A DNA stretch of 64,000 nucleotides from Myxococcales bacterium (GTDB lineage: Bacteria > Myxococcota_A > Bradymonadia > UBA7976 > UBA1532). Below, piece by piece: positions 1 to 64,000 of the stretch. The translations under genes and the position numbers were made by a program. Position 1 is the stretch's first letter; the number at the start of each line of letters is the position of its first letter. The notes under the pieces were generated by a model that made no database searches, was not told where the DNA came from, and saw only the letters and a program-made list of their open reading frames with translations. The stretch spans positions 202,962 through 266,961 of the forward strand of contig PCCS01000001.1 of NCBI GenBank assembly GCA_002731825.1. Direction: 5' to 3'.

Positions 1-1064
1 GCGCCGACTCGCTGTATAAAGCAGCTGTCTTGCAGGAACGGACGCAGCAATATCTTCAGGCCGCTGCCAACTTCGAGCGGTATGCGCAGCTTTTTCCAAA
101 TCGAAAAGATACGGCAGAGACTTTTTTTCGGGCCGGTGATACCTATCGGAAGTTAAAAGATACCCGAAACGAAATTCGTGTTTATGACCGATTTGCGCGG
201 GAATACGGGTCAGACCCGGCACAAAATCCGCTAGTCGTCGAAGGCTTGACACGCGTCGCCAAAATTTACGAAGCGCAAGGGAAGAAAAGGCAAGCCGCAC
301 AGACTTGGCAACGTGTCATAGACGAATTCAACAGCCGTGGTATGCAGCCTGCAACCTATGAAGCCAATTACCCAGCGGAAGCTTCTTTTCGTCTCGTCGA
401 GCGCGATTTTGTTGTCTATGAGCGACTCAAGATCAGCGGCTCCATGAAAAACCAGGGTCGGGTAATCAAGGACATGACTCGACGCCTGAAAGAACTAGAG
501 CGTCGATACAGTGAGGTCCTTCAGTATCGAGCTGATACCTGGAGCATTGCCGCTCTATATCGCATAGGCCACATCTATCAATTATTTGCTGAAGCTTTCT
601 ACAATGCACCGATTCCGGACACCCTTTCGGAAGAAGAGCAGGATGTCTACCGCACTATGCTAGAAGACCAGGCTATGCCCGTAGAAGACAAAGCGGTCAC
701 CAAATATAAATTTGCTATTAAAAAAGCGAGAGAACTCAAGATTGTCAATGAGTGGACGAAACGCATCCTGACTTCACTCAATAAGTACCTTCCCAGCGAC
801 TATCCGCTGTTTAAAGAAGAGCTGAGACTCTCTGCTGGCCGGCAATTGACCACGCCGAGAATGATCAACCTGGGCGAGCCAAAATCTGTGGTGACTGATA
901 CGCCCGAGACGTCGGGCCCGGTCGAGCCGAAACAAGGTGGTGAGACCTCCGATTCAAATGCGTCCTCAGACGAAGACGCGCCAAATGTGCCGACTAATGC
1001 GAATGAGTCGAATAATCGGAAACAACCCAAAGAACCTGGTGTCGATAAGGAGGAGGAGAAATGA
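1..1064 (+). CDS. TPR-like repeat protein, C-terminal part (5' end outside window); GltD/AgmU-like position
   Basis: The frame of ORF 30..1064 stays open back to nt 3, so the gene is cut by the window edge. Helical TPR-like text (YLQAAANFERYAQLF, AKIYEAQGKKRQAAQTWQRVI) and an acidic/Ser-rich tail. Its stop overlaps the next start in ATGA (1061-1064). Confidence 0.6.
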   Translation, partial: ADSLYKAAVLQERTQQYLQAAANFERYAQLFPNRKDTAETFFRAGDTYRKLKDTRNEIRVYDRFAREYGSDPAQNPLVVEGLTRVAKIYEAQGKKRQAAQTWQRVIDEFNSRGMQPATYEANYPAEASFRLVERDFVVYERLKISGSMKNQGRVIKDMTRRLKELERRYSEVLQYRADTWSIAALYRIGHIYQLFAEAFYNAPIPDTLSEEEQDVYRTMLEDQAMPVEDKAVTKYKFAIKKARELKIVNEWTKRILTSLNKYLPSDYPLFKEELRLSAGRQLTTPRMINLGEPKSVVTDTPETSGPVEPKQGGETSDSNASSDEDAPNVPTNANESNNRKQPKEPGVDKEEEK

Positions 1065-2416
1065 GTCAGTCTAAATTTTTCATCTTCTTTTGTGCGGTTT
1101 TCTATTTGGGTTGTGGCGGCCGACCTCAGCCAAAATTAGAAGAGCAACAAAGCCGTGTAGAAACATCACAGGGTGATGCTCAGACCGATTCGACTCAGGG
1201 CGTGCCATCTGGTGTGCCTACGCCTTCGGTTATGCGGCTCACACCGCAAGAGCTCAGGGGCCTGCTCGATGAAGCCCGCCAATCGGTCAGCGATGGAGAT
1301 TTGACCAGTGCTGAAGAAAAATTCAAAGAGGTGATCTTACAGGCTGTGTCGCCCACTGAAAACGAAGTGATGATTTTGGCCGAGGCACGGTTTAATCTTG
1401 CCGTCCTTGCAGAGTGGCAAGGCGACTACACACGAGCCAAACGTGACTATGAGGCATCACTGACCCATGCCCCTGAACTGGGTGACTCTGTCGTCGCCAT
1501 TGGTCGCATTATGATTCGAGAAGGCGATGAAGCCGGTGCAGTTAATTATGCCTCAGGACGTCTGACAGCTAAGCCAAAAAGTATTGCTCTGCGAAATGCC
1601 GTCAACAGTTTGCGTATTGCCACCAATCGCGATCTCGGTCGAGTAGAGCAAGATAGTAAGGCCATCCTCAGGAAAGACGAGACCAACTTGTCTGCAATGG
1701 TCAATCTTGCTGTCGTCTATGCAAGAAAAGGGAAGCATGAGCTTGCCGTCGCCATACTCAACAACGCAAACGCCATGGATGAATCGAATCCCGAGATCTT
1801 CTGGAGATTAGCGAACTCTCATTTAGCATTGAAAGATAAGATCGATGCAAGAGTTGCACTTGAAGCCGCCGCCAATCTGCCCCAAGGCGGTAGCGCGGAG
1901 GTCTATAACAACCTTGGCCTCATCTACCATGAGGCTGGTGACTACGGAAATGCCGAGATACAGTTTCGCCGTGCCCTAGCCAGATGGCCCGATATGCTAG
2001 CGGCCAGAGTGAATCTGGGGAATTCGCTTAAGGGACAACAAAGATACTCAGAAGCATTGACTGTATTTAAACAGGCAGAGATGATCCCGGGCGGCCGACC
2101 AACAATCGCTTATAATATGGGTATTCTACTCCTCGATGGCCAGTTTCCCGATCAGAATGCCATCGAGCGATTAAACCGATCGGTGTCTCTTCTGGAGGAG
2201 TATCGAACGTCTGAAAAAGACCCCAAGGCAAAAAAACTGGCGCAGAGTTATGTCAACGAAGCCAAGAAAAGAATTATTGTCGAGCAGAAGCGTGCCGAAC
2301 AAATGCGAAATAGCCAGAAGCAGCCTCCGCCCGAAGACGATTCCGCAGTCGATGAGATAGATACAGACGACGTTAACGACGATGGGGCTGATGACTCCGG
2401 AGATGGAGAGCAATGA
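1061..2416 (+). CDS. TPR-repeat protein, probable lipoprotein (GltE/AglT-like position)
   Basis: ATGA overlap with the upstream stop. N-terminal signal ending FYLGC|GG. TPR text throughout (AEARFNLAVLAEWQGDYTRAKRDYEASL, YNNLGLIYHEAGDYGNAEIQFRRAL) and an Asp-rich C-terminal tail. Confidence 0.7.
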   Translation: MSQSKFFIFFCAVFYLGCGGRPQPKLEEQQSRVETSQGDAQTDSTQGVPSGVPTPSVMRLTPQELRGLLDEARQSVSDGDLTSAEEKFKEVILQAVSPTENEVMILAEARFNLAVLAEWQGDYTRAKRDYEASLTHAPELGDSVVAIGRIMIREGDEAGAVNYASGRLTAKPKSIALRNAVNSLRIATNRDLGRVEQDSKAILRKDETNLSAMVNLAVVYARKGKHELAVAILNNANAMDESNPEIFWRLANSHLALKDKIDARVALEAAANLPQGGSAEVYNNLGLIYHEAGDYGNAEIQFRRALARWPDMLAARVNLGNSLKGQQRYSEALTVFKQAEMIPGGRPTIAYNMGILLLDGQFPDQNAIERLNRSVSLLEEYRTSEKDPKAKKLAQSYVNEAKKRIIVEQKRAEQMRNSQKQPPPEDDSAVDEIDTDDVNDDGADDSGDGEQ

Positions 2417-2679
2417 TGAGTGATCGCATGCAGCGAGTGCTTTTATTCGGTGTTCTAGCAGCCTGCATTTGGCTCGTTACACCCGCATTTGGCCAGCCCA
2501 GTTCATCTCGACGAACCCCGCGAGTCATACAAATCGATACGATCAAAGTCGAGGGTCGAATACAGAAGCCTGAGGCATTTTTCTTTTTGCAACGGAGTCA
2601 ATTAAACTTCGAGGGGCTGGAGCCAAAAAAGAGCTTTCTTCCTTTAATCATAAAGAGCGTAGACAAACAGCCTTTCTAG
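2413..2679 (+). CDS. small secreted protein, unknown function
   Basis: 88 aa with ATGA overlap to the upstream stop and a signal peptide (VLLFGVLAACIWLVTPAFG|QP). No recognisable domain. Confidence 0.5.
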   Translation: MMSDRMQRVLLFGVLAACIWLVTPAFGQPSSSRRTPRVIQIDTIKVEGRIQKPEAFFFLQRSQLNFEGLEPKKSFLPLIIKSVDKQPF

Positions 2680-2937
2680 GTACATTATGTCGGGGAGTAC
2701 AACCGGAAGGAGTGGGATTGAGTGCAAAATCCTGCCCAGCCACAGAAAAGTGTGGATCCCCGTTTGTTTAGGATGATATTAAAACCGAGCCGTTCCACTG
2801 GACCGGCCAGCTAAAACTTAACGCAGTCGCAAGATCAGCCTACGGAGGCCGCTCTTGAATCGGAAAAAGGGGTGACAGAAATCACGCCAAATATTTCCGT
2901 GTGACGTAACTTTCCCCCTTATGGAGGACCGCGAGCA

Positions 2938-3588
2938 ATGGACGTTATCGCTACATTTTACAAGCAAGGTGGCGCTTGGATGCACCCAATTTTGGCAATG
3001 AGCATCATCGGCCTCGGCATTATGATCGAGCGTTTTATCTTTTTGTACTTCAAGTACAATATTAACGCGTCGGCCTTTATGGCTCAGATCCAAAAGCTGG
3101 TGATGGCGAACAACATTGATCGAGCCATAAAGCTCTGTAGCGCTGCTCCATCGGCTGCTCTGCCAAGAGTCATTAAGGCGGGCTTGATGCGGGCTAACAA
3201 AGGTCCGGATGAGATCCAGAACGCAGTTGAAGAAGCGACTCTTGAGATCGTGCCAATCGTAACAAAGAGAACGACAGTCCTGCAGCAGATTGCGAATATC
3301 GCAACGCTTCTCGGACTTCTCGGTACGATTTTGGGACTGATCGCCGCGTTCGACGCCTTGAAGAATCCAAACATTCCTGCTGACCAAAGACAGTCCATGC
3401 TCGCAGGTGGTATCGCGATGGCGATGAATACCACGGCGTTCGGTCTTATCGTCGCGATTCCTTGCCTCATCGCACAGGTGTTCTTGACCAGCGTGACAAA
3501 GAAGATCATCGACGAAATCGACCAGTACTCAGTCCGTCTTGAGAATCTGCTTGTATCCCGACTACATGGGAACGCGGGCGAGAACTAA
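2938..3588 (+). CDS. MotA/TolQ/ExbB-family proton channel
   Basis: 216 aa with family-typical text (MHPILAMSIIGLGIMIERF, LLGLLGTILGLIAAF, GGIAMAMNTTAFGLIVAIPCL). GGAGGA lies upstream of the ATG. Confidence 0.9.
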   Translation: MDVIATFYKQGGAWMHPILAMSIIGLGIMIERFIFLYFKYNINASAFMAQIQKLVMANNIDRAIKLCSAAPSAALPRVIKAGLMRANKGPDEIQNAVEEATLEIVPIVTKRTTVLQQIANIATLLGLLGTILGLIAAFDALKNPNIPADQRQSMLAGGIAMAMNTTAFGLIVAIPCLIAQVFLTSVTKKIIDEIDQYSVRLENLLVSRLHGNAGEN

Positions 3589-3681
3589 ACGGACGCTTTT
3601 GATGTCATAATTAGAGCGCTCGCATGACGACATGCCGCGCTCAAACGTGAACATTAATTTGAGACTGGAAGAGGGTTTAAA

Positions 3682-4350
3682 ATGGCGCGCTCTAGAAAAA
3701 AAGGACTTGACGACAAAATCGAGGATCTCAATCTCGTTCCAATCATGAACTTGGTTGTTTGCTTGATTCCGATGGTTCTTTTGGGAACTGCACTCGTCAA
3801 AGTCGGTGTTATCAATGTCAATGCGCCGAACTTCGGTATGGGTAAAAGTTCCAACGAAAACGAAGATGAAAAAAAACCACTTAACTTGACGGTGATGATT
3901 GGCGAAAAGGGCATCATGATCAAAGCGAGTGTTCCCCTAAATGCTATCATCAAGCCAACAGACGGTGTTGAAGTAAGCGAGAGCGGGATTAACATCAAAG
4001 AGGTCGAACCATTTCGAATGCATGACATCGAAGTGGGTAAGAATGAAACGGTGAAAAAACCCTTTTACCATTTTAACTTCCCTGTTCTCTATTCTTTGAT
4101 GGCCCAGATTAAAGATGGCGTCAAAGACCAGTATCCGAACGAGACGGTTATTAAACTTGCCGTCGATTCGAATATTCCAGTCAAGCACGTCATCGAAGCG
4201 ATGGATTCAATCCGATTCCGACTTGAGAAGGATACGTACGTCAAGGATACGGAGTTCAAAGAAGCTAGCGTTAAGTACGAAGAAGTCGACGGGAAGAGAC
4301 GTGCTGTACCCTTGTGGCCGGACGTGATGTTTGCAGCTAAGGCGCAATAG
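3682..4350 (+). CDS. ExbD/TolR-family protein (long form)
   Basis: 222 aa. Basic N-terminus followed by one TM with ExbD/TolR signature (LNLVPIMNLVVCLIPMVLL), then a periplasmic domain. Confidence 0.8.
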   Translation: MARSRKKGLDDKIEDLNLVPIMNLVVCLIPMVLLGTALVKVGVINVNAPNFGMGKSSNENEDEKKPLNLTVMIGEKGIMIKASVPLNAIIKPTDGVEVSESGINIKEVEPFRMHDIEVGKNETVKKPFYHFNFPVLYSLMAQIKDGVKDQYPNETVIKLAVDSNIPVKHVIEAMDSIRFRLEKDTYVKDTEFKEASVKYEEVDGKRRAVPLWPDVMFAAKAQ

Positions 4351-4377
4351 TTTAACGCACACTGATTAGGAATCGAA

Positions 4378-5001
4378 ATGGCTGAGCAACGAGAAAAAAC
4401 TCGCGACGAAATTATAGCCGACTGGGTCCAGGGCGAAAAAGTTAAGCAGCGTGCTGGTCGCAAGAAGCGTCGAATGGTGGATGGTGAAGCCACTGTCACT
4501 ATCAACTCATTGATGGACGCCATGACCATCATCCTCATTTTCTTGTTGATGAATTATTCGATGGACCCGCTGAGAGTGGACTCGAGTAAAGACCTAAAAC
4601 TTCCCATCTCGAACACAGAACTTCTGCCAAAGAAGACCATAGCTCTGACCATCAGTGCCAAGTCAATCATCCTGGATGGCGAGCCCGTTTGTGAAGTTAA
4701 GAACGGCGCAATAAGTAAAATGGATAAGGGCGGAGATGAAAACTCAATGCTCATCCAGCCGCTGCTGACTAAGCTTCAGGCCGCTGCGGCTAATCAAAAA
4801 GAAATCGACACTCGAATGAATCAGAAATTTGAGGGTATGATTACCTTCATCGCCCACGATGATACGCCCTACAGTCTACTGCGGGATGTCATGTACACAG
4901 CGACGAATGCAGACTTTAAAAAGTTTAAATTTGCTGTCTCAAAGGGTGGGCGTCGCGGCTACCAGGCGCCCGGGGGCAAAGCTAAAGAGGGCCTCTTTTA
5001 G
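4378..5001 (+). CDS. ExbD/TolR-family protein (second paralog, long form)
   Basis: 207 aa. Basic N-terminus, ExbD-type TM (TINSLMDAMTIILIFLLMNY) and a periplasmic domain. Confidence 0.8.
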   Translation: MAEQREKTRDEIIADWVQGEKVKQRAGRKKRRMVDGEATVTINSLMDAMTIILIFLLMNYSMDPLRVDSSKDLKLPISNTELLPKKTIALTISAKSIILDGEPVCEVKNGAISKMDKGGDENSMLIQPLLTKLQAAAANQKEIDTRMNQKFEGMITFIAHDDTPYSLLRDVMYTATNADFKKFKFAVSKGGRRGYQAPGGKAKEGLF

Positions 5002-5407
5002 GCAACTTAACGCGTGGGTCTCTGTTGCGTAATTGGAGCGAGCTGACCGCGAGTCGTTTCGAACACCTGTCCATATCTAGAAATCTCCTCAAACGTAGTG
5101 TAATTCAGTGAGATCCGTCATGAGATTGTCGTCAGATATACACAAACCGTGGGCGCGTTCAGATTTAGCCGAATCTATGTTTGATCGGCGCGTTGTTGAA
5201 CTTGCAACTGATCTCAGGCGGAGCTAGTGTGTCTTTAGAGTTAGGGCATCCCAGACGAATAAGTTTAGGAACATTAGGCCATGGCCTGGTGTCGCTTAGA
5301 TGTCTGGCGCGACAAATGAGTTCGCGATTCGCCGGTAACATGTTGGGTTGTCGCAATAACGAAGCGCCATGGACAGTTGATGGTAGCACGATGGAAGGAC
5401 GTTCTGA

Positions 5408-6802
5408 ATGACAGACAGCAGGGATAAAAAAATCCTGCGAATCGGTCTCATCCAGAACGGGAAGATCGTAGAGGAACGATTATTAAGACGACGTGAAGCG
5501 GTCACCATTGGCCAATCACCGAGAAATACCTTCGTGATATCGTCAATAGCGGGCTTGCCAAAGAGCTATAATCTCTTTGAAGTTAAAGCCAGTAACTACC
5601 ACCTAAATTTCCGACCAGGCATGAACGGCAAAGTCTCCTTTGGTGACTCCGTCTATGATTTCAAGACACTTCGGGAGCAGAAACGGGCTAGGAAGCGAGG
5701 AGAAGGCTACGTCGTAGAGCTATCGGACCACAGCCGTGGCAAGGTGGTCTTCGGCGACGTTGTCATTCTCTTTCAATTCGTCACACCGCCGCCACCACCT
5801 TCGAAATTGCAATTGCCCGCTTCGATGAAGGGCGGCATAACGCAGCGGCTCGATTGGCCCTACGTCACGTCCTTGATGGCTAGCTTCGCTCTCCAAGTCT
5901 TCAGTTTGGCTTATATCGTGAGTCAAGATTATCCTGAGCCACCCAAGAGCTATGATTCTTTGCCGGATCGGTTCATTCAGATGATGGAGGCTCCGAAGAA
6001 GAAGCTTCCAGAACCAAAACCTGAAAAAGATGACAAGAAAAAGAAGGAAGACGACGAAAAGTCGAAGGTCAAAAAACCTAAGGCTAAGAAAACCCAAGTC
6101 GTGGTGAAGGAACCACCAAAAGAGAAGCCCGCTGAGAATCCTGAGCAAAAGGCCCGCCGTAAGGCAAAAGAGCTACGAAAAATGCAGAAGGAAGTCAGCA
6201 ACAAGACGATTCTTAAATTTATCGGCGTCAAGGGGGATGGTGAGGGTAGCATAATAGATTCCCTGACTGATGGCAGTCCGGACGTCAAAATGGAAGACGC
6301 GTTTTCGGGCAACGGTGGCGTTATGCAGGCGACCAAGAAGGGCATGGGACGAGACCGCCGCATTGGCAGTACGCGCGGTAAGGTAACCGGTATTTCCACC
6401 AAAGATCTTAAAGGGAAGCGCAGCCGTGTTGCTGGTGGAAAGAAGGGCAAAGAGACGAAGGTCAGAGGCAAGATTAAGGTCAGGCGGCCCAGTGCTGCAT
6501 TCGGTACCGGCGTGCTCGATTCGGCGTCTATTGCCCGGGTTGTCAATCGCCGAAAAGGTGCCATTAGAAGTTGTTACGAAAAGCAGTTAAAAAAGAATCC
6601 GAAGCTCGCAGGTAGCGTGAAAGTTCAGTTCACCATTTTGCAGAGTGGCCGGGTCGGTTCAGCGCGGATCCAGAAAAATACCACTGGTGATGGCGCGGTT
6701 GGATCGTGCATCGCGAGCCGTATCAAACGCTGGAAATTTCCAAAACCGGACGGTGGTAGCGTGACCGTCGCCTTCCCATTTGTCTTCTCGCCCGCGAATT
6801 AA
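5408..6802 (+). CDS. bitopic TonB-like protein with AgmX/PglI (GltJ/GltG)-type C-terminal domain
   Basis: 464 aa. Cytoplasmic N-domain (VTIGQSPRNTFVI, an FHA-like pattern), a PPPPP run plus TM (WPYVTSLMASFALQVFSLAYIV), and a Lys/Glu/Pro-rich linker of about 150 aa. The C-terminal ~100 aa (LDSASIARVVNRRKGAIRSCYEKQLKKNPKLAGSVKVQFTI...GSCIASRIKRWKFPKP) resembles the AgmX/PglI tail family. Confidence 0.75.
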   Translation: MTDSRDKKILRIGLIQNGKIVEERLLRRREAVTIGQSPRNTFVISSIAGLPKSYNLFEVKASNYHLNFRPGMNGKVSFGDSVYDFKTLREQKRARKRGEGYVVELSDHSRGKVVFGDVVILFQFVTPPPPPSKLQLPASMKGGITQRLDWPYVTSLMASFALQVFSLAYIVSQDYPEPPKSYDSLPDRFIQMMEAPKKKLPEPKPEKDDKKKKEDDEKSKVKKPKAKKTQVVVKEPPKEKPAENPEQKARRKAKELRKMQKEVSNKTILKFIGVKGDGEGSIIDSLTDGSPDVKMEDAFSGNGGVMQATKKGMGRDRRIGSTRGKVTGISTKDLKGKRSRVAGGKKGKETKVRGKIKVRRPSAAFGTGVLDSASIARVVNRRKGAIRSCYEKQLKKNPKLAGSVKVQFTILQSGRVGSARIQKNTTGDGAVGSCIASRIKRWKFPKPDGGSVTVAFPFVFSPAN

Positions 6803-6816
6803 GTTAAAAATTTAGC

Positions 6817-6845
6817 CGAGAAAACACAGCAATTGTTCTCGTTTT
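6817..6845 (+). terminator. weak candidate rho-independent terminator
   Basis: CGAGAA (6817-6822), a 13-nt loop, TTCTCG (6836-6841), then TTTT (6842-6845), starting 15 nt after the stop at 6802. The stem is short and the loop long, so confidence is low. Confidence 0.3.
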
Positions 6846-6915
6846 CGTATATATAGAAGGCGGGCATACTAAGTTGGTGTGTGAGAATTTTGACCGGTCG
6901 GTGTCCTGTTTGTAT

Positions 6916-7503
6916 ATGACAGTAGGGAGTAGCGTCGTGACCATGCCAGCATATACCTTCAAGGGGCTTCGATTTGCTGCGGGCATAGCAGTGGTCACGC
7001 TCTTCGCCTTTGGTTCCTCGGTCGCCAGCGCGGAAGAGCTCGGGGCCGGCTTGAGTGATGAGGATAAAGCACAGAACGTTACTGAAGCTTTATCGACCAT
7101 CAAGAAGACTCTTGGCTTCACTTTGAAGCGCCTTGACCTGGCTCGAGAGAACAAAGACATCATTCAAGTCAACTGTGTCAATGATAAGCTCACTGGCATC
7201 AAGGGATTCTTGGCAATCGCTGAGCGTTCGCAGGGCAGCTTGAAAGAAGCGAGAGCCCAACGAGACTCTAATCTATTGCAGCATGAATTTGCCAAAGTGA
7301 TGCTCATTCGTGACCGAGTCGAAAACCTAAAACTACAAGTTGAAGGCTGTGTAGGCGAAATAAGTCAATATACTGGCAATAGTCAGTTGACGCTGGAGGT
7401 CGATCCAGATATTCGAACCGACGACCCTGCTGTCACTGAAGCAGTACCAACCTTCGAGGCCCTTAATGGTGCGCGGCCTCCGGCGGTTACTGGCAGTGAG
7501 TAA
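6916..7503 (+). CDS. secreted helical protein, unknown function
   Basis: Start uncertain (ATG 6916, GTG 6937 preceded by AGGGAG, or ATG 6943; the ORF track gives 6874). Signal peptide (RFAAGIAVVTLFAFGSSVASA|EE) and coiled-coil-like text. Confidence 0.5.
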   Translation: MTVGSSVVTMPAYTFKGLRFAAGIAVVTLFAFGSSVASAEELGAGLSDEDKAQNVTEALSTIKKTLGFTLKRLDLARENKDIIQVNCVNDKLTGIKGFLAIAERSQGSLKEARAQRDSNLLQHEFAKVMLIRDRVENLKLQVEGCVGEISQYTGNSQLTLEVDPDIRTDDPAVTEAVPTFEALNGARPPAVTGSE

Positions 7504-7615
7504 GTGGGACCTGAAGATGACTAAAGGGAGTAGTTCGCTTTTATAGCGGCGACAAGTTGCAACATTGAACAACAATGCAGCGATAGCAGGTTCGCGACGA
7601 ACGGCGTTTGGACAG

Positions 7616-8956
7616 ATGATGAGCTTGGCAGCGCAACCCGTGTGTGCCCTTGTCTTTATTTTCTCTGTACTTCTTCTGCTCGATGATGCGTACGCGGTCG
7701 GCCCAGGTATTCGGAACGGCAATGTCGTCTTGCATCCGCGACTCAGCCTGTCGGCTGGCTATGATAGCAACTTTTGGCGTGAATCTGATGCGGAAGCGAC
7801 GGCGCCAGTCAATCCGGTCAAGGTTTTCAAATTCGGGGGCGGACTTAGTCTTAAGAACAGAAATGCAAACCGGGCCGCGCTTACTTTAGACCTAGACGCC
7901 ATGGGGCGTTATGTCACAGCTGATAATGCCGATGAGACGGCGAGTTCACTAGACCAAGCCGCAGCCATGGACCAAGCTAGAGGTCGACTCCGGTTCTCAC
8001 TCTTACCTCGCAAGCCCATATCCATTGATTTGTTTGCGCGCGGTACATACTCCGAACAACCTGGCGTCGAGCTGTTGAAGGAAGATGGCTACAACCGTTT
8101 GTCAGCTTCATTCGGCCCAGACATCCGGTTTCGTCCTGGTGGTCGACCTGGAAATCGGGCTTTGGAATTACGACTCGGCTACCGTTTCAGTATCGATCGT
8201 ACGCTTGCGACGTCTACTGCCCTAGGCAGTAATCGTGGTGATAAGAACACCCAAGAACTTCAGCTGCTCACCCATTGGAAGTTTTTCCCGAAGACTGCCT
8301 TATTTATCGATGTCCGATACTGGATGGTTGACTATAGACAGGGCGTCGATTTGGATCAGGACGGTAACCCGATCGATGGACCAAATCGCGATCTGAATCC
8401 CCTCCGAGCTGAATTGGGCATTCAAGGATTGCTCACGCGGCGTCTTTCGCTCACCTTACGTGGTGGTTACAGCAATAGCTTTCATGATGCTGGCGACTCC
8501 TACGGAGGCCCAATCGCTCGAGCCGACATTGAGTATCGTTTCGAACCGCGCTTGGTACTCGGCATGGGTTATGCTTTTAAGCTGGGTGATGATGCGTTTT
8601 CGAACTATTACACGCTTCAGAGGGGCAATATTCGTTTCAGAGTCAACATACCTGGCCGTGTCTTCATAAGCGGTCGGGCTGGAATTGACTATTACAAGTA
8701 TAGCCGCGATGGTGCACCCAGTTGGACTGCCCTATTGCCCGACCGCACGGAACCCATTTTTTTGGGTCGTGGTGAGTTTGGTTGGGAACCCGTCGATTGG
8801 TTCAAGCTTTCGGCCGCCTGGACCTTCGAGAATAATCGCAGCAAATACTACTATTGCCTCGGTGAGAATCCTGGCAATTGCTTTGCCGGTGACCCAATCG
8901 ACCTTGCGGAGTACACACGTCACACAGTGATGCTCAGCGCGACCGGCAATTACTGA
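7616..8956 (+). CDS. outer-membrane beta-barrel protein (candidate porin partner of the short Wza)
   Basis: I prefer ATG 7616 (MMSLAAQPVCALVFIFSVLLLLDDAYA|VGP signal) over the TTG at 7565. Alternating beta-strand text with many Gly/Tyr/Arg/Asp, ending in ...LSATGNY. Confidence 0.65.
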   Translation: MMSLAAQPVCALVFIFSVLLLLDDAYAVGPGIRNGNVVLHPRLSLSAGYDSNFWRESDAEATAPVNPVKVFKFGGGLSLKNRNANRAALTLDLDAMGRYVTADNADETASSLDQAAAMDQARGRLRFSLLPRKPISIDLFARGTYSEQPGVELLKEDGYNRLSASFGPDIRFRPGGRPGNRALELRLGYRFSIDRTLATSTALGSNRGDKNTQELQLLTHWKFFPKTALFIDVRYWMVDYRQGVDLDQDGNPIDGPNRDLNPLRAELGIQGLLTRRLSLTLRGGYSNSFHDAGDSYGGPIARADIEYRFEPRLVLGMGYAFKLGDDAFSNYYTLQRGNIRFRVNIPGRVFISGRAGIDYYKYSRDGAPSWTALLPDRTEPIFLGRGEFGWEPVDWFKLSAAWTFENNRSKYYYCLGENPGNCFAGDPIDLAEYTRHTVMLSATGNY

Positions 8957-9004
8957 TCCGTTCCGACGGGAGCACCAAGCCGAAGTGAGGCTGGGGATGT
9001 TCGA

Positions 9005-9613
9005 ATGAAGACAAGTCATTACGGGATTTTAATCCTAGCCTGCCTGCTTTCTAGCATCGGTTGTGGGTCGACCGTCCAGGTTCGTGACTTACCCCCTATG
9101 CCTGATACGGCAACCATTATGCAGAGCGCAACCTTGGGCCCTGGCGATGTAGTCGAGGTGAGGGTCTATCAAGAAAAAGAGTTGTCTGGCCTCTTCCGAG
9201 TGGGTGTCGACGGACTTTTCTCATATCCGTTGGTCGGTGAGCTGAGCGCCATAGGGTTGACTGCATCCCAACTCGCACTTGCCATCACGAAGAATCTCAA
9301 AGCCGGCTATCTGAGAGAGCCCCAAGTCAGTGTTTTCGTAAAAGAGTTCAATTCCAAGAAAGTTTTTGTACTCGGTGAGGTCCGTAAGCCGGGTACATTT
9401 CGCTATGAAGACAAGATGACCATTGTCCAGGCCGTGACCCTCGCAGGTGGTCTGAAGGCTTTGGCGGCTAAGGACCGATTAATCCTAACTCGACTTGTCG
9501 AAGGCAATGAAAAGAAGTTTGTTGTCCCCTTTGAGCGAATTAGCCAAGGCCGGGTTAGTAATGTCTTCTTACAGCCAGGCGACATCGTCTTCGTTCCTGA
9601 AAGTTGGCTATAG
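9005..9613 (+). CDS. wza: short Wza-type outer-membrane polysaccharide export (OPX) lipoprotein
   Basis: 202 aa with lipobox LLSSIGC. Poly_export/SLBB-type text (LGPGDVVEVRVYQEKELSGLFRVGVDGLFSYPLVGELSAIGLTASQL, VFVLGEVRKPGTF, LQPGDIVFVPE). Ends without a long C-terminal helix. Confidence 0.8.
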   Translation: MKTSHYGILILACLLSSIGCGSTVQVRDLPPMPDTATIMQSATLGPGDVVEVRVYQEKELSGLFRVGVDGLFSYPLVGELSAIGLTASQLALAITKNLKAGYLREPQVSVFVKEFNSKKVFVLGEVRKPGTFRYEDKMTIVQAVTLAGGLKALAAKDRLILTRLVEGNEKKFVVPFERISQGRVSNVFLQPGDIVFVPESWL

Positions 9614-9654
9614 CGCGCATACGGGCTCTGCTCCTTCGATCTACTCAAGGGTCC

Positions 9655-10650
9655 TCAAGCCATCAATTTTTTCAGCACAGTGTACGCATAGTGTCGTCGG
9701 AAGCCTCTCCGGGTCAGAACGAACCGAAGTCCTTGCCGTTGCCAAATGCTTGGCAACGGGTGAGGCGTATTGGGTGTCGTCAATAAACGCCGAAGAATTT
9801 CGGAGCCTCGCGTAAAACGAGGCAGGGCTTCGAAAGGCCAAATATCAAATTGATTTAGTCTGCCCAGAGCTAATTCAAAAGCCACTGCGAGATCGACACA
9901 GGCAGCGTGCTCTTTTAGTCCTTTCCAAGACATGGGTTTTGGTCCATATCGGAGGGTTTTCAAAATCAGTGCGAGATCGACATAGGCCCAGAGGCCATCT
10001 ATGAACGACGACTTCGCTTGGTTGACCAACCAGATGGTGAGTCGGTCGATTGGGCATGGGAAACGGTAGGGTTGTCCATCTATTATGCGCAGTTCGCCAT
10101 TATGAATCAGCGTATTCCAGTTGAGATTTGATAAGGATAGAGGTGCGAACGTATTGTGGACTTCGATCAAGCACCCGTTCTGCTCGATGCCGACGGAATC
10201 ATCATCTGATGATCGCAACGAGTCTATTGTAAACGTCTCTTGAATCCTGTGACGTAGCGCCGAGTCGGCGATCAGATCAAGATCAGCGCTCTGACGTGAC
10301 CCGGGGTCACGGTACATATTTTCGATATAGTCTGTCCCCTTGACGGCCAGACAATTCTCGACACAGCCGCTAGGCAATTGTCCCAGGACGGCGATTTGAC
10401 TGAGGTAGCGTGTCGTGTTTTGTTGCCAGATTGTTCTACAGAATTGAGTGTTTGCCTCGCTCAAATGCCCACCGATGTGGTAGAGAAGACCACCGAGGCG
10501 TTGTACGAGAATATACTGTGTCGAATCGTCGCGTATCGGCGGTCGAATGGGGCTGTCATCTAGCCAATAACGGAGCGCTTGATGCACTGCGGCTCGACCC
10601 ATTGGGCTGGTTGGCGGTCTGTTTCTGCTGTGCTCCGTATCCGAGCTCAT
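9655..10650 (-). CDS. uncharacterised nucleotidyltransferase-family (NTP_transf_5-like) protein
   Basis: Motif KGTDYIENMYRDPGSRQSADLDLI resembles the KG...Y.dpg.R...D.DLL core of that family. The start is uncertain: the ORF-track TTG at 10674 would share a nucleotide with the divergent epimerase ATG, so ATG 10650 (MSSDTE) or 10602 is preferred. Confidence 0.45.
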   Translation of the reverse strand: MSSDTEHSRNRPPTSPMGRAAVHQALRYWLDDSPIRPPIRDDSTQYILVQRLGGLLYHIGGHLSEANTQFCRTIWQQNTTRYLSQIAVLGQLPSGCVENCLAVKGTDYIENMYRDPGSRQSADLDLIADSALRHRIQETFTIDSLRSSDDDSVGIEQNGCLIEVHNTFAPLSLSNLNWNTLIHNGELRIIDGQPYRFPCPIDRLTIWLVNQAKSSFIDGLWAYVDLALILKTLRYGPKPMSWKGLKEHAACVDLAVAFELALGRLNQFDIWPFEALPRFTRGSEILRRLLTTPNTPHPLPSIWQRQGLRFVLTRRGFRRHYAYTVLKKLMA

Positions 10651-10673
10651 GGCGTTAACCGAAAGGAAATACA

Positions 10674-11612
10674 ATGGCGCGTATTTTGGTCACTGGGGGA
10701 GCAGGTTTTGTAGGGTCGAATCTTGTCCATGCTTTGCTCGCTCGCGGCGATGAAGTTGTTGTGATTGACAACTTTTCAACGGGTCGGAGAGAAAATCTAG
10801 CCGACGTTGACACTCGTATCAAGCTCATTGAAGGCTCACTGGCTGATCCTGCCGCGGTCTCTGAAGCCCTTGAGGGGGTTGATGGGGTGTTGCATCAGGG
10901 TGCATTGCCGTCCGTACCCAAGTCTTTGGCCTTACCGCTTGAGACCAATGAGGCAAATATTGTCGGTACGCTGACGCTTTTGGAAATGTGTCGGCAAAAC
11001 GATGTGAAGCGGGTTGTGTATGCCGCCTCCTCGAGCGCCTATGGCGATCACGATGCGCCGGTCAAGACGGAGACCCTTGAACCAAGGCCCAAGTCACCCT
11101 ATGCAGTCCAAAAACTCACTGGTGAATACTATTGCTCAGTCTATCATCAGCTCTTCGGGATAAATACGATTGCGCTTCGTTATTTCAATGTGTTTGGTCG
11201 CCGACAGAATCCATCCAGTCAGTACGCTGCGGTCGTGCCTGCATTCGTCACTCGAATCCTCCACGGGCAGCCCCCTGTGGTATATGGTGATGGGACACAA
11301 TCACGGGACTTCACTCATATCGATAATGTCATCGATGCCAACTTCAAAGCCCTGGACGCGCCCAGCGACGTTTGTGGTCGTGTCTATAACGTGGGCTGTG
11401 GGTCAAGCGTGACCCTCCTAGACCTTATAAAATCCATCAACGATACCCTTGGCACCGATGTCAAACCGCAGTTTGACCCCCCAAGAGCAGGCGATGTCAT
11501 GCACTCCAGGGCGGATATTGAACAGACGAAGCGCAACATCGGATACAACCCAGTGGTGGATTTCAATGAAGGCTTAAGACGCACAATCGACTGGTATCGT
11601 AAGTCGGATTGA
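10674..11612 (+). CDS. NAD-dependent nucleotide-sugar 4-epimerase, WbpP/TviC-like subfamily
   Basis: GGAGFVGSNL Rossmann motif, YAASSSAYGD, the catalytic pair in SPYAVQKL, and RYFNVFGRRQNPSSQYAAVVPAF typical of UDP-HexNAc(A) 4-epimerases. AAGGAAA RBS. Confidence 0.8.
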   Translation: MARILVTGGAGFVGSNLVHALLARGDEVVVIDNFSTGRRENLADVDTRIKLIEGSLADPAAVSEALEGVDGVLHQGALPSVPKSLALPLETNEANIVGTLTLLEMCRQNDVKRVVYAASSSAYGDHDAPVKTETLEPRPKSPYAVQKLTGEYYCSVYHQLFGINTIALRYFNVFGRRQNPSSQYAAVVPAFVTRILHGQPPVVYGDGTQSRDFTHIDNVIDANFKALDAPSDVCGRVYNVGCGSSVTLLDLIKSINDTLGTDVKPQFDPPRAGDVMHSRADIEQTKRNIGYNPVVDFNEGLRRTIDWYRKSD

Positions 11613-11705
11613 TAACGTTCATAATGATTTCATGTTGTAGGGTGGCGCTCGGACGCGTCACGGTGTAAGGAAAGCTCGAAGAGCGGGATTAAGTTGGACA
11701 TAGAA

Positions 11706-13022
11706 ATGAGCACACTAAAAGAAAAATTAGACGGTAGAAACGCGCTTGTTGGTGTCATTGGTCTTGGCTATGTGGGACTCCCACTGGCGGTTGCATTCGG
11801 AGAGGCGGGTTACTCCGTTCTCGGTTTCGAGGTCGATGAGGATAAGGTCACAGCTCTGAAGAGTGGGACATCGTACATACCAGATGTCAACTCGAGTCGA
11901 GTGTCCAGTTTGCTCGATGCAAAACGTCTCGATGCGACTGTCGACTTTTCGCGTTTATCAGAGTGTGACGCCATTAGCGTATGTGTGCCAACACCACTGA
12001 GAAAGACACGCGATCCTGACCTAACCTACATTATTAAGGCGACGGAGCAAATCGCGCAGCACCTGCGCGCGGGGCAGCTGGTTGTTCTAGAGAGCACAAC
12101 CTACCCTGGTACCACGATGGAAATTGTCGCACCCAAGTTGGCCGTGTCTGGTTTCGAAGTTGGCCGAGATGTTCATCTCGCATTCAGCCCAGAACGAATT
12201 GATCCAGGTAATGAGACATTTACTGTTGAAAACACGCCTAAGATCATCGGCGGTGTCTCACCGGCATGTACCGAAGCGGCCGGTGCACTGTATTCGGCCA
12301 TCGTAAACTCGGTCATACCTGTATCAAGTCCGACCGCGGCAGAAATGGTCAAGCTCCTTGAAAATACGTTTCGGGCTGTGAACATTGGCCTGGTCAATGA
12401 AATCGCGATTATTGCCGATAAGCTTAAGTTAGATGTCTGGGAAATTATTGAGGCCGCGGCGAGCAAGCCCTTCGGCTTTATGCCATTTTATCCTGGCCCA
12501 GGCCTGGGTGGTCATTGCATTCCTATCGATCCACATTATCTCAGTTGGAAACTGCGGACGCTCAATTATCGGACGCGTTTCATCGAATTGGCGGACGATA
12601 TCAATAATCACATGCCAGAGTATGTTGTCGATAAAGTCGGCTACGCTCTCAATGAAGATCGAAAGCCCATTAATGGCTCAAAAGTTCTCATAATGGGGGT
12701 TGCATATAAACGGAATATTACCGACTGGCGTGAATCACCTGCTGTTCCAATCATTGAAAAGCTGATCGCTCGCGGTGCAGAGGTGTCATATCAAGATGAC
12801 TATGTACCTGAACTTCCACTCGGCTCTCATGGTTCGGGTGAGGTTTTAACGTCGTCCAAATTGGATTACTCGGCTCTTCAGAGCTATGATTGCGTCGTGA
12901 TCGTGACCGACCATAGCTATTATGATGTAGAAGCATTGGTGGCATATTCTCAACGTATTGTTGATACGCGCAATTTGACTGGTCAATATGGGCGGGACGA
13001 TCAAAAGGTGATTAAACTTTGA
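11706..13022 (+). CDS. UDP-N-acetylhexosamine 6-dehydrogenase family (WbpA/WbpO/TviB/WecC-like)
   Basis: VGVIGLGYVGLPLAVAF NAD fold and catalytic Cys in GLGGHCIPIDP. ATG 11706 preferred over TTG 11694. Confidence 0.85.
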   Translation: MSTLKEKLDGRNALVGVIGLGYVGLPLAVAFGEAGYSVLGFEVDEDKVTALKSGTSYIPDVNSSRVSSLLDAKRLDATVDFSRLSECDAISVCVPTPLRKTRDPDLTYIIKATEQIAQHLRAGQLVVLESTTYPGTTMEIVAPKLAVSGFEVGRDVHLAFSPERIDPGNETFTVENTPKIIGGVSPACTEAAGALYSAIVNSVIPVSSPTAAEMVKLLENTFRAVNIGLVNEIAIIADKLKLDVWEIIEAAASKPFGFMPFYPGPGLGGHCIPIDPHYLSWKLRTLNYRTRFIELADDINNHMPEYVVDKVGYALNEDRKPINGSKVLIMGVAYKRNITDWRESPAVPIIEKLIARGAEVSYQDDYVPELPLGSHGSGEVLTSSKLDYSALQSYDCVVIVTDHSYYDVEALVAYSQRIVDTRNLTGQYGRDDQKVIKL

Positions 13023-15184
13023 TGGTCAATCGAACTCAAGATGAAGCTACGCTGACCCAATGGGCCGGTATCGTTTGGAAGCATAAGTGGCTGGTCATGG
13101 CGTTCATGGCGCTTTTGATGGCCGCAGCCGTCTTGTATACCAAGAGGCAACCCCGCATCTATGAGGCATCAACTCAGCTTGTCATTGACTTAAACGCCCC
13201 ACGTTATCTACCGCGCCACGGGGCTGAGGTCGTGTCGCTTGGGTCTGGGAGTAGCTGGAACACCAAGGAGTTCTTTGAGACCCAGTATAGAATTATCAAA
13301 AGTCGGATGGTGGCCGCAAAGGTCGTCAAAGCGCTTGGCTTGGAACAAGACCTGGACTTTTTAGGTGTCACCAAGCTTGAAGATCCTGATGCCCGGGCAA
13401 AGCGATTGAAGAATGCGGACCCTATCTCCATTCTCGTCAATCGAATCTCAGTTGATCCGGTATCGGAAAGCCGTGTCGCGTTAATCCGTGTGCGCGACGA
13501 AAATCCAAGTCGGGCCGCAAAGATAGCTGACACCATCGCCGAAGCCTATGCCGCCCAAAATGTTGATCGCAAGGTCTCTGCGGCCATCGACGCCGTTGAA
13601 TGGCTTCGGAAGCAGGCGGGTGACTTGAAGTCTGAACTCATCCAGGCGGAAAATGACTTACTGGTCTTCAAGCGTCAGAACAATATTTTAGGGGCGACAT
13701 TAGCCGATAAGCAGAACTTTGTGAGTTTAGATTTGCAAGATGCGCGGCGACAAAGTCGTGATGCGAAACGCCAGTCGGTTCAGCTCAAAGCACAGCTTGA
13801 CCAGGTTCGGAAGCTGACAAGCCTACAGGCGCAGTCCAGCGTGTCTGAAGTTTTGTCGAACGGGCTTGTGCAGCGTCTTAAAGAGCAGCTGATTGAACTC
13901 AAGAATTCCCGCGTTGAATTATTGAAGCGCTACTTAGAAAAACATCCAGACGTTCTCGTTGTGGATTCGAAAATTCGCCGAGTTGAAAAGAATCTTCAGC
14001 GTGAAGTAAGGGGCATTCGCCAGTCTATAGAACGTCGGTATCAAGCCAGCCTGGTCAGTGATGGTAAGCTTCGTGCAGAAGTTGTGGAACTTGAAGAACA
14101 GGCTAAGTCTTTACAGGCACATGAGCTGGAATATAGACGGCGACAAGCGGCTATCGAATCCAAAAAAACGCTGCATATTCAGATGCTGGGTCGACTCAAG
14201 GAAGCTCAGTTACAAGCGGAAGCGCGTGCCAATAACGTGCGCGTTTTAGATGCGGCTTTGGTCCCTAAAACGCCGATTCGACCGCGACTATTATTGAATT
14301 TGGCTGTGGCACTGGTGCTGTCAGTCTTCGGTGGTATCGGCTTGGCTTTTCTCGTCGACCGTCTCGATAATACAGTCAAGAGTCAGGAACAACTAGAGGC
14401 GTTTGGTCTCACATTCTTGGGCATTGTACCCTCTGTGAGATCAGTACGCGGTAAAGGCGGCATGCCTAAAGCCCTTGAAAACCCTGATCGGTGCGTCATC
14501 GACCATCCCAACAGCACGCTGGCTGAGTGTGTCCGAATTATTCGTACGAATCTTTTGTTCATGACACCTGAGCAAGAACTGCGATCCATGTTGATCACAA
14601 GTGCTGGCCCGAGAGAGGGCAAGACGTGTACCTGCGTTAATATTGGTGCGACCATGGCCATGTCTGGGAGTAAGACGCTTCTTGTTGACTCTGATTTGAG
14701 GCGCCCGCGGCTGCATAAGATTTTTGGGTTCACCAATGAGAGGGGCCTGACAAATCTAATCATGGATGCTGACACCAAAATCGGAGATGTAGCCATCAAA
14801 AGCGAAGTGGATCGATTAGATATTCTATGTAGCGGCCCCCTACCGCCCAATCCATCAGAAATTTTGCATACACAAGGCTTTAAGCGAACCCTTGCCTACC
14901 TTTTAAGAGAATACGACAGAGTCATTTTTGATTCACCACCGGTGGGGGCTGTTACAGATGCCCAGATTCTTGGACAGCAACTTGACGGTGCTGTCCTTGT
15001 GGTGCGTGCCGGAGAAACCAGCAGAGACATGTTAAAGAAAGCCAAAGAGCTTCTCGATACGGTCAATGTACGTTTACTTGGCGCCCTTCTTAATAATCTG
15101 GATGTGCGTCGCAAAGGGTACGGACAGTATTCCTACCAGTATTATAGTCAACAAACTGAGGAAACGACGGTCAAGCAGAGTTGA
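13022..15184 (+). CDS. wzc: Wzc-type polysaccharide co-polymerase / BY tyrosine autokinase
   Basis: TGATG overlap with the upstream stop. Two TMs flank a long coiled-coil periplasmic domain. Walker A SAGPREGKT, A' LLVDSDLRRP, Walker B VIFDSPPV, and a C-terminal Tyr cluster KGYGQYSYQYYSQ. Confidence 0.85.
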   Translation: MVNRTQDEATLTQWAGIVWKHKWLVMAFMALLMAAAVLYTKRQPRIYEASTQLVIDLNAPRYLPRHGAEVVSLGSGSSWNTKEFFETQYRIIKSRMVAAKVVKALGLEQDLDFLGVTKLEDPDARAKRLKNADPISILVNRISVDPVSESRVALIRVRDENPSRAAKIADTIAEAYAAQNVDRKVSAAIDAVEWLRKQAGDLKSELIQAENDLLVFKRQNNILGATLADKQNFVSLDLQDARRQSRDAKRQSVQLKAQLDQVRKLTSLQAQSSVSEVLSNGLVQRLKEQLIELKNSRVELLKRYLEKHPDVLVVDSKIRRVEKNLQREVRGIRQSIERRYQASLVSDGKLRAEVVELEEQAKSLQAHELEYRRRQAAIESKKTLHIQMLGRLKEAQLQAEARANNVRVLDAALVPKTPIRPRLLLNLAVALVLSVFGGIGLAFLVDRLDNTVKSQEQLEAFGLTFLGIVPSVRSVRGKGGMPKALENPDRCVIDHPNSTLAECVRIIRTNLLFMTPEQELRSMLITSAGPREGKTCTCVNIGATMAMSGSKTLLVDSDLRRPRLHKIFGFTNERGLTNLIMDADTKIGDVAIKSEVDRLDILCSGPLPPNPSEILHTQGFKRTLAYLLREYDRVIFDSPPVGAVTDAQILGQQLDGAVLVVRAGETSRDMLKKAKELLDTVNVRLLGALLNNLDVRRKGYGQYSYQYYSQQTEETTVKQS

Positions 15185-15244
15185 TCGACCTATTCTGGAG
15201 CAGTTTGGTATGTTGGATTTAATGACCTCATAGGGTTGCGTCCG

Positions 15245-16396
15245 ATGCGCGTTGTCACGTGTCTTCCAAGATTATTAGCCTATTCGGATCGCTTTCGGAT
15301 GCTGTGTGCACTGTCGTGTAAAGTCGAGAGCTTACACATACTCACCACAGAGCAACCTGGCTCACTGAGCGAACTCGTGTCAGCCAACCCAAAACTCAGC
15401 TTGGTCGTTCTCCCCCGAAAGGGGTTTAATCGTCTGGCATTCAACTGGATATCTGAACGATTACGTTCTAACGACCTCGATATTATCCACGACAATTTTG
15501 GCCATTTCGCTGCGGTTTTCCAAGCGTGGGCTGGGAGCCATTCCAGAGAATACCGTTTCATATCCACCCTATATACAAACAATTGGGCGTGGTTTAATCG
15601 CGTTCGCAAGCCCCATCTGGACCTCGGATGGACTTATGTCAGCCAGAGGATTATTACCCTTTGGAGAGACCGTAGAATCTGCAAGCACGCCGATCGAGTC
15701 TTGGTTTTGGGGCCGGGTCATGAAGATGATTTAGTCGATGGACACGCCCTAGATGTGTCTCGGATTCGCTGGGTTGAATCTGAGGTCAACATTGCTCATT
15801 TCAAAGCGGTCGAACAGGAGCCAACTCAGCCACCAACGTTTTTATTTACCGGTGCAGTCTGTCGTAACAAAGGAATCGATGTCCTGTTAAATGCTTTCAG
15901 ATTACTCAAGGACCGACCCTACCGCTTGCAACTGATTGGTCGAATTTTAAATTGGGAAAAGACGTGGTTCGCAGATGCTGTCAAAGAGGCAGACCTAGGG
16001 GATAAACTGATTCACGTACCTCAGGTGCCTGGGGCCGAAATGGCCGCTCGGTATCGTGGAGTTCACTCGTTGGTATTCCCCTCTCGTTTTGAGGGGTCGC
16101 CCCGCAGTGTGCGTGAGGCATTAGCCTCAGGTATCCCGGCGATTGTGTCCAATATCGCAGGGCATCGAGGGCTTGACCCACATGGTCGGTTTTTACGTTT
16201 CGTTGATTCGTTTGAGCCAGACGCTTGGTGCGAAGCGATTCTTGCTGCGGTCAATGAATCGGAGCCTCAGTATACGGCGCGTCGGCATTTAGGCGTCGAA
16301 CAGATGGTTACGTTTCACAGCTTTGATGCCGTGGCCCAGCGTCTCTTTCACAGTTATAAGGACGTTCTGAGTCTGCCACCTCGTTCCAGCGGTTAA
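15245..16396 (+). CDS. glycosyltransferase, GT4 (Glycos_transf_1) family
   Basis: C-terminal GT-B text RNKGIDVLLNAF...FPSRFEGSPRSVREALASGIPAIVSN (E-x7-E). ATG 15245 preferred over TTG 15236. Confidence 0.75.
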   Translation: MRVVTCLPRLLAYSDRFRMLCALSCKVESLHILTTEQPGSLSELVSANPKLSLVVLPRKGFNRLAFNWISERLRSNDLDIIHDNFGHFAAVFQAWAGSHSREYRFISTLYTNNWAWFNRVRKPHLDLGWTYVSQRIITLWRDRRICKHADRVLVLGPGHEDDLVDGHALDVSRIRWVESEVNIAHFKAVEQEPTQPPTFLFTGAVCRNKGIDVLLNAFRLLKDRPYRLQLIGRILNWEKTWFADAVKEADLGDKLIHVPQVPGAEMAARYRGVHSLVFPSRFEGSPRSVREALASGIPAIVSNIAGHRGLDPHGRFLRFVDSFEPDAWCEAILAAVNESEPQYTARRHLGVEQMVTFHSFDAVAQRLFHSYKDVLSLPPRSSG

Positions 16397-16403
16397 AATC
16401 TGT

Positions 16404-18344
16404 TTATAAATTGTGCCGGTAATGGATAATTCGATAGACTTTTCGCTGGTCCGTTCCATAGTGTGCCGTCAAACCAACGCCCAGACCCAGCGCTGAGAAA
16501 AAAGCTAAAATCAAAGGGAGTTGGTAGAGGGCATCGGTTACAAAAAAGAGAAGTATGCACCCGATTATACCCGCGAATGAACCCTGCAAATCCGACCGAG
16601 TCTGCGAGTCTTTAACACGAATGAGACCTCGTTTGATGTAGACGATGGCACGCAGCAGGATCATCAAGAAGAGCACCAGGCCGAAAAGCCCATGGTCGGT
16701 GAGCACAGTAAGATACATATTCGATAATTGAAGAGACGGCTTATGACCGCCGTAGCGTTGACTACGAGCAAACCGCCCCAGGACGCGCGCGCCAATTCCA
16801 GTTGCTAAATTGACCGTACTCGTCCTCTCATCGGCGATGATTGTTTCGAAAATCGTACCCTGTTGGCTGCCCCTCATCGTTAAGTCTGAGACGATCTGTG
16901 TAGGCTGCATTCTGGGGTCACCATTGAGTGTCAACCCAGCTAATGCCGCCAACAAAATGAAGATGATCAGGGCCATTAGGCGTCTGGCGATAGGCCAGAG
17001 GGCGATGGTTGTCACAATGCACATCACAGCGATGCCTGCGCGGCTCATTGTGAGTACGCCCGTCAGGGTGATGACACCAGCGGAGAGGCCAGAGATACGA
17101 CGCTGAATAGAGGACCCACCGGACACGGCTCTGACGAGGGCAAGGGGTAGGGCAAGTGTGATGATCACGGCCATCAACACAGGATTGACCAGGTGTCCGA
17201 CTACGCGTCTGAGGGAGCCAGACGTTGTCAATTCAATAACTGTCGGGACCATATCGACGAGCCCAACCACAGTAACGCCCCCCACAAGGACCCCGATTAA
17301 TGCGCTGCGCCGGTCGGTGACCATTCTTGAATTCAAGATCAAGTAGAAAACCACAAAGCCATTACAGACCCACCAACCGAGTCCGCGCAAAGCAGCCAGT
17401 GGCATCGGACTGAAAGGAATGATCATTAGAGTCCACAGCACGAATAGAATCACAGGCAAATCTGTGGGCGTACGAAGTGCAACAACTCGTTTCGAATCCA
17501 TCCGCCGCTGAGCGAGATGGATGAAGACGATTAATGTCGGCAGTAAGTACAGAATATTGAAGGTGACACCGGCAATACTCAATGTCATGACCTCACGAAA
17601 GTGCGCCGGCGCAACGAGAACCATGACCAAGAGCCAACAGAGCAAGAGCGTTGTCGTAAAAATACGGGTCATGACGCGCGCGAACGTCAAGACAACGAGC
17701 TGGAGATCGAAGAGGACGGTTCGTCGACTGATGTGGAGCATCTCATAGAACAGTTTGTGGCGCGGTGTTGTGTAGTAGCCGCCCCTCACTTGCGCTTGAC
17801 CTGTGATGCCTGGGCGGACAAGAAATCGACGCTCGTAACCTGGGATATTTGCTTTGTGATCTTTTAGGAAAATGGGCCTGACGGGTCGCGGTCCGACAAG
17901 GTTCATATCCCGCTTCAACACATTCAATAATTGGGGCAATTCGTCGAGTCTGTATTTTCTTAAGAAACGACCGATAGATGTGTAGTGATCTTCATCTTGT
18001 CTCACCAGCCGCTTACCAATTTTTGCCTCGGACCCGACTTGCATGGTTCGAAACTTCAGGATATCGAACTCTCGCTGATTTAAGCCCACCCGTCGTCCTC
18101 TGTAGAGGGCAGGTCCCGGGCTTGAGAGCTTCACACAGAGGGTGATGACGATCATGAATGGCGCCAAGATGAGTAGGCCAAGGGTTGCAGCCGAGATGTT
18201 ATACAGGGCCGTGACCAGGGTGTAGACATGCTGGCGATCAAATTGTACGCGAGTCGGGAAGATGCCACGCCTTCGGATATAGGCTAAGTGACCATCGTGC
18301 TGACCGGGAGCCGCGTTCGTGGTTGGCTGAGGTGATTGCTTCAT
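16404..18344 (-). CDS. fusion: phosphoglycosyl transferase (Bac_transf) + O-antigen ligase/polymerase-like (Wzy_C) membrane domain
   Basis: The N-terminal third has PGPALYRGRRVGLNQREFDILKFRTM...RLDELPQLLNVLKRDMNLVGPRP...RPGITGQAQV. The C-terminal ~400 aa is polytopic with SRAGIAV and GGHKPSLQLSNMYLTVLTDHGLFGLVLFL. The ATG at 18344 overlaps the asnB-like stop (ATGA). Confidence 0.75.
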   Translation of the reverse strand: MKQSPQPTTNAAPGQHDGHLAYIRRRGIFPTRVQFDRQHVYTLVTALYNISAATLGLLILAPFMIVITLCVKLSSPGPALYRGRRVGLNQREFDILKFRTMQVGSEAKIGKRLVRQDEDHYTSIGRFLRKYRLDELPQLLNVLKRDMNLVGPRPVRPIFLKDHKANIPGYERRFLVRPGITGQAQVRGGYYTTPRHKLFYEMLHISRRTVLFDLQLVVLTFARVMTRIFTTTLLLCWLLVMVLVAPAHFREVMTLSIAGVTFNILYLLPTLIVFIHLAQRRMDSKRVVALRTPTDLPVILFVLWTLMIIPFSPMPLAALRGLGWWVCNGFVVFYLILNSRMVTDRRSALIGVLVGGVTVVGLVDMVPTVIELTTSGSLRRVVGHLVNPVLMAVIITLALPLALVRAVSGGSSIQRRISGLSAGVITLTGVLTMSRAGIAVMCIVTTIALWPIARRLMALIIFILLAALAGLTLNGDPRMQPTQIVSDLTMRGSQQGTIFETIIADERTSTVNLATGIGARVLGRFARSQRYGGHKPSLQLSNMYLTVLTDHGLFGLVLFLMILLRAIVYIKRGLIRVKDSQTRSDLQGSFAGIIGCILLFFVTDALYQLPLILAFFSALGLGVGLTAHYGTDQRKVYRIIHYRHNL

Positions 18345-20242
18345 GCAGCTCGGCCTTCTCGATATTCTTGGTTGAAGAGCATAAAGCACATCATTGCCCA
18401 GAGCGAACGGCTGTTGTCCTCGCTGCGGTTGAGATGGGATGAAATGAGCGACTGGACGTCATCGGTACGCCACAGACCAACTCGGCTCACGCTTTGAGTG
18501 TCGAGCAAATCCATCATCAGTGGTTGTAACGGGCCAGACAACCATTGCGCCATGGGCACATTAAAGCCAGCCTTCCGCCTTTTAAGTAATTGGCCAGGCA
18601 CCCTGTTTTTAAGTGCTTGTTTCAAGACAGCTTTCGTTTTCAAACCCTTGAGTTTGTAATGCCCAGGCATTTTAGCAGCCAGCTCGACAAGACGGTGGTC
18701 CAGGAACGGCACCCTCGCCTCGAGAGAATGTAACATGCTGATTCGATCGACTTTCACCAATATATCGTCGGGCAAATAGATCTCAAAATCCGCCGCGAGT
18801 ATGGCATCCAGACTCCCCGGTTGTGACATGGACTCAGTGGCTCGTCTAAACAACCGAACCGTTTCGTCCAACTCATCGGACGAGTCCAGCATAGCGCGTC
18901 TCACTGACTCAGGCATGAATTCCTTGAAACCGTAGTGGGCGTCTATGGCGGGTCTCGACGCAGCGCGAATGAAGGCGCGAGCCTTGAGATCAAAGCTCAT
19001 TTTCTTGTGAGACGTCGGCAAGAGACCGACCACTCGATTGGCTAAGTTAATTCTAATCGGCTTGGGTACTCGCTTCCAAAGGCGTGCAAGTTTCCATGCA
19101 TAATGCGTTCGATAGCCGGCGAAAAGTTCGTCTCCGCCGTCGCCGCCCAGGGCAACGGTTACATGACGTTTGGCCAAACGGCATAAATACCACAGGGGAA
19201 TTACGCTGCTGTCGGCGTAGGGTTCGTCAAGGCTTTGGATCAATGGTGCCAGCACAGTATCTGGATCCGGCTTCACCAATTCGATGTGATGGTCGGCGCC
19301 TACGCTTCCTGCTGCCACACGCGCGAAGTTTGATTCATCATAGCTGGCTTCCTCAAATGCGATCGTAAATGCTTTAACAGGTCCAGAGTGTAGTCTGGAC
19401 ATGGAATTCAAAATGGCGCTTGAATCGATCCCGCCGCTGAGAAACATTCCGAGAGGGACATCGGAGACGAGGCGTCGTTCAACCGCGGCATCGAAGCAGC
19501 TCATAATGTCTTCGGCGGCGGTTTCAAAGTTGCCCTGATAGACGTCCTGATCTGTTCCGAAGGTTTGCGACCAATAGCGCTTTATGGAAATGCGTCCCGC
19601 TTTCCATGTCAAATAGTGCCCGGGAGGCAGTTTTCGAATGCCGTTGACCATGGTTTGATCGCCGGGCACGTAATTGAGGCCCAAATAGTCGTGATGAGCC
19701 TGTAGGTTGATGCTGTCATCGATGCATTTCGATTCCAGGAGCGCTTTGACCTCACTGGCGAACAAAAGAGATCCGGTCGCCGTCGTAGAATAAAAAACAG
19801 GTTTAATTCCGAGACGGTCACGTACAAGCGTCAGTTCTTGTTCCAGGCTGTCCCAAATGGCAAACCCAAACATGCCGTCAATTCGGTCAAAACAGGCCAC
19901 GCCCGATTCTGCGAACAGAGCCAAAATAACCTCTGTGTCGGTTCGGCTCTGAAAGCCATAGCCCATTTTTTTAAGTCGATTTCGCTCGGTCATGAAACTG
20001 TAGAATTCACCGTTGTAGACGATATGAAAACGATCGTTTTGGGTGGACATTGGTTGTTGCCCGACGCTGCGTGTATCCAGAATCGATAATCGCCGATGCG
20101 CCAGGCCAACAGATAGGTTTCCATTGCGAATCAATACGCCAGCATCATCGGGTCCCCGATGGGTCATACGGTCGCGCATCGCAATCAAACGAGTCCGGTC
20201 GACCGGGGCCGTTTCGCCAACATATCCAACAAATCCGCACAT
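18341..20242 (-). CDS. asparagine synthase-family glutamine amidotransferase (AsnB/WbpS-like)
   Basis: I chose the start at MCGFVGYVG (N-terminal Cys nucleophile), 1 nt after the upstream TAA. Also has the SGGIDSS PP-loop and the overall AsnB layout. Confidence 0.85.
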   Translation of the reverse strand: MCGFVGYVGETAPVDRTRLIAMRDRMTHRGPDDAGVLIRNGNLSVGLAHRRLSILDTRSVGQQPMSTQNDRFHIVYNGEFYSFMTERNRLKKMGYGFQSRTDTEVILALFAESGVACFDRIDGMFGFAIWDSLEQELTLVRDRLGIKPVFYSTTATGSLLFASEVKALLESKCIDDSINLQAHHDYLGLNYVPGDQTMVNGIRKLPPGHYLTWKAGRISIKRYWSQTFGTDQDVYQGNFETAAEDIMSCFDAAVERRLVSDVPLGMFLSGGIDSSAILNSMSRLHSGPVKAFTIAFEEASYDESNFARVAAGSVGADHHIELVKPDPDTVLAPLIQSLDEPYADSSVIPLWYLCRLAKRHVTVALGGDGGDELFAGYRTHYAWKLARLWKRVPKPIRINLANRVVGLLPTSHKKMSFDLKARAFIRAASRPAIDAHYGFKEFMPESVRRAMLDSSDELDETVRLFRRATESMSQPGSLDAILAADFEIYLPDDILVKVDRISMLHSLEARVPFLDHRLVELAAKMPGHYKLKGLKTKAVLKQALKNRVPGQLLKRRKAGFNVPMAQWLSGPLQPLMMDLLDTQSVSRVGLWRTDDVQSLISSHLNRSEDNSRSLWAMMCFMLFNQEYREGRAA

Positions 20243-20243
20243 A

Positions 20244-21482
20244 TTATTGAATCGTAGAGGCTTTCCGATCGATGACCTTGAGAAGCATGTCTTCGTATCG
20301 GTCAACAACCGCTTTATGGCTGTGTTGGTCTACAACATAATGTCGACCATTACGGCCCAGCCGGTTCGCGTCTTTCTTGTTTCTGTAGAGATGGCGAATG
20401 CCATCGGCTAGCTGGGTCGGATTCTCAGGTTCAGTGACCAAACCACAATCGGCTGTCCGTATCAGCGTCGCCGCATCACTGTCGACATCAAGGCTGGCAA
20501 TCGCCGGACGGCCGGCGGCTAAGATTCCAAATATTTTACAGGGTAAGCTGGTTGCAGCCATACCCGTTCGAAGAGGGACCAGACCCAAATCTGACGCGGC
20601 CAGTAGTTCAGGCAGGTCCAACCGGTCTTGTGTGGGCAGTAAAGTGACTCTTGGGTCATGCCCAAGTTCGCGCTGGAGCATTGGTTTTGCTTGTCCATCG
20701 CCGACCAGCATCAAACGAATATTGGGTAGGTCATCTAGCTGCCTCCATGCGGCGACAACTGTTTCAAGACTTTGGCTGTAGCCCATTCGCCCGCTGAACT
20801 GAACGACAAACTGTCCTTTGTAATCAAGGGTCTCCCTGTATCGATTTCGATTCTTGGGCCTCGGTGTAATGAAGTCCACATCTGTATAGTTGGGGATGAC
20901 GGCAATTCGGTCATCCGGTACACCCAGTCGCAGGCAGTGCTGTCGAAAGCTTTGACTGATTACAGACAGTTGATCCGCCTTGTGTAGAACGTGCTTTTCC
21001 AAGCGCTGAAATCCGTCGATCATGGCCGGATTGGTCATCACGCCCAGGCGGATTGCAGCCTCAGGAAATAGGTCTTGTAGGTTGTACACGAAGGGGATGT
21101 TCTTGATCGTCGATAAAAGTTGGTCGACCAGGCCCAGCGTTAATGGTGGCGATGGGGTAAAAATTGCATCGACATTTCGAATTGAAGCCGCAGCCGCCAA
21201 GGCGGTTGCGGTAAAAGAGGCATAATTAGCCATTTTCGCTAGAGTTCCGCCCTGTGGGGCGTAGAGCCATACTCTCAAGATGTCCACACCATTGTGATGA
21301 TCTCGCTCGAACAGCTTGCCGCGATAGTCCGCTTCGATTTGCCCAGTCTCATGATGTGGGAATGCACACACCACAGTCACCTTATGACCCCGTTGAACTA
21401 AGCCTTCGCACAGCCCGGTCATCAACGGTGCATTTCCGAGTTTATCCGGAAAATAATTGAGTCCTAACAAAAGCAAGTGCAT
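20244..21482 (-). CDS. glycosyltransferase, GT4 family (WcaI/WbuB-like)
   Basis: MHLLLLGLNYFPDKLGNAPLMTGLCEGLVQRGHKVTVV is the N-terminus typical of the WcaI/WbuB group. GT-B C-terminal half. Confidence 0.75.
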   Translation of the reverse strand: MHLLLLGLNYFPDKLGNAPLMTGLCEGLVQRGHKVTVVCAFPHHETGQIEADYRGKLFERDHHNGVDILRVWLYAPQGGTLAKMANYASFTATALAAAASIRNVDAIFTPSPPLTLGLVDQLLSTIKNIPFVYNLQDLFPEAAIRLGVMTNPAMIDGFQRLEKHVLHKADQLSVISQSFRQHCLRLGVPDDRIAVIPNYTDVDFITPRPKNRNRYRETLDYKGQFVVQFSGRMGYSQSLETVVAAWRQLDDLPNIRLMLVGDGQAKPMLQRELGHDPRVTLLPTQDRLDLPELLAASDLGLVPLRTGMAATSLPCKIFGILAAGRPAIASLDVDSDAATLIRTADCGLVTEPENPTQLADGIRHLYRNKKDANRLGRNGRHYVVDQHSHKAVVDRYEDMLLKVIDRKASTIQ

Positions 21483-21534
21483 GGTTGCCCCTTTTAGCCT
21501 TGGCGGCGCATCTTGCGCCTTAACGGCCGTATCG

Positions 21535-23985
21535 TCAATCGTTCCCTAATCGGTTCCGTTTTTCTTCGAGTTTGATTTCATCTCTGACGTGTTTTAGCCG
21601 GCGATTTCTAGGTTTTTCTGCCAATGCGTTTTCGACTCGTTTCAACGCGCTATCCCATCGAGACAGCCTCCCTTCAAGTTGAGCCGCTTGAATGATGTAT
21701 TCGACGGCGGGTCGGAGAGATAAGGCTCGATCATAGGCGATTAATGCGCTCTCTAATCGGTTCTGATGTTGATGGAATCGTGCTTTTAAAATCAGTACAT
21801 TAAATGCCTTCGATGGATCGCTTTTCGACACGGTCCAAAGGGCACCAAGACTGTCCGCCACTCGATCTGTTGCATTGAGTAGGCGATAGGTTCGCAGTGC
21901 TTGTCTAAGAAAGCTCTCATTGTTTTTTCCACCTGTGTCAAAAGCTTGATTGAGTACAGTGAGCGCGCGTTGGGGTTGTCCCAAAAAAAACAGCCGTCTG
22001 GCGTCTATCGCGGATGCCAAGTGTGGGTCACCCGCTTGACTGAACCATTGAGCCAAAGTGACGAGGCAGTCTGTATTCTTTTGATTTAGACACGCGCGCA
22101 TCCGAGTCAAATGGCCAAAGCGTGAATTGGGCTTCCATCGTATAAGTTCGTTGGCCAGTTGCTCCACTTTGTCGATCTCATTTAAACGGAACAGCGCCTC
22201 GACAAACCGGCGTTGAGATCTGGGATTATCTGGGATGGCCACCAATAAATCGGCCAGTGAATGGTAGTTCTTAATAATTTTGGAAATTAAAGTGAGTTCG
22301 TCCCACGGCGACTTCTCTAATGCACGACGGTATTCACCGGCTGATTGAGTGAGAAAACCGGCACGGTATAAGGCGTGCGCGGAGACCAAATTGGGGGTGG
22401 CATTCTGAGGCGCTAAGAGCTGAGCTCGATTTGCCCAGGATAGCGTGGTTTTCAATGGGCTGTCTTCTGCCGCTAAAAGCCGCTGTGATGCGATGGTCGG
22501 AATCAACCAATCCGCCGGATGTCGTTTTGCAAGACGGCTGGCTTCCGCATTGATGTCACTGCCCTTGTCCAAGGTTTTTAGTTTATCTAAATGTTGGTCG
22601 CCTGTCAGCGAAACCAAGGGGCCAAACTGAGTCAGCAAACCGATAATTAGAGCGCCTGAGATGAGCGCCAATTCCCTGCGTATGGGCCGTCGCGAACTCG
22701 ATGATCCGAGGGACACAATGCACATGGACAAGACCATTGCAGTGGGCAGAGAGAGTCCCATCGCGCTCATGCCAAAATCTGAGAGTTGATAGATACCGAC
22801 GCCCGTAAGCGCAGCGAGACTGCCGGCGGCGAGACCGCTTGGCCGACGCGTAAATTGGCGTAGGTTTAGCCCCCAAATCAGTATGGCTACAGCCATCGTA
22901 ATCAGCCCTAAGACGATGCCGGACTCGATCAAATTCTGAATCAGTATATTTTCGGCATGGGTGACGGTGCCGTCGACGGATTTGGCTTGGAATTGGTTGA
23001 ACACGTGAGTGAAAGTGCCTCGACCGCTGCCGGCCATTAGATAGGCATCTGCAGAGTTGATTGCATTGGACCAAACGGTCACCTTTGGATCATCCAGCAC
23101 ATGGTTCAGCGACCAAATATTCCATTCTTTGACAAGCACTAAAGACGCACTCACCGCAAGGCACAGGCCTCCGCCAACAAATATGACCACGGCCTTCAAA
23201 CGATTCTTCAGACTGGTGGCATCTGTGGAGGCCGAGGCGCCGAGTAAAATCACGAATATGAGCCAACCGGCTATCGCAGCAGGAACGACCCCCCTCGAGC
23301 CCGTTGAAAAAGCTGCTAAAAAGCAAACCACAACGGCAATAATCGTTATTTTGAGCCGACCATTTTTGGTCTCATCGAGCGTCAGTCCGACCCCAGTGAA
23401 ACCGGCTAACAAGAGCAATGTACTAAACGTGTTTGCGTTGACGAAAGGACCAAAGAAACCCTGCATTGAGTCTCTATGAATCGCCTCGTAGACCCCGTAG
23501 ATTTGTTTCATTCCCGTCATAAAATGGATGACGGCAATGAGGCTTGCTACGAAGCCCATGGCCAGAATCATCCGTCCGAGCGAGCGGCATTGCCGAGGTT
23601 TTACCGATGAGAGTATTCCGACGACTAAGACAAACGCGAGCTGATGAAAAAGGACCGCGAGTGTGGCTAGATAATCCACTGTGATTGGGGCCCATGAACG
23701 GGCGGGGTTGGACTGCAGATAGAGCGTTGCCCCCTCCGGTGATAGCACCTTAAGCCACTGCATTGGCATGGGCATTAACTGAAGCGCTGTTGCACAACAC
23801 GGGATTAAAAGAAGCCATATGAATTGCGGCTGATAGACCTTGTCACCGCATCGCATCAGAAGATGCATCACGCCTAGCGCTGCAATCAGCCCTGCGAAAA
23901 GCATCTGAATATCGATACGGCTGGCGCCCATGGCGAAAGGCGCTAGGATGACGATCGTACCTAGGATTCGGGGGCCTAATCGCAT
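21535..23985 (-). CDS. O-antigen ligase/polymerase-like (Wzy_C) membrane protein with C-terminal TPR domain
   Basis: About 12 TMs in the first ~450 aa, with TGSRGVVPAAIAG and THAENILIQNLIESGIVLGLI. The C-terminal ~350 aa is TPR-like (YRAGFLTQSAGEYRRALEKSP, ALIAYDRALSLRP). Confidence 0.7.
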   Translation of the reverse strand: MRLGPRILGTIVILAPFAMGASRIDIQMLFAGLIAALGVMHLLMRCGDKVYQPQFIWLLLIPCCATALQLMPMPMQWLKVLSPEGATLYLQSNPARSWAPITVDYLATLAVLFHQLAFVLVVGILSSVKPRQCRSLGRMILAMGFVASLIAVIHFMTGMKQIYGVYEAIHRDSMQGFFGPFVNANTFSTLLLLAGFTGVGLTLDETKNGRLKITIIAVVVCFLAAFSTGSRGVVPAAIAGWLIFVILLGASASTDATSLKNRLKAVVIFVGGGLCLAVSASLVLVKEWNIWSLNHVLDDPKVTVWSNAINSADAYLMAGSGRGTFTHVFNQFQAKSVDGTVTHAENILIQNLIESGIVLGLITMAVAILIWGLNLRQFTRRPSGLAAGSLAALTGVGIYQLSDFGMSAMGLSLPTAMVLSMCIVSLGSSSSRRPIRRELALISGALIIGLLTQFGPLVSLTGDQHLDKLKTLDKGSDINAEASRLAKRHPADWLIPTIASQRLLAAEDSPLKTTLSWANRAQLLAPQNATPNLVSAHALYRAGFLTQSAGEYRRALEKSPWDELTLISKIIKNYHSLADLLVAIPDNPRSQRRFVEALFRLNEIDKVEQLANELIRWKPNSRFGHLTRMRACLNQKNTDCLVTLAQWFSQAGDPHLASAIDARRLFFLGQPQRALTVLNQAFDTGGKNNESFLRQALRTYRLLNATDRVADSLGALWTVSKSDPSKAFNVLILKARFHQHQNRLESALIAYDRALSLRPAVEYIIQAAQLEGRLSRWDSALKRVENALAEKPRNRRLKHVRDEIKLEEKRNRLGND

Positions 23986-24071
23986 GGCTACTTGGCTGCC
24001 TTAAGACGGGTCGTAGCCGCGAAGAAAGGTCGAATTTCTTCGCGAATCATGTCACGACCGGAGTGCCGCCC

Positions 24072-24386
24072 TTACTTGGAGCAGGCGTTAACGTAGCATT
24101 TGGACATGGCCTGATTGAGTAGTTCACATCGGTCTTCATGGTGATTCCAGTCAGCGTTACACTGTGTGCAGCAATCTCTTGCAATCCTCAAATCACCGGA
24201 CGCACCATAACCTGGATCTTCACGAATTTTTCTGTTTTCGACGCGCTTTTCGTCATCGTAACCGAGAACAAGCTGAACGCTATCGTTTCCAGCATCACCC
24301 AGAAGAGGTCCTGCAACCGCGATAAAAAAGAATCCGAATAAACCGAAAACAACAAACACTGCTTTGACGCCACCGTTCATAATCAT
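24072..24386 (-). CDS. small membrane-anchored Cys-rich protein, unknown function
   Basis: 104 aa. N-terminal TM (AVFVVFGLFGFFFIAVAG) and a C-terminal part with 7 Cys (DCCTQCNADWNHHEDRCELLNQAMSKCYVNAC). Coding status is only moderately supported. Confidence 0.4.
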   Translation of the reverse strand: MIMNGGVKAVFVVFGLFGFFFIAVAGPLLGDAGNDSVQLVLGYDDEKRVENRKIREDPGYGASGDLRIARDCCTQCNADWNHHEDRCELLNQAMSKCYVNACSK

Positions 24387-24443
24387 TTGGCTCCATTGAT
24401 TGATGGTCCATATCTACACCGAAATTCAGCTCTATGCTACAGA

Positions 24444-26324
24444 TCATCGTTGATTCTTATTGTCTAGTGCCATCCAGCGTAGATTTACAAATCCTGCCCG
24501 ACCCGGGAGAGGACGATGAATGACATCGAAAAGTTGCTTTTCATCGAAGATATTTTGCACTTCTGCGCCCATGGTAAAGCCGTAACCGATCCACCAGCTC
24601 ATACCCGTTGTGACGGTCGTATAGCTTGGCAATTCTCGATGCCCGAATCGATCTGATTTCATCACGCCTTGATAAAGGCCGCTCACATAGAGATTTAAGG
24701 CGCTGAGGGGATAATCTAGAATCCAATTCAGCCGCTGATTCGGCCGATAGGGAAGGGGCCGCTTAGATTGGTCTTGATGCCATTGATAATGGTAATTTAG
24801 CTCGACGCGCGCCCGGGCGATTTTGAGCCGAATTCGCGCCTCTAAACCGGCTATGTCGGCGGACAAGTCATCGCTCGCTTGGGTCCTGAATGCATCGATT
24901 GGTAGGAACACGATCAAGCGGTCATAGCGCTGGAGATAGCCACTTATGTCGATGAGCCAGAATTGACTTTCACGTGATTGGAGTCGAACCGATAGAGAGC
25001 CGTTCCAGCCGTCCTCTGGTCGCAGCGATGGGTCACCAGAAATACCCGGACCCCGAAAATACAACTCGTCAAAGCTGGGATCTCTAAAGTTACGCCCTAC
25101 TTGGGCGCTGAGTCTGGTGATTTTGCTGGCTGTCCATATCCCATTGAATTGTGGCGCGACGACAAAGTCTCGGCCCCTCCGCATATCCAGCCGTGTCGAG
25201 AGCATAAATTCGAGGTCATCTACAGGCAGCCAGCCCAGGCCTCCAACGACTGATCCGGTCATGCGTTCCTCTTGCCTTGCTTGTTCAGAACCACCGGTTT
25301 GTGCATGCGCGTATCTGGCATCACCGCTCATTTGGACGAGGATTGCTTCGGTCAGATAGGCTGTGATTTCGCTGCGCGTATCGATATTATAATCCCTCAG
25401 TTCGAATTCGTCTTGCATCAAGCCAAAAGCGGAGCGTGTGTCTCTAAATTCATAAGACCTGAGACTGGTTCCAATGGATGCTCGCAAATGGGTTGCGTTG
25501 TCGAATACGTTGGTGTCATCAAGAGTCAATCGTGCGCTCTGTCGGCTTTGCTGGCTGGCTGCGGTTAAACTGGGCGCTTCTCCTGAGCCGGGCTCGCCAC
25601 GTTCGTCCAGATAAAGGTCTGTAAGCAGTGACCAGCGTCGCGACGGAGTTGCACGCCATTCTACTTGAATGGCTCCCCCCCCGTTCATGTGGTCATTATT
25701 AATCCGGATCTGCTGGCGGCCGTTGGTATCCTCGTATGCGAAGTCTCCATCTGCGCTTGAATAGCGGCCGCTAAAAAGTAGGCGAATAGAGTCAGTGTTC
25801 CAATCGGCACATCCGTTGGCATAGCGATAGCCGAAGGATCCGAGTCCGAACTCCAGTCGATCAGCCGTTCTTTGCTTGGGTAACCTGAGCCTGAGAACAC
25901 CGCCTTGGGCGCCGCTGCCGTAACTCGCCCCCGCGGATCCACGCAAGACTTCGATCTGGTCCAAGCAGCCAATGGGCATGGTACTCAAGTCGATGGCATC
26001 GCCGCGTGGTCCACTAAATTGAATGTCCTCTAGCAAGACCAAGACTTGGTTTGAGCCAGCCCCTCTCAGTTGGAGTACTTGGCCGCGACCTAAGCTTCCA
26101 CTGCGTTGGACCCGTGCGCCTAGGGTGCGGTCAACGTGCTGACCGATGTCTAACCTCATGCGTGGATCATCATCGAGTTTGATGGCGTCTACGGTGGCGG
26201 CTGAGTTACGTTGGTCCCGTGTCTGCCTTTCCCCTCTGACAGTGATCTGGTCGTCCTCGGCGTGGACGAGCGTCGGGGCAGTCAAGACCAGGCAGATGAG
26301 GCAGACCCTGCATAGAGTTCTCAT
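24444..26324 (-). CDS. TonB-dependent outer-membrane receptor
   Basis: Signal peptide (LICLVLTAPTLVHA|ED), plug-domain text (ITVRGERQ...LDQIEVLRGSAGASYGSGAQGGVL) and a long beta-barrel ending ...GFVNLRW plus a 9-aa extension. ATGA overlap with the upstream gene. Confidence 0.85.
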   Translation of the reverse strand: MRTLCRVCLICLVLTAPTLVHAEDDQITVRGERQTRDQRNSAATVDAIKLDDDPRMRLDIGQHVDRTLGARVQRSGSLGRGQVLQLRGAGSNQVLVLLEDIQFSGPRGDAIDLSTMPIGCLDQIEVLRGSAGASYGSGAQGGVLRLRLPKQRTADRLEFGLGSFGYRYANGCADWNTDSIRLLFSGRYSSADGDFAYEDTNGRQQIRINNDHMNGGGAIQVEWRATPSRRWSLLTDLYLDERGEPGSGEAPSLTAASQQSRQSARLTLDDTNVFDNATHLRASIGTSLRSYEFRDTRSAFGLMQDEFELRDYNIDTRSEITAYLTEAILVQMSGDARYAHAQTGGSEQARQEERMTGSVVGGLGWLPVDDLEFMLSTRLDMRRGRDFVVAPQFNGIWTASKITRLSAQVGRNFRDPSFDELYFRGPGISGDPSLRPEDGWNGSLSVRLQSRESQFWLIDISGYLQRYDRLIVFLPIDAFRTQASDDLSADIAGLEARIRLKIARARVELNYHYQWHQDQSKRPLPYRPNQRLNWILDYPLSALNLYVSGLYQGVMKSDRFGHRELPSYTTVTTGMSWWIGYGFTMGAEVQNIFDEKQLFDVIHRPLPGRAGFVNLRWMALDNKNQR

Positions 26325-26899
26325 GGTGTCTTCAGTTTTGGTTGCTGGGCCGCCTTAGGTGGAAAACTTGGATCGACGAACACGGTCTTCGTCTGTCGCA
26401 AATAGACACATGCGTCAGGTCCTTTTAGTTTGATGGGCTTGGTTTGCGCGAGCAGTTCGACCCGGCCGACGTGCGTGAATGGGATGTCGATGGTCTCGAC
26501 TCTGGCGTCTCCTTTGGCCCGTTCGATCAAATAGCCGCCGCGTTTGATGACACGCTGTCTGTATCGTCGATGGGATTTGGCTTTGCAAGATGGGACCGTG
26601 ACCACACGTTTTTCATTGTTGCTACACAAGTCTTCTGTCTCGGTGGCATCGACCATCAACGTGAGGCCTGGAAGACAGATGACGTCTGCCGTTTCTAAGC
26701 GACAGAGTACATGAGGGCTTAAATTTCTGAGCACGGGCTGAGATATCCCTTTTATATCTCGGCAATTGATCAGGTTTTCCTTGCGCGTCGGCTGGGCTGA
26801 TAATGGAACTGCAGACAATGAGGTCAGCAGGTACAAAATGAGCGATACACGGGTGTTCTTAGACGTGTTTCGCGATGCGCCTTTTAGTCGACTACTCAC
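26321..26899 (-). CDS. secreted protein, unknown function
   Basis: 192 aa with a GTG start 4 nt after the upstream stop and a signal-like segment (VSLILYLLTSLSAVPLSA|QP). Its stop overlaps the receptor start (ATGA). Confidence 0.5.
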   Translation of the reverse strand: MSSRLKGASRNTSKNTRVSLILYLLTSLSAVPLSAQPTRKENLINCRDIKGISQPVLRNLSPHVLCRLETADVICLPGLTLMVDATETEDLCSNNEKRVVTVPSCKAKSHRRYRQRVIKRGGYLIERAKGDARVETIDIPFTHVGRVELLAQTKPIKLKGPDACVYLRQTKTVFVDPSFPPKAAQQPKLKTP

Positions 26900-26903
26900 T
26901 GGT

Positions 26904-27815
26904 TTAGGGCCACCTATATGCTCTTAGGGTCTGGATTTCGTCGAAGGATGCTTTGAAACCTGTGGCCTCAACAAAGCGCTGATTGTCGATGACGACAGGA
27001 TACTTGATATGGTTCAATGACCCCTTTGGTAGTCTTGAGAAGCCGAATCGGCCAAGTATTGCTGGAAATACGGGTTCGGGGATTGGCACCGAACGGCAGC
27101 CTGCGATGCGGCAGAGCAGGGCCAGGGGAACGGGTGGGGGACCTGATACATTAAACACCCCCCTTAATTTACTTTTTAAACTGGTGAAGATAGCCAGGGC
27201 CGCATCGGCTTCATGCATAAAGTGAAACAGGGGGTCAAAGCCCATGACAGTCGGGACTTTTGGACCGCGTAAATAGTTGGCCAATGTCCCTCTTTTAGAC
27301 GGCCCTAGGGAATAGGCTAGTCTAAGTACGGCGGTCTCAACGCTCGGGCGCCGCCAAATTGAATTTCCTGCATAGAGGTCCGCTGCGACTAAATCTGCGA
27401 GATTGGGAAAGGTACTGCCCGCCATCAATGGCTCGTCCTCATTTCGGTAGAGCGGTGCATCGGCAGCGGCACCGTAAACGGTATGCCGACCCACAAATAT
27501 CGCGTGTTTTACGCCATAATTTTCGCAATACTCCCAGACGGCCCGGGTGCCGCCCAGATTGATTCGATAGCGTTCTTCGCTCCCCGCGCTGACATAGGTG
27601 ACCGTCGCCATATGGATCAAGGCATCCGGTTTGTATGTGCGGAAAACATCCTCGGCCGGGCGTTTACGCATATCCACACGAAACATTTGCACGCGTTCGG
27701 GACAATCTGGCCATGGGCGCCGATCCAGTCCCAAAACCTCGTGTCCGTCATTGACCAGGAGCTGGACAACTTGACGGGCTAAGGCGCCACTCGCACCGGT
27801 AACAACAACCTTCAT
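26904..27815 (-). CDS. NAD-dependent epimerase/dehydratase-family protein
   Basis: [17 protein letters not shown] Rossmann start and extended-SDR layout. ATGA overlap with the acyltransferase stop. Confidence 0.75.
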
Positions 27816-28621
27816 GTCGTGTCCCCAAGTGCCTGTCGGCCCTCGGTGATCAGCTCTGCTATCCGAGACCTGACGTCTTTGACATAGCCATCAATAACGA
27901 CGTCCGATTCGGTTCCATCGCCTTCGAAGAACATGGGTTCACCATAGTGTATTCGACAGCGAATCGGCAGCGGGACGGGGAGAAGATAGGGTGGAACCGG
28001 CCAATAGGGTACGCCGACCAGCTTGGCCAATGATTTGGCATGAAACATCGCAGGAAAGGCTTCTTCACCGCCTACGTAAGCGAATGGGACGATAGGAGTT
28101 TGTGTCTTGAGTGCGATTCTCATAAAACCAGTCCCGAATCGAACCAGTTTGTACTTGTCCTTATACAATTTGCCGATCCCGCGAACACCTTCGGGAAAAG
28201 CCATCAGCAGGCGCTCGTCTTTGAGCATGCGCACCGCGTGTTCAGGGAGCCCTGTAAACTGACCGATACGAGAGAACCAGGAAGACAGAAACGGAATGGT
28301 TTGCGCGAATTTTTCAACCATCCCGTGGATGTATCTCGGGGGATTTAAGTCGAAGAACAAGGAGGCCATAACCATCCCACCATCCGCAGGCAGTGAGCCC
28401 GAATGATTCCCGATCAACATGGCCCGACCCGTCGGTGGAATATGGTCGAGGCCAACGGGGGTCACCTTGAAATATTGTTTATAGAAAAAACCGAGCATTG
28501 AGTAGAAAACGCCCAGGTGTTCACGGGATATCCCAACCGGATCATGCCCGTACGCATTGAAGTCCAAGTCGAGGCTGTCTAAACGGGTTTGCACCTCGTC
28601 ATGAATTAAATGATTGAGCAT
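27812..28621 (-). CDS. lysophospholipid (PlsC-type) acyltransferase-family protein
   Basis: [13 protein letters not shown] (NH...D block), FPEGVRG and [11 protein letters not shown] blocks. Confidence 0.7.
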
Positions 28622-28755
28622 GGGTTTCAGCCTGGTCTAAGTGACAACAGAACGCGTTTGTTTGGACACAGTTCATTATCGACCAGCTTCAGAGAGTTGT
28701 CCATTGAACTCTTTCAGAGTAACAAAGGTGCATCGACTGAAGGAGAGCGGACAAT

Positions 28756-29532
28756 ATGAATCACGTTACGGTTATCACGGGCGCGTCATCAGGGATTGGG
28801 GCCGAACTCGCTAGACAATTGGCATCGGCTGGTCACTCCGTGGCCCTACTGGCGAGGCGTGAAGTGGCTTTGAAAAGGCTCGCAGAAGAGATTACTCAGG
28901 CTGGTGGTCACGCAGAGGTTTTTTCCGTCGATGTCTCGGACCAAGATGCGGTTGTCGATGCTATGGATAAGATTGAAACACAGATGGGCCCTATCACGAC
29001 TCTTGTCGCCAATGCTGGAATCGGCGATTCGACCCCGGCGAAGAAATTCAATTCAGATAAGGTCGAAAGAATCATAAGAGTCAACCTGTTGGGGGTGATT
29101 TATTGCATCGATTATGTGTTGCCCGGCATGCTTGAGCGTGACCACGGTCACATCGTTGGCATCGGCAGTTTGGCCGGCTATCGGGGCCTACCTGGCTCGG
29201 CTGGTTACTGTGCATCAAAGGCCGGACTCGCGGCTCTTCTAGAATCGCTACGTATCGAACTACAGACCACAGGTGTTGCGGTCACAACCATTTGTCCAGG
29301 CTTCGTCAAGACACCTTTGACCGAGCGTAACCACCACCCGATGCCTTTCATTTTAGAGCTTGACGATGCGACACGCCGTATCGTCAAGGCCATGGATAAG
29401 AAACGCACGGAGTATGCCTTTCCCTGGCCACTTGCTTTCACCGTTAAGCTCGCACGCTTTGTACCTAACTGGATCTATGACCGCATTCTGAGGAATCAAT
29501 CGGCTCAAAAAGAACCGTCCAAGACCAACTAG
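28756..29532 (+). CDS. short-chain dehydrogenase/reductase (classical SDR)
   Basis: TGASSGIGAELA cofactor motif, NAG, and catalytic YCASKAG. AAGGAGAG RBS. Confidence 0.85.
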   Translation: MNHVTVITGASSGIGAELARQLASAGHSVALLARREVALKRLAEEITQAGGHAEVFSVDVSDQDAVVDAMDKIETQMGPITTLVANAGIGDSTPAKKFNSDKVERIIRVNLLGVIYCIDYVLPGMLERDHGHIVGIGSLAGYRGLPGSAGYCASKAGLAALLESLRIELQTTGVAVTTICPGFVKTPLTERNHHPMPFILELDDATRRIVKAMDKKRTEYAFPWPLAFTVKLARFVPNWIYDRILRNQSAQKEPSKTN

Positions 29533-29537
29533 ACTGT

Positions 29538-30188
29538 TTAATCCAGCCACCAATCGTGTTTTAGGGCGTGATTTCGCTTAAATCGCCCTGGACCTGTGCG
29601 CGTTACGGCTTGTCTACGCCTGAGCCAAGCTTTGAAAGGTCGCGGTGCGATCGATTGGCCCAAGATTTGACTGTAGAGTTGTCTCGCTTGCTTGGTGCGA
29701 AACTTTGTCGGAAGGAGCGCAAGAGGGTAGGTGTCGACGTTGATCCGCTGTCTCAGATGCTCCAAACCCGCATCTACAATCTCTCCACAATTACTTTTTA
29801 GACCGGGTCTGCAAGACAACGAATGCCATGCGGAATCACCTGTTTGGTGAGACAGTTGAGGGACGCAATCGGGCTTGATGAGACCTAGGAAACCAAGGCT
29901 GATACAGCCGTCATGTTCGTCTTCGTTAGCTGACCAAAAAGACCCAAACTCGGCAAATTGGATGGCACATTTGGTGATTTCAGAGCCGAAGACGCCCTCG
30001 AGTGTCTGGAGCGGTCCTTCACCTCCTTGCAAGACCGCGGATGGCAGCGTCCACAATCCACTTGCGGTCTCCTCCGCGGGGTCAATAAAAAGGCCTTCGA
30101 GTTGACCTCGGTCATACCGTAGAATGAGAGCATGGACGGCGAGTGTTGGCTTAGAGTCAGGTGTCTTCATGGGTCTCACAGTACTCAT
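29538..30188 (-). CDS. NrtR-like regulator (degenerate Nudix domain + C-terminal winged helix)
   Basis: The C-terminus LEHLRQRINVDTYPLALLPTKFRTKQARQLYSQILGQSIAPRPFKAWLRRR matches the NrtR wHTH pattern. The N-terminal half is Nudix-like but lacks the REUXEE part of the Nudix box. Confidence 0.5.
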   Translation of the reverse strand: MSTVRPMKTPDSKPTLAVHALILRYDRGQLEGLFIDPAEETASGLWTLPSAVLQGGEGPLQTLEGVFGSEITKCAIQFAEFGSFWSANEDEHDGCISLGFLGLIKPDCVPQLSHQTGDSAWHSLSCRPGLKSNCGEIVDAGLEHLRQRINVDTYPLALLPTKFRTKQARQLYSQILGQSIAPRPFKAWLRRRQAVTRTGPGRFKRNHALKHDWWLD

Positions 30189-30248
30189 CCTCGGTCCGTC
30201 AGGAAAGGGGGCTTGCTTTCTGAGTGTACGTCTCTGACAAAATTTAGG

Positions 30249-31607
30249 ATGATGGACATCATGCGCAACGGTTCATTTTACTCATTTTTGGCGATCTTCT
30301 GTCTTGCTTGCGCATCTGGCGAACCGCGCCGATTTATGGAGATTTCAAGTCCGCATAGCGATGGTTATTTGAGGCCTGCCTTTGAGTTTGGGGTTGCCGA
30401 TGCCGGGGTTGGAGACGGGTTGAACGCCAGCGAGCCAACGGGGGCGAATCGAACGGTTTTGCTCATCGTTGGTCATCAGCACTATGAGATGGGTTTTCGT
30501 AGGGCTTTAATGCCTCCACACCGACCCGCTTACGAGCACCTAAACGAACTTGATGATATTAACCCAACGGCGTTGCTCGCTGTTTGGGATGGTCCCGGGA
30601 CGGACCGCGATGCACAACTCAATACCCTGACGACCCGGCGTTGGCCTGTCATTCCTTTTTACCGTCCGGATACGAATGTTACGACCGTGGACAAAAATGA
30701 AGCGCTGGCAAATTTACGCTATCTTCTCGAGTGGCTCCTCAATCGTTCGACTCCCTACCGAGTCGATGGCAAACGGCTACTCGCCATCGACTTCAGCGGT
30801 CATCTAGAGCCCTATACGGATGATATTTTTAATCTCATCGAAACGACCACTGGATTTGTCGTGTGGGCGAGAGTGTCCGACCCAGACTTAGCGCCGCCCC
30901 AAGCTGGTGGCTTTTGGGCAACCTGTCACGGGGAGAACCAAGTTGTCCACGAGCGGCAAATCCCGTGTGTGGGACCCAAGCCACCCTCGGGTCAAGGGGC
31001 TGCTGAGTCTAATTTTGCAAATCGACTGCTTGAAGCCAGATGGGCCAGCGATAAGAATAAGCGCCGGCTCATGGTCGATGGGCTCGGCCGTTGGGATAAT
31101 GATGGGCAGCTTGATTCGGTTCTTGGTTCGGACACGATGAGGCCTGTGGGATTGACAGGTGGTCGATTGGTGAGAGCGTATGGGGACCAGCGTGTGACCC
31201 AGACCAGCCGATTGTCTGCCCGGTCAAGACAAGGCCTTTTTGTCTCTTTTTTTGACTCTGAAACCGCCTTGGTCGGACGGAGTGAGTTGATGGTCGAGGG
31301 ACGAACTACAGGTCTTGATGTGACTCTTAGCCCCAGTTCCGAGTACGTGAGACTGCTGCTCAATTCGCTTCCCTTTGATTTATCGCCCGATACACAATGT
31401 ACGGTCCAAGGACTCAGCGAGGGTGTGAGTATAGAGTTTCGTTTTACGAACGGTGAGGTCCATACATGGCGTCATCGCGCAGACGGCGACTTCAGCATCT
31501 TACACGTGGGGTCGGCGACCCGTCGGGTCGAAGATGTGATCATTGTGTATCGAGGCGTTGTCGCTGCGTCCTTACCCTCCATGAGGGGATTGAATTGCCT
31601 TCAGTGA
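30249..31607 (+). CDS. secreted protein, unknown function
   Basis: I prefer the start at MMDIMRNGSFYSFLAIFCLACA|SGE (signal peptide) over the ORF-track 30132, which overlaps the divergent gene. No recognisable domain. Confidence 0.5.
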   Translation: MMDIMRNGSFYSFLAIFCLACASGEPRRFMEISSPHSDGYLRPAFEFGVADAGVGDGLNASEPTGANRTVLLIVGHQHYEMGFRRALMPPHRPAYEHLNELDDINPTALLAVWDGPGTDRDAQLNTLTTRRWPVIPFYRPDTNVTTVDKNEALANLRYLLEWLLNRSTPYRVDGKRLLAIDFSGHLEPYTDDIFNLIETTTGFVVWARVSDPDLAPPQAGGFWATCHGENQVVHERQIPCVGPKPPSGQGAAESNFANRLLEARWASDKNKRRLMVDGLGRWDNDGQLDSVLGSDTMRPVGLTGGRLVRAYGDQRVTQTSRLSARSRQGLFVSFFDSETALVGRSELMVEGRTTGLDVTLSPSSEYVRLLLNSLPFDLSPDTQCTVQGLSEGVSIEFRFTNGEVHTWRHRADGDFSILHVGSATRRVEDVIIVYRGVVAASLPSMRGLNCLQ

Positions 31608-31736
31608 CTTTTTATTGTCTGCAGTCAGTTGAGCTGCGGGTCGATTCATCCTCGCACTGTTGGCATTCTCGGTATAGTCTAAATAGTCCGAACGAGCTGG
31701 CATGATCGATTGAGTGACGGAAAAGAACCATACGAT

Positions 31737-34700
31737 ATGAGCGAGCGTATCGAGCAGCTGCGCGATGTGCTGAAGAAAGATTCCGGCTCGCACGTCTATG
31801 TAGAGCTGGCACAGCTGTATTTTGACCAGGGAGACTTGGTTGCCGCCCGCGGCGTGGTGCTCGATGGTTTATCTCTGGATTCAAGACATATTGCGGGTCA
31901 AGTCATGCTCGCTAAACTTGACCTGACGCTTGGTTTTTATGACCGCGCTGAACCAACGCTGCGCAAGATTCTTCAGGCTCGCCCTCAGAATGTTGATGCA
32001 ACATTATTATTGGTTGACCTCCTGAGCCTCACTGAACGTCAAGAAGAGGCCGTCGATTTATTACGAACAAAGATTAGGCTATTTTCAGATTCGATTTTTG
32101 TCTCAAAATTGCAGGAGATGACCGGGTCCGGTCAGGTGAGTATGTCATACCCATTTACTGGGGGGGCTACTCAGATGTCACACTATGTAAAGTCGCTGTC
32201 GAAACGGCCGGGCTTGGATTCCGCAGCGGCCGGAGAGCCACCGACAGAAGAGATTGCAGCACCTGATACTCTCACGAATCAATTGGTCAGAAAAGAGGCC
32301 GATGAAGACAAGATGAACGCCACTGAACCACCGCGATCTGGGGCTGCGGTGAGCGGAAGAAAGACGACACCAAGCCCGCAGCAGCTTGAATCCGATGTAC
32401 CCTACGCTGGGCTGAGTCATGGGGGCGGTCGCCCGACACTCAGCGACCCGGACACCACAAACCAAATTGGTGTTGGTGCTGGCGGCGTCGGTTTGGCTCC
32501 AACGGAGGGTTCACCGACGGTTCCGATGAAGCAGGCCTCCGTCAAGGCGCTGAATTTAAAGGCTCAGCCTGTGCCTGATCCGACGACGCTATCGGATTTT
32601 GGAGATTTGAATGCAGTCGCTGATCAACAAGCTGGCTCCGAGGGTCTCGAGCCACCAGCAGTCCGAGGCGACTACCCTCAAGAAACGGCTCGATTAGACG
32701 CTGATGACTCGATGGCTGGTGAGGCGATCACAGACAGCTTCCTCTCGTCCGGTCAAAAATTTGAGAACGTGAAAGAGGCTCAGCGTTCGGATTTTACGGA
32801 AACAGAACCGCGCCACCCTCTCGACAAAAAGACCAAAAACTTTGTCAAGGAGGCACGGAACGCACCTTTGGTCCCGCCGTTGCAAGAATCGCGACGCTCT
32901 GGATCGGAGGCGCCATCTGCGGCCAGCCCGGCCCTCGAAGAGCCGAGTAAAATTGAGCGTATAGCCGCAAATGAGGTCCCAGTTATCACCGAACGCCGGG
33001 TCGTCCATGATGCATTTTTTGCGGTGCGAATAAGCCTGATTTGCTTGATCGGATTAGCGGCGCTGGCGTCCATTGTTGCTGTGAGTCAATATCGGACGAC
33101 TTTGAGGTCTGCTCTGGGCGAGAATGAACGCATTAGATCCAGCCTTCAGGATGGAAACTACGCCAGCCGCAAACGTGCTCTCGATTATCTAGGAAATCAA
33201 CAGCAACTGCCATTTTTAGCTGCCTCTGCTCGCCACGTCGTCAATTGGTTTGCGCCCAGCGAACTCGATAGACTCAAGGCCGATCAAGAGGCGTTGAGAG
33301 AGCGGCTGACCCAGGAGTTAATTTACATCTTCGGAGAGGTGACACCGGCGGCCGTTCCGTCAAAGACAGGCACGTTTTTCCCGTCCATGTCCGGTCGCAA
33401 TGACCATGTTGTCGCACGCATTCTGGCGGATTTAAAGGCGGGGCGAATCGACGAGGCCGAAAATCGACTGAATGAATTGAAAGACAGTCCGGAACTCGCT
33501 GATGATAATGCTTGGGTTGCAGCCCTCATCTCTATTGAAAAGGGGCAGATTCAAAGTGCAATTGATCGACTTCGTGTCTCAACTCGAGCGAACCCGCATC
33601 ATGCTCATGCCTGGCCGATGCTGGTTAAGCTCATCAGCTCCTTACGTGATCCAATCCCGACGTTGGAGGCATATCGAAGGCTGCTCAATGACCAAAAACC
33701 AAATCACATCTCCTCCCAGATTGATTTTGAGGCCTTTCGGATTCGATTGGGTAAAAATACAACTTTAGCAACTCAGCGTTTGCGGGAACTGCTCACCTAT
33801 GATGGTGAGCTGTCGAGCTTACAGGAAGCGACGATTCATCGAGCCCTTGGAGAGTACTTCGTTGACAGCAACCAGCCCGATGCGGCTAAACGCTCATTTG
33901 AGACGGCCATTGAACTTCAGGCAAAGCGCTTTGAATTTGCCCGCCCTTTGGTCGCTCTGCTCCTGCGGGAGTATAGTTTAGACGATGCGGGGCGCTTGCT
34001 TGAGACCTATAAAGATCAGTTAACCCCCGCTGTTTCATCACAACTGGCCGAACTTCAATATCTGCGAGGATTTCCGGAAAACGCGATTACAGTTCTGGGG
34101 TCTGGATCGGTCGCTGATATTTCAACACGCCTTCTGAAAGCAAAGGCTCACTTGGCGATCGCTCGACGACAGCCGAGGGCAGCCAAGAGTCATCTCGATG
34201 CCGCAGAGCAACTTTACCAAGCTCTCATGACCGCCGAGCGTAAAACGGCTAATCGGGCCCGAATTGGATTGGCATTAGTCGCTGTTCTGAGGGGGACAGA
34301 GAACAAAAACGCACTGCGTCAATTGGGTCAATTGCGTGATGGTATTGGCAATGCCTGGGACCGGGAAGCCAGAGCTTTTGTGCTCTTGGCGTACGGGGAA
34401 GGCTTAATGGCTCATCAATTGTATAAGCGGGCAAGAACACAACTTCAAAGTGCTCAGCAATTGATCCCTGAACGCTACGAAGCGCATTGGGCGCTCTGCC
34501 GACTCTACGACCTCATGCTGAGGTCCAAAGACGCCATATCGCATTGTCGTTCTGCTCTAAAAAACCCACATTTTGAACCAGCCCGTGTCAAAATGTCTCA
34601 GATCGCAATGAAATATGCTGCGCATGGTGATGTCATCGATGCGCTGATGCCATTGGCCCGCAATCGGCGGGCGACCGATGCCAGTGTCCGGCGGCTTGCA

Positions 34701-35480
34701 GCCAGTCTTGCTGCCGGAGGTCGCATAGTCGACTTGAAAGACCTCAAGAGTGGCGTTGGTGATGAATGGAACGGTCGTGACCATGCATTCGTTGATGGAT
34801 TAATCGCATTCAAGAAAGGAGATGTGGAGGGAGCAAAAGACGGGTTCTCAAAGGCCTTGGAGGCCTATCCGAAAGACGAGTCTGTGGTGACGTCTTATGC
34901 TCAATTCTTCGCATCTCAGGGTCGGCGCGATCTGGCTTTAGCCGCTTTAAATGGTCTTTCGGGGCAGTCAAATTACCATGTGCTCGATGTTTTATCGGCT
35001 CGGATTGCAGCCGAAATTGGAGACTCTAAGTCTGTGTTCAGATACGTCAAAAGTGGGCTCAAAAAGGCTAAACAGACTCACGCATCTCCATCATCGATTG
35101 CCAGTGCATATGCTTTGAAATCGCAAGCGCTGCTGATGCGGCCAGGAAAGAGTCGTGTTCGGCGCGCACACATCGCATCACGACGTGCACTTGCCCTGGA
35201 CAAAAATCATCCAGACACGATTCTTGCGTCCGCTTTAGTCTCAGAAGCGCGCGGTAAATTTTCTAAAGCAATCGGTTGGCTTCAGCGTTTGGTTGCTGTG
35301 GCGCCTCAGAATGCAAAAGGTCACTATCATCTGGGCCGGGTACTGAGTATGGTTGTGGATGCTGAAGTTCGGGCTCGACGGCCACTTGAGTCGGCGATTA
35401 GACTTGAGCCAGATGGGATTTGGGGCCATAAGGCTAAGAGGGTGCTAAGGCGGTTAAAACGGCGCAAACGCAGGCGATAA
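31737..35480 (+). CDS. very large bitopic TPR protein (cytoplasmic TPR - disordered region - TM - periplasmic TPR array)
   Basis: ATG 31737 preferred over TTG 31710. N-terminal TPRs (YVELAQLYFDQGDLVAARG), a low-complexity stretch of about 270 aa, one TM (FFAVRISLICLIGLAALASIVAV), then about 800 aa of TPR-like helices and a basic tail RRLKRRKRRR. Confidence 0.7.
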   Translation: MSERIEQLRDVLKKDSGSHVYVELAQLYFDQGDLVAARGVVLDGLSLDSRHIAGQVMLAKLDLTLGFYDRAEPTLRKILQARPQNVDATLLLVDLLSLTERQEEAVDLLRTKIRLFSDSIFVSKLQEMTGSGQVSMSYPFTGGATQMSHYVKSLSKRPGLDSAAAGEPPTEEIAAPDTLTNQLVRKEADEDKMNATEPPRSGAAVSGRKTTPSPQQLESDVPYAGLSHGGGRPTLSDPDTTNQIGVGAGGVGLAPTEGSPTVPMKQASVKALNLKAQPVPDPTTLSDFGDLNAVADQQAGSEGLEPPAVRGDYPQETARLDADDSMAGEAITDSFLSSGQKFENVKEAQRSDFTETEPRHPLDKKTKNFVKEARNAPLVPPLQESRRSGSEAPSAASPALEEPSKIERIAANEVPVITERRVVHDAFFAVRISLICLIGLAALASIVAVSQYRTTLRSALGENERIRSSLQDGNYASRKRALDYLGNQQQLPFLAASARHVVNWFAPSELDRLKADQEALRERLTQELIYIFGEVTPAAVPSKTGTFFPSMSGRNDHVVARILADLKAGRIDEAENRLNELKDSPELADDNAWVAALISIEKGQIQSAIDRLRVSTRANPHHAHAWPMLVKLISSLRDPIPTLEAYRRLLNDQKPNHISSQIDFEAFRIRLGKNTTLATQRLRELLTYDGELSSLQEATIHRALGEYFVDSNQPDAAKRSFETAIELQAKRFEFARPLVALLLREYSLDDAGRLLETYKDQLTPAVSSQLAELQYLRGFPENAITVLGSGSVADISTRLLKAKAHLAIARRQPRAAKSHLDAAEQLYQALMTAERKTANRARIGLALVAVLRGTENKNALRQLGQLRDGIGNAWDREARAFVLLAYGEGLMAHQLYKRARTQLQSAQQLIPERYEAHWALCRLYDLMLRSKDAISHCRSALKNPHFEPARVKMSQIAMKYAAHGDVIDALMPLARNRRATDASVRRLAASLAAGGRIVDLKDLKSGVGDEWNGRDHAFVDGLIAFKKGDVEGAKDGFSKALEAYPKDESVVTSYAQFFASQGRRDLALAALNGLSGQSNYHVLDVLSARIAAEIGDSKSVFRYVKSGLKKAKQTHASPSSIASAYALKSQALLMRPGKSRVRRAHIASRRALALDKNHPDTILASALVSEARGKFSKAIGWLQRLVAVAPQNAKGHYHLGRVLSMVVDAEVRARRPLESAIRLEPDGIWGHKAKRVLRRLKRRKRRR

Positions 35481-35552
35481 TCAGTGTCTCATTGCGCCTG
35501 AGGCTGGTCCTTGGTTATAAACGCTCGCAGCGATGTTTATTGGAGAGATTCG

Positions 35553-36794
35553 ATGTCGATACTCAATGCTGAAAATGCTGGTTTTTCAGATGAAGATTTT
35601 GATGTTTATCGACCAGAGTGTTGGTCGAGCAATCGCTATAACTTGCCCCGAATGCGGACCAAGGAGCGCGTTGTCCAGCTCACGAAGTCGCTCGCTGATC
35701 TCTTCGAAGATATCGATTTTAAATTCGACGCATCATCGGAGATACCCAGTGTTTGGAATGGCCGTACGGTTAAAGATCAATGGGGGTATTGGCTGAGAGA
35801 TGAGAATGCACAACGAACACTCCAGCCGATCTTAACGCAGCGGCTCGATTTGGCGACGCGGATTAAGGCGCCAGCCGATCATTTTAAGCACCTGCTTTTT
35901 TGTATTCGCTTATCCCATGAATCCCTGGCGATCGGTCTGAGGTTGAGTCGATATGCAACCATTGATCTCGAGAATTTCTTGAGCCATGCCGATACCGAAC
36001 TCGAGGGATTAGATGCCGCCATTGAGTCCATTGCCGATGAGGTTAAGCTGGACGGGGAGTCTGTAGATCGAATGAGTCTATTGGCCGCCGCTGGCGATTT
36101 AAAGGTCGGAGATCGTGAATGGATAGACCTCGTTCATATACTCGGCCGCGAGTCGGTTATCGATGGTGATCTCGACATGACCGAAATCCTGGCGAAAACG
36201 GCACGCTCTCTCCTGCCGCTCTTACGCTACATATTATGGTCACCAGAGAATGATCACATCGATGTCAGCGAAGAGATTAGTTCCTTTGCCAAGCAGACGG
36301 AAGCCCGCACCGAGGCGGCTCGCAATGCTGCGGAAAATAAACAGCAAGCCCATGCAAAACGAGCTGAGAAAGCGCGAGATCGCACCTCGGCTAAAATGGA
36401 TGCCGAAGAGGCTTGGCGACAAATGCAGGCAAAGCGTCGGGTTACGCAAGCCGTGTCTAACACTGAAAAGAACACTGTAGCCCCAAAGGCCAGTAAGCCT
36501 CCGACCCGTCGCGATGCGGACCCTCAAAAACAGCAGCGTCGAAAATCAACGCGTCCAGCGGCAGTGACCTCTAAGAAATCTGCCCCGCGACATGGGAGCA
36601 AATCCACAAAAAATGCTAAGCGATCCGGGCCCGCACCTGAGTTTAAACCCGGGCAGTCATGCATTCTGAGTCGGGGGCTTTTTGCCGGTAAGCGAGGTGA
36701 AATTGTCTCAGCCGACAAGCCCGGTTACTACATGGTCAAAGTTGGATTACTTGAAGTCAGCGTGAGCGGATACGATTTGCAAGTCGACGGTTAA
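35553..36794 (+). CDS. hypothetical protein with basic disordered region and KOW/SH3-like C-terminal tail
   Basis: ATG 35553 preceded by GGAGAG. Structured N-terminal ~270 aa, a Lys/Arg/Ala/Gln-rich segment (KQQAHAKRAEKARDR...KKSAPRHGSKSTKNAKR), and a final GQSCILSRGLFAGKRGEIVSADKPGYYMVKVGLLEVSVSGYDL. Confidence 0.55.
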   Translation: MSILNAENAGFSDEDFDVYRPECWSSNRYNLPRMRTKERVVQLTKSLADLFEDIDFKFDASSEIPSVWNGRTVKDQWGYWLRDENAQRTLQPILTQRLDLATRIKAPADHFKHLLFCIRLSHESLAIGLRLSRYATIDLENFLSHADTELEGLDAAIESIADEVKLDGESVDRMSLLAAAGDLKVGDREWIDLVHILGRESVIDGDLDMTEILAKTARSLLPLLRYILWSPENDHIDVSEEISSFAKQTEARTEAARNAAENKQQAHAKRAEKARDRTSAKMDAEEAWRQMQAKRRVTQAVSNTEKNTVAPKASKPPTRRDADPQKQQRRKSTRPAAVTSKKSAPRHGSKSTKNAKRSGPAPEFKPGQSCILSRGLFAGKRGEIVSADKPGYYMVKVGLLEVSVSGYDLQVDG

Positions 36795-36819
36795 GCCTTC
36801 GTGGATACGATTCCTTTTT

Positions 36820-37281
36820 ATGACGTACCTCATCATCACCGCACTTGCGATTATGTCTCCTGTTTTGGCGATCGCTGAACCCATTGCTGTCATCGCCGGT
36901 TTATCGACAAAAGTTGAATGGTGGCTGGTCGCCCTGTGCCTTGCTTCAGGTCAGACGATTGGGTTCACACTGATGTACTTCTTCGGTGAGTTTTTTCTCG
37001 CCAAATGGACTTGGCTTGCACAGAAATTAAGGCGGGTTAATGTTGAAGAGTACGCTCATAAAAGGCAGTTGTTTACAAGTTTTGCGAGCTTGTTTGGCAT
37101 GCCCCCGCTTACAGCATTGGCGCTGGCTGGCCCCCTCTATGAGCCCCGGTTCAGCGGATTTATCAGCCTTGTCTTTACCTGTCGCTTTGCGCGCTTCTTG
37201 GTCTTCGCTGGAGCGGCGACGGCCTTAATGGGCTACGTTGACCCCTCGATCATACCCAAGTGGCTTACACCCTATTTGTGA
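36820..37281 (+). CDS. small polytopic membrane protein (possibly YqaA/DedA-like)
   Basis: 153 aa with 4 hydrophobic segments. The family assignment is tentative. Confidence 0.4.
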   Translation: MTYLIITALAIMSPVLAIAEPIAVIAGLSTKVEWWLVALCLASGQTIGFTLMYFFGEFFLAKWTWLAQKLRRVNVEEYAHKRQLFTSFASLFGMPPLTALALAGPLYEPRFSGFISLVFTCRFARFLVFAGAATALMGYVDPSIIPKWLTPYL

Positions 37282-37326
37282 GTCATGCTGTCCTGTGGGT
37301 CAAGGAACTCTCCGCCAAGAAAGACC

Positions 37327-38790
37327 TTATTGGGCGTTAATGAACGCCCATAAAGTGAGAACGGCGTACCCTGTCCCACCCGTTCGGATGTGGCCATCAT
37401 CTTTCGACGCAAGCACCGGACCAGCGATGTCCATATGGGCCCACGTGGCGTCGCCTTTGAAATGTTGGAGGAATTGCGCGGCTGTAATTGCACCACCGTA
37501 TCGGCCACCCAGATTCGTGATGTCCGCACGTTTGCTCTTCAGGTCCTCCGCTAGTTTTGGATCAAGCGGTAAGCGCCAAAGGCTCTCTCCCGCTGAGTCC
37601 GCAGCCTCCAGGAGCTTGGCTGCCAGTGCGTCGTTATCGCTAAATAATCCAGCATAATTTGGACCGAGTGCGACCATGCAGGCGCCGGTCAAAGTGGCTA
37701 AATCAATGATACAATCGGGTTTGAGCTGGACTGCATGATGAATGCAGTCAGCGAGGACCAGTCGACCTTCAGCGTCAGTGTTCAATATCTCAACGGTTTT
37801 TCCGCTGTACATCGTGAGTACATCGCTTGGACGATATGCATCTGCACCGGTCATGTTCTCGCAGGCACCGACGATACCATGGACTTTACAATTGGGTTGG
37901 AGCTTGGCCACCAAGTTCATGGTCCCCAAAACGGCGGCTGCACCGGCCATGTCGATGTACATCATTTCCATGCCCGATGCCGGCTTGATGTTGAGCCCGC
38001 CACTATCGAAGGTCAGGCCTTTGCCGACGAGGGCGATCTCCGCACTGGCCTCGCCCGAGGGCGTGTAGGTCAAATGGATAAATCTTGGCTCCCGACTTGC
38101 GCCCTGACTGACGCCGACGATGCCGCCCATGCCGCGTGCTTTTATCTCTGCCCTGTCGAGGACAAGAAGTTCAAAACCAGGTGCTTTGGCGATCTCTTGG
38201 GCGAGTGCTTCGAAGCGTTCCGGTGTGCAAATGTTAGCTGGTTCGTTTGTCAGTGTTCGCGCCAGGTTGACCGAGTCGCCGATCTGTATCCCAGCGTCGA
38301 GGTTTTCCTGTGAACTATCGCTTCCAAGCACATCGACGCTTTCGATAGCTGGCCTCGGTGCATCCTGAGGCGCCGCCTGCAGGTCGTGAAAGCGGTAGGC
38401 GCCTAATTGAGCGCCAACAACCACCTGGAGTGCATGGTCGGGACTTGGGGTCGGCGAAAAAATCCCAAGATTAGGATGCCGACCCTTGAGGGCTTCATCG
38501 ATTCCAAGAGCGGCATAATCGCGAATGATAGCCGGCGTCAGCTCATCTTCTCGTCCCAATCCGAGCAGCAGGACTTTACCAGCCTTGATGCCGCCGAGAG
38601 TATCAAGGGCAACTGATTGTCGTGGTTTGCCTTTGAAGTAGAGTCGCTCGCTTGCTGCTGAAAGGGCACCGCTGAGCGCGGCGTCGATCGCGAGTTCTTG
38701 AGCGCTTGGGTCCTGATCTTCGAATCGTCCAAGAACCAATAAATCGCCCTCGAAGTTGAGCGAGTCTAAACCTGATTGACTGACCTTCAT
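37327..38790 (-). CDS. pepA: leucyl aminopeptidase (M17)
   Basis: NTDAEGRLVLAD signature, VGKGLTFDSGG, and typical length. Confidence 0.9.
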   Translation of the reverse strand: MKVSQSGLDSLNFEGDLLVLGRFEDQDPSAQELAIDAALSGALSAASERLYFKGKPRQSVALDTLGGIKAGKVLLLGLGREDELTPAIIRDYAALGIDEALKGRHPNLGIFSPTPSPDHALQVVVGAQLGAYRFHDLQAAPQDAPRPAIESVDVLGSDSSQENLDAGIQIGDSVNLARTLTNEPANICTPERFEALAQEIAKAPGFELLVLDRAEIKARGMGGIVGVSQGASREPRFIHLTYTPSGEASAEIALVGKGLTFDSGGLNIKPASGMEMMYIDMAGAAAVLGTMNLVAKLQPNCKVHGIVGACENMTGADAYRPSDVLTMYSGKTVEILNTDAEGRLVLADCIHHAVQLKPDCIIDLATLTGACMVALGPNYAGLFSDNDALAAKLLEAADSAGESLWRLPLDPKLAEDLKSKRADITNLGGRYGGAITAAQFLQHFKGDATWAHMDIAGPVLASKDDGHIRTGGTGYAVLTLWAFINAQ

Positions 38791-38898
38791 AATGACTCCA
38801 ATTGCATCTATTGACGGGTGGTTGTATCACCGTCATCGACCCGCTGCAATTCAGTGTGTACGGTATTTGCGTTCTATCAGTATATTTTGGTTGTTTTT

Positions 38899-40293
38899 AT
38901 GACCCAGACTTGGCTCCAACTCACTGCTGCGGTGGATGAACTTCGCGACCATCTTATCGGTGGCCGCATCCAGAAGGTTCGCCAGCCAGATGACACAACG
39001 CTCAGTCTGACTGTACACAAGCAGCGTCAAACGCGATTTATTCTCATCTCATGTCGTGCTGGTTTCGCACGCATCTCGGAAAGTTTGACGCAGACAGCGA
39101 CACGCAAGCAGCCCTCTGCGCTCGTTATGTGGCTGCGCAAATATGGGAGAAATAGGCCTATCTTGGATTGCCAAGTCGAACCCAACGATCGACTGGTTCG
39201 CGTTCGGTTTCCAGACGGACTGCTTGTGGCTGAATTATCCAGCCGATCGCCAAATCTAGTCGCTCTTGACAACGATGATATCGTGCGCGTGTCGCTGCTT
39301 CCACTGCGGACACCACTTCAACATGGATTAGCTTATCAGCCACCGGCGCCTCCCCCGGCGGCTGTCCTCGCTGATTCTCGTGGGTCTATTCGTTCAGCTG
39401 TGCAAACAGAGATCCAGTATCAGTCGTTGATAATAGAGTACGAAAAAGACCGAGATTTGGCTGAGAAAAGACGGGTATTCAAGGGGGCTAGACGACGACT
39501 TGAGCGTCGGCACAAACACGTTGATGCTGACCTGCGACGGGCGGATAAATTAGATGAATTAAAACGCGCAGGCGAACTCTTGAAGGGGCAGTTGCATTTG
39601 GTGCAACCCGGCATGACCGAGGTTGTTGTCGACGACTGGTTTGCGGAGGGCGTACCCAAGGTCGCCCTCTCACTCGACCCTAAACTCGATGGACCCGGTA
39701 ATGTTCAGCAATTCTTCAAGAGATACCGTAAGGCCAGAGACGGCGAATCCAAGGCGCGTAAACGCCTCCAAGAGACTGAGGAGGCGTTGATGGTCTTACA
39801 ACAGATGGACATAACAGCCCTGACTTTGGATGAGCTTAAACGCAGATTATTGTCCATGGGCCTTCTTCAAAAGACGCAGGCACCCAATAGACAAAATGCC
39901 GACGTCAGAAAACCATATCGGTTATTCAGCAGTCTGCGCGGGGAATCCATTTGGGTTGGGCGTGGTGGCGCCGACAACCATCAGACCACATTTCATCACG
40001 CACGGGGCAATGACCACTGGCTTCATACCAGCGACGTGCCCGGCGCTCATGTGGTCGTGCCATGTCCGACTCGTGGTCAGTCGCCTCATCCTGAAACTCT
40101 CAAAGATGCGGCAGCCCTGGCCGTTCATTACAGCCGTTTGAGGGGGGAGGCCGGGGTTGCTGTCATGCATACGCAGCGCAAGTATTTGAGGCCTGTCAAA
40201 GGCGGACCCGCTGGGCGGGTCACGGTGTCGAGTTCGAAAACCATTATCGACGATGGAGACGCAGCTCGAGTCGAACGTTTGTTCTCAGGTTGA
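38899..40293 (+). CDS. NFACT-family (FbpA/RqcH-like) protein with NFACT-R/DUF814 domain
   Basis: ATG 38899 (MTQTWLQLTAAVDELRDHLIGGRIQKV, NFACT-N-like) preferred over the ORF-track 38818. Central coiled coil, and a C-terminal ESIWVGRGGADNHQTTFHHARGNDHWLHTSDVPGAHVVV. Confidence 0.7.
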   Translation: MTQTWLQLTAAVDELRDHLIGGRIQKVRQPDDTTLSLTVHKQRQTRFILISCRAGFARISESLTQTATRKQPSALVMWLRKYGRNRPILDCQVEPNDRLVRVRFPDGLLVAELSSRSPNLVALDNDDIVRVSLLPLRTPLQHGLAYQPPAPPPAAVLADSRGSIRSAVQTEIQYQSLIIEYEKDRDLAEKRRVFKGARRRLERRHKHVDADLRRADKLDELKRAGELLKGQLHLVQPGMTEVVVDDWFAEGVPKVALSLDPKLDGPGNVQQFFKRYRKARDGESKARKRLQETEEALMVLQQMDITALTLDELKRRLLSMGLLQKTQAPNRQNADVRKPYRLFSSLRGESIWVGRGGADNHQTTFHHARGNDHWLHTSDVPGAHVVVPCPTRGQSPHPETLKDAAALAVHYSRLRGEAGVAVMHTQRKYLRPVKGGPAGRVTVSSSKTIIDDGDAARVERLFSG

Positions 40294-40408
40294 CGCCCCA
40301 TCTTGCGGCTGAGGACTCGTTTTTTTGACGTCTCCCGTCTCTGAGCGGCATTTTTCCTGATGAAAAAATGTACAACTACATGTGGTGTAGTGTAGTATTT
40401 AACCCGTC

Positions 40409-41905
40409 ATGCACGCGTTAGATTCTTCCATAGGGCGGTTTCCGTCTACGTCGCTCAAGACGACTCCCAGCGCCCACGCAAAAAAACGCGTCGAGCGCCG
40501 TTTTGTTCTTCTGGTCGATGGAGACAATTCACGCCAACGATTGTTGGTCGACATGCTGTCCATGGCTGGCTTTTCCGTGCTCAGTGCATCGACCCGGCTC
40601 GAAGGCGAGTCCCAATTGCGCCGTCATCCCATTGGCGTAGTAGTTGCTGATTACGAGACCGTCGACGGGGTTGATTGGTTAGATTGGTTGGGCGCATGCC
40701 AGCCAAAAGTCCGGTGTGTCATCACCCATAAGGTGGCCGGCATTTCAGATGCCGTTGAGGTGATGCGACGTGGCGGATTCGATTACTTTGGTGAACCGTG
40801 TAAGATCGGTGATTTAGTCTCGGCCGTTGAACGTGCAAGCGACGAACATGAGCATGATGCGCAGACCTTACCTGCTTCGTCTGTAGAGTCTTTGTATGGT
40901 TTGGCAGATGCGTTACCCCGGGCGTTGAACGTCGATGCGTGTCTTGACCTGATGCTTTCAATGGGTCTTCGCCGAACCGCATGCGATGGACTGACCCTCA
41001 TTCTACGATCCACCTCGAGCGGAGTCAGTGACCTGCACCGTGGGGACGCGATGCGATTGTATGTCGATGATTTAACGCGCTTAGCCATCGAGCAGCGAGA
41101 GCCCATAGCGTATCACGGTAGCGGCGTTTTTGATTTCGTCGAATTGACATCCAGGACAGAGATCATCAACTCGCTCATCTTGGTTCCGATCTTATCTCGC
41201 AATGAAAGCCTGGGATGGTTAATCGGGACCTGTCTCTTCAATAATCGAGCTGATGGGTCCGATGAGACTTTGTTGACGATTATTGGTGACCGAATCGGTT
41301 CTGCGATTCTCGCGGGTCAGCAGGAGACGGCCCTCCAGGTCACGTTTCAACAGACCGTTGACGTCTTGTTGGCGACTTTGAATGAAAAGGACCAATATAC
41401 CGCAGGCCACAGTGAACGCGTCGCTGACCTCGCACGATTGATCGCAAAAGGCATGGGCTGTGACGAACACGTCCAAGACTTGGTTTTCCAAGGGGCGCGT
41501 TTACACGATATCGGAAAGCTTGCCATCGACAATGCCGAATTGAACAAAGCGGGTCCTTTGACCGATGATGAATACGAGCGCATGAAAAAACACACGCTCA
41601 CAGGTGCTGAATTACTCAAGTCAATGCCGTGTTTTCAGGCCTTGATTCCGGCTGTGATTGGGCACCATGAACGCCTTGATGGGACAGGCTACCCGTTCGG
41701 TTTAAAAGGCGATGAGATTCCTTTGCTGGCGAGAATCGTCGCCGTAGCCGATGCTTATGATGCCATGACGAGTGACCGAACCTATCGCAAAGCAATGGCA
41801 CCCCCCGATGCGATCTCGGAGTTAGATCGCTGCCGAAATCGGCACTATGATGGCCGCTGTGTCGATGCCCTAAAACGCGCTTTTTCCACGGGCGGCATTG
41901 TATAA
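40409..41905 (+). CDS. receiver - GAF-like - HD-GYP domain protein (c-di-GMP phosphodiesterase family)
   Basis: REC text (FVLLVDGDN...VVVADYE), a central GAF-like region, and HD-GYP motifs (GHSERV, LHDIGKL, HHERLDGTGYP). Confidence 0.8.
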   Translation: MHALDSSIGRFPSTSLKTTPSAHAKKRVERRFVLLVDGDNSRQRLLVDMLSMAGFSVLSASTRLEGESQLRRHPIGVVVADYETVDGVDWLDWLGACQPKVRCVITHKVAGISDAVEVMRRGGFDYFGEPCKIGDLVSAVERASDEHEHDAQTLPASSVESLYGLADALPRALNVDACLDLMLSMGLRRTACDGLTLILRSTSSGVSDLHRGDAMRLYVDDLTRLAIEQREPIAYHGSGVFDFVELTSRTEIINSLILVPILSRNESLGWLIGTCLFNNRADGSDETLLTIIGDRIGSAILAGQQETALQVTFQQTVDVLLATLNEKDQYTAGHSERVADLARLIAKGMGCDEHVQDLVFQGARLHDIGKLAIDNAELNKAGPLTDDEYERMKKHTLTGAELLKSMPCFQALIPAVIGHHERLDGTGYPFGLKGDEIPLLARIVAVADAYDAMTSDRTYRKAMAPPDAISELDRCRNRHYDGRCVDALKRAFSTGGIV

Positions 41906-42028
41906 TCCAAATGCGCTTAATGGCGCGTTGATTTCTCTATCATTTCAGGGTAAAACCACGCTTTCCGTCTGGAACCAATCTGGGTCTCCACGGCGGTTCG
42001 TACTCTTGAAATTGAGGACCCTGTCGTC

Positions 42029-44599
42029 ATGACTGAAACGACCAAGTCGTACTTACCCGTGAACATCGAAGATGAGATGCGTGTTTCGTATCTTGATTAT
42101 GCGATGTCTGTCATTATCGGACGTGCTTTACCAGACGTCCGAGACGGCTTAAAGCCCGTTCATCGCCGTGTGCTCTACACGATGAATGACTTAAAGAACA
42201 ACTGGAATAGTTCTTACAAGAAATCGGCTCGAATCGTTGGCGATTGTATTGGTAAGTATCATCCCCACGGTGACCAAGCCGTCTACGACACGCTCGTTCG
42301 CTTGGCGCAAGATTTTTCCATGCGCTATCCACTCGTGGATGGGCAGGGAAACTTCGGGAGTGTTGATGGTGATCCAGCGGCCGCCATGCGCTACACGGAA
42401 GTCCGTATGCAGCGCATTGCCCATGAGATGTTGCAAGACATCGATAAAGACACAGTCGAGTTCGGCGCGAATTATGATGAGACCACGAAAGAACCTCTGG
42501 TCTTACCTGCTCGGGTTCCAAACCTGCTGGTCAATGGCAGTTCAGGCATTGCCGTTGGTATGGCCACCAACATACCGCCCCATAATCTGACGGAAGTCGT
42601 CAACGCAGCCATTGCGGTGATGCGACGACCGGAGATTACACTGGCGGAATTGATGGACATTGTTCCAGCACCCGATTTTCCCACAGGTGGGACCATATAC
42701 GGCACCGCTGGCATACTCGATGCGTACCGAACAGGGCGCGGGGTTATCCGCATTCGTGCCGTATGTGACATCGAAGAGATGACCACCGACCGTGAGCGCA
42801 TCGTTGTCAACGAGCTGCCCTATCAGGTCAACAAAGCCAAGTTACTGGAGAAAATTGCAGAGTTAGTTCGCGATAAGCGCATCGAAGGGATCAGCGATTT
42901 ACGCGATGAAAGTGACCGCCGCGGGATGCGGGTTGTCATCGAATTGAAGCGCGATGCGCAAGCCCAAATCGTGCTTAATCAATTATACAAATTGACCAAC
43001 CTGCAAGTGAGCTTCGGTATCAATTTGTTAGCGATCGTGCACGGTGAACCACGACTCTTGAGTCTGCACGAAATCCTTCGCCATTTTGTGGAGCATCGCC
43101 GCGATGTCACTCTGAGACGATGCCGTTATGAACTGCGAAAGGCCGAGGCCCGAGCGCATATCTTAGAAGGCTTCAAGATCGCGCTGGACTATATTGATGA
43201 GGTCATCAAAATCATCCGCGGCAGTCAAACCACCGAGGAAGCTCGACAGGGATTGATGTCCCGCTTCTCTCTGAGCGAGAAGCAGGCCTCAGCGATTCTC
43301 GAGATGCGACTGCGACGTCTTACAGGTATGGAGCGCGATGAAATCGTCGCCGAACTGGAGACTGTCCGAGCCGAGATTGCACGTCTACGTGCCATTCTCG
43401 AAGACGAAGGTCTATTGCTGGAGGTGATCGAGGGCGAATTAGTCGAGGTCAGAGACCAATACGGAGACGAGCGTCGCACCAACTATGTCGCTGCCAGCAG
43501 TGACTTTGATTTAGAAGACCTGATTCCAATGGAAGACATGGTGGTGACCGTATCGCATGCAGGATACGTCAAGCGGGTTGCGCTCACTGAATATCGAACG
43601 CAGCACCGCGGCGGTCGTGGCAAGAGCGGAATGACGACGAAGGATAAAGACTTCGTCGAAAATCTCTTTGTCGCTTCGACACACAGCACCATGCTGTTTT
43701 TCACCGACCGAGGTCGGGTGTTTAGTCGGAAGGTATTTCACTTACCGCAGGGGAGTCGATTGGCGCGAGGCAAGCCCATCGTCAACGTCCTACCCTTTGA
43801 CGCGGACGAAAAACTTGCCATGGTGTTGGCCGTCGATGAGTTTACAGAAGGCCATTACCTCTTTTTCGCGACCGCTATGGGCCGCGTCAAGAAGACAAAC
43901 CTCATGGCGTACTCCAATATTCGGTCAACGGGCATTATCGCCATCAAACTCAATGACGGCGATCAGTTGATCGCGGTCAGGCCAACCACAGGCGAGAGTG
44001 ATATTTTGCTCTCGACGTCCAACGGAATGGCCATTCGCTTCCGTGAGGATAATGTGCGTTCCATGGGCCGTGACACCGCTGGTGTCCGCGGCATTGATCT
44101 GCAGGGCGATGATGATGTCGTCGGCTGTGTGACTTTCGACCGCGAAGAGACAGATGGCGGACAAGTCACTTTGCTGACGGTGACCGAGAATGGGTATGGA
44201 AAGCAGACAACATTAGATGGATATCTCCGTGGCGGCAATACGCAGAGCCGCGGTGGTAAGGGCTTAATCGACATTCAAACAGATGCACGTAACGGTAAAG
44301 TCGTTGGCGTCATCAAAGTCGAAGAAGAAACAGACCAATATCTCTTGGTCACCAACTCCGGGGTCATCATTCGTGCGAACGCGGGGACAGTCTCCCTTGT
44401 CAATCGAAACACGAAGGGTGTGCGACTCATCAACTTGGACAAGAACACCCAAGTTGTGAGCTTGGCTCGTTACGCAGCTGGTGATGAAGAGGAAGACGAG
44501 GGTATGGATGCCGACGGCGCCGCTGATGCGGATGGTGAGACAAGCCCTGACGCTGTCGCGCCTGATGCCGACAGTCGCGATGAGCCAAGCGAAGACTGA
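42029..44599 (+). CDS. gyrA: DNA gyrase subunit A
   Basis: [37 protein letters not shown], an active-site Tyr region, a beta-pinwheel CTD and an acidic tail. Confidence 0.97.
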
Positions 44600-44653
44600 A
44601 AGCTCAGTTTTTGAGGTAGCCCGACGTTCGACCCCAAAAATTAAGGAGTTCTC

Positions 44654-45940
44654 ATGAGTCGTGCGACCGACCGAAGCGACGCATTGTTCGCAGCAGCCGA
44701 GACTTTAATGCCTGGCGGCGTAAATAGCCCGGTTCGGGCCTTTCGTTCCGTGGGTGGTAATCCACCGTTCATTGCGTCCGCTGAAGGCGCTTACATCACC
44801 GATGCTGACGGTAATCGTTATGTGGACTACTGTGGGACTTGGGGTCCTGCAATCTTGGGCCATGCCCACCACGAGGTTGTCGAGGCCGTCTGTGAGGCCG
44901 CTCAGCGTGGCATGAGTTTTGGCGCCCCGTCCGAGGCCGAGGTCGACATGGCCCGTGCCGTTCGAGGGCTCTATCCCAGCATCGAGATGATGCGCATGGT
45001 CTCCAGTGGAACCGAAGCCTGCATGTCCGCCATTCGGCTCGCGCGCGGCTTCACTGGTCGAGACGGCATTGTGAAGTTCGAGGGATGCTACCACGGACAT
45101 GCAGACAGTTTACTCGTAAAGGCTGGCAGTGGCGGCGCCACATTTGGCGTACCAGACAGCGCCGGCGTGCCCGCTGATTTGGCTCGCCATACCTATACCG
45201 TCCCATTTAACGATGTCGATGGTTTGCGGAGTCTTTTGGAGGCAAAAGGGACCGATTTGTCCTGCGTCATTCTTGAAGCGGTGACCGGTAACATGGGCGT
45301 GATTCGGCCATCCGACGAGTTCCTCGCCTTTTTGGCCACCGTGTCAGAAACGTATGGGACCCTGGTGATTTTTGATGAAGTGATGACTGGATTCAGAGTC
45401 GCAGTGGGCGGCGCCCAAGGGCTTTTTGAGTTCAAACCTGACCTGACATGCCTAGGCAAAGTCGTTGGTGGGGGTCTACCCGTTGGTGTCTATGGGGGCC
45501 GCGCGGAGGTCATGGCGTCTATTTCTCCCCTCGGTCCCGTCTATCAGGCAGGCACCCTAAGTGGAAACCCCTTAGCGACAGCCGCCGGTTTGAAAACCAT
45601 AGACGTGCTCAGTCGGCCTGGGGTCTTTGACCGGGCCGAGCATGCCGCGACTCAACTTGCCAATGGCCTGCGGGTCCTCATCGATGAGTTGGGTATCGAG
45701 GCTGTCGTGGAACAGGTCGGCACAATGATGACTTTGTTTTTCGCCAAGGCGGCGCCCACAAATTTTGCTGAGGTTGCCCGCTGCGACCACGACAAGTTTG
45801 GGCGCTTTCATCGTGCTATGCTCGATGGCGGCATTTATCTACCACCCAGCGGCTATGAAGCTTGGTTTGTCTCGGCCGCCCACACTGACGCTGAAGTTCA
45901 GGCGACACTGAACATCGCACGCTCAGCTCTCCTCTCATGA
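44654..45940 (+). CDS. hemL: glutamate-1-semialdehyde 2,1-aminomutase
   Basis: GGVNSPVRAFRSVGG, FDEVMTGFR and a PLP-lysine region. AAGGAG RBS. Confidence 0.95.
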   Translation: MSRATDRSDALFAAAETLMPGGVNSPVRAFRSVGGNPPFIASAEGAYITDADGNRYVDYCGTWGPAILGHAHHEVVEAVCEAAQRGMSFGAPSEAEVDMARAVRGLYPSIEMMRMVSSGTEACMSAIRLARGFTGRDGIVKFEGCYHGHADSLLVKAGSGGATFGVPDSAGVPADLARHTYTVPFNDVDGLRSLLEAKGTDLSCVILEAVTGNMGVIRPSDEFLAFLATVSETYGTLVIFDEVMTGFRVAVGGAQGLFEFKPDLTCLGKVVGGGLPVGVYGGRAEVMASISPLGPVYQAGTLSGNPLATAAGLKTIDVLSRPGVFDRAEHAATQLANGLRVLIDELGIEAVVEQVGTMMTLFFAKAAPTNFAEVARCDHDKFGRFHRAMLDGGIYLPPSGYEAWFVSAAHTDAEVQATLNIARSALLS

Positions 45941-46215
45941 CCGAGAATCCGCTGGAGCGAAAGGCGCGAGACGTCTATCGGTCCAGTCGATATGCCAGTA
46001 TCGGACTTGAACTGGGCGTCTCGGTGGTCATTGGATTACTCATCGGTCGTTGGGCTGAGCAGACGTGGGATTTAGCCCCCTGGGGTGTTCTTCTTGGCAT
46101 TGGTTTAGGCTTCGCGGCGGCCATTCGTTCAATATCGAGAACATTGGCGTCCTTGGCCCAAGAAAATGATTCGAAAACCGAGCCTGTAATAAAGCGCGAG
46201 GATGACGACGGTTAG
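45937..46215 (+). CDS. AtpZ/AtpR-like small membrane protein preceding F0 genes
   Basis: 92 aa with two TMs (YASIGLELGVSVVIGLLIGRWAEQTWDLAPWGVLLGIGLGFAAAI). ATGA overlap with the hemL stop. Confidence 0.6.
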   Translation: MTENPLERKARDVYRSSRYASIGLELGVSVVIGLLIGRWAEQTWDLAPWGVLLGIGLGFAAAIRSISRTLASLAQENDSKTEPVIKREDDDG

Positions 46216-46600
46216 ATGCATGGAAGAAATATATAAACGCTCGTTTTTATTTGGTTTTATCCTCGTGATGGGTAGCCTTTATTTTAGGTCTTGGTCCATC
46301 AGTTTAGGTGTCTTCGCCGGGATTATCTTAGCCATCGTAAATTTGTGGTTGATCCAACGCGCAGTCGGTGGCTTACTCGCCGGCGAACGCGCGTCGATTG
46401 GGTGGCTTTACGTCTTCAAGCTGACCGCTTTACTCGCGCTTCTGTTCGTGTTGATTGGGGTCCTCGGATTGGATGCCATCGCACTGGTAACAGGCTTTAG
46501 CGTTTTGTTTCTTGTCATCTCGACGGGAGGCGCCAAAGCCATGGGACAAGACGATCAAGATGCTGCTGATGGCATCGAGGTGGAGTCAGATAATGGCTGA
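46202..46600 (+). CDS. atpI: ATP synthase protein I-like membrane protein
   Basis: 132 aa with 4 hydrophobic segments, located directly upstream of atpB. Alternative start at ATG 46220. Confidence 0.5.
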   Translation: MTTVRCMEEIYKRSFLFGFILVMGSLYFRSWSISLGVFAGIILAIVNLWLIQRAVGGLLAGERASIGWLYVFKLTALLALLFVLIGVLGLDAIALVTGFSVLFLVISTGGAKAMGQDDQDAADGIEVESDNG

Positions 46601-47387
46601 TGGACAGCAGATCATACCCGGAGAACATGGCCAGACATGGATGAGTTTTCCTTTTGGTGACCTAGAAAAGAAGCTTGCCGATGGTGTCGGTGATTCCTTT
46701 CTCTTTGGCCAGAAAGTCACCGATGTACATCATGTCTCGGTCGGCTTTGTCGTCTTTGTACTTCTCATTCTTGCGGCGTTTCGATTTAGCAGCGCACTCA
46801 AGAAAGACAGCACTGGCGGTGTTATACCGGAGTCTCGATTTAATTTGCGATCGGTATTTGAGACAATCCTCGACTATGTCATGAGTGTCATGACCGGAAT
46901 CATGGGCGATAAAGCGGCTCGGCATTTCCTTCCGTTCATCGGTACGTTCGCGTTCTTTATTTTAACCTGTAATTTGATCGGTTTGGTCCCGGGATTTCTC
47001 CCGCCGACCGACTCGTTCAATACGACGGTTCCATGCGCTGTGCTTGTCTTCTTGGCCACTCATATCTACGGTCTTAAAGAAAATGGGATGGAGCATGTTA
47101 AGCATCTCATGGGTCCGGTCTGGTGGCTTGCTCCGTTGATTTTTGTCATCGAGTTTATCGGTCATTTGGCCCGCCCAGTTAGCTTATCTTTACGCTTGGC
47201 TGGAAACATGATCGGTGACCATAAAGCGGTCAGCATTTTCCTGATGCTGGTTCCTCTAGGTGTGCCCATCGCGTTGCTTGGCCTCGGTTTTATCGTTTGC
47301 GTCGTTCAGACTTTGGTTTTTTGTTTATTGAGTGTGGTCTACATCGGTATGGCCATCGAACACCACGACCACGCAGAGGCGCACTGA
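46593..47387 (+). CDS. atpB: F0F1 ATP synthase subunit a
   Basis: Essential Arg in LSLRLAGNMIGDHK. The ATG at 46593 (MADGQQ) is preceded by GGAG and overlaps the atpI stop; the ORF-track 46512 extension is rejected. Confidence 0.9.
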   Translation: MADGQQIIPGEHGQTWMSFPFGDLEKKLADGVGDSFLFGQKVTDVHHVSVGFVVFVLLILAAFRFSSALKKDSTGGVIPESRFNLRSVFETILDYVMSVMTGIMGDKAARHFLPFIGTFAFFILTCNLIGLVPGFLPPTDSFNTTVPCAVLVFLATHIYGLKENGMEHVKHLMGPVWWLAPLIFVIEFIGHLARPVSLSLRLAGNMIGDHKAVSIFLMLVPLGVPIALLGLGFIVCVVQTLVFCLLSVVYIGMAIEHHDHAEAH

Positions 47388-47640
47388 GGCGCTAGAAAAA
47401 GATTTCTTAGGCATGGGCGCAGCTCAGGCCAACGCAGCGAACAGTTGTCTGACATATCCATCATGGTCTACCTGGGTACGGTGTTGGTAGAGAGAGAGAG
47501 GCAAGGGTCGGCTCATGAATGGACATCAAAGGCAGATGGGCGCTGTGACCTAAAAAACGCCGTTTGACGGCACAAACAGGGTGGCTGGTCCTGAGAGATT
47601 GTTCTCGGCCAACGGCCCAATCAACTAGGAGACATGACAT

Positions 47641-48000
47641 ATGAAGGTCGTATCTGCTCTTACTTTCTTGTTCGTGACATTAATCGCATTACCTGCTTTC
47701 GCAGGTGACGCATCAACTGCGAGTGCCGCCGGTGACTACTTGGGTTACCTCTGCATTGGTGCCGGTCTTGCTATCGGTATTGCCGCTGCTGGTGGCGGTA
47801 TGGGTCAGGGTCGTGCTGCAGCAGCCGCACTCGAGGGCATTGCACGCAACCCAGGTGCTGCAGGCAAGCTTAACGGACCTATGATCCTCGGTCTTGCTCT
47901 GATCGAGTCTTTGGTTATCTACGCGTTCGTCATCGCGATCCTTCTCGTTTTGAAGGTGCCAGAGGTCGGTGACTTTGTTGCTGCCGTTTCAGGCAAGTAA
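47641..48000 (+). CDS. atpE: F0F1 ATP synthase subunit c with N-terminal signal-like extension
   Basis: [21 protein letters not shown] loop and [20 protein letters not shown] helix 2. AGGAGA RBS. The first ~21 aa look like a signal peptide (ALPAFA|GD). Confidence 0.9.
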
Positions 48001-48021
48001 GCAACGCGTCTTAGGACGATG

Positions 48022-48056
48022 AAAAGGGCCGCATTTGCGGCCCTTTTTGCTTTTTG
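48022..48056 (+). terminator. rho-independent terminator after atpE
   Basis: GGGCCGC (48026-48032), loop ATTT, GCGGCCC (48037-48043), then TTTTTGCTTTTTG. It is preceded by an A-run, so it may work bidirectionally. Confidence 0.85.
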
Positions 48057-48082
48057 GGCCAACTCAGGCCACCTTGGTATCC

Positions 48083-49561
48083 ATGGACACCAAGGCCCAA
48101 CTCAATCCACTTCCTGAGAGCGCATCTCGACTCGGTGTACGTTCGCGCCTATTGGTTGGTCTTGCCATCATTCTTGCGGGGGCTGGCGGACTCTCCAGCG
48201 TGATTTTGATGGGGGCTGCCAGTCAGGAAGCCGAAGAGCAGCTCTTACGGCAACATCGGCTCAGATTTGAATCTTTGGTTGAGACCGTCAGACACACAGA
48301 GATAAGGAATTTTCAGCCGAAGCTCGTCCGGCGGACAGCAGCCCACGACGTACATGGTCTCGTCTTGGTGGATCACCGATTTAAACCCCTCTATCGGTTT
48401 GGTGAAACGGAGTCACTTAAGCGTGACGCGGTCGTCGCGACAGCGCAGCAATCGAGTGGCGTGACGTGGCGTCGGCACCATCCCGGTGATGGGGCGGGCC
48501 AATCTCGTTTTGCACAAGGGATTAGACACAAGGATGGCCGCCAATTGACGGTCATCGCTGCATACAGTCTGGACGGCCTGCAAAGCGGCTTTGATAAGCG
48601 CCAGCAGATGACTTTACTCTATGTGGTGTTTGGTTTGGTCACCGTGCTTATCTTTGGTGCTTATCTCAGCGGCCGCTTGATCGTGCGTCCCATAAAAACA
48701 CTGACGCAACATGTGTCTAAATCCCATCGAGATGCGGAGTGGACAAAAGACCTCGACTCAATCGACGGGCCTGATGAGATTCAGCAGTTGGCCAGCGCAT
48801 TTGGATATTTAATTCGTGAGTTAGGCGAGCAAAATGAAATTTTAGCCGACAATATGCGGATGCTTGAGCAAACACAGCGCGACCTACTTCGAGCTGAGAA
48901 GCTGGCGACGCTTGGTCGTTTATCTGCAGGCGTGGCTCATGAAATTGGCAATCCTTTGGCAGCGATCGTGGGATTTCTCGACTATCTAAAATCGGAGACT
49001 GAGATCGATGACCTGTTGCGTGCTGACCTCTTGCAGCGCATGGACCGAGAGGTCGAGCGGATTCGACTGACCCTAAGACAACTTCTGGACTTTGGCCGAC
49101 CGGCCCCAGATGAGCCAACGACCGTAAGTCTCTGCGAGGTGATCGAGCGCACCCTCAAGCTGCTCAGCTATCACAACCAAATGAAACACGTCGGTGTGGC
49201 TGTCCTTGGAGATGACCAGCGTGTCTATATCGACCCCAATCGCTTGTCACAGGTCTTTACTAACCTGTTTCTGAATGCTGCAGCTGCAATCGAAGGGCGC
49301 GGGTCGATAGAGGTCGACATTCGTCTTGAGGGCCCCCTTGTAAAAGCGACAGTACGCGATGACGGTCCAGGAGTTTCAAGGGAACTCCACACCTCGCTTT
49401 TCGACCCATTTGTCTCTGACAAACCGTCTGGTGTAGGGACAGGTTTAGGCCTATATATTGCTCAGGAAATTGTCGAAGGCGCCGGCGGTCGGATCGAACT
49501 TGTTGAGTTAGAGTCGCCAGGGGCCAGTTTCACAGTCACGCTCCCGTTGGTGGTAGGTTGA
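48083..49561 (+). CDS. sensor histidine kinase (2 TM, periplasmic domain, HAMP, HisKA, HATPase_c)
   Basis: H-box SAGVAHEIGNPLAAI, N-box FTNLFLNAAAA, G-boxes DDGPGV and GTGLGLYIAQEIV. ATG 48083 chosen because the ORF-track start 48035 lies inside the terminator hairpin. Confidence 0.85.
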   Translation: MDTKAQLNPLPESASRLGVRSRLLVGLAIILAGAGGLSSVILMGAASQEAEEQLLRQHRLRFESLVETVRHTEIRNFQPKLVRRTAAHDVHGLVLVDHRFKPLYRFGETESLKRDAVVATAQQSSGVTWRRHHPGDGAGQSRFAQGIRHKDGRQLTVIAAYSLDGLQSGFDKRQQMTLLYVVFGLVTVLIFGAYLSGRLIVRPIKTLTQHVSKSHRDAEWTKDLDSIDGPDEIQQLASAFGYLIRELGEQNEILADNMRMLEQTQRDLLRAEKLATLGRLSAGVAHEIGNPLAAIVGFLDYLKSETEIDDLLRADLLQRMDREVERIRLTLRQLLDFGRPAPDEPTTVSLCEVIERTLKLLSYHNQMKHVGVAVLGDDQRVYIDPNRLSQVFTNLFLNAAAAIEGRGSIEVDIRLEGPLVKATVRDDGPGVSRELHTSLFDPFVSDKPSGVGTGLGLYIAQEIVEGAGGRIELVELESPGASFTVTLPLVVG

Positions 49562-49563
49562 CC

Positions 49564-50481
49564 TCATCCATAGAGCAGTTGAGCGCATTGATTTGCGAAT
49601 GCCCAAAAGAAATCGTCTCCGAAAAAAAGTGCTTCCAGTGCGGCCAGCGAGAGGAAGGGACCGTAGGGTATAACCGTTCTAGATGGATGGCCTTGATCTG
49701 CGTATTTCTCGTCTTCACCGAAATAAGCATCCAATTGCTCCGTCGTTGTTGTCAGGGTGTCTTCTGCGCCCGTTATCTTGCTATACAAACGGACCAAGAA
49801 GACCGCTAGGAGTGCCTGGACGGAACTGGCAAAAATCACAAATGCAAGTGGCTTCCAGCCTAAGAAAGCCCCGATTAACGCCATCAGCTTAGCATCGCCA
49901 AGACCCAGCGCTTCGCGCTTGAAAATCAACCAGCCAAGGCCAAAAATAGCCAGCATGAATCCTGCGCCAACGGCAGCACCAATAAGCGCGGTCTGACCAC
50001 TGTACATGGGGAGTAGGTAGGCGCCGCCAATGCCGATGATGGTACCGGGGAGACTCAGTTCATCTGGGATGAAGAAATGCTCCAGATCGATGAAAATAAT
50101 CACCACAAGGGCATAAATAAAGGCCTGCAACCACATCCAATGAGCAAAATTGATCCAGATCGTGTCCGGCTCGAAGGTCTTGAAAATCGCTCGGAACAGA
50201 ACAAGGCTCATGATGCCACAGGCGCATTCGATGAGCGCGTAGCGCGGACTAAATGTCGCACCGCAGGCCCGGCATCGGCCACGCAAGATCAGATAACTCA
50301 AGCAGGGAATGTTATCGTACCAGCGGATAGGCACTTCACATGTGCTGCATCTAGAGCCTGGATTGACTAAAGATAAACCCTCTGGAAGGCGATAGATCAC
50401 GACGTTTAGAAAACTACCCCACGCCGTCCCCCAGAAAAACGCGATCAGGAATAAGAACGTGATGGCAGGGGAGTCGATCAT
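49564..50481 (-). CDS. pilD: prepilin peptidase / N-methyltransferase (A24 family)
   Basis: Zn-finger-like CSTCEVPIRWYDNIPCLSYLILRGRCRACG, catalytic Asp regions (FIDLEHFFIPDE, GLGDAKLMALIGAFLGW). Confidence 0.85.
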   Translation of the reverse strand: MIDSPAITFLFLIAFFWGTAWGSFLNVVIYRLPEGLSLVNPGSRCSTCEVPIRWYDNIPCLSYLILRGRCRACGATFSPRYALIECACGIMSLVLFRAIFKTFEPDTIWINFAHWMWLQAFIYALVVIIFIDLEHFFIPDELSLPGTIIGIGGAYLLPMYSGQTALIGAAVGAGFMLAIFGLGWLIFKREALGLGDAKLMALIGAFLGWKPLAFVIFASSVQALLAVFLVRLYSKITGAEDTLTTTTEQLDAYFGEDEKYADQGHPSRTVIPYGPFLSLAALEALFFGDDFFWAFANQCAQLLYG

Positions 50482-52952
50482 TATCGAACCTGTATTGAAC
50501 CGAGTCGAGCGCGATTTTGTTTATCGCTTTTACCAGACTTAATTTTCATCCGGGTGCTGGATCGGTATAGACCGGCATAGAAGGTAAAGCGCGCCGGCGT
50601 AATGGTTCGCTTGATATTGATCTTATGGATGTCTCGGACCAGGTCGCCTTTCTTCCAATTTCGGGTCGGGAAAAGGCCCGCCACGGGGTCATGATCGCCG
50701 TGTATACGCTGACCGGGTGCATCGATATGGACGAAGACTTTCCAGGTAGACTGTGTTTTGGCTGTCGACTTCCAAAACATATGTAATTCAGCAGGGGAGC
50801 CGCTCTTTGGCTGACTCGGCTCAATTTTCCAAGCGACTAATTCGATCTTGTCCTCGAAGTTAATATTCACTTTAGTCACGCCATCGGGCAGTTCATCGAT
50901 CAAGGCGTTGGTAATCGGGTTTTTGTCGACGACACCCTCGTCGATTTTGTTGGAGACAAGGAAATACCGCGAACCTCGGTCATCGAGAACAGGGAGAGTG
51001 CGGCCAGTGGCCCGTCTAAACTCGACGTTGACAGAGGCGAGATCTTTTCTCGGGATTAACGCGAAAAAACGCTCGGTCCCCTTCGCCAATTTAGCAAAAT
51101 CGGTCGACGTCTTCAGCTTGGGTAAGTCTCTGGAATAAAATGAATTCGTCTGATTAGAGAGTCTATAGGTGTAGAGTTTCTCATCTCCACTGGCCACTTT
51201 CTTATAGACGTTGAGAACCTCTTTTTGCGAGAAATTCGTACTGAGTTCACTGGCGATGGGTACATTAAAGAAAAAGAGCCAGGACATGAGCACAGTCATT
51301 AGAATGAGCGTGGACATCGGGGCGCCAGTCAGGTGCGTGATACGGCCGGAAAGGGCTGAACGACCATCGATTGTGTCTCGAACCCAGCGCGATGTTTTCG
51401 AGAGGAGGCCTGAGGTTCTGCCCTTCAGCATTTTGTTACGGATGTAGCAAACCAACCAGACACTGATGTAGGTGATCAGACCGAGTATCAATGCGATGAT
51501 CAAACGTCTGAACCAGAACTGTAGATTACCCCAGCCATCGCCCCGTACCAGCGGGTCCAATGTGGTTCGGCGTTGCAGTAAAAGAAGAGGAACCAGGGCG
51601 GCCATGGCGAAAATAGCCAAATCAAAGTAGGGGCGTCGACGAACTGGATAAGCGAAGTATTGAACAAAGCCAGAGAGCCAATGGTGGAGTCGAGCTTGGT
51701 AGAGCAAGATATACGCAATGAGAGCGAAATTTAAGAATCGGGCGATTTTCCAATAGGGCAGATAAGCAGGAAATGAGTCGATAGATGTCCCGACGATCGT
51801 ATCGGCGAATAAGCGCGTTTCATGTTTCAGATTACTGTCTAAGAGCGCCAGAATCAGCACCGCGATGATGGCCAGGACTGGATTTGCATCCTGTTTAGGC
51901 ATTCGACCAAGGTAGATTGCAATGGCAAATGCGGCTCCAGGGGCAGCGAGAAAAATACCGAAATGGCTGTAGCCTGCGCCCAAAGCCGGGGCAATAAACC
52001 CAGCCAAGATCCAAACGAATAGAACCGCTCCCAGGCCTGAGTCCTCATTGGATGTATCTTTGCTCCAAAGCAGCGTCAGTAACGCCAGGGGCAGCAGCGC
52101 TCCGAAAGGAAAGAGGCCAAAACCAATTTGGTGGACGAATGCATTAAAGGAAGGGCGGGTTGTGCCTGTTGTCGAATGGATGTTGTCAGCCCAGAGAAAC
52201 AATGACTCCAAAGCGGCATCTCCAGGCATGTATAGGGAGGCTCGCCACCAGCCAAGGCCAACGATGAGCAAAGCGACGACAGCCCAGCTCCAGCGCATCA
52301 CAGTCGAACGCGAATCTCTGCCAATCCTGTAGCTAAACAATGTGAAGAGAACGGCCATTGGAATGGCTAACGCCGGCACGCCTCCAGACAAACCTGACAG
52401 TGCCGTGAGCACCCAAGCGCCTATCCAAATGGCCCGACCAGGTGAAAATCGACTATGTATAAAGGCCAGAGATGCGGTTGTCGTTGCCATCAATGTTGTC
52501 GACTGACCCAGGGCCAGCCAGTGATGAAAACAGAAGAGGGGCAGGCTTAGAAGAATGATCGCGCTCCACCAGGCGACAGCGCGGCCCGCGAATCGGCGAA
52601 CGGTGAGCATCAGAAAAAATAGGGTTGAGGCCCCAAAGATGAGTCCGGCCAATCGCAGTGATAGGGTTGATGTGCCGAGCAAAGAGACGCTTGCGGCTAC
52701 AGGCCAATAGCCAAATGGTAAGTCTGATACGGCATGTTCTTTAGCCCCACTGCCTTGACCAACATTCACTTCGAGCCAACGACCATTATCGACCATATGG
52801 TTCGCTACGGCGGAAATGTTAGCCTCCCAGGGCTCCCAGACGCCAAATTGGGTCGCGGCGGCGGTCAAGATCCCCAGAGCCAATAGACCACCGATCAGGG
52901 GATCTAAGCGGGCCGGCCACAAGCCGCCGGGTGTCTGCTGTTGGTCTGTCAT
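50481..52952 (-). CDS. GT-C fold glycosyltransferase (GT39/ArnT/PMT_2-like) with large C-terminal soluble domain
   Basis: 823 aa. More than 12 TMs in the first ~560 aa with an ArnT/PMT-like N-terminus (VWEPWEANISAVANHMVDNGRWLEV), then a ~250-aa soluble domain. Its TAA overlaps the pilD ATG by 1 nt (TAATG). Confidence 0.65.
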   Translation of the reverse strand: MTDQQQTPGGLWPARLDPLIGGLLALGILTAAATQFGVWEPWEANISAVANHMVDNGRWLEVNVGQGSGAKEHAVSDLPFGYWPVAASVSLLGTSTLSLRLAGLIFGASTLFFLMLTVRRFAGRAVAWWSAIILLSLPLFCFHHWLALGQSTTLMATTTASLAFIHSRFSPGRAIWIGAWVLTALSGLSGGVPALAIPMAVLFTLFSYRIGRDSRSTVMRWSWAVVALLIVGLGWWRASLYMPGDAALESLFLWADNIHSTTGTTRPSFNAFVHQIGFGLFPFGALLPLALLTLLWSKDTSNEDSGLGAVLFVWILAGFIAPALGAGYSHFGIFLAAPGAAFAIAIYLGRMPKQDANPVLAIIAVLILALLDSNLKHETRLFADTIVGTSIDSFPAYLPYWKIARFLNFALIAYILLYQARLHHWLSGFVQYFAYPVRRRPYFDLAIFAMAALVPLLLLQRRTTLDPLVRGDGWGNLQFWFRRLIIALILGLITYISVWLVCYIRNKMLKGRTSGLLSKTSRWVRDTIDGRSALSGRITHLTGAPMSTLILMTVLMSWLFFFNVPIASELSTNFSQKEVLNVYKKVASGDEKLYTYRLSNQTNSFYSRDLPKLKTSTDFAKLAKGTERFFALIPRKDLASVNVEFRRATGRTLPVLDDRGSRYFLVSNKIDEGVVDKNPITNALIDELPDGVTKVNINFEDKIELVAWKIEPSQPKSGSPAELHMFWKSTAKTQSTWKVFVHIDAPGQRIHGDHDPVAGLFPTRNWKKGDLVRDIHKINIKRTITPARFTFYAGLYRSSTRMKIKSGKSDKQNRARLGSIQVR

Positions 52953-53112
52953 GTCGCTTAGGGACTCCAGGGGAGAAAATTCGGCACAACATAGTCTCTT
53001 TGAAGCCGTTCGGCCAGCAAAACAAGTCGCAGGCCGGGCCTCGACAGGTCGTCCTCGTGCCTCAGGTCATTTTGTCATGAGCTGATGGGTGAGATGACCG
53101 TCTGCTCGAAAC

Positions 53113-54609
53113 CTAGAAGCCCAGCTCGATGCAGAGGCCTTCAGGGGTATTCGGGATCTGGAAGCAGCTGAATCCGGGATGGCAGCCGACGAGGACGTCG
53201 GGAGAGAAGAAATCATCGGGATTGACCTTCCGACACGAACACGCGGCGCTCATCGATAGTGGATTCAAGGTACATGTACCACCTGGTGCGCAGACGCCTT
53301 CGCCTCCAGCACCTGGATCGCAGGTTCCATCACGATAGAAGCACTGGCCTGTTTGTACGTTACAGTCCATGGTCTCAGCATCTGTACAATCTGCAGCGTT
53401 ATTACAACCGGGCTCACATCGCCCAGTCTGTACGCTACATTGGGACCCCATCTGGCATGTCAGTCCAGCACAGGGTGCACTCTCGCATTCAAATGTGTCC
53501 AAATTACAGGCCGAACGAGCTGGGCAATCCGTGTCATCGAGACATTCGACACAATTACCTTGAAGACAAATTGGTCGCCCACCACATGTCTCACATTGGG
53601 AATCATTCCCGCATTCGCACGGCTCACTGCCCGTACACGTGTTTGTCATCTGGTCACAAAATTCACCGATTGGGCAGGGCGTATCATTACTGCATTCGCC
53701 GCACATACCCGTCTCTGGAATGCAGGCAGGTGTTGGGTCTTGGCATCGGCCTCCGCAGCTATCACAGCGACCTCCATTGGGCGTACACACGCCGTCTGTA
53801 CAGGTATAGTCGCCTGCACACCCACCCCCGTTGGCGCAGGTCTGTAAGCAGAAATTACCATTTTGGGCGGGTCGGCAGACATGGTTGTCTGCACAGCTTG
53901 AATCGCTGGTGCAAGATTCACAAGTCCCCCGGGGCATTACGCATTGCCCACTGCTCAAATCGCAGGCCAAACCGGCGTCGCAACCCCGGCCAGGGCAGAC
54001 GGTACAATCATAGTTAACGGGCACACATTGACCGAGTTGTTCGAGACATGTGAAGCCTTCAGGACAGTCTTCGAGGCCTTCGCCACATGCGGTTGTACAA
54101 AAGCTGCCCGTATTTCCAATCGGTGTACACTCAGCACCTTCGCCCAAGGCATTGCAGTCCCGGTCTGTGCTACAGGTCTGGCAGAGGCCTTGGTACGTGG
54201 ACCCGCCCGCATCGGTCTGCACTGAGCCGGCATCTCGCGAACTCATCCCCATATCAGTATTTATGATAAGTACATCGGCGACCATCGTGGGTTCGGGTAC
54301 ACAAGACCAAAGGTAAGGACCGTCGTCCACGCAGACTTGACCAGCGGGACACATGAGGATGCCATCCCCGCATTCTCGACGCGTACAACTATTGGTCGCC
54401 TGGAGGCAAACTCGACCGGATCCGGGACACTCGCCTAAGCTCTGGCAGGGTTCGGCCACGCATTCTTTCGACTCATCATCGCAAATGAGGCCTCGGCCGC
54501 AGTCAGCATCTACGTTACAGCTCTGGGGCTCATCGTCTGAACAACCCGTCGCAACAGACATTAGGGCGCCCAGTAGAATGATAGTCTTGACTGAAAATAA
54601 GCTACGCAT
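53113..54609 (-). CDS. cysteine-rich repeat lipoprotein
   Basis: Lipobox LMSVATGC. About 71 Cys in 498 aa, with repeated C-x2-C-x2-D-x-[DST]-C...C...C modules (CQTCSTDRDC, CESCTSDSSC, CGECSNDTPC, CVECLDDTDC). Confidence 0.8.
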   Translation of the reverse strand: MRSLFSVKTIILLGALMSVATGCSDDEPQSCNVDADCGRGLICDDESKECVAEPCQSLGECPGSGRVCLQATNSCTRRECGDGILMCPAGQVCVDDGPYLWSCVPEPTMVADVLIINTDMGMSSRDAGSVQTDAGGSTYQGLCQTCSTDRDCNALGEGAECTPIGNTGSFCTTACGEGLEDCPEGFTCLEQLGQCVPVNYDCTVCPGRGCDAGLACDLSSGQCVMPRGTCESCTSDSSCADNHVCRPAQNGNFCLQTCANGGGCAGDYTCTDGVCTPNGGRCDSCGGRCQDPTPACIPETGMCGECSNDTPCPIGEFCDQMTNTCTGSEPCECGNDSQCETCGGRPICLQGNCVECLDDTDCPARSACNLDTFECESAPCAGLTCQMGSQCSVQTGRCEPGCNNAADCTDAETMDCNVQTGQCFYRDGTCDPGAGGEGVCAPGGTCTLNPLSMSAACSCRKVNPDDFFSPDVLVGCHPGFSCFQIPNTPEGLCIELGF

Positions 54610-54744
54610 GGTTCTATTTTCCTCAGGCTACGCTGCTCAATCGCCGCTAAATAGGCTTGTATCGAGCACGACCATGGTTTCTGAAGGTGCCGGAATATAT
54701 GTGACTCGGGGGGGCTGAGGCAAGCCTTCTGTTCAAACTTATAT

Positions 54745-54762
54745 TCATTCAAAGGTCATTCA
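54745..54762. repeat. direct repeat TCATTCA-aagg-TCATTCA (11-bp phasing) in divergent promoter region
   Basis: TCATTCA occurs at 54745-54751 and 54756-54762, about 92 bp upstream of the 54854 start. Function unknown. Confidence 0.5.
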
Positions 54763-54853
54763 GTTCGATTTTTGTTGAAATTCCGCCCGTTTTAGTCGAA
54801 CCAAAGGCGTGTTATGTCTGTATCGTTAATCAGAATTACGGTTTGAGTGGTCG

Positions 54854-55444
54854 ATGAGTAATCTCAAGATTCCAGATGTTTTTTCGACGCATTCGGCGGC
54901 GAAGTATTGCCGTGTCACCCCAATGACCATCATTCGGTGGATCGAAGAGGGCAGAATCAAAGCGTATAAAACACCCGGTGGACATCGTCGGATCATGCGC
55001 GGTGATTTGGATGAGTTTTGTCGGGCGACCGGGATCCCTATCGAATGGGACACGCGCATTAACCAAGGGCCAAAGCGTGTTCTCGTCATCGATGACGATG
55101 AGCAGTCTGTCAATTCAATTTTGGATGCGCTCTTGGATGCTGAAGGTGACGAATCAATGGTCACCTTCAAAATTGCTCACACAGACAATGCCTTCGATGC
55201 CGGTATGATGATGCGAGATTTAAAGCCGGAGATCATTTTTCTCGACCTAGACCTGACCGGCACCGATCCTGTTCGTCTCATCGCATCCATTCGCCACGAC
55301 GCCGATTTACGCGATTGTCGGGTGGTTGGCATCGCGTCCGAGCAAACACCGGCAAACATGCCGGTCGATCGTGTGCTGCACCGACCCCTCGCCCGAGGTG
55401 CCGTTCGACAGGCGACGGGTCCCATGCCCATCGTTAAAATTTAG
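54854..55444 (+). CDS. excisionase/MerR-type HTH fused to a C-terminal receiver-like domain
   Basis: N-terminal HSAAKYCRVTPMTIIRWIEEGRIKAYKTPGGHRRIMRGDLDEF. C-terminal REC text (RVLVIDDDE, IIFLDLDLTG, VVGIAS, LHRPL). Confidence 0.75.
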   Translation: MSNLKIPDVFSTHSAAKYCRVTPMTIIRWIEEGRIKAYKTPGGHRRIMRGDLDEFCRATGIPIEWDTRINQGPKRVLVIDDDEQSVNSILDALLDAEGDESMVTFKIAHTDNAFDAGMMMRDLKPEIIFLDLDLTGTDPVRLIASIRHDADLRDCRVVGIASEQTPANMPVDRVLHRPLARGAVRQATGPMPIVKI

Positions 55445-55614
55445 AGCAACGCGTCCCATCGAATCGCCAGTCTCATCTTTTAGGCAAATTGACAACTATA
55501 TCTCCGTAAAGCCCCAGGGGAATGGGATTAATTTGCCGTGGACGGTTTAATAATCATGTGGTTTAGTGTACCCAGAGGTATTCAAAGGCAGCATAGGTTC
55601 TTCGGAGGTCCTTT

Positions 55615-56517
55615 ATGAATCGCTCAATTGGTGTACGCAGTCTCATTTCGGCGGGTATTAACAAGTTAAAGGCACCGACAGATGAGATCCCGATTACAGG
55701 AAGCCGGCGTGCTTTGGTCATGGCCATCGCAGCGCAGAAGGGCGGAGTGGGTAAAACAACCACCACAGTCAACCTGGCATGCGCATGGGCAAAGCAGTCT
55801 AAGTATCGCATTCTCGTCATCGACATTGACCCTCAAGGGCACGTGTCGTCCTCGCTCCGGGAAAACATCAAGCCAGCCTCGTCGACGTTGACGGATATTC
55901 TCTTGGCCGAGAGACCACGGGATATTTTGGACGCTGTCTTTCAAACCAATTTACCCAATTTGAGTTTAACAGCCGCTGATAAGGGGCTCGCCGAAACTGA
56001 TGCCCAGATGGCGAGCCGAGTTGGTCGTGAATACATTCTTAAGAGTGCCATCGCCAACGCAAGGAGCCATTTCGATATTATTCTCATCGATTGTCCACCC
56101 AATTTGGGCAACCTGACACTCAATGCGCTCGTGGCAGCTGATCATGTCCTGGTGCCCTGTGATATGAGCATTCTCGCCTTCGAAGGTGTTGCGGACCTAC
56201 TGGGCACTGTTCGAACTGTCAATTTGCGGCTCGGCCAGAATCTCGACGTTGCGGGCATTATTCGAACCCGCGTCGATGGGCGGACCCGGCAAATTAATGA
56301 TGCCATTGGTGGGGCACTTCGAGATAATTACGGCGACCTTCTTTTGGACACCATTATCCCGATTAATTCGGCCCTAGCAAAAGCCCAGGCGGCGGGTCTG
56401 AGCATATTTGAATTTCAGGCTCGTTCCAGGGGGGCAGAAGCCTATCTTGATCTGTCTAATGAGCTTGAGGGCCGTTTGTCACTCGGTGCAGGTCAGGACC
56501 GTGTTTCGACCTATTGA
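55615..56517 (+). CDS. ParA/MinD-family ATPase (orphan, no ParB nearby)
   Basis: Deviant Walker A AAQKGGVGKTTTTVNLA, ILVIDIDPQG, IILIDCPPNLG. GGAGG RBS. Confidence 0.85.
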   Translation: MNRSIGVRSLISAGINKLKAPTDEIPITGSRRALVMAIAAQKGGVGKTTTTVNLACAWAKQSKYRILVIDIDPQGHVSSSLRENIKPASSTLTDILLAERPRDILDAVFQTNLPNLSLTAADKGLAETDAQMASRVGREYILKSAIANARSHFDIILIDCPPNLGNLTLNALVAADHVLVPCDMSILAFEGVADLLGTVRTVNLRLGQNLDVAGIIRTRVDGRTRQINDAIGGALRDNYGDLLLDTIIPINSALAKAQAAGLSIFEFQARSRGAEAYLDLSNELEGRLSLGAGQDRVSTY

Positions 56518-56641
56518 TTCACCTGATGATCCATATTCAATAAAGGAAACTCAGTCCCTTCATCCGCGGATTATAACGGTCCGGCGCAGTGATCGTGTAT
56601 ACTGAAGTCTATCTTGTATTTGTCGTAGGTCTTGAGCGAAA

Positions 56642-58654
56642 TTGAACCTCCGTTCATCATCATCAAAGAGCATCAAACGAGTCCCGAAAGCAGCGCCTAA
56701 GTCAGGACGCAAGCGCAGACAGCGCCAGCCGGTACCCGTAACCGCGGACTTATTACGGTCGACGCCGTTCTTTGCCAACTTGCCGAAAGACTATCTCGAT
56801 GCATTGGTTCCGCGGGCGGAGCATGTTGAGTTGGCCCGTGGCGACGACGCATTTAATGCCCGTCCAGTCGGTGGTCAAGATATGGCATTGTTCCTGGTCT
56901 TGTTCGGAGACCTAAGCGTTCACAGAACCCAAAATAAGGGCCCAGAGGAGACAGTAAATTACCTCACCGTCGGTGATTTCTTCGTCGAAAGACTTATCGT
57001 CGATGACGATACAAAATCTATACGGTTAACCGCCATGTGTCCGGTGCGGCTTTTGAAGGTCAGTTACGCTGACTTCAATGTTTTGCTGCGGGCTCACGAT
57101 GACCTTCGCGGCGCTTTTTCCGACCGCATCCGAGATGTGGTCGATCGCCAAAAATCCAGATTTGATGATGCTTTCCAAAAAGAGATCGCTCGTTTCTTAG
57201 TCCAAGAACGACTCACTTTTGCCGGGCGAGTGAAACTCAAGCGCATGGACTTGTGCATCGAATGTGATGGCTGCTATTCGGCATGCAAAGATCGTCATGG
57301 GACTGATCGTCTGGGTCCAAGTGAGGTGAAATATGGACTCACTGAGGTTCCCCAGAACTGCCACAACTGTGTGGTTCCTGAATGTATGGACAAATGTAAG
57401 TTTGGACACATCGGGCGACATGCTGTCACCGGTGAAATTGTCATAGACGATAATTGCATTGGCTGCACAATGTGCAGCAAGGGATGTAGCTTTGGGTCCA
57501 TTCGGATGCACCCGATCGCTGAGCTGGATATGGAAAAGTATTTTCCAAATCGGTCGCCCGATGCCAAAGGTAAAGCCATTGCTCAGAAATGTGATAACTG
57601 CACTGGCTACGAAGACAAGGCATGCATTTCGGCGTGTCCTACAGGGGCTCTATTTCAGCTGGATGGCGCTGAGTTATTTGATAATTGGCGACAATTTTCC
57701 CCGCAATCCGTGCCCGATGGTGACGCCATCGAGAGTCCCAATGAGTTTCCTCATGGCTGGCGACAATTCTGGGTGGCGCTGACGGTTTTCGTCACTGTTT
57801 TTCTGTCTTGGGAATGCTTCGGCCGTTTGTACTGGCCCAAAGTTACTTTCGCAGAACTCTTTTTCCAGCTCGGCTGGTCTGAATCTGGGGTTGACCCAGT
57901 TGTGCCCTTTCGTGCGGGTGACTTTTTCAGTCATGCCCTTGGTTACATTGGCGGCGGTCTGATGATCGGGACACAAGTGTATCGATTGAGGGGTCGATTC
58001 AGTACAACACCTGTCTTGATGGAGGCTCATATCTGGATGGGTGTGATCGGGTTTATCATGGCGTTTTTTCACACCGCTTTCGTCTTCAGTGATCCCATTG
58101 CCGTGGCCACGTTTTTGACCATGTTTTTGGCCGTACTCACGGGGACCATCGGACGCTATGTTGTCTATATCGTGCCTCGGAACAAACATGGTCATGAACT
58201 TCTCCTAGACGAAGTCAATGACCGTATTGGTGATGTGACTAGGCAAATCGAGGGCGTTTTTTCCGACCCAAGTGTCGGTCATACGGCCATCGTCAGATTG
58301 AAAGATATCATGGGTCAGGAGAAAAGCGAGAGAGCGCTGGTGTCCACAGAGTCTCGTGGGTGGCGGCCGTTCATTGCGCTTTTAGTCGATTTAATTCGGC
58401 GTGATGCACTCACCAAAAAACGCGTCTCAGACCTTGCGAGCGAACTGAGTCATGGCCTTGAAGACGATAATCAGAGCGCCCAGGTCGAGACTCTGATGAC
58501 CGAGAAAAGCCGCTTGGAACGGGCCATTATGCAGCATGCATTTTTGTCCAAGGTCTTAAAAAGATATCGAATTGTCCATGTCACGAGCAGTAACATCATG
58601 TTTGGAGCGCTTGTTTTACATATTGTTTTCGCGTTGATGTATCAGGTGAATTGA
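56642..58654 (+). CDS. fusion: cNMP-binding-like domain + four-cluster (16-Cys) ferredoxin + 5-TM domain with two His-x13-His helices (di-haem b type)
   Basis: TTG is the only possible start (in-frame TGA at 56633). There is no signal peptide. cNMP text is LLRSTPFFANLPKDYLDAL...GDFFVE...IRLTAM. Cys groups are C205/208/211/215, C240/243/248/252, C272/275/278/282 and C317/320/328/332. TM helices carry H463/H477 and H646/H660. Confidence 0.7.
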   Translation: MNLRSSSSKSIKRVPKAAPKSGRKRRQRQPVPVTADLLRSTPFFANLPKDYLDALVPRAEHVELARGDDAFNARPVGGQDMALFLVLFGDLSVHRTQNKGPEETVNYLTVGDFFVERLIVDDDTKSIRLTAMCPVRLLKVSYADFNVLLRAHDDLRGAFSDRIRDVVDRQKSRFDDAFQKEIARFLVQERLTFAGRVKLKRMDLCIECDGCYSACKDRHGTDRLGPSEVKYGLTEVPQNCHNCVVPECMDKCKFGHIGRHAVTGEIVIDDNCIGCTMCSKGCSFGSIRMHPIAELDMEKYFPNRSPDAKGKAIAQKCDNCTGYEDKACISACPTGALFQLDGAELFDNWRQFSPQSVPDGDAIESPNEFPHGWRQFWVALTVFVTVFLSWECFGRLYWPKVTFAELFFQLGWSESGVDPVVPFRAGDFFSHALGYIGGGLMIGTQVYRLRGRFSTTPVLMEAHIWMGVIGFIMAFFHTAFVFSDPIAVATFLTMFLAVLTGTIGRYVVYIVPRNKHGHELLLDEVNDRIGDVTRQIEGVFSDPSVGHTAIVRLKDIMGQEKSERALVSTESRGWRPFIALLVDLIRRDALTKKRVSDLASELSHGLEDDNQSAQVETLMTEKSRLERAIMQHAFLSKVLKRYRIVHVTSSNIMFGALVLHIVFALMYQVN

Positions 58655-58804
58655 GGCTAAACTGACGCTGGGACGGATGTTTTTCGGCTCTGTCAAATCA
58701 GAGTCAAACGGGGACTGTTTGAGTCAATTAGCGTCCGATAATGACCCTAATTGAAAAAGTAGCTACGATGTCCGGTAAAGTTATCACAGGATACGCACGA
58801 TTAT

Positions 58805-61123
58805 ATGGGGCGCCCCTCGGCACAGACTAGGTCAGTCATTCGTCGGTTTATTCTGCCAACCATTACCGTTTGGGCACTCTTTACTCTGTTTTGCAATTCA
58901 CAGGTTTTTGCTGTCGGCCCCCTATCGACGCCTCATGCGCGGTACGACAATAACAACGATTGCACGAAGTGCCATGACATCTTTGGTGGTATGCCCAATC
59001 GAAACTGCCTCAATTGCCATAAGAGAATTGGCCAAAGGATCAGTGCTCGAAAAGGCTATCATGGGCGTAACGCAGCCGGTGCCAAATGTCATGACTGCCA
59101 TCGCGAACATCGTGGGCGTGGCTACGGGATTACCCAACTCAACCGGCGAACGTTTGATCATAAAACCACGGGTTGGTCGCTGACGGGTGGCCATACCCGT
59201 GTTCCATGCCGGGAATGCCACAGTGCAAAGAGGCCTGGAACGAATCGAGACAGTTACCTAGGTGCGCCGACCAGCTGTAATGGCTGCCACGGTAGCTATC
59301 ATGGACAGGGCCAAAAAGCTGAGTTGAATCGGTGCCAGGATTGTCACAACACCCAAAATTGGGCCTCTCTTAACGAAAAGTTAAAGTTTAACCACAACAC
59401 CCAAACCAATTTTCCACTGACAGGTCTTCATCGAGACGCGTCATGTGATAAGTGTCATCTCGGCAAGCGTAATTTCGGACCAATTGAGGTCTCCGGCTGT
59501 GTATCCTGCCATAAAAATCCCCATCCGATCGGCGTATTTGGATCACCCCGCAAGTGCGAGGAATGTCATATGACCAGCGGATTTAAGAAAACAAATGTCT
59601 TTGACCATTCAACGGCGGGCTGGCCCCTCCGTGGTAAGCACGCGGTCAATGCATGTACGGACTGTCATTCCTGGGAGAAATGGCGGCCGCCAACCAACGA
59701 TTGTCGAGGGTGTCATGTCGATGTCCATAAGGGGCAATTTGGGCGACAGCGATGCGATAGTTGTCACAAACAGACAGGCTTCACGGGACGGCACTTGAAG
59801 TTTAATCACAATACGATGAGCCGCTTTCCTCTGAAGGGCCGTCATACGCGTGTCGATTGTGCGAGCTGCCACCCTGGTGGTCATTACAAACCCTTGCCCA
59901 TGGAATGCGCCGATTGCCACCAAGATGACAATCCACACGGGGATAAGTTTGGTGATACGCCATGCAGCAATTGTCACTCACCGGTCGATTGGATGAAGAC
60001 GCGCTTTGACCACAGTGTCACCGGATTTGCTCTCGAAGAACGTCATGCCGAACAGCCATGTTATCGTTGCCATCCCAATGGGACAGAGACCGAAGACGAC
60101 ACGGAAAGGCGCTGTTCATTTTGTCATACAGACGTTCATCAAGGCCAATTCGAAGCCCCGCTGGACCAGCTCAATCGGGCCCTTGAACCGAAACAAGCAT
60201 CGGACGGCTGTGACAAATGTCATGCGGGTTTCCGGTCCTGGAAGATCCCGTTTTTCGATCACACCATAAGCCAGTTTTCACTGACCGGTCAGCACCAGAC
60301 GGTCCCCTGTACAGGCTGTCATACTCAGGGTCATTTCAAACCCATTGATGCGGCGTGTGCCAATTGTCATTACAACTTTCATGAGGGTCAGTTTAGTCAG
60401 CCATGTGACCAGTGTCATACCACCAAGGCCTGGTCGCCATTGGAGGAATTTGACCACAATACGAGGACTGAATATCGACTGGATGGCCGTCATGAAGAGG
60501 TTGATTGCGGCAAGTGTCATACGAACAATATTTATACAGACACGCCGAAAGAGTGCGCGGAGTGTCACGTCGATGTCCACAAGGGCAAGTTGGGCCCGGG
60601 CTGTGATCGCTGTCATGGCGTCGAAGACTGGTCAATCAACACCATGCAAGACCATGATTTTGGTGCTTTTCGGTTGGGAGGAGTCCATGACCTATTGGCC
60701 TGTGAGGAGTGTCATGGTCCAGACCGCAAGGAGACGCAAGCCGGGCGAGGTCCAGAATGTGTAAATTGCCATCGCGATCCCCATTTTGGGAGTTTTGGCC
60801 CTCAATGTTTCGAATGCCATAATCAGCAAGCATTCTTGCCCAGTACCTTTCTACATGCGGAAACGGGCTTTAGACTCTCCGGGGCGCACCGCTTTGTTGA
60901 ATGTCGTGATTGCCATCCAGGCCGTGTGTTCGGCGGACTCCCCAATGATTGCTTCTTTTGCCATACACAAGATTTCAATGCCACGGCCGGCAGCAAGCTC
61001 TGCGACCATACGGCCTGTATTCCGGGTGGGCTGGATTCCTGTCACAACTGTCATCGATCGACCAGTTTTGTCCCAGCGAGACCCGGTTCAGGGTGTGGGG
61101 TCTGTGAGGTCAATGGCCGATGA
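58805..61123 (+). CDS. periplasmic multihaem cytochrome c, 30 CXXCH motifs (c7/c3-type tri-haem units)
   Basis: Signal peptide (ITVWALFTLFCNSQVFA|VGP). I counted 30 CXXCH motifs in 772 aa, arranged 3 per unit. Confidence 0.9.
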   Translation: MGRPSAQTRSVIRRFILPTITVWALFTLFCNSQVFAVGPLSTPHARYDNNNDCTKCHDIFGGMPNRNCLNCHKRIGQRISARKGYHGRNAAGAKCHDCHREHRGRGYGITQLNRRTFDHKTTGWSLTGGHTRVPCRECHSAKRPGTNRDSYLGAPTSCNGCHGSYHGQGQKAELNRCQDCHNTQNWASLNEKLKFNHNTQTNFPLTGLHRDASCDKCHLGKRNFGPIEVSGCVSCHKNPHPIGVFGSPRKCEECHMTSGFKKTNVFDHSTAGWPLRGKHAVNACTDCHSWEKWRPPTNDCRGCHVDVHKGQFGRQRCDSCHKQTGFTGRHLKFNHNTMSRFPLKGRHTRVDCASCHPGGHYKPLPMECADCHQDDNPHGDKFGDTPCSNCHSPVDWMKTRFDHSVTGFALEERHAEQPCYRCHPNGTETEDDTERRCSFCHTDVHQGQFEAPLDQLNRALEPKQASDGCDKCHAGFRSWKIPFFDHTISQFSLTGQHQTVPCTGCHTQGHFKPIDAACANCHYNFHEGQFSQPCDQCHTTKAWSPLEEFDHNTRTEYRLDGRHEEVDCGKCHTNNIYTDTPKECAECHVDVHKGKLGPGCDRCHGVEDWSINTMQDHDFGAFRLGGVHDLLACEECHGPDRKETQAGRGPECVNCHRDPHFGSFGPQCFECHNQQAFLPSTFLHAETGFRLSGAHRFVECRDCHPGRVFGGLPNDCFFCHTQDFNATAGSKLCDHTACIPGGLDSCHNCHRSTSFVPARPGSGCGVCEVNGR
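59153..61054 (+). repeat. intragenic tandem array of nine diverged tri-haem modules (65-83 aa each)
   Basis: Most modules open with F-[DN]-H (module 8 has QDH, module 9 FLH), followed by [FW]-x-L-x-G-x-H-x4-C-x2-C-H (residues 117, 195, 266, 333, 401, 484, 549, 615, 682), and each contains exactly three CXXCH. Confidence 0.8.
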
Positions 61124-62442
61124 AATCGATGCAGCAGTGGATTCTCGTGTTCTCATTATTCCTGCTTTCTATCCCCTCCGCTGGGGGCGAAGAGTTGAAA
61201 ATCGATGGCCGCGTTGCGTCACGTAGTCTCTACTCAACAGCTGACGGACCCGTCTCCAAAGATGTGCTATTCCAGTTTGTAGATTTGGATTTAGATGTTG
61301 AGAATATGGGCCCCTTTGACACGGCTCTCACACTAGATGCCACGCTTCTTTGGGATATCAGCGAAGTCAAAGAACGACGATTTGGCGAGACTCAGTCATT
61401 TCAGCAGCTCAGACAACTCTATCTTCAACAGGCTTTCACTCAAAAGTGGACCGTGTCGGCCGGTCGGCGCATTATTTTTCAGGCTGGAAATGCTTGGGTT
61501 GACGGCCTTGATGTTCAGCTCAAATTGAATTCGACGATGATGGTTGGTGCCTACGGTGGGCTGAGGCCCGACCCGAACAGCTATCAGCCAACAACGACGT
61601 ACCAGACGGTGGGCAGTTACTCGAGTTACAAACGAGACGGACTGAACGTCGAACTGGGCTACAACCTGATTTTGAGGGACGGATTGGATCGTCAGTTTCT
61701 GTATGGGCGAACCCATTATCGATTGGCCCCAGGCCTTTACGTAAACGTCTATTCGGTCGTCGATACACTCGATGAAATTGAGCCTGTAACACTATTGTCG
61801 ACCCTTGATTATACCCCCACAAAGGCGGTTAATCTGTCCATTAACTATACGCGCTACAGTATTGAAGCGTACCGCAATCAGGCCATCTATCGAAATGTCG
61901 TTCGCCTCAACCAAGCGCTACTGCTCGGTGATGAAATCATCGACCTTGTCTACAATCGTGTCCGTCTGTCTGGTTCCTATCGATTTTGGCGGCGCTATTA
62001 TCACTATCAGACCATCGAGTACAAGAGGCGGAGCCAAGACCGGAGGCAATCTTGGGCCTACACCATAGGACTTCGTAATAGCGACCTATTCTCGACGGGG
62101 ACACGGTTCGACCTGCGGACAACCATTCGAAATAATTTTCAGAGTGATTCCTGGTTGATCGCCGGTGATTTGGAGAAAGACATCTTTTTGGAACTGACCC
62201 TGAATGGCCATGTCACGGTTTTCGATGGGCGTACTATTGACCGGTTTACGGAGCGGGGGCGCACATTCGATGAAGCGCAACGTATTTATCTGATGGGCGG
62301 CTCTTTATTCTGGCGGCCCTCCCGGGCACATCATCTGAGTTTGACCTACGACGGTGTCTACGAAACCGACCTGATCGACCAGCGGAACGACGCAGCCTTG
62401 TTTATTCACACAGGATTATTTCGTTACGCCTATCATTTCTGA
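61120..62442 (+). CDS. outer-membrane beta-barrel protein translationally coupled to the cytochrome
   Basis: ATGA overlap with the cytochrome stop. Signal peptide (ILVFSLFLLSIPSAGG|EE), alternating strand pattern rich in Y/R/D/G/N, and a C-terminal OMP-type ending FRYAYHF. Confidence 0.75.
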   Translation: MKSMQQWILVFSLFLLSIPSAGGEELKIDGRVASRSLYSTADGPVSKDVLFQFVDLDLDVENMGPFDTALTLDATLLWDISEVKERRFGETQSFQQLRQLYLQQAFTQKWTVSAGRRIIFQAGNAWVDGLDVQLKLNSTMMVGAYGGLRPDPNSYQPTTTYQTVGSYSSYKRDGLNVELGYNLILRDGLDRQFLYGRTHYRLAPGLYVNVYSVVDTLDEIEPVTLLSTLDYTPTKAVNLSINYTRYSIEAYRNQAIYRNVVRLNQALLLGDEIIDLVYNRVRLSGSYRFWRRYYHYQTIEYKRRSQDRRQSWAYTIGLRNSDLFSTGTRFDLRTTIRNNFQSDSWLIAGDLEKDIFLELTLNGHVTVFDGRTIDRFTERGRTFDEAQRIYLMGGSLFWRPSRAHHLSLTYDGVYETDLIDQRNDAALFIHTGLFRYAYHF

Positions 62443-62477
62443 CGGTCTCTCGAACGGGTGGGTTAGGACCAGCGGCG

Positions 62478-63035
62478 TCACACTTCCATAAGTTCGTCTT
62501 CTTTGCGTCCAACAATGCCATCGATGGTCTCTGTTGCGCCATCCGTCAAGCCCTGAACCTTGTCCAAGGATTTCTTAAGCTCATCTTCTGTTAAGTCGCC
62601 ATCTTTCTGGAGGGCTTTGAGCATTGCGTTGGCATCTCGTCGGCTATTACGTGCCGACACCTTAGCCGTTTCACCTAATTTCTGAACTGTCTTGACCAGT
62701 TCTTTCCGTCTTTCTTCCGTCAATGGAGGAATCGACAGACGAATCACTGTGCCGTCATTGGATGGATTAAGCCCCAGATTCGACTGCTGAATCGCGCGCT
62801 CAACATCTCCCAGAAGGTCTTTCTCCCAGGGCTTTATAGAAATTGTTCTCGGCTCTGGAATCTGCAGCGATGCGACTTGATTGAGCGGTGTCGGTTGTCC
62901 GTAGTAGGATACCCTAATGTTGTCGAGTAAATTGACGTTCGCGCGACCCGAACGCACTCTGGCGAGATCCCGGCGCAGGGCGCTATAGGTCTTCTCAAAA
63001 GTCGCTTTTAAGTCTTCGTAGATTTCGTCTTCCAT
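62478..63035 (-). CDS. frr: ribosome recycling factor
   Basis: 185 aa with RSGRANVNLLDNIRVSYYGQPTPLNQVA and PPLTEERRKELVK. Confidence 0.95.
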   Translation of the reverse strand: MEDEIYEDLKATFEKTYSALRRDLARVRSGRANVNLLDNIRVSYYGQPTPLNQVASLQIPEPRTISIKPWEKDLLGDVERAIQQSNLGLNPSNDGTVIRLSIPPLTEERRKELVKTVQKLGETAKVSARNSRRDANAMLKALQKDGDLTEDELKKSLDKVQGLTDGATETIDGIVGRKEDELMEV

Positions 63036-63153
63036 AACGCATTCACTCCTATTGGATTGGTCGAACGTAACGACGATAGCATACGAAATACGACCTTGGG
63101 AGTCATTTGCGGGATTCTATATTTGAGAGGAGAGCGTGGGGCGAACGGGCACC

Positions 63154-63876
63154 CTAAACTGTGATCGTTGTGCCTACGCTCTGCCGCTTAGCGACACGAA
63201 CAATGTTGCCAGGTGTACCCAACTCGAAGACGACGATTGGCATCTTGTTTTCGCGGCATAGGCTAATGGCCGTTGCATCCATGACCCGAAGGTCCTCGGC
63301 CAAGCATTCACTGTACGTGACGTGGTCATACTTAATGGCGTCTGAATGGATCATCGGGTCTTTGTCGTAGATGCCGTCTACTTTGGTTGCCTTGAGAACG
63401 GCATCTGCTCCAATTTCTACGGCCCGAAGGGCGGCGGCTGTATCGGTGGTGAAGTAGGGATTGCCGGTTCCTGCGGCGAAGACCACCACCCGCCCTTTCT
63501 CAAGGTGTCTCATGGCGCGGCGTCGAATAAACGGCTCAGCCACGCGCGGCATTTCGATGCCGCTCATGACGCGCGTTTTCAGACCGACTTTCTCAAAACC
63601 TTCTTGGATCGCGATGGCATTGATCGCTGTGGCCAGCATACCCATATAATCGGCACTGGTTCGATCCATGCCTTGGGCAGCACCGGCAACACCTCGAAAG
63701 ATGTTGCCACCACCGATAACCACAGCTAATTCGATACCGAGAGCACGGACTTGGCTGACTTCAGATGCAATCTGAGAAATGACGTTAGGCGATATTCCGT
63801 ATGTCCCCTCGCCGATCAAGGCTTCGCCTGAAAGTTTCAAAAGGAGACGCGTATAGGGTGGTTTATCGCCCGTCAT
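63154..63876 (-). CDS. pyrH: UMP kinase
   Basis: [39 protein letters not shown]. Confidence 0.95.
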
Positions 63877-63885
63877 AGTCAGTCC

Positions 63886-64000
63886 TTACCCGGCCGTCGC
63901 AGCGGCGACTTCTGCGGCAAAGTCTGTTTCTTCTTTCTCGATGCCTTCACCTAATTCGAATCGAACAAAGCGGCGAATCTTGATGTTTTCTTTCACGACA
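63886..64000 (-). CDS. tsf: elongation factor Ts, C-terminal end (5' part outside window)
   Basis: My reverse translation gives ...[37 protein letters not shown], the typical EF-Ts C-terminus. It also fits the conserved tsf-pyrH-frr order. Confidence 0.85.

What the first reader, a model, noticed from the sequence alone, without database searches (positions are those of the whole stretch)
56642..58654. Novel fusion: cyclic-nucleotide-binding domain + four-cluster ferredoxin + di-haem-b-type membrane domain
Seen: (i) there is no signal peptide and the N-terminus is basic. (ii) Residues ~37-165 have CAP-family cNMP-binding text. (iii) Sixteen Cys form four groups: CIECDGCYSAC, CHNCVVPECMDKC, CIGCTMCSKGC and CDNC-x7-CISACP. 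This is the DmsB/NrfC/PsrB pattern for four [4Fe-4S] clusters. (iv) There are five predicted TMs. With the N-terminus inside, TM3 and TM5 run in the same direction, and each carries two His exactly 14 residues apart (H463/H477 in HIWMGVIGFIMAFFH; H646/H660 in HVTSSNIMFGALVLH). Established: His pairs 14 apart on two parallel helices are the bis-haem ligation pattern of cytochrome b (H83/H97, H182/H196) and of ferric-reductase/NOX domains. Inference: this is a cytoplasm-facing Fe-S wire feeding two stacked b haems across the inner membrane, gated by cAMP/cGMP. I know of no characterised protein with this combination.
Basis: partly seen in the sequence, partly recalled or inferred. Interest (0 to 1): 0.8.

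Follow-up and report, generated by a model that had tools for sequence, protein, structure and literature searches.

The report
Iron-sulfur/haem-b membrane electron exporter fusion
This gene encodes an uncharacterised membrane protein that most likely passes electrons from four cytoplasmic iron-sulfur clusters through two membrane haems to a 30-haem periplasmic cytochrome and an outer-membrane barrel, but its "cyclic-nucleotide" domain lacks the residues needed to bind cAMP or cGMP.

Summary
The sequence observations are confirmed. ORF 56642-58654 (+) encodes 670 aa with three parts: a CAP-type beta-barrel domain, 16 Cys in four [4Fe-4S] motifs, and a 5-TM C-terminal domain. The TM domain has His463/477 and His646/660 on two parallel helices.

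All 16 Cys are invariant in 81 homologues. The four His stay invariant in 86 sequences that include stand-alone TM homologues of about 20% identity.

The TM domain belongs to a large uncurated family (3,388 representative clusters). This family sits next to Pfam DUF4405 and Ferric_reduct, and DUF4405 is an experimentally shown haem-b cytochrome.

The gene is part of a conserved Myxococcota/Bradymonadia cassette:
- a Cys-rich lipoprotein;
- this fusion;
- a 30-haem cytochrome built from c7-type repeats;
- a barrel-like outer-membrane protein.

Relatives carry an FAD/NAD(P) domain fused or adjacent. A split version resembles the published but uncharacterised 'ptd' porin-cytochrome operon.

The cAMP/cGMP gating idea is not supported. 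The phosphate-binding cassette is degenerate in all 83 family members.

Verdict: a real, uncharacterised, probably quinone-independent inner-membrane entry module for a multihaem conduit, and a new variant of the NOX/FRD/DUF4405 kind. Cofactors, direction of flow and His geometry are still untested.

The parts
56642..58654 (+). Fusion gene of 670 aa: CAP-fold domain, then a 4x[4Fe-4S] ferredoxin-like domain, then a di-haem-b-type membrane domain.
   Evidence: There are 83 near-full-length homologues at 41-69% identity, all from Myxococcota/Bradymonadia MAGs.
56744..57166 (+). CAP/CNB-fold domain (residues about 35-175) with a degenerate phosphate-binding cassette.
   Evidence: Pfam cNMP_binding, E 1.8e-7. 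Foldseek hits to CRP/PKG. PBC residues are not conserved.
57227..57676 (+). Four-cluster [4Fe-4S] ferredoxin-like domain (residues about 196-345; 16 invariant Cys).
57737..58651 (+). Membrane domain (residues about 366-670). It has 5 TM helices and a cytoplasmic bundle of three long helices (511-608) between TM4 and TM5. His463/477 lie on TM3 and His646/660 on TM5.
   Evidence: AF2 model of the TM domain alone: pLDDT 90.6. The His are invariant in the superfamily alignment A4. DUF4405 and Ferric_reduct hits in family members. The profile finds 3,388 representative clusters.
58805..61123 (+). Periplasmic cytochrome c of 772 aa with a signal peptide and 30 CxxCH motifs, arranged as ten c7-type trihaem modules.
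   Evidence: It lies directly downstream in 20 of 25 informative GTDB loci and in a 29%-identical relative.
61120..62442 (+). Secreted protein of 440 aa, a putative outer-membrane beta-barrel. Its start overlaps the stop of the cytochrome gene.
   Evidence: It has a signal peptide, no Cys, no TM helix and many alternating-hydrophobicity segments. 64 of 68 homologues end in F or Y. It has no Pfam or NCBIfam match. It always follows the cytochrome gene.
53113..54609 (-). Cys-rich lipoprotein (498 aa, 71 Cys, 68 of them at least 90% conserved, no CxxCH). It is the most constant neighbour of the fusion across Myxococcota.
   Evidence: In most loci it lies directly upstream on the same strand. In this window it is inverted and about 2 kb away.
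54854..56517 (+). HTH_17 plus receiver-domain regulator (54854-55444) and a ParA/MinD-like ATPase (55615-56517). They sit between the Cys-rich gene and the fusion only in this subclade, so whether they belong to the system is doubtful.

Best explanation
The protein is the inner-membrane entry module of a multihaem electron conduit.

Proposed path:
1. Four [4Fe-4S] clusters on the cytoplasmic side take electrons from a low-potential donor. In relatives the donor is a fused or adjacent FAD/NAD(P)H oxidoreductase. Here it is an unidentified partner or a ferredoxin.
2. The clusters pass the electrons to a cytoplasm-proximal haem b (His463 + His646).
3. They then move to a periplasm-proximal haem b (His477 + His660). 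Both haems sit in a four-helix core in which TM3 and TM5 are parallel.
4. From there electrons go to the co-encoded 30-haem cytochrome made of c7-type repeats. It is long enough in principle to bridge the periplasm.
5. Finally they move on through or next to the co-encoded barrel-like outer-membrane protein. A dedicated Cys-rich lipoprotein takes part in some unknown way.

The flow is most likely outward and need not pass through the quinone pool.

The N-terminal CAP-fold domain is a regulatory or docking module. It is not a canonical cAMP/cGMP sensor.

What is shown: domain identities, residue conservation and gene linkage. What is inferred: cofactor content, haem ligation pairs, direction of flow, donor and acceptor.
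For: - The 16 Cys are invariant and the four His are almost invariant in the family.
- The four His, with Y447, G501 and G504, are the only invariant columns across 86 sequences at about 20% identity.
- TM domains of family members reach DUF4405 scores of 32.7, 27.8 and 34.3 bits against a gathering score of 26.7. There are weaker Ferric_reduct and Ni_hydr_CYTB hits.
- A DUF4405 protein was purified and shown to bind haem b (PMC11334425).
- The FRD superfamily is defined by four His on TM3 and TM5 (PMC3591440).
- The topology from charges and the AF2 model places the Fe-S domain and both 'inner' His on the cytoplasmic side.
- The fusion, the 27-30-haem cytochrome and the barrel are linked in the window, L001, L002 and 20 of 25 informative GTDB loci. 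The same linkage holds in a 29%-identical relative with unrelated flanking genes.
- Relatives have the architecture Fer4 + Pyr_redox (FAD/NAD) + the same TM domain. These are P0085-P0091 and P0211. One of them lies next to cytochromes with 33 and 65 CxxCH motifs.
- A split version exists in L008: a cNMP-Fer4-FAD protein, then a 287-aa TM homologue with all four His, then a decahaem cytochrome.
- The ptd operon contains the same modules.
Against: - No cofactor has been observed.
- The window protein itself has no significant Pfam hit in the TM domain (Ferric_reduct E 0.58).
- Foldseek of the confident TM model finds no solved cytochrome; the best E is 0.04, to ABC transporters.
- A profile search of PDB sequences finds only coiled-coil noise.
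- Five of 25 informative Myxococcota loci, plus the L004/L006 clade, lack an adjacent cytochrome and barrel.
- The barrel assignment rests on sequence features only.
- No electron donor is encoded nearby.
- Many source MAGs appear, from their isolate names, to come from lake and marine samples. Anaerobic metal respiration is not an obvious function in such habitats.
Confidence: 0.55

Rival explanations
1. It is a quinone-coupled enzyme. The di-haem domain would carry a quinone or quinol site, as in Bacillus-type succinate:menaquinone reductase or FdnI/NarI. [quoted passage not shown]
For: - Di-haem b membrane subunits fed by Fe-S subunits classically end at a quinone site (established knowledge of SQR/QFR, Fdn-N and Nar).
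- Conserved polar residues cluster at the periplasmic ends of TM1 and TM2: E391 81/81, R395 80/81 and H431 79/81. They could form such a site.
- Some loci lack the cytochrome and barrel.
- One stand-alone homologue hits Ni_hydr_CYTB weakly.
Against: - There is no homology to FdnI, NarI or SdhC above noise.
- E391, R395 and H431 are not invariant in the wider family.
- Multihaem cytochromes recur as neighbours across very different architectures.
- The nearest Pfam families (DUF4405, Ferric_reduct) are trans-membrane electron exporters.
Confidence: 0.15
2. Electrons flow inward. The barrel and the 30-haem cytochrome would collect electrons from an extracellular or periplasmic donor, for example Fe(II), and the fusion would deliver them to cytoplasmic Fe-S acceptors.
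For: - Porin-cytochrome systems work in both directions in nature (MtoAB/PioAB; established knowledge).
- Nothing in the sequence fixes the direction.
Against: - Inward electron movement runs against the membrane potential and towards low-potential [4Fe-4S] clusters.
- Relatives carry NAD(P)H/FAD domains on the cytoplasmic side. As in NOX/FRE enzymes, this argues for export (PMC3591440).
Confidence: 0.1
3. It supplies electrons to the periplasm for the Cys-rich lipoprotein, not for extracellular respiration. The role would be thiol/disulfide or metal redox maintenance, analogous in logic to MsrQ-MsrP or DsbD. The cytochrome and barrel would be an accessory branch.
For: - The Cys-rich lipoprotein is the most constant neighbour. 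It lies directly upstream in essentially every informative Myxococcota locus, including those without the cytochrome and barrel.
- Its family is small, and its members repeatedly lie on the same contigs as members of the fusion family.
- 68 Cys are at least 90% conserved.
Against: - I know of no precedent for haem b reducing protein disulfides directly (my own knowledge, not searched).
- The regular 6-7-residue Cys spacing, with only 2 His, looks like a structural disulfide-knotted repeat.
- The distant relative L003 has the cytochrome and barrel but no Cys-rich gene.
Confidence: 0.1
4. It is a redox or ligand sensor, not a conduit. The CAP-fold and Fe-S domains would sense a cytoplasmic signal and the membrane domain would only anchor or signal.
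For: - CAP-fold domains are typically regulatory.
- A response regulator and a ParA-like ATPase lie upstream in this window.
Against: - There is no output domain.
- Four clusters plus four invariant His form a wire, not a sensor.
- The regulator and ParA genes are absent from most loci.
Confidence: 0.05

Closest known systems
DUF4405 (PF14358), MsrQ and PepSY-like membrane cytochromes b (PMC11334425)
   Same: - Membrane domain with four central, most-conserved His.
- Predicted trans-membrane electron transfer to extracytosolic redox partners.
- Family members score above the DUF4405 gathering score, on both His-pair helices.
   Different: - The core has 4-5 TM helices instead of 6.
- There is a cytoplasmic insert of about 100-130 aa, made of three long helices, between TM4 and TM5. 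The stand-alone homologues share it.
- The partners are multihaem cytochromes c, not flavinylated proteins.
- The window protein itself scores below the threshold.
Ferric reductase domain superfamily: NOX, FRE, STEAP, YedZ (PMC3591440)
   Same: - His pairs on TM3 and TM5, spaced i,i+14 and i,i+13 or i,i+14, that ligate an inner and an outer haem.
- A cytoplasmic redox domain feeds electrons outward.
- Fusions to Fe-S domains (Fer2, Rieske) are known. Relatives of this protein carry FAD/NAD domains.
   Different: - The feed here is a 4x[4Fe-4S] ferredoxin-like wire plus a CAP-fold domain, with no FNR-type FAD/NADPH domain.
- Only sub-threshold Ferric_reduct scores.
- No Foldseek match to solved NOX or STEAP structures.
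ptdABCDEFG putative porin-cytochrome operon of marine bacteria (bioRxiv 10.1101/2023.11.21.568154)
   Same: The module inventory is the same: a cNMP-domain protein with 4Fe-4S clusters (PtdE), a ferric-reductase-like TM protein (PtdF), a porin, and periplasmic multihaem cytochromes. Its function is also unknown.
   Different: - In ptd the modules are separate genes, together with an FAD/NAD(P) oxidoreductase (PtdC) and penta-, tetra- and decahaem proteins.
- In this window PtdE-like and PtdF-like parts are one polypeptide, there is no FAD protein, the cytochrome is a single 30-haem protein, and a Cys-rich lipoprotein is added.
- Direct homology to the Ptd sequences was not tested because they were not at hand. 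I compared only a look-alike locus, L008.
Geobacter and Shewanella extracellular electron transfer (EET) systems: ImcH, CbcL, CbcBA or CymA, with Pcc or Mtr porin-cytochrome complexes (PMC9129911, PMC4245776)
   Same: An inner-membrane cytochrome module, periplasmic multihaem cytochromes and an outer-membrane barrel are encoded together. CbcL also has a di-haem b TM domain.
   Different: - The known inner-membrane modules are quinol oxidoreductases whose c-haem domains lie in the periplasm. This protein instead has a cytoplasmic Fe-S wire, which suggests it bypasses quinones.
- The barrel shows no detectable homology to MtrB or OmbB.
- There is no surface multihaem lipoprotein.
Formate dehydrogenase-N FdnH/FdnI and di-haem succinate:quinone reductases
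   Same: A four-cluster DmsB-type ferredoxin module, or a three-cluster module, is wired to two stacked b haems that span the membrane (established structures).
   Different: - Those are multi-subunit enzymes with a catalytic subunit and a quinone site.
- FdnH is periplasmic, which is the opposite orientation.
- Their cytochrome b folds are unrelated to this domain by sequence.
Geobacter 'nanowire' cytochromes GSU1996, GSU0592 (12 haems each) and GSU2210 (27 haems) (PMC10138318)
   Same: The downstream 30-CxxCH protein is a polymer of c7-type trihaem modules.
   Different: It has ten modules, and it is genetically coupled to an inner-membrane Fe-S/haem-b protein and a barrel.

Membership tests
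CAP/CNB cyclic-nucleotide-binding domain (PF00027) | Eight-stranded beta-barrel fold with flanking helices | tested here: met
   Pfam score 31.5 bits against a gathering score of 27.5. In the AF2 model pLDDT is about 95. Foldseek hits to CRP/PKG have probability 1.0.
CAP/CNB cyclic-nucleotide-binding domain (PF00027) | Phosphate-binding cassette: F-G-E ... R-[ST]-A | tested here: not met
   Gly is replaced by V/I (never Gly). Glu is Gln in 61 of 81 sequences. The Arg position holds Arg in 17 of 81. Ser/Thr is not conserved. Ala is replaced by L/I/M/V. The canonical pattern matches 0 of 83 members but does match distant relatives.
CAP/CNB cyclic-nucleotide-binding domain (PF00027) | Binds cAMP or cGMP | not testable with these tools
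   Needs ITC or a fluorescence binding assay.
Four-cluster [4Fe-4S] ferredoxin-like proteins (DmsB/HydN/HycB type) | Four Cys groups (CxxCxxCxxxC variants), 16 Cys, conserved | tested here: met
   The motifs start at residues 205, 240, 272 and 317. All are present in 81 of 81 sequences.
Four-cluster [4Fe-4S] ferredoxin-like proteins (DmsB/HydN/HycB type) | Profile match | tested here: inconclusive
   Fer4_7 (29.4 bits) and Fer4_9 (27.2 bits) are just above their gathering score of 27. Fer4_11 scores 23.3, below its 26.2. NCBIfam AegA, HydN and PadI match at E 1e-9 to 1e-10, but far below the equivalog cut-offs.
DUF4405 / ferric-reductase-domain di-haem cytochromes b | Four conserved His, two on each of two parallel TM helices, about 13 residues between them | tested here: met
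   H463/H477 and H646/H660 are invariant in A4, which has 86 sequences.
DUF4405 / ferric-reductase-domain di-haem cytochromes b | Pfam model above the gathering score | tested here: inconclusive
   The window protein does not pass (Ferric_reduct E 0.58; no DUF4405 hit). Three of the 7 TM domains scanned (the window's plus six homologues) and several stand-alone homologues do pass for DUF4405.
DUF4405 / ferric-reductase-domain di-haem cytochromes b | Six-TM architecture; structural similarity to solved NOX, STEAP or MsrQ-like folds | tested here: not met
   There are 5 TM helices plus a cytoplasmic helical insert. Foldseek against the PDB gives no cytochrome hit; the best E is 0.04.
DUF4405 / ferric-reductase-domain di-haem cytochromes b | Binds two haems b; the His pairs face each other | not testable with these tools
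Needs cofactor-aware modelling and spectroscopy.
Porin-cytochrome (Mtr/Pcc-type) EET conduit | Periplasmic multihaem cytochrome encoded next to an outer-membrane barrel | tested here: inconclusive
   The 30-CxxCH cytochrome is clear. The barrel is inferred only from its signal peptide, lack of Cys, C-terminal F/Y and strand-like periodicity. There is no homology to MtrB or OmbB.
Porin-cytochrome (Mtr/Pcc-type) EET conduit | Cell-surface multihaem lipoprotein (MtrC/OmcB-like) | tested here: not met
   No second cytochrome lies within 10 kb in most loci. The only lipoprotein is haem-free and Cys-rich.
ptd operon (bioRxiv 10.1101/2023.11.21.568154) | A cNMP/4Fe-4S protein, an FRD-like TM protein, an FAD/NAD oxidoreductase, a porin and penta-, tetra- and decahaem cytochromes | tested here: inconclusive
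   The module content overlaps. The look-alike split locus L008 has a TM homologue at 49 bits. I had no Ptd sequences for a direct comparison, and the window has no FAD protein.

The most novel reading that the evidence does not exclude
Three or four proteins form a complete electron conduit from the cytoplasm to the cell surface that does not use the quinone pool. The parts are the Fe-S/di-haem-b fusion, a periplasm-spanning 30-haem wire, an outer-membrane barrel and a Cys-rich lipoprotein. Low-potential cytoplasmic reductant is exported directly. The flow is controlled by an unknown, non-cNMP ligand that binds the degenerate CAP-fold domain. The TM family (more than 3,000 representative clusters) would then be a widespread, unrecognised class of inner-membrane gateways for multihaem cytochromes.
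Probability: 0.35. Interest if true: 0.75.

Novelty: new variant of a known kind. Interest (0 to 1): 0.6.

Why it matters
All well-studied inner-membrane entry points to extracellular electron transfer (CymA, ImcH, CbcL, CbcBA) draw on the quinone pool. A module that wires cytoplasmic Fe-S clusters through two b haems straight to periplasmic multihaem cytochromes would be a different solution. It would have different energetics, because electron export would be driven by the membrane potential and would dissipate it.

The membrane domain defines a large family that no Pfam model fully covers. The family repeatedly sits next to multihaem cytochromes in Myxococcota, in a Pseudomonadales MAG (L008), and probably in the ptd systems of marine bacteria. 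One biochemical characterisation would therefore annotate thousands of genes.

The finding also gives a concrete case of a CAP-fold domain that has lost its cNMP cassette while being kept in a redox protein.

Tried and rejected
- Foldseek of the full model returned only CNB-domain hits.
- I then folded the TM domain alone (pLDDT 90.6). Its PDB search gave only weak ABC-transporter and BAR-domain noise.
- A profile search of PDB sequences with the 86-sequence TM alignment gave only designed coiled coils and haemagglutinin, driven by the helical insert.
- I looked for model coordinates to measure His-His and cluster-haem distances. None were exposed.
- I searched the window for an FAD/NAD partner by tblastn with relatives. 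The only hits were to the fusion gene itself.
- The promoter and terminator scan of the cassette gave counts at the shuffle expectation. It says nothing about operon structure.
- I considered a Tat/Sec-exported Fe-S domain (NrfC/HybA-like) and rejected it. There is no signal sequence, and the N-terminal CAP-fold domain and the loop charges place the Fe-S domain in the cytoplasm.
- I considered that the two His pairs arise by chance. For the single sequence this is not negligible (4% of shuffles). Invariance across the superfamily rules it out.
- One literature search failed on a term that was too short.
Full report
**What is in the sequence**

The ORF at 56642-58654 (+) is real. It is identical to a 670-aa 'hypothetical protein' of a Myxococcales MAG. 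Its N-terminus is basic (11 K/R in 30 residues) and disordered in the model (pLDDT below 50 for residues 1-24). It has no signal-peptide h-region.

Three modules follow.
- **CAP-fold domain, residues about 35-175.** Pfam cNMP_binding matches at E 1.8e-7, just above the gathering score. AF2 pLDDT is about 95. Foldseek top hits are CRP/PKG CNB domains.
- **Fe-S domain, residues about 196-345.** It carries 16 Cys in four motifs. It is recognised by the Fer4 families. It is closest to the ferredoxin-like parts of AegA, HydN and PadI.
- **Membrane domain, residues about 366-670.** No Pfam model reaches significance for the window protein itself.

**Conservation**

Eighty-three near-full-length homologues (41-69% identity) share the whole architecture, and one 29%-identical relative does too. 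The 26 loci recovered from GTDB species representatives are all MAGs. By their record titles they are Myxococcota, Myxococcales, Nannocystaceae, Bradymonadia, 'Deltaproteobacteria' or unclassified 'bacterium'.

In the 81-sequence alignment all 16 Cys are invariant. The four His are present in 80/81, 81/81, 80/80 and 79/80 sequences.

In the single sequence, two His pairs at i,i+14 are not very improbable: 4% of shuffles give as many, and a third pair, H632/H646, exists. Conservation therefore carries the argument.

**The membrane domain is a family of its own**

A profile of the TM domain, searched exhaustively, finds 3,388 representative clusters at E <= 1e-3 and 1,634 at E <= 1e-10. Most of the top 150 listed are stand-alone proteins of 270-330 aa that match from TM2 to the C-terminus, including the helical insert.

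In an 86-sequence alignment that includes these proteins (about 20% identity), the only invariant columns are Y447, H463, H477, G501, G504, H646 and H660.

Pfam matches are as follows.
- Three of the 7 TM domains scanned (the window's plus six homologues) score above the DUF4405 gathering score.
- Several stand-alone and multidomain homologues score near or above it, with both His-pair helices matching the same part of the model.
- Ferric_reduct and Ni_hydr_CYTB appear below threshold.

A DUF4405 protein has been purified and shown to bind haem b, and the authors describe four central His (PMC11334425). The FRD superfamily is likewise defined by four His on TM3 and TM5 that ligate an inner and an outer haem (PMC3591440).

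The AF2 model is confident: pLDDT 85.4 and pTM 0.74 for the full protein, and pLDDT 90.6 for the TM domain alone. It shows TM helices 371-397, 428-449, 456-478 and 485-510, then three long soluble helices (515-605), then a helix 609-669 that runs into TM5.

Loop charges give an N-in, C-out topology. H463 and H646 are then near the cytoplasm, and H477 and H660 near the periplasm. An offset of 14 residues on a helix is about 21 A on roughly the same face. This matches the haem spacing of cytochrome b and NOX (established knowledge).

I could not verify the geometry because coordinates are not exposed. No solved structure resembles the domain.

**The CAP-fold domain is not a canonical cNMP sensor**

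I aligned the domain to PKG and CRP and tallied the family columns.
- The FGE of the phosphate-binding cassette is [Y/F]-[V/I]-[Q/E]. Gly is never present.
- The phosphate-binding Arg position is Arg in only 17 of 81 sequences. It is Lys in the window protein.
- The following Ser/Thr is not conserved.
- The Ala is replaced by a bulky aliphatic residue.

A canonical cassette pattern matches none of the 83 members. It does match several distant relatives of the FAD-cNMP-Fer4 type, which serves as a positive control. The proposed cAMP/cGMP gating is therefore not supported. The domain may bind another ligand or serve as a docking or regulatory module.

**Genomic context**

Directly downstream lie two genes.
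- A 772-aa secreted cytochrome with 30 CxxCH motifs in ten regular triplets, giving Cytochrome_C7 and c3 hits. It is comparable to the Geobacter c7 polymers GSU1996 and GSU2210 (PMC10138318).
- A 440-aa secreted protein whose start overlaps the cytochrome stop. It has no Cys and no TM helix. It has many alternating-hydrophobicity segments, and 64 of 68 homologues end in F or Y. I read it as an outer-membrane barrel, by inference only.

I called ORFs and ran HMMs on the 26 GTDB loci.
- The cytochrome is present in 20 of 25 informative loci. In two of these the contig ends before the barrel gene, or part-way through the cytochrome gene.
- The same cassette follows the 29%-identical relative, whose flanking genes are unrelated.
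- A Cys-rich lipoprotein lies directly upstream in essentially every informative Myxococcota locus. This includes the clade that lacks the cytochrome and barrel.

The Cys-rich lipoprotein has 71 Cys in the window copy, 68 of them at least 90% conserved, only 2 His and no CxxCH. In this window it is inverted at 53113-54609. A response-regulator gene and a ParA-like gene are inserted between it and the fusion. Its family is small, and members repeatedly lie on the same contigs as the fusion family. Its role is unexplained.

**Relatives that reveal the logic**

- Proteins P0085-P0091 and P0211 combine Fer4, an FAD/NAD(P) Pyr_redox domain and the same TM domain in one chain. One of them is flanked by cytochromes with 33 and 65 CxxCH motifs.
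- In a Pseudomonadales MAG the order is a cNMP-Fer4-FAD protein, then a 287-aa TM homologue with all four His (49 bits), then a decahaem cytochrome.
- This matches the module list of the ptdABCDEFG operon described from marine bacteria. That list includes a porin, an FAD/NAD oxidoreductase, a cNMP-domain 4Fe-4S protein, a ferric-reductase-like TM protein and multihaem cytochromes. Its function is stated to be completely unknown (bioRxiv 10.1101/2023.11.21.568154).

**Mechanism proposed**

Electrons enter the cytoplasmic four-cluster wire, cross the membrane over two b haems, and are handed to the 30-haem cytochrome and onward to the outer membrane.

Two arguments favour the outward direction. 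Relatives carry NAD(P)H/FAD domains on the cytoplasmic side, and the membrane potential favours export. Both arguments are inference.

Unlike ImcH, CbcL, CbcBA and CymA, which are quinone oxidoreductases (PMC9129911), nothing here requires the quinone pool. A quinone site cannot be excluded, however.

The electron donor of the window protein is unknown. No FAD partner is encoded in the 64-kb window.

**Novelty and score**

The principle is known: a cytoplasmic redox domain plus an FRD/DUF4405-type di-haem domain that exports electrons. The module set has been noticed once in split form.

Four things are new.
- The fused CAP-fold, 4x[4Fe-4S] and di-haem architecture.
- The distinct TM family with its cytoplasmic helical insert.
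- The four-gene Myxococcota cassette with a 30-haem wire and a Cys-rich lipoprotein.
- The loss of the cNMP cassette.

I rate it a new variant of a known kind, with interest 0.6.

Noticed in passing
window 53113-54609 (-); also directly upstream of the fusion in L002, L004, L006 and L012-L036: A dedicated Cys-rich lipoprotein family (about 500-560 aa, about 70 Cys spaced 6-7 residues apart, 68 of them at least 90% conserved, 2 His, no Pfam hit, weak TIGR04201 Myxo_Cys_RPT). It is the most constant neighbour of the fusion, and is present even where the cytochrome and barrel are absent. Its function is unknown.
   Followed up: partly
window 54854-55444 (+) and 55615-56517 (+): An excisionase-type HTH_17 plus receiver-domain protein and a ParA/MinD-like ATPase sit between the Cys-rich gene and the fusion. 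This occurs only in this subclade (window, L001 and probably L011 and L013). It coincides with inversion of the Cys-rich gene, which suggests a local rearrangement.
   Followed up: partly
window 58805-61123 (+): The 30 CxxCH motifs fall in ten regular triplets with a period of about 66-70 aa. This makes it a decamer of c7-type trihaem modules, larger than the 27-haem GSU2210. The count of 30 is kept in nearly all Myxococcota loci. The distant L003 has 27.
   Followed up: partly
L010 1180-9714 (-): A 2,844-aa cytochrome with 65 CxxCH motifs lies divergently next to a Fer4-FAD-TM relative (P0086) in a Myxococcota MAG. An 837-aa protein with 33 CxxCH lies downstream.
   Followed up: no
L009 3504-5984 (+): An 826-aa protein combines 8 CxxCH motifs (c3-type) with a Pyr_redox_2 FAD/NAD domain. 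It is encoded after a cNMP-cNMP-Fer4 protein and a 280-aa weak TM homologue. A c-type cytochrome fused to a pyridine-nucleotide oxidoreductase domain is unusual.
   Followed up: no
window residue H632 of the fusion (nt about 58535-58537): A third His lies exactly 14 residues upstream of H646 on the same continuous helix (609-669). This would place it about 21 A further into the cytoplasm. It appears in the family consensus but is below 90% conserved there, and it is not invariant in the superfamily alignment A4.
   Followed up: partly
window residues E391, R395, H431, Y447, R505 and R513 of the fusion: Further invariant or near-invariant polar residues sit at the ends of the TM helices. E391, R395 and H431 are on the periplasmic side. 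Y447, R505 and R513 are on the cytoplasmic side. They are candidates for haem-propionate contacts, a partner-docking site or a quinone site.
   Followed up: no
window 49564-52952 (-): A type IV prepilin peptidase (A24) gene abuts an 823-aa PMT_2-type glycosyltransferase-like membrane protein. The same pair precedes the Cys-rich gene in L001.
   Followed up: no
window 62478-63876 (-): The frr (ribosome recycling factor) and pyrH (UMP kinase) genes converge on the cassette. In L001 and L002 the same frr-pyrH-tsf-rpsB block follows the barrel gene. The cassette therefore sits at a conserved chromosomal position beside housekeeping genes and is not on an obvious mobile element.
   Followed up: partly

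What the first reader, a model, noticed from the sequence alone, without database searches (positions are those of the whole stretch)
56642..62442. Candidate previously undescribed three-gene trans-envelope electron conduit with a cytoplasmic Fe-S entry and cNMP gating
Three co-directional genes supply one redox module per envelope layer. The cytoplasm and inner membrane are covered by the cNMP/4x[4Fe-4S]/di-haem-b fusion (56642..58654), the periplasm by the 30-haem c7-polymer cytochrome (58805..61123), and the outer membrane by the ATGA-coupled beta-barrel (61120..62442). Established: known extracellular electron-transfer systems (MtrCAB, PioAB/MtoAB, Geobacter Pcc) combine an OM porin with multihaem cytochromes. 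However, they enter via quinol dehydrogenases (CymA, ImcH, CbcL). Inference: here electrons would be taken from, or delivered to, a cytoplasmic Fe-S domain directly, bypassing or paralleling the quinone pool. Activity could be switched by a cyclic nucleotide. Upstream candidate control and positioning genes are the HTH-REC regulator and the orphan ParA. The direction of electron flow (export to minerals, prey or an electrode versus import) and the physiological partner are unknown. The 150-bp gap 58655-58804 leaves co-transcription of gene 1 with genes 2-3 unproven.
Basis: inference. Interest (0 to 1): 0.85.

Follow-up and report, generated by a model that had tools for sequence, protein, structure and literature searches.

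The report
Candidate envelope-spanning electron conduit operon
An unannotated, strongly conserved gene set in uncultured Bradymonadia (and probably Bdellovibrionota) encodes an inner-membrane iron-sulfur/haem-b protein, a 30-haem periplasmic 'wire' and an outer-membrane barrel, which together look like a new variant of the machinery bacteria use to move electrons between the cytoplasm and the cell surface.

Summary
Gene 3 models confidently as a 22-strand beta-barrel.

Comparative genomics supports a functional unit. g1->g2->g3 is kept in 18 species-level Bradymonadia/Myxococcota MAG loci; two more show g1->g2 up to the contig end. It recurs at 29%/20% identity in an unrelated neighbourhood (L052, probably Bdellovibrionota). 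It recurs again around a paralog of g1 that carries an FAD/NAD(P) domain (L029).

g2-g3 is the invariant, translationally coupled pair. g1 can sit elsewhere in the genome.

- The 'cNMP' domain is a CRP-like fold whose phosphate-binding residues are not conserved, so cyclic-nucleotide gating is unsupported.
- ParA and the HTH regulator are lineage-specific neighbours.
- Bypass of the quinone pool is plausible but unproven.

No Pfam or NCBIfam family, solved structure or paper describes the barrel or the g1 architecture. Verdict: a new variant of the porin-cytochrome kind with a novel inner-membrane entry module. Its physiological role is unknown.

The parts
56642..58654 (+). g1: inner-membrane fusion protein (670 aa) made of a CRP-like domain, a 4x[4Fe-4S] ferredoxin domain and a 5-TM di-haem-b (DUF4405-like) domain
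   Evidence: ORF; Pfam/NCBIfam/PDB hits; invariant 16 Cys + 4 His in 62 homologues; AF2 model pLDDT 85.9
56744..57166 (+). g1 residues 35-175: CRP/PKG-like beta-roll ('cNMP-binding' fold) with a degenerate phosphate-binding cassette
   Evidence: Pfam PF00027 31.5 bits; Foldseek top hits CRP/PKG CNB domains; cassette columns not conserved
57227..57676 (+). g1 residues 196-345: HycB/HydN-like domain with four Cys4 [4Fe-4S] motifs, predicted cytoplasmic
   Evidence: Motifs; 7qv7_A HycB3 E 2.5e-11, 7z0s_B E 4.6e-9; HydN/AegA NCBIfam partial hits; all 16 Cys invariant; no Tat/Sec signal, N-terminus disordered
57752..58651 (+). g1 residues 371-670: five TM helices plus a cytoplasmic helical bundle (515-605). 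H463/H477 lie on TM3 and H646/H660 on TM5, giving two bis-His haem-b sites, one near each membrane face
   Evidence: AF2 helices; invariant His; DUF4405 weak hits in 53/62 family members, Ferric_reduct in 9/62; DUF4405 binds haem b experimentally (PMC11334425); 493 relatives including stand-alone ~290-aa proteins
58655..58804 (+). g1-g2 spacer (150 bp). The 3' ~70 nt are conserved in the two closest lineages. There is no terminator-like site and no significant RNA fold
58805..61123 (+). g2: Sec-exported 30-haem cytochrome c made of 10 tandem c7-like trihaem modules, apparently all bis-His
   Evidence: 30 CXXCH; PF14522 x8; module alignment with 3 conserved distal His per module; the 30-haem count is conserved in orthologues
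61120..61123 (+). ATGA stop/start overlap coupling g2 and g3
   Evidence: an NTGA overlap is present in 33 of 37 loci including the distant L052
61120..62442 (+). g3: outer-membrane 22-strand beta-barrel of an unannotated family (signal peptide, C-terminal Phe)
   Evidence: AF2 pLDDT 86.5, 22 strands; Foldseek finds only generic large barrels; no Pfam/NCBIfam/PDB hit; family restricted and unnamed
53113..54609 (-). Cys-rich lipoprotein (498 aa, 71 Cys): lineage-specific partner of g1. In most relatives it lies directly upstream of g1 on the same strand; here it is inverted together with the next two genes
54854..55444 (+). HTH_17/excisionase-type DNA-binding protein with a weak receiver-like domain. 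A conserved neighbour only within Bradymonadia
   Evidence: Pfam/NCBIfam; synteny; absent in L052
55615..56517 (+). ParA/MinD-type ATPase. A conserved neighbour only within Bradymonadia
   Evidence: Pfam AAA_31 E 8e-47; synteny; absent in L052

Best explanation
g1, g2 and g3 encode one functional electron-transfer chain across the whole Gram-negative envelope.

**g1** sits in the inner membrane, with its N-terminal CRP-like domain and its HycB-like chain of four [4Fe-4S] clusters in the cytoplasm. Five TM helices hold two bis-His haems b: H463+H646 near the cytoplasmic face and H477+H660 near the periplasmic face. Electrons from a low-potential cytoplasmic donor pass along the Fe-S chain and the two b haems to the periplasmic face. 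The donor is unknown for g1; paralogs carry their own FAD/NAD(P)H domain.

**g2** is a Sec-exported string of 10 c7-like trihaem modules. It would accept those electrons and is long enough to bridge the periplasm; scaling from the 12-haem wire GSU1996 gives roughly 25-30 nm.

**g3** is translationally coupled to g2 and is a 22-strand outer-membrane barrel. It would sheath or anchor the distal end of g2, as in the two-component porin-cytochrome systems PioAB and MtoAB.

Outward flow is the most likely direction, because Fe-S to haem b to bis-His haem c is downhill and is assisted by the membrane potential.

**Shown:** domain content, invariant ligands, folds, localisation signals, co-conservation and coupling.
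**Inferred:** cofactor loading, physical contacts, direction of flow, donor, acceptor and physiological role.

The CRP-like domain probably serves dimerisation or sensing of an unknown ligand rather than cAMP/cGMP binding. In Bradymonadia a ~75-Cys lipoprotein is an additional partner of g1 with unknown function.
For: 1. Cofactor sites: all 16 cluster Cys and 4 His are invariant over 62 sequences down to 27% identity. The H-x13-H pairs lie on TM3 and TM5 of a confident model. The domain is related to DUF4405, which binds haem b experimentally.
2. The Fe-S module matches the electron-transfer subunits HycB and HydN.
3. g2 has 30 CXXCH in 10 regular modules with 3 distal His each.
4. g3 is a 22-strand barrel with a signal peptide.
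5. Linkage: g1->g2->g3 in 18 genome loci, plus 2 truncated after g2 and 3 metagenome loci. g2 lies directly upstream of g3 in 17/17 informative loci. The g3 ORF overlaps the g2 stop (NTGA) in 33/37 loci. The g1-g2 gap is only -1 to 28 nt in L009, L017 and L052.
6. Independent recurrence, case 1: L052 has a g1 relative at 29% identity, a 27-haem c7 polymer and a g3 homologue (hhalign 99.0%, E 4e-18), with an ATGA overlap, in an unrelated ClpB/ABC-transporter context.
7. Independent recurrence, case 2: in L029, P0086 (the same N-terminus and membrane domain plus an inserted FAD/NAD(P) domain) lies beside a 33-haem g2 relative, a protein with 60 or more haem motifs and a g3 homologue (hhalign 98.2%).
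8. P0091, another FAD-type relative, is also next to c7-type cytochromes.
9. P0316 and P0300 show stand-alone membrane-domain genes adjacent to c7 cytochrome genes.
Against: - There are no experimental data of any kind, and every carrier is an uncultured MAG.
- No surface-exposed cytochrome is encoded, and the barrel shows no specific similarity to MtrB/PioB.
- I could not model whether a c7 module fits a 22-strand lumen.
- g1 can be separated from g2-g3 (L019/L027 in one genome; L020, L021, L026; L039, L041, L045), so direct g1-g2 contact is not obligatory at the gene-order level.
- One FAD-type relative (P0089) has no cytochrome neighbours.
- Much of the Bradymonadia synteny extends to unrelated flanking genes (pppA, PMT, frr, pyrH), so it partly reflects general conservation of gene order.
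- g1 has no donor-binding domain of its own.
- DUF4405/MsrQ-type cytochromes may also exchange electrons with quinones, so a quinone-independent route is not established.
Confidence: 0.6

Rival explanations
1. The primary system is Cys-rich lipoprotein + g1. On this reading g1 exports reducing power to the periplasm for this ~75-Cys lipoprotein (disulfide reduction or isomerisation, or redox control of a bound metal), analogous in logic to DsbD or Fre-MsrQ-MsrP. g2-g3 would be a neighbouring but separate porin-cytochrome module.
For: The Cys-rich gene is adjacent to g1 in 25/26 genome loci, usually directly upstream on the same strand. It remains with g1 in the five loci that lack g2-g3. g2-g3 occur without g1 in L027/28, L039, L041 and L045.
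Against: The cross-phylum L052 unit and the FAD-type L029 cluster have g2-like and g3-like genes next to the g1 relative but no Cys-rich lipoprotein. In the window lineage the Cys-rich gene has been inverted away from g1, whereas g1-g2-g3 stayed together. Cys-rich repeat proteins are very abundant in these genomes. The two readings are not mutually exclusive.
Confidence: 0.15
2. g2 is a periplasmic electron store ('capacitor') or general periplasmic wire, as proposed for the Geobacter c7 polymers GSU1996 and GSU2210. g3 is then a porin or assembly factor that does not carry electrons across the outer membrane, so the system ends in the periplasm.
For: c7-polymer cytochromes are described as periplasmic 'nanowires of haems' with a proposed capacitor role (PMC10138318; PMC11492766). 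No extracellular cytochrome is encoded here. g3 has no specific similarity to MtrB/PioB.
Against: The overlap of the g2 stop with the g3 start is kept in 33/37 loci and across phyla, and g2 precedes g3 in 17/17 informative loci. That is the pattern of an obligate complex, not of a cytochrome next to an unrelated porin. A 22-strand barrel without a plug domain is in the size class of cytochrome-housing porins (inference).
Confidence: 0.15
3. Electron uptake rather than export. On this reading g2-g3 act like PioAB/MtoAB, oxidising extracellular Fe(II) or another donor, and g1 carries the electrons inward to cytoplasmic Fe-S acceptors or to the quinone pool.
For: The two-component cytochrome+barrel layout and gene order match pioAB/mtoAB (my own knowledge). 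Haem chains are reversible in principle.
Against: Delivery to HycB-type clusters (typically low potential) from bis-His c haems would be uphill and would work against the membrane potential. This is a thermodynamic inference; no potentials have been measured. The FAD/NAD(P) paralogs look like NAD(P)H-oxidising input modules.
Confidence: 0.08
4. The adjacency is mere conserved gene order in a slowly rearranging chromosomal region, and the three proteins work in unrelated processes.
For: Flanking housekeeping genes (pppA, PMT-like, frr, pyrH) are syntenic over the same loci. Promoter and terminator scans are uninformative.
Against: The triad recurs in completely different neighbourhoods at 20-30% identity (L052, L029). 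g2-g3 moved together as a unit in JAWKQS. The start/stop overlap is conserved.
Confidence: 0.03

Closest known systems
Two-component porin-cytochrome conduits PioAB / MtoAB (and MtrAB of MtrCAB)
   Same: A Sec-exported multihaem cytochrome gene is immediately followed by a large outer-membrane beta-barrel gene, tightly coupled. The presumed role is electron transfer across the outer membrane.
   Different: The barrel has 22 predicted strands (MtrB has 26; my own knowledge). It gives no PF11854/MtrB_PioB hit and no MtrB among the top 50 fold matches. The cytochrome is a 30-haem c7 polymer, not an MtrA-type decahaem. There is no MtrC-like surface cytochrome. The inner-membrane partner is not a CymA-type quinol dehydrogenase.
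Geobacter porin-cytochrome (Pcc: OmaB/OmbB/OmcB; ExtABCD etc.) fed by ImcH/CbcL/CbcBA
   Same: The overall inner membrane -> periplasm -> outer membrane logic, using c7-related haem modules.
   Different: Pcc systems have separate periplasmic and extracellular cytochromes and rely on small diffusible PpcA-type carriers and quinol oxidases. Here a single 30-haem protein could bridge the periplasm, and the inner-membrane protein has cytoplasmic Fe-S clusters and no c haem.
c7-polymer 'nanowire' cytochromes GSU1996 / GSU0592 (12 haems) and GSU2210 (27 haems)
   Same: Tandem c7-like trihaem modules on one polypeptide (PF14522 x8, 10 modules; PMC10138318).
   Different: There is no detectable sequence match to the solved GSU1996 chain. 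All three haems per module have a conserved His distal ligand, rather than one His-Met haem per domain. g2 is obligately paired with a barrel gene.
DUF4405 / MsrQ / PepSY-like / ferric-reductase-domain (NOX, FRE) transmembrane haem-b proteins
   Same: Four conserved His on two TM helices bind two stacked b haems that carry electrons across the membrane. The FAD/NAD(P)-bearing paralogs (P0086, P0241, P0253) recreate NOX logic: NAD(P)H -> flavin -> ... -> haem b -> outside.
   Different: g1 has five TM helices with a ~130-residue cytoplasmic helical insertion before the last one. Its cytoplasmic redox module is N-terminal and made of four [4Fe-4S] clusters instead of FAD/NADPH. The window protein itself does not reach any Pfam threshold for these families. 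The acceptor is presumably a multihaem cytochrome, not O2, Fe(III) or MsrP.
Tmc / Hmc / DsrMKJOP transmembrane redox complexes of sulfate reducers (my own knowledge)
   Same: They link a cytoplasmic Fe-S protein through a membrane cytochrome b to periplasmic multihaem cytochromes c. They are the nearest precedent for a 'cytoplasmic Fe-S entry'.
   Different: They are multi-subunit, with HdrD-like CCG Fe-S subunits and NarI/HdrE-type cytochrome b. They have no outer-membrane component and no CRP-like domain. No sequence relationship was detected here.
HycB / HydN / AegA-type 4x[4Fe-4S] electron-transfer ferredoxins
   Same: The same four-cluster motif arrangement and significant sequence similarity.
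   Different: Those are soluble subunits of hydrogenase or formate-dehydrogenase complexes. Here the module is fused between a CRP-like domain and a haem-b membrane domain, with no catalytic partner nearby.

Membership tests
Porin-cytochrome trans-outer-membrane conduit (functional class) | Sec-exported multihaem c-type cytochrome | tested here: met
   30 CXXCH, PF14522 E 3.5e-34, N-terminal signal-like sequence
Porin-cytochrome trans-outer-membrane conduit (functional class) | Adjacent, co-conserved gene for a large (about 20 or more strands) outer-membrane beta-barrel | tested here: met
   22-strand AF2 model, pLDDT 86.5; g2 directly upstream of g3 in 17/17 informative loci; NTGA overlap in 33/37
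Porin-cytochrome trans-outer-membrane conduit (functional class) | Cytochrome physically inserted in the barrel and electrons delivered to the cell exterior | not testable with these tools
   No complex modelling or experiment was available
MtrB/PioB barrel family (PF11854) | Sequence or fold membership | tested here: not met
   No Pfam/NCBIfam hit; no PDB sequence hit at E<=10; Foldseek top 50 are ushers and Occ or general porins, with no MtrB; the profile search found no annotated relatives
c7-type polymer cytochromes (GSU1996-like) | Tandem trihaem c7 modules on one chain | tested here: met
   8 PF14522 stretches; 10 aligned modules of 65-87 aa, each with 3 CXXCH
c7-type polymer cytochromes (GSU1996-like) | One His-Met haem per domain, as in GSU1996 | tested here: not met
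   Each module has three conserved distal His, and only 7 Met occur in the whole protein, none conserved across modules
DUF4405 / FRD-type di-haem-b transmembrane domain | Four conserved His on two TM helices positioned to ligate two b haems | tested here: met
   H463/H477 and H646/H660 are invariant in 62 sequences and lie on predicted TM3 and TM5. The same H-x13-H pairs occur in distant relatives
DUF4405 / FRD-type di-haem-b transmembrane domain | Significant match to the family profile (PF14358 / PF01794) | tested here: inconclusive
   53/62 family members hit PF14358 at E<=1 (best 1.1e-6) and 9/62 hit PF01794 weakly, but the window protein itself has no listed hit
DUF4405 / FRD-type di-haem-b transmembrane domain | Haem b actually bound | not testable with these tools
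   Shown only for an Oscillospiraceae DUF4405 (PMC11334425)
HycB/HydN 4x[4Fe-4S] ferredoxin | Four Cys4 cluster motifs with family-level sequence similarity | tested here: met
   Motifs at 205, 240, 272 and 317; 7qv7_A E 2.5e-11; 16 Cys invariant
Cyclic-nucleotide-binding (CNB/CRP) domain | Beta-roll fold | tested here: met
   PF00027 above cut-off; Foldseek probability 1.00 to CRP/PKG CNB domains
Cyclic-nucleotide-binding (CNB/CRP) domain | Conserved phosphate-binding cassette (G-E ... R-[ST]-A) | tested here: not met
   Aligned to the PKG cassette, the window protein has V115-E116 ... K125-S126-I127. Family columns are V/I/L; Q 47/62; Arg only 14/62; and a variable position
NOX / FRE flavocytochromes | FAD- and NAD(P)H-binding dehydrogenase domain on the same polypeptide | tested here: not met
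   Absent from g1. Present as an insertion in the paralogs P0086, P0241, P0253 and P0295
Quinol dehydrogenases of known EET systems (CymA/NapC, ImcH, CbcL) | Membrane-anchored c-type haems (NapC/NirT type), or a HydC/FdnI-type cytochrome b fused to c haems | tested here: not met
   No CXXCH in g1; only 2/62 weak Ni_hydr_CYTB hits

The most novel reading that the evidence does not exclude
A quinone-independent trans-envelope circuit. It would comprise a NOX-like but Fe-S-based inner-membrane exporter (a new architecture of the DUF4405 superfamily), wired through a single periplasm-spanning 30-haem protein to a new family of outer-membrane barrel. It is conserved as a core-genome trait in two lineages known for bacterial predation (Bradymonadia and Bdellovibrionota). 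It would serve to discharge cytoplasmic reducing power at the cell surface, for example for reductive iron acquisition, extracellular redox chemistry against prey, or redox balancing without respiration.
Probability: 0.3. Interest if true: 0.85.

Novelty: new variant of a known kind. Interest (0 to 1): 0.66.

Why it matters
All characterised extracellular electron-transfer routes of Gram-negative bacteria start at the quinone pool. A route that starts from cytoplasmic Fe-S clusters (or NAD(P)H in the paralogs) would be a different bioenergetic design: electrogenic and independent of respiration.

It would also extend porin-cytochrome biology to planktonic marine and lake Myxococcota/Bradymonadia and to Bdellovibrionota, groups not known for metal respiration.

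It further gives a context and a testable function to three unannotated families:
- the g3 barrel family;
- the widespread ~290-aa DUF4405-like membrane proteins;
- the cNMP-like/Fe-S/(FAD) fusion proteins.

Because the whole unit is only three genes, it is a compact candidate for heterologous reconstruction.

Tried and rejected
- **g1 fold search (PDB).** The hits were dominated by the CRP-like domain and said nothing about the membrane part.
- **g3 fold search.** Only generic barrels were returned.
- **Broadened barrel profile.** A profile including the L052 and L029 sequences (A3) found nothing outside the clade.
- **PDB sequence searches.** Those for g2 and g3 were empty, for g2 even at E<=10.
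- **Regulatory scans.** Promoter and terminator scans were at chance level, with nothing in the g1-g2 gap. Rfam gave nothing. The spacer RNA fold was not significant (z -0.86).
- **Apparent fusions P0316 and P0300.** These look like membrane-domain + c7-cytochrome fusions. I rejected them as true fusions because the last TM region is garbled and an internal signal peptide precedes the cytochrome part. They are most likely frameshift-merged neighbours, so I count them only as adjacency evidence.
- **Literature.** Searches for Bradymonadales/Bradymonadia plus cytochromes returned nothing specific. The 'porin-cytochrome' + Myxococcota search gave only general surveys.
- **Synteny statistics.** I treated the Bradymonadia synteny alone as weak evidence because unrelated flanking genes are equally syntenic. 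I relied on the rearranged and distant loci instead.
- **NTGA overlap.** Given a TGA stop, an in-frame NTG occurs by chance 75% of the time. The informative facts are that the g3 ORF is always open across the g2 stop, that the stop is TGA in 36/37 loci, and that in several loci (window, L001, L031, L048) -4 is the first available start.

Full report
**1. Observation**

- g1 at 56642-58654 (670 aa, TTG start);
- g2 at 58805-61123 (772 aa);
- g3 at 61120-62442 (440 aa).

g2 and g3 share an ATGA stop/start overlap, and a 150-bp spacer separates g1 from g2.

g1 carries a Pfam cNMP_binding hit (31.5 bits, cut-off 27.5). It has four Cys4 motifs at 205-215, 240-252, 272-282 and 317-332, and several hydrophobic helices after residue 370. 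Its Fe-S part resembles HycB/HydN electron-transfer subunits (7qv7_A, E 2.5e-11; NCBIfam HydN/AegA partial hits).

g2 has exactly 30 CXXCH motifs and eight Cytochrome_C7 stretches. g3 matches nothing in Pfam, NCBIfam or PDB sequences.

The surrounding window is ordinary chromosome: frr and pyrH downstream, and gyrA, EPS genes and a TonB receptor upstream. According to the identical database entry, it derives from a marine 'Myxococcales bacterium' MAG.

**2. Anatomy of g1**

A 62-sequence alignment (27-69% identity to the window protein) shows that all 16 cluster Cys and four His (H463, H477, H646, H660) are invariant. The AlphaFold2 model (pLDDT 85.9) shows:
- a disordered N-terminus;
- a CRP-like beta-roll, then the ferredoxin domain;
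- helices at 371-397, 428-449, 456-478 and 485-510;
- a helical bundle at 515-605;
- a long helix at 609-667.

With the Fe-S domain in the cytoplasm, topology follows. There is no Sec or Tat signal, and the 448-452 loop and the 505-515 segment are Arg/Lys-rich. H463 and H646 then fall near the cytoplasmic face and H477 and H660 near the periplasmic face. Each pair is spaced H-x13-H, the classical geometry for two stacked bis-His b haems. That last point is an inference from the sequence and the model.

53 of 62 family members give weak PF14358 (DUF4405) hits, and 9 give weak ferric-reductase TM hits. DUF4405 proteins have been purified and shown to bind haem b, with four central His, and are related to MsrQ, PepSY-like proteins and FezC (PMC11334425).

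An exhaustive HMMER search with the membrane domain alone found 493 relatives. Many are stand-alone ~270-340-aa proteins with the same His pattern and no Pfam or NCBIfam family. Others are fused to Fe-S domains, or to Fe-S plus Pyr_redox FAD/NAD(P) domains.

**3. The 'cNMP' domain**

The fold is real. Aligned to the cGMP-binding cassette of PKG (FGE...RTA), however, the window protein reads V115-E116...K125-S126-I127. Across the family those columns are V/I/L, Gln (47/62), Arg in only 14/62, and a variable residue. The defining phosphate-binding residues are therefore not conserved. I regard cyclic-nucleotide gating as unsupported. The domain more likely acts as a dimerisation or sensor module with an unknown ligand, as in many CRP/FNR-family proteins (my own knowledge).

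**4. g2 and g3**

g2 splits into 10 tandem modules of 65-87 aa. The consensus is L-x-G-x-H...CxxCH...CxxCH...H-x-G...CxxCH...F-x-H, which gives three haems and three conserved distal His per module. Only seven Met occur in the whole protein. This suggests an all-bis-His chain, unlike GSU1996, which has one His-Met haem per domain (PMC10138318).

GSU1996, GSU0592 and GSU2210 are the known c7 polymers. They are described as periplasmic 'nanowires of haems' with 3-5 Å haem edge distances. Scaling from the 12-haem GSU1996 (about 12 nm, my own knowledge), 30 haems could reach roughly 25-30 nm, about the width of a periplasm. This is an inference.

g3 models with pLDDT 86.5 as a 22-strand barrel, with an N-terminal signal helix, one disordered loop (251-273) and a C-terminal Phe. 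Foldseek finds only generic large barrels: FimD usher (TMq 0.49) and Occ porins. No MtrB appears among the top 50. Its family has 68 clusters, all 'hypothetical protein', all from Myxococcota/Bradymonadia. A broadened profile added nothing outside the clade.

**5. Co-conservation**

A scan of one genome per GTDB species with the g1 profile returned 26 loci, all MAGs labelled Bradymonadia, Myxococcota, Myxococcales or similar. tblastn gave the following:

| Arrangement | Loci |
|---|---|
| g1->g2->g3 | 18 |
| g1->g2, then contig end | 2 |
| Truncated within g1 | 1 |
| g1 without g2/g3 (L019-L022, L026) | 5 |

Starting instead from g3 in metagenome contigs, g2 lies directly upstream in all 17 loci that have upstream sequence. 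g1 is present in L036, L037 and L051 but absent upstream in L027/28, L039, L041 and L045.

In the JAWKQS genome, CysRich-g1 (L019) and g2-g3 (L027) sit on different contigs of one assembly (tetranucleotide r = 0.99). L021 and L045 come from the same metagenome with r = 0.97.

The g3 ORF overlaps the g2 TGA stop with an in-frame NTG in 33 of 37 loci, and in several of these it is the first possible start. The g1-g2 gap is -1 nt in L009, 15 nt in L017 and 28 nt in L052, unambiguously, and can be 25 nt or less in several more. The window's 150 bp is therefore at the long end.

Because pppA, the PMT-like gene, frr and pyrH are syntenic over the same loci, I do not treat this synteny alone as proof of function.

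**6. Independent recurrences (the key evidence)**

*L052.* This locus lies on a 2.9-Mb contig with unrelated neighbours (ClpB, ABC transporter, SSF transporter). It has:
- a g1 relative at 29% identity with the same four clusters and H-x13-H pairs;
- then a 27-haem c7 polymer;
- then, again with an ATGA overlap, a 478-aa protein that matches the g3 profile (hhalign 99.0%, E 4e-18).

Its g1 relative is 51% identical to P0230, whose 90% cluster contains a protein labelled Bdellovibrionota. The unit therefore probably spans two phyla; this is an inference.

*L029.* P0086 (969 aa, Myxococcota MAG) has the same CRP-like/Fe-S N-terminus and the same membrane domain. A ~330-residue Pyr_redox FAD/NAD(P) domain is inserted between clusters 3 and 4. 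Beside it lie:
- a TPR protein;
- a 33-haem g2 relative (32% identity);
- a divergent cytochrome of more than 2667 aa with 60 CXXCH;
- a g3 homologue (hhalign 98.2%, E 4.5e-14).

*Others.* Another FAD-type relative (P0091) also neighbours c7-type cytochromes. One (P0089) does not.

These recurrences argue strongly that the three families work together. They also suggest that the cytoplasmic side is the electron input: the paralogs have a built-in NAD(P)H/flavin module.

**7.

A lipoprotein of 500-580 aa with 69-80 Cys, 0-5 His and no haem motif is adjacent to g1 in 25/26 genome loci. It normally lies directly upstream on the same strand, and it stays with g1 when g2-g3 are elsewhere.

In the window it lies at 53113-54609 on the minus strand (498 aa, 71 Cys, lipobox ATGC; weak TIGR04201 Myxo_Cys_RPT hit). 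The block [CysRich, HTH-REC, ParA] is inverted in the window, L001 and L003 relative to all other loci. It is absent from L052 and L029.

It is therefore a Bradymonadia-specific partner of g1 with unknown role. HTH-REC and ParA are likewise confined to the Bradymonadia arrangement.

**8. Mechanism and direction**

The best-supported reading is a chain running: cytoplasmic donor -> four [4Fe-4S] -> two haems b -> 30 haems c -> barrel.

Outward flow is favoured. HycB-type clusters are typically low-potential, bis-His c haems are intermediate, and moving electrons outward is assisted by the membrane potential. This is a thermodynamic inference; nothing has been measured.

The donor for g1 is unknown. 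Quinone involvement cannot be excluded, because MsrQ-type cytochromes can interact with quinones (PMC12525009 title and abstract).

The rivals are quantified in the Rival explanations section:
- a g1/Cys-rich lipoprotein periplasmic reductase system;
- a periplasmic capacitor role for g2;
- inward electron uptake;
- meaningless synteny.

**9. Comparison and novelty**

In function it resembles the two-component porin-cytochrome systems (PioAB/MtoAB) combined with a NOX/MsrQ-like transmembrane haem-b step. The Tmc and Hmc complexes of sulfate reducers are the nearest precedent for a cytoplasmic Fe-S / cytochrome b / periplasmic multihaem link (my own knowledge).

In membership, it meets the tests for:
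- c7-polymer cytochromes;
- HycB-like ferredoxins;
- (by ligand pattern) DUF4405-type cytochromes.

It fails the tests for MtrB/PioB barrels, for canonical cNMP binding, for NOX (no FAD/NADPH domain) and for the known quinol dehydrogenases.

No paper in the searchable library describes it. A lake survey notes only that Myxococcota carry many uncharacterised multihaem clusters.

I classify it as a new variant of a known kind: an envelope-spanning cytochrome conduit with a novel inner-membrane entry module and a new barrel family.

**10. Scores**

Interest is 0.66. The case for a real, conserved, undescribed system is strong and cross-phylum, and it is compact enough to test. However, function, direction and partners are all inferred, every carrier is uncultured, and the most eye-catching claim (cyclic-nucleotide gating) does not hold.

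Noticed in passing
window 53113-56517 vs L004-L018, L024, L025: The block [Cys-rich lipoprotein, HTH-REC, ParA] is inverted in the window, L001 and L003 relative to all other Bradymonadia loci. In those, ParA and HTH-REC are on the opposite strand and the Cys-rich gene reads directly into g1.
   Followed up: partly
window 58735-58804: The 3' ~70 nt of the g1-g2 spacer are conserved between the window, L003 and the more distant L001 (blocks ATGATGACC..AAAAA.T.GCTACGAT and CAGGATA..CAC). This may be an internal promoter or translation signal for g2-g3. There is no significant RNA structure and no Rfam hit.
   Followed up: partly
window 60998-61111 (g2 residues 733-767): g2 has four non-haem Cys near its C-terminus (C733/C738 and a terminal C764-x-x-C767), just before the overlap with g3. 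Orthologues also have about 65 Cys in total, so these are probably conserved. They could form disulfides or a metal site at the end that may meet the barrel.
   Followed up: no
P0198, P0200, P0203, P0210, P0216 etc.: A widespread family of stand-alone ~270-340-aa membrane proteins shares g1's H-x13-H...H-x13-H membrane domain and has no Pfam or NCBIfam model. At least two (P0316, P0300) appear to lie next to c7-type cytochrome genes.
   Followed up: partly
P0092-P0110: Proteins of about 750-815 aa combine a cNMP-like domain, 4Fe-4S clusters and a thioredoxin-reductase-like Pyr_redox domain, and align only with the N-terminal part of g1. Those that carry a source name are from Gammaproteobacteria, Pseudomonadales and Stellaceae MAGs. 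They seem to be the soluble relatives of g1's N-terminal half and look uncharacterised.
   Followed up: no
L029 1-8002 (- strand): A giant multihaem cytochrome (more than 2667 aa, 60 CXXCH, truncated by the locus end) is divergently transcribed from the FAD-type g1 paralog P0086.
   Followed up: no
L041 1-5576 and L045 1-6570 (- strand); L019 14311-19887; L022 13673-19894: Giant Cys-rich proteins (1858-2190 aa, 80-189 Cys) flank the g2-g3 or g1 loci in several genomes. A DUF4215-like 1286-aa protein follows g3 in L027.
   Followed up: no
L002 5519-7649: A 2.1-kb insertion carrying at least one ORF (~424 aa) separates g1 from g2 in this one MAG.
   Followed up: no
window 50481-52952 (-) and 49564-50481 (-): An 823-aa multi-TM protein with a PMT_2 glycosyltransferase-like domain and a 305-aa multi-TM protein that I labelled a prepilin-peptidase-like gene (not checked against any family library) abut each other (the stop of one is the start coordinate of the other). 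Both are syntenic with the cluster across Bradymonadia.
   Followed up: no
window 13019-23985: A polysaccharide-export/EPS cluster: a Wzz/GNVR tyrosine-kinase-like protein, a sugar transferase, an asparagine synthase homologue and a Wzy_C/TPR protein. A TonB-dependent receptor lies at 24444-26324.
   Followed up: no

What the first reader, a model, noticed from the sequence alone, without database searches (positions are those of the whole stretch)
58805..61123. 30-haem cytochrome c built from ten tri-haem units (nine tandem F-[DN]-H...G-x-H-x4-CXXCH modules)
Seen: a Sec signal and 30 CXXCH motifs by my count. There are three in the N-terminal 116 aa, then nine modules of 65-83 aa starting at residues 117, 195, 266, 333, 401, 484, 549, 615 and 682. 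Each module has exactly three CXXCH and a conserved opening (for example FDHKTTGWSLTGGHTRVPCRECH, FNHNTQTNFPLTGLHRDASCDKCH). Established: the F-x-H-x2-H...CXXCH opening recalls tri-haem cytochrome c7 (PpcA). Geobacter encodes polymers of c7-type domains (12- and 27-haem proteins) proposed as 'nanowire' or capacitor cytochromes. Inference: a chain of about 30 haems could bridge or store charge across the periplasm.
Basis: partly seen in the sequence, partly recalled or inferred. Interest (0 to 1): 0.6.

Follow-up and report, generated by a model that had tools for sequence, protein, structure and literature searches.

The report
30-haem cytochrome wired to outer-membrane barrel
This gene encodes a real 30-haem protein "wire" that always comes with its own outer-membrane barrel and an iron-sulfur/haem-b inner-membrane protein, so it is most likely the middle of a three-protein circuit carrying electrons across the whole envelope of uncultured Myxococcota.

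Summary
ORF 58805-61123 (+) encodes a 772-aa Sec-exported protein with exactly 30 CXXCH motifs, three per ~67-aa repeat.

In 53 orthologues all 30 motifs are invariant. So are 29 further His (a 30th is 98% conserved), and no Met is conserved. All haems are therefore most likely bis-His.

The c7 reading is only partly right. Pfam Cytochrome_C7 matches strongly overall. Single units fit it only in a register shifted by one haem. The ligand order differs from PpcA and GSU1996, and there is no His-Met haem.

The context matters more than the c7 question:
- The gene overlaps (ATGA) a 440-aa gene for a confidently modelled, plug-less 22-strand beta-barrel with no Pfam family.
- This cytochrome-then-barrel pair holds in 21/21 named MAG loci. 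Fourteen of 14 distant barrel homologues also follow a multihaem cytochrome gene.
- A fused cNMP-like/4x[4Fe-4S]/di-haem-b membrane protein (56642-58654) co-occurs with the barrel: both present in 25, both absent in 4, of 31 genomes of the order.

Its membrane domain has the motifs published for the predicted, untested PCC3/PCC4/"Ptd" porin-cytochrome clusters. I read this as a streamlined three-gene variant of that kind, with one periplasm-spanning cytochrome. Function and direction of electron flow are inferred, and expression could not be tested.

The parts
58805..61123 (+). Gene for the 772-aa, 30-haem c-type cytochrome (stop codon included)
   Evidence: ORF. 30 CXXCH. Pfam Cytochrome_C7, Cytochrom_c3_2 and Cytochrom_CIII. 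53 orthologues with all motifs invariant.
58805..58912 (+). Sec signal peptide (aa 1-36, predicted cleavage VFA|VG)
   Evidence: Read from the sequence. Orthologues all carry a signal peptide ending just before the conserved PLSxxHAxLD. The RR motif is not conserved.
58913..59152 (+). N-terminal tri-haem unit (aa 37-116; CXXCH at 53, 68, 95; candidate distal His 44, 86, 102)
   Evidence: On its own it best matches Cytochrom_CIII (30.7 bits, cutoff 22.9).
59153..61120 (+). Nine tandem tri-haem repeats (aa 117-772), consensus F-D-H-x10-H-x4-CXXCH-x12-18-CXXCH-x3-H-x8-10-CXXCH. The Pfam c7 register is shifted by one haem relative to these units.
   Evidence: Module alignment A1. Per-unit Pfam scans in two registers.
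60647..60949 (+). Candidate partner-docking region (aa ~615-715). It has the highest non-ligand conservation in the protein and the lowest AlphaFold confidence.
   Evidence: Conservation 0.67-0.78 here against about 0.53 elsewhere. pLDDT 44-58. That it is an interface is inference.
61001..61105 (+). C-terminal tail with four extra, mostly conserved Cys (C733, C738/739, C764, C767) outside any CXXCH. Role unknown (disulfides or a metal site).
   Evidence: Column counts of 41, 42, 39 and 44 out of 53.
61120..62442 (+). Gene for the 440-aa partner, a 22-strand outer-membrane beta-barrel. Its ATG overlaps the cytochrome's TGA (ATGA).
   Evidence: Sequence of the junction. AlphaFold pLDDT 85.4, pTM 0.78, 22 strands, no plug. 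Only generic OMP fold matches. No Pfam, NCBIfam or PDB sequence match. Adjacent to the cytochrome gene in every locus examined.
61864..61944 (+). Barrel loop between strands 13 and 14 (aa 249-275; predicted extracellular loop 7). It is the most conserved part of the barrel but has pLDDT below 50. Candidate lumen or cytochrome contact.
   Evidence: That it is a contact site is inference.
56642..58654 (+). Upstream gene for a 670-aa fusion: cNMP-binding-like domain, four Cys4 motifs (up to four [4Fe-4S]), and a 5-TM domain with H-x13-H on TM3 and TM5 and TGxxG on TM4. Candidate inner-membrane entry point of the circuit.
   Evidence: Pfam. 16 invariant Cys, and H463, H477, H646 and H660 invariant in 16 orthologues. 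Co-occurrence with the barrel in 29 of 31 genomes. The motifs are as published for PCC3/PCC4 inner-membrane proteins and for PtdE/PtdF.

Best explanation
The 30-haem protein is the periplasmic wire of a three-protein, envelope-spanning electron conduit.

It is exported by Sec and matured by the lineage's Ccm (System I) machinery. It carries 30 bis-His haems in ten c3/c7-like tri-haem units, at about 25 residues per haem. If it is as extended as GSU1996 (12 haems over 12 nm), it would be roughly 25-30 nm long, enough to cross the periplasm as one polypeptide.

One end, probably the highly conserved C-terminal two units, docks in or at the lumen of the translationally coupled 22-strand outer-membrane barrel, as MtrA does in MtrB. 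The other end receives electrons from, or gives them to, the two b-haems of the fused Fe-S/membrane protein. That protein's four [4Fe-4S] clusters face the cytoplasm.

The most likely direction of flow is outward: cytoplasmic reductant, then Fe-S, then haem b, then 30 haems c, then barrel, then an extracellular acceptor.

Shown here:
- the 30 haem motifs and their candidate ligands;
- the barrel fold;
- gene coupling and co-occurrence of the three genes;
- the motifs of the inner-membrane partner.

Inferred:
- physical contacts between the three proteins;
- an extended shape;
- the direction of flow and the substrate.
For: - 30 CXXCH and 30 conserved non-motif His, with no conserved Met.
- Pfam c7/c3 membership.
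- A 4-nt ATGA overlap with the barrel gene.
- The barrel model has 22 strands, pLDDT 85 and no plug.
- The cytochrome gene lies directly upstream of the barrel gene in 21/21 named MAG loci, with 30 CXXCH in 20/20 complete copies.
- The same pair, with 30 haems, occurs in a distant family (L020) and with 27 haems in L028 and L029.
- 14/14 distant barrel homologues in other Myxococcota families lie directly downstream of a multihaem cytochrome gene with 6-36 CXXCH.
- The Fe-S/membrane gene and the barrel gene are both present in 25 and both absent in 4 of 31 genomes of the order. They are adjacent in about 19, and both are kept even where unlinked.
- The triad is conserved at 25-34% identity in L028.
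- The inner-membrane partner has 16 invariant Fe-S Cys and two invariant H-x13-H pairs. These match the published PCC3/PCC4 inner-membrane protein signature and the PtdE/PtdF description.
- The most conserved stretch of each protein is the one AlphaFold cannot place in the monomer.
- CcmE is present in 27/31 genomes of the order.
- GSU1996 spans 12 nm with 12 haems, and long periplasmic multihaem cytochromes have been proposed to span the periplasm.
Against: - There is no experimental or expression evidence.
- The AlphaFold model of the cytochrome is only moderate (pLDDT 66, pTM 0.31) and lacks haems. I could not read coordinates, so extension and length are untested.
- The barrel has no detectable relationship to MtrB/PioB, and its fold matches are generic.
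- The Fe-S/membrane gene is not adjacent in about a quarter of loci.
- No extracellular cytochrome or obvious terminal reductase is in the cluster.
- These organisms have haem-copper oxidases (27/31), so a respiratory need for extracellular electron transfer is not obvious.
- This genome's own assembly lacks ccm genes and COX1. It is 82% complete, so they probably fall in the unassembled part.
Confidence: 0.6

Rival explanations
1. Soluble periplasmic electron store ('capacitor'), as proposed for Geobacter GSU1996 and GSU2210. The cytochrome buffers electrons in the periplasm and exchanges them with various partners. The downstream barrel is a porin with some other task.
For: The protein has tandem tri-haem units of the c3/c7 superfamily, a Sec signal and no lipobox or membrane anchor. 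The capacitor role of GSU1996 is described in PMC10138318. PCC3 multihaem cytochromes were also suggested to store electrons.
Against: The coupling to the barrel gene is strict: an ATGA overlap, 21/21 close loci and 14/14 distant barrel homologues. The barrel family occurs only next to multihaem cytochrome genes in every locus examined. The haem number is held at exactly 30 in 51/53 orthologues, which fits a length constraint better than a storage role. Storage and conduction are not mutually exclusive.
Confidence: 0.15
2. Surface-displayed or secreted wire. The barrel is a dedicated export and anchoring pore, and most of the 30-haem chain lies outside the cell as an extracellular contact wire. 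This would be functionally like the extracellular multihaem cytochrome of PCC3, or like cytochrome filaments.
For: No separate extracellular cytochrome is encoded in the cluster. A plug-less 22-strand barrel is wide enough for a polypeptide or a haem domain. Its best fold match is the FimD usher, an export pore, though at low TM-score.
Against: A folded, haem-loaded c-type cytochrome is matured in the periplasm and would have to pass the barrel folded. The tight genomic link with an inner-membrane Fe-S/haem-b protein then leaves the periplasm unbridged. No periplasmic shuttle cytochrome is conserved in the cluster, although L028 does have a small c7-like one.
Confidence: 0.12
3. Same three-part conduit, but run inward. 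Electrons are taken up from extracellular Fe(II), Mn(II), reduced humics or a partner cell, as proposed for MtoAB/PioAB and originally for PCC3/PCC4.
For: A two-component cytochrome-plus-barrel without an outer cytochrome resembles MtoAB/PioAB. He et al. 2017 modelled PCC3 and PCC4 as uptake systems. The organisms have oxygen reductases that could serve as the sink.
Against: The inner-membrane partner ends in four cytoplasmic [4Fe-4S] clusters, with no recognisable quinone-site protein or link to oxidases. Low-potential Fe-S clusters are an unlikely sink for Fe(II)-derived electrons. All-bis-His haems usually have low potentials (general knowledge), which favours outward flow. None of this is decisive.
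Confidence: 0.13

Closest known systems
PCC4 subgroup II / 'Ptd' (ptdABCDEFG) predicted porin-cytochrome clusters (He et al. 2017, PMC5566968; bioRxiv 10.1101/2023.11.21.568154). Predicted from genomes, transcribed in situ, never tested biochemically.
   Same: Both have an outer-membrane barrel gene directly after a multihaem cytochrome gene and no extracellular cytochrome. Both have an inner-membrane ferric-reductase-like protein with 5 TM helices, [ST]GxxG on TM4 and H-x13-H on TM3 and TM5. Both have a cNMP-binding-domain protein with 4Fe-4S clusters (PtdE; the Fer4_11 gene of PCC4-II). Many members are marine or aquatic uncultured bacteria.
   Different: Here the cNMP/Fe-S protein and the membrane protein are fused into one 670-aa polypeptide. 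The three small cytochromes (4, 5 and 10 haems) are replaced by a single 30-haem chain of tri-haem repeats. No FAD/NAD(P) oxidoreductase (PtdC) lies in the cluster. The lineage is Myxococcota. Homology of the barrel to PtdB or the PCC4 porin was not tested.
PCC3 predicted porin-cytochrome clusters (He et al. 2017; Gallionellaceae survey PMC10734462)
   Same: PCC3 has a periplasmic multihaem cytochrome with 21, 24 or 27 haems (multiples of three), a very low residues-per-haem ratio and repeat structure, proposed to span the periplasm. It also has a porin and an inner-membrane protein with the two H-x13-H motifs.
   Different: PCC3 also has a large extracellular cytochrome (10-85 haems), which is absent here. 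Its inner-membrane protein is a separate ~300-aa protein without an Fe-S domain. Sequence homology between the PCC3 periplasmic cytochrome and this protein was not tested.
Geobacter sulfurreducens c7-type polymers GSU1996, GSU0592 (12 haems) and GSU2210 (27 haems)
   Same: These are single polypeptides built from tandem tri-haem units of the c3/c7 superfamily. They are periplasmic, and GSU1996 is extended (12 nm for 12 haems).
   Different: GSU1996 has one His-Met haem per domain. Here no Met is conserved and 30 His are available. The order of ligands along the sequence differs. Profile similarity is weak and carried by the CXXCH motifs (E=2.6e-8, each stretch i-Evalue about 0.4-0.8). A dedicated barrel partner is not described for the Geobacter proteins (from my knowledge; not tested here).
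MtrAB / MtoAB / PioAB porin-cytochrome complexes
   Same: The gene order is cytochrome then barrel. The logic is a haem chain insulated inside an outer-membrane barrel. MtoAB and PioAB likewise lack an outer cytochrome.
   Different: MtrA is a decahaem of NrfB-like pentahaem modules, about 10 nm long, and needs soluble periplasmic shuttles. MtrB has 26 strands and its own Pfam family (MtrB_PioB), which this barrel does not match. The module profile hits the 333-residue chain 6r2q_A, which I take to be MtrA of the MtrCAB structure although the table labels it otherwise, only at E=2.9e-8.

Membership tests
Cytochrome c7 (PpcA-type tri-haem) / Pfam PF14522 | About 70-aa unit with three CXXCH haem sites | tested here: met
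   Ten units of 65-91 aa, three CXXCH each.
Cytochrome c7 (PpcA-type tri-haem) / Pfam PF14522 | Score above the Pfam gathering threshold | tested here: met
The whole protein scores 116.9 bits against 24.8, in 8 stretches.
Cytochrome c7 (PpcA-type tri-haem) / Pfam PF14522 | All three haems bis-His | tested here: met
   By sequence only. 29 non-motif His are invariant and H44 is 98% conserved, giving 30 for 30 haems. No Met is conserved.
Cytochrome c7 (PpcA-type tri-haem) / Pfam PF14522 | Canonical ligand order H-x2-H, haem I, His, haem III, haem IV (PpcA His17, His20, His47; recalled from the literature) | tested here: not met
   The order here is H-x10-H, CXXCH, CXXCH-x3-H, CXXCH. No cyclic shift of the repeat reproduces the c7 order (the PpcA pattern is from memory).
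Cytochrome c7 (PpcA-type tri-haem) / Pfam PF14522 | Detectable similarity to solved c7 structures | tested here: inconclusive
   The full protein gives no PDB hit. With the module profile the best hits are 16-haem HmcA (2e-12), GSU1996 (2.6e-8) and a 'c7-like domain' protein 8k9e (5e-4). PpcA is not among the 60 listed. Foldseek on the haem-less model gave 0 hits.
Geobacter c7-type polymer cytochromes (GSU1996 type) | One His-Met haem in each tri-haem domain | tested here: not met
   There are 7 Met in the protein and none is conserved. The defining feature is taken from PMC10138318.
Geobacter c7-type polymer cytochromes (GSU1996 type) | Consistent domain-by-domain sequence alignment | tested here: not met
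   The alignment to 3ov0 is motif-driven, has long insertions and overlapping registers, and each stretch has an i-Evalue of 0.4-56. NCBIfam gave no c7-polymer model at E<=0.01.
MtrAB/PioAB/MtoAB porin-cytochrome | Barrel belongs to the MtrB_PioB family | tested here: not met
   There is no Pfam or NCBIfam hit for the barrel. The fold search returns only generic OMPs with TM-score at most 0.5.
MtrAB/PioAB/MtoAB porin-cytochrome | Cytochrome gene immediately upstream of, and co-inherited with, the barrel gene | tested here: met
MtrAB/PioAB/MtoAB porin-cytochrome | Cytochrome physically threaded through the barrel | not testable with these tools
   No complex prediction and no model coordinates were available.
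PCC3/PCC4/Ptd predicted conduits | Inner-membrane protein with 5 TM helices, SGXXG on TM4 and two (W)x3-H-x13-H motifs on TM3 and TM5 | tested here: met
   H463/H477 and H646/H660 are invariant in 16/16. TGxxG is present in 16/16. W at -4 on TM3 is present in 12/16, with L in this copy.
PCC3/PCC4/Ptd predicted conduits | cNMP-binding/4Fe-4S protein next to the membrane protein (PCC4-II, PtdE) | tested here: met
   It is present as an N-terminal fusion: cNMP_binding plus Fer4_7/9/11, with 16 invariant Cys.
PCC3/PCC4/Ptd predicted conduits | Cytochrome complement: PCC3 has periplasmic plus extracellular multihaem cytochromes; PCC4/Ptd has three cytochromes of 4, 5 and 10 haems | tested here: not met
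   A single 30-haem cytochrome is the only cytochrome gene between the Fe-S/membrane gene and the barrel gene. No other multihaem cytochrome lies in the neighbourhood.
PCC3/PCC4/Ptd predicted conduits | Sequence homology of the barrel and the cytochrome to PCC3/PCC4/Ptd components | not tested
   No reference sequences of those components could be obtained.

The most novel reading that the evidence does not exclude
This is a fully hard-wired, shuttle-free circuit made of only three polypeptides. A single 30-haem chain acts as a molecular ruler whose length, fixed at exactly 30 haems across the lineage, matches the width of the periplasm. It simultaneously touches a cytoplasm-facing Fe-S/di-haem-b exporter and a dedicated 22-strand barrel. 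Because the hosts are oxygen-respiring Myxococcota related to predatory Bradymonadia, the circuit may not be respiratory at all. It may instead be a NOX-like device that delivers cytoplasmic reducing power to the cell surface, for example to reduce extracellular metals or oxygen for iron acquisition or for attack on prey.
Probability: 0.2. Interest if true: 0.8.

Novelty: new variant of a known kind. Interest (0 to 1): 0.55.

Why it matters
In the characterised systems (Mtr, Pcc), the periplasm is crossed by diffusing small cytochromes. A single polypeptide that bridges both membranes has been proposed for PCC3-type clusters but never shown.

This family offers an unusually clean test case:
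- it has only three genes;
- the haem number is strictly conserved;
- there are no accessory cytochromes;
- the inner-membrane entry is a fusion that points to a cytoplasmic, not quinol, electron source.

If the architecture is confirmed, it would be the simplest complete trans-envelope wire known. It would be a natural template for synthetic bio-electronic interfaces. It would also extend extracellular electron transfer to aerobic, uncultured Myxococcota from what the record titles suggest are marine, lake and activated-sludge samples. In addition it defines an unnamed barrel family (about 100-400 clusters at 50% identity) that marks multihaem-cytochrome conduits in genomes.

Tried and rejected
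- phmmer of the full cytochrome and of the barrel against PDB gave no hits.
- Foldseek of the cytochrome model against PDB gave 0 matches. The model has no haems and little secondary structure.
- NCBIfam gave only sub-threshold hits to ExtN and HmcA.
- The barrel fold search gave only generic OMPs, so no family could be assigned.
- Promoter and terminator scans of 56400-62700 were at the level of shuffled controls, so nothing can be said about transcription units beyond the ATGA overlap.
- I tested whether the unannotated neighbours in L001 and L003 were displaced copies of the Fe-S/membrane protein. They are not. The gene is simply unlinked in those lineages.
- I considered that missing COX1 meant an anaerobe. 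I rejected this because 27/31 relatives, including a 100%-complete genome of the same genus, have it.
- I considered the single Cytochrom_C_asm hit as the maturation system. I rejected this because it is a HemX-like gene in a hemA-hemC-hemD cluster. The lineage uses Ccm (CcmE 27/31, ResB 0/31), and this assembly lacks the locus.
- I considered the 'RRFIL' motif as a Tat signal and rejected it (2 of 53).
- I looked for barrel-cytochrome fusions (Cyc2-like) among 150 barrel relatives and found none.
Full report
**1. The observation**

The window has an ORF at exactly 58805..61123 on the + strand, encoding 772 aa. A regex count finds 30 CXXCH, no CX3-4CH and no CXXCK. There are 65 Cys, 65 His and only 7 Met. 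With the protein's own Cys and His frequencies, fewer than one CXXCH would be expected by chance.

The spacing of the motifs is periodic: about 16-19, 16-19, then 32-37 residues.

The module consensus is F-D-H-x10-H-x4-CXXCH-x12-18-CXXCH-x3-H-x8-10-CXXCH.

The N-terminus is a Sec-type signal peptide. All orthologues have one, ending just before a conserved PLSxxHAxLD. The Tat-like RRFIL of this copy is not conserved (2 of 53).

**2. Selection and ligation**

The protein has thousands of homologues in metagenomes. The nearest are 53-62% identical, 720-815 aa long, and named only "hypothetical protein" from Myxococcota, Myxococcales or Bradymonadia MAGs.

- In an alignment of 53 orthologues, all 30 CXXCH are invariant. 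So are 29 further His, and a 30th (H44) is present in 52 of 53.
- No Met is conserved.
- The simplest reading is 30 bis-His haems.
- 51 of 53 orthologues have exactly 30 motifs.
- More distant relatives have 27, or 37-55. So 30 is not a record, but within this lineage the number is fixed.

**3. Is it c7?**

Pfam Cytochrome_C7 matches with 116.9 bits (cutoff 24.8) in eight stretches. Cytochrom_c3_2 and Cytochrom_CIII also match. Membership in the broad c3/c7 superfamily is therefore secure. The more specific claim does not hold well:

- **Register.** Units cut one haem earlier (the third CXXCH of one module plus the first two of the next) pass in 4 of 5 cases and cover profile positions 10-67.
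- **Ligand order.** The order of ligands (H, H, haem, haem, H, haem) cannot be rotated into the c7 order (H, H, haem, H, haem, haem). The PpcA pattern used for this comparison is from my memory of the literature.
- **His-Met haem.** GSU1996 domains each have one His-Met haem (PMC10138318). This protein has none.
- **Solved structures.** A profile of the ten units finds 16-haem HmcA best (2e-12). GSU1996 scores only 2.6e-8, through motif-driven alignments with an inconsistent register. PpcA is not among the listed hits.

I therefore file it as a c3/c7-superfamily tri-haem polymer. It is not a member of the Geobacter c7-polymer family.

**4. The partner barrel**

The cytochrome's TGA overlaps the ATG of the next gene (61120..62442) in the sequence ATGA.

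- The 440-aa product has a signal peptide and ends in an aromatic residue. It has no Pfam, NCBIfam or PDB sequence match.
- With a 50-sequence alignment, AlphaFold gives a confident model (pLDDT 85.4, pTM 0.78): 22 antiparallel strands with short turns on one side, longer loops on the other, and no plug domain.
- Foldseek returns only generic outer-membrane barrels, such as the FimD usher and Occ/OprD porins, with TM-score at most 0.5.
- The family is small. There are 68 close homologues. Among 1.84 billion representative proteins, 414 clusters match at E<=1e-3 and 105 at E<=1e-10. None is fused to a haem motif.

**5. Gene coupling**

- In 21 named genome loci found with the barrel profile, all from uncultured MAGs, the cytochrome gene is directly upstream in 21 of 21. 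It has 30 CXXCH in all 20 complete copies.
- A distant Myxococcota family (L020) has a 747-aa, 30-CXXCH cytochrome followed by a divergent barrel homologue.
- Relatives with 27 haems (34-38% identity) have the same 4-nt overlap with a barrel that matches the profile at 97-99% probability.
- In 14 of 14 weaker barrel homologues from other Myxococcota families, the gene directly upstream on the same strand is a multihaem cytochrome with 6-36 CXXCH.

The barrel family therefore behaves as a dedicated cytochrome partner. This is the genomic hallmark of porin-cytochrome complexes.

**6. The inner-membrane partner**

The gene upstream (56642..58654) encodes a cNMP-binding-like domain, 4Fe-4S dicluster domains and a membrane domain. 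It is directly upstream of the cytochrome gene in 15 of the 21 named loci (within 150 nt in 14, and 2.1 kb away with two inserted genes in L032). It is absent from the flank in the others.

Across the 31 genomes of the order:
- it and the barrel are both present in 25 and both absent in 4;
- the 2 discordant genomes are 77-80% complete, with the gene near a contig end;
- in two lineages the genes are unlinked, yet both are retained.

The triad recurs at 25% identity in L028.

In 16 orthologues the following are invariant:
- 16 Cys in four Cys4 motifs;
- H463/H477 and H646/H660, two H-x13-H pairs on TM3 and TM5;
- TGxxG on TM4.

That is the signature He et al. (2017) described for the inner-membrane proteins of their predicted PCC3 and PCC4 clusters. 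PCC4 subgroup II places a Fer4_11 gene just upstream of it. The "ptd" operon of marine bacteria likewise has a cNMP-binding-domain protein with 4Fe-4S clusters (PtdE) next to a ferric-reductase-like membrane protein (PtdF). Here the two are fused.

**7. Mechanism**

Putting these together, I propose the following path:
1. Electrons enter or leave at four cytoplasmic [4Fe-4S] clusters.
2. They cross the inner membrane through two b-haems.
3. They travel along 30 c-haems.
4. They reach the outside through a barrel-sheathed end of the cytochrome.

Evidence bearing on this:
- The haem density is about 25 residues per haem, lower than MtrA's ~33. He et al. take low ratios as a wire-like feature.
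- By analogy with GSU1996 (12 haems, 12 nm), the chain would be 25-30 nm if extended.
- There is a hint about which end docks. Residues ~620-710 are the most conserved non-ligand part of the cytochrome (0.67-0.78 against about 0.53) and the least confidently modelled. The barrel's most conserved segment is its one low-confidence loop (aa 249-275, between strands 13 and 14).
- Outward flow seems more likely, given the cytoplasmic Fe-S entry and all-bis-His haems. Inward flow is not excluded.

**8. Physiological frame**

- The lineage has haem-copper oxidases in 27 of 31 genomes.
- It has the Ccm System I marker CcmE in 27 of 31 and no ResB.
- This particular assembly (82% complete) lacks both loci. 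Its only Cytochrom_C_asm hit is a HemX-like gene in a haem-synthesis cluster.

The hosts are thus aerobes or facultative, and the role of the conduit is open.

**9. Novelty**

Predicted porin-cytochrome clusters with long periplasmic cytochromes are already in the literature (PCC3, PCC4, Ptd, and new clusters in peat bacteria). None has been tested biochemically.

This system shares their inner-membrane module and logic but differs in three ways:
- it has only three genes;
- the Fe-S and membrane proteins are fused;
- a single 30-haem tri-haem-repeat cytochrome replaces the set of smaller ones, with a barrel family that has no name.

I found no paper describing it in Myxococcota or Bradymonadia. 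I rate it a new variant of a known kind.

Noticed in passing
L005:9001-10560 and L006:5758-7362 (public MAG records JAYZEG010000063.1 and JBMHDS010000027.1); compare L030:4647-6971 and L031:4569-6938: The two closest public orthologues are annotated as 519- and 534-aa proteins with 21 CXXCH. The DNA contains intact 774- and 789-aa ORFs with 30 CXXCH. The start codons were called too far downstream, leaving about 0.9 kb unannotated.
   Followed up: partly
window 61001-61105 (aa 733-767 of the cytochrome): Four extra Cys outside any CXXCH (C-D-H-x2-3-C and C-G-x-C) are conserved in about 40 of 53 orthologues. H735 sits between the first pair and is invariant. They could form disulfides or a small metal site at the very C-terminus.
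   Followed up: partly
window 60128-60214 (aa ~442-470): A hypervariable, low-confidence insertion lies in the fifth repeat, between its second and third CXXCH. Conservation is 0.23-0.40 and pLDDT is below 50. It is the only non-conserved spacer in the chain.
   Followed up: no
L027:5560-7592 (= L032), genome G410 of the same genus: Two extra genes (254 and 417 aa, unannotated here) are inserted between the Fe-S/membrane gene and the cytochrome gene. In L028 a 162-aa protein and a small 198-aa c7-like cytochrome occupy the same position.
   Followed up: no
genome contig C35:12282-14331: The only Cytochrom_C_asm (PF01578) match in this assembly is a 258-aa HemX-like membrane protein directly upstream of hemA, hemC and a hemD/cobA fusion. 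It is not a CcsA or CcmF.
   Followed up: partly
whole genome (G000): Ten other ORFs have 3-11 CXXCH (for example 11 on C45, 9 on C34, 8 on C47 and C50, 7 on C12). None lies near the 30-haem gene. No COX1 or CcmE is in this 82%-complete assembly, although relatives have both.
   Followed up: partly
L052, L053, L054, L057, L058 (other Myxococcota families): Distant homologues of the barrel sit in larger clusters with two or three multihaem cytochromes (for example 8+20+10, 36+14, 23+13+29 CXXCH). These resemble PCC3-type layouts.
   Followed up: no
window 56642-57200 (N-terminal domain of the upstream protein): The cNMP-binding-like domain fused to the Fe-S module matches Pfam only weakly (31.5 bits, cutoff 27.5). 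The same domain is described for PtdE of the ptd operon, so it is a conserved feature of this class of conduits whose ligand is unknown.
   Followed up: no
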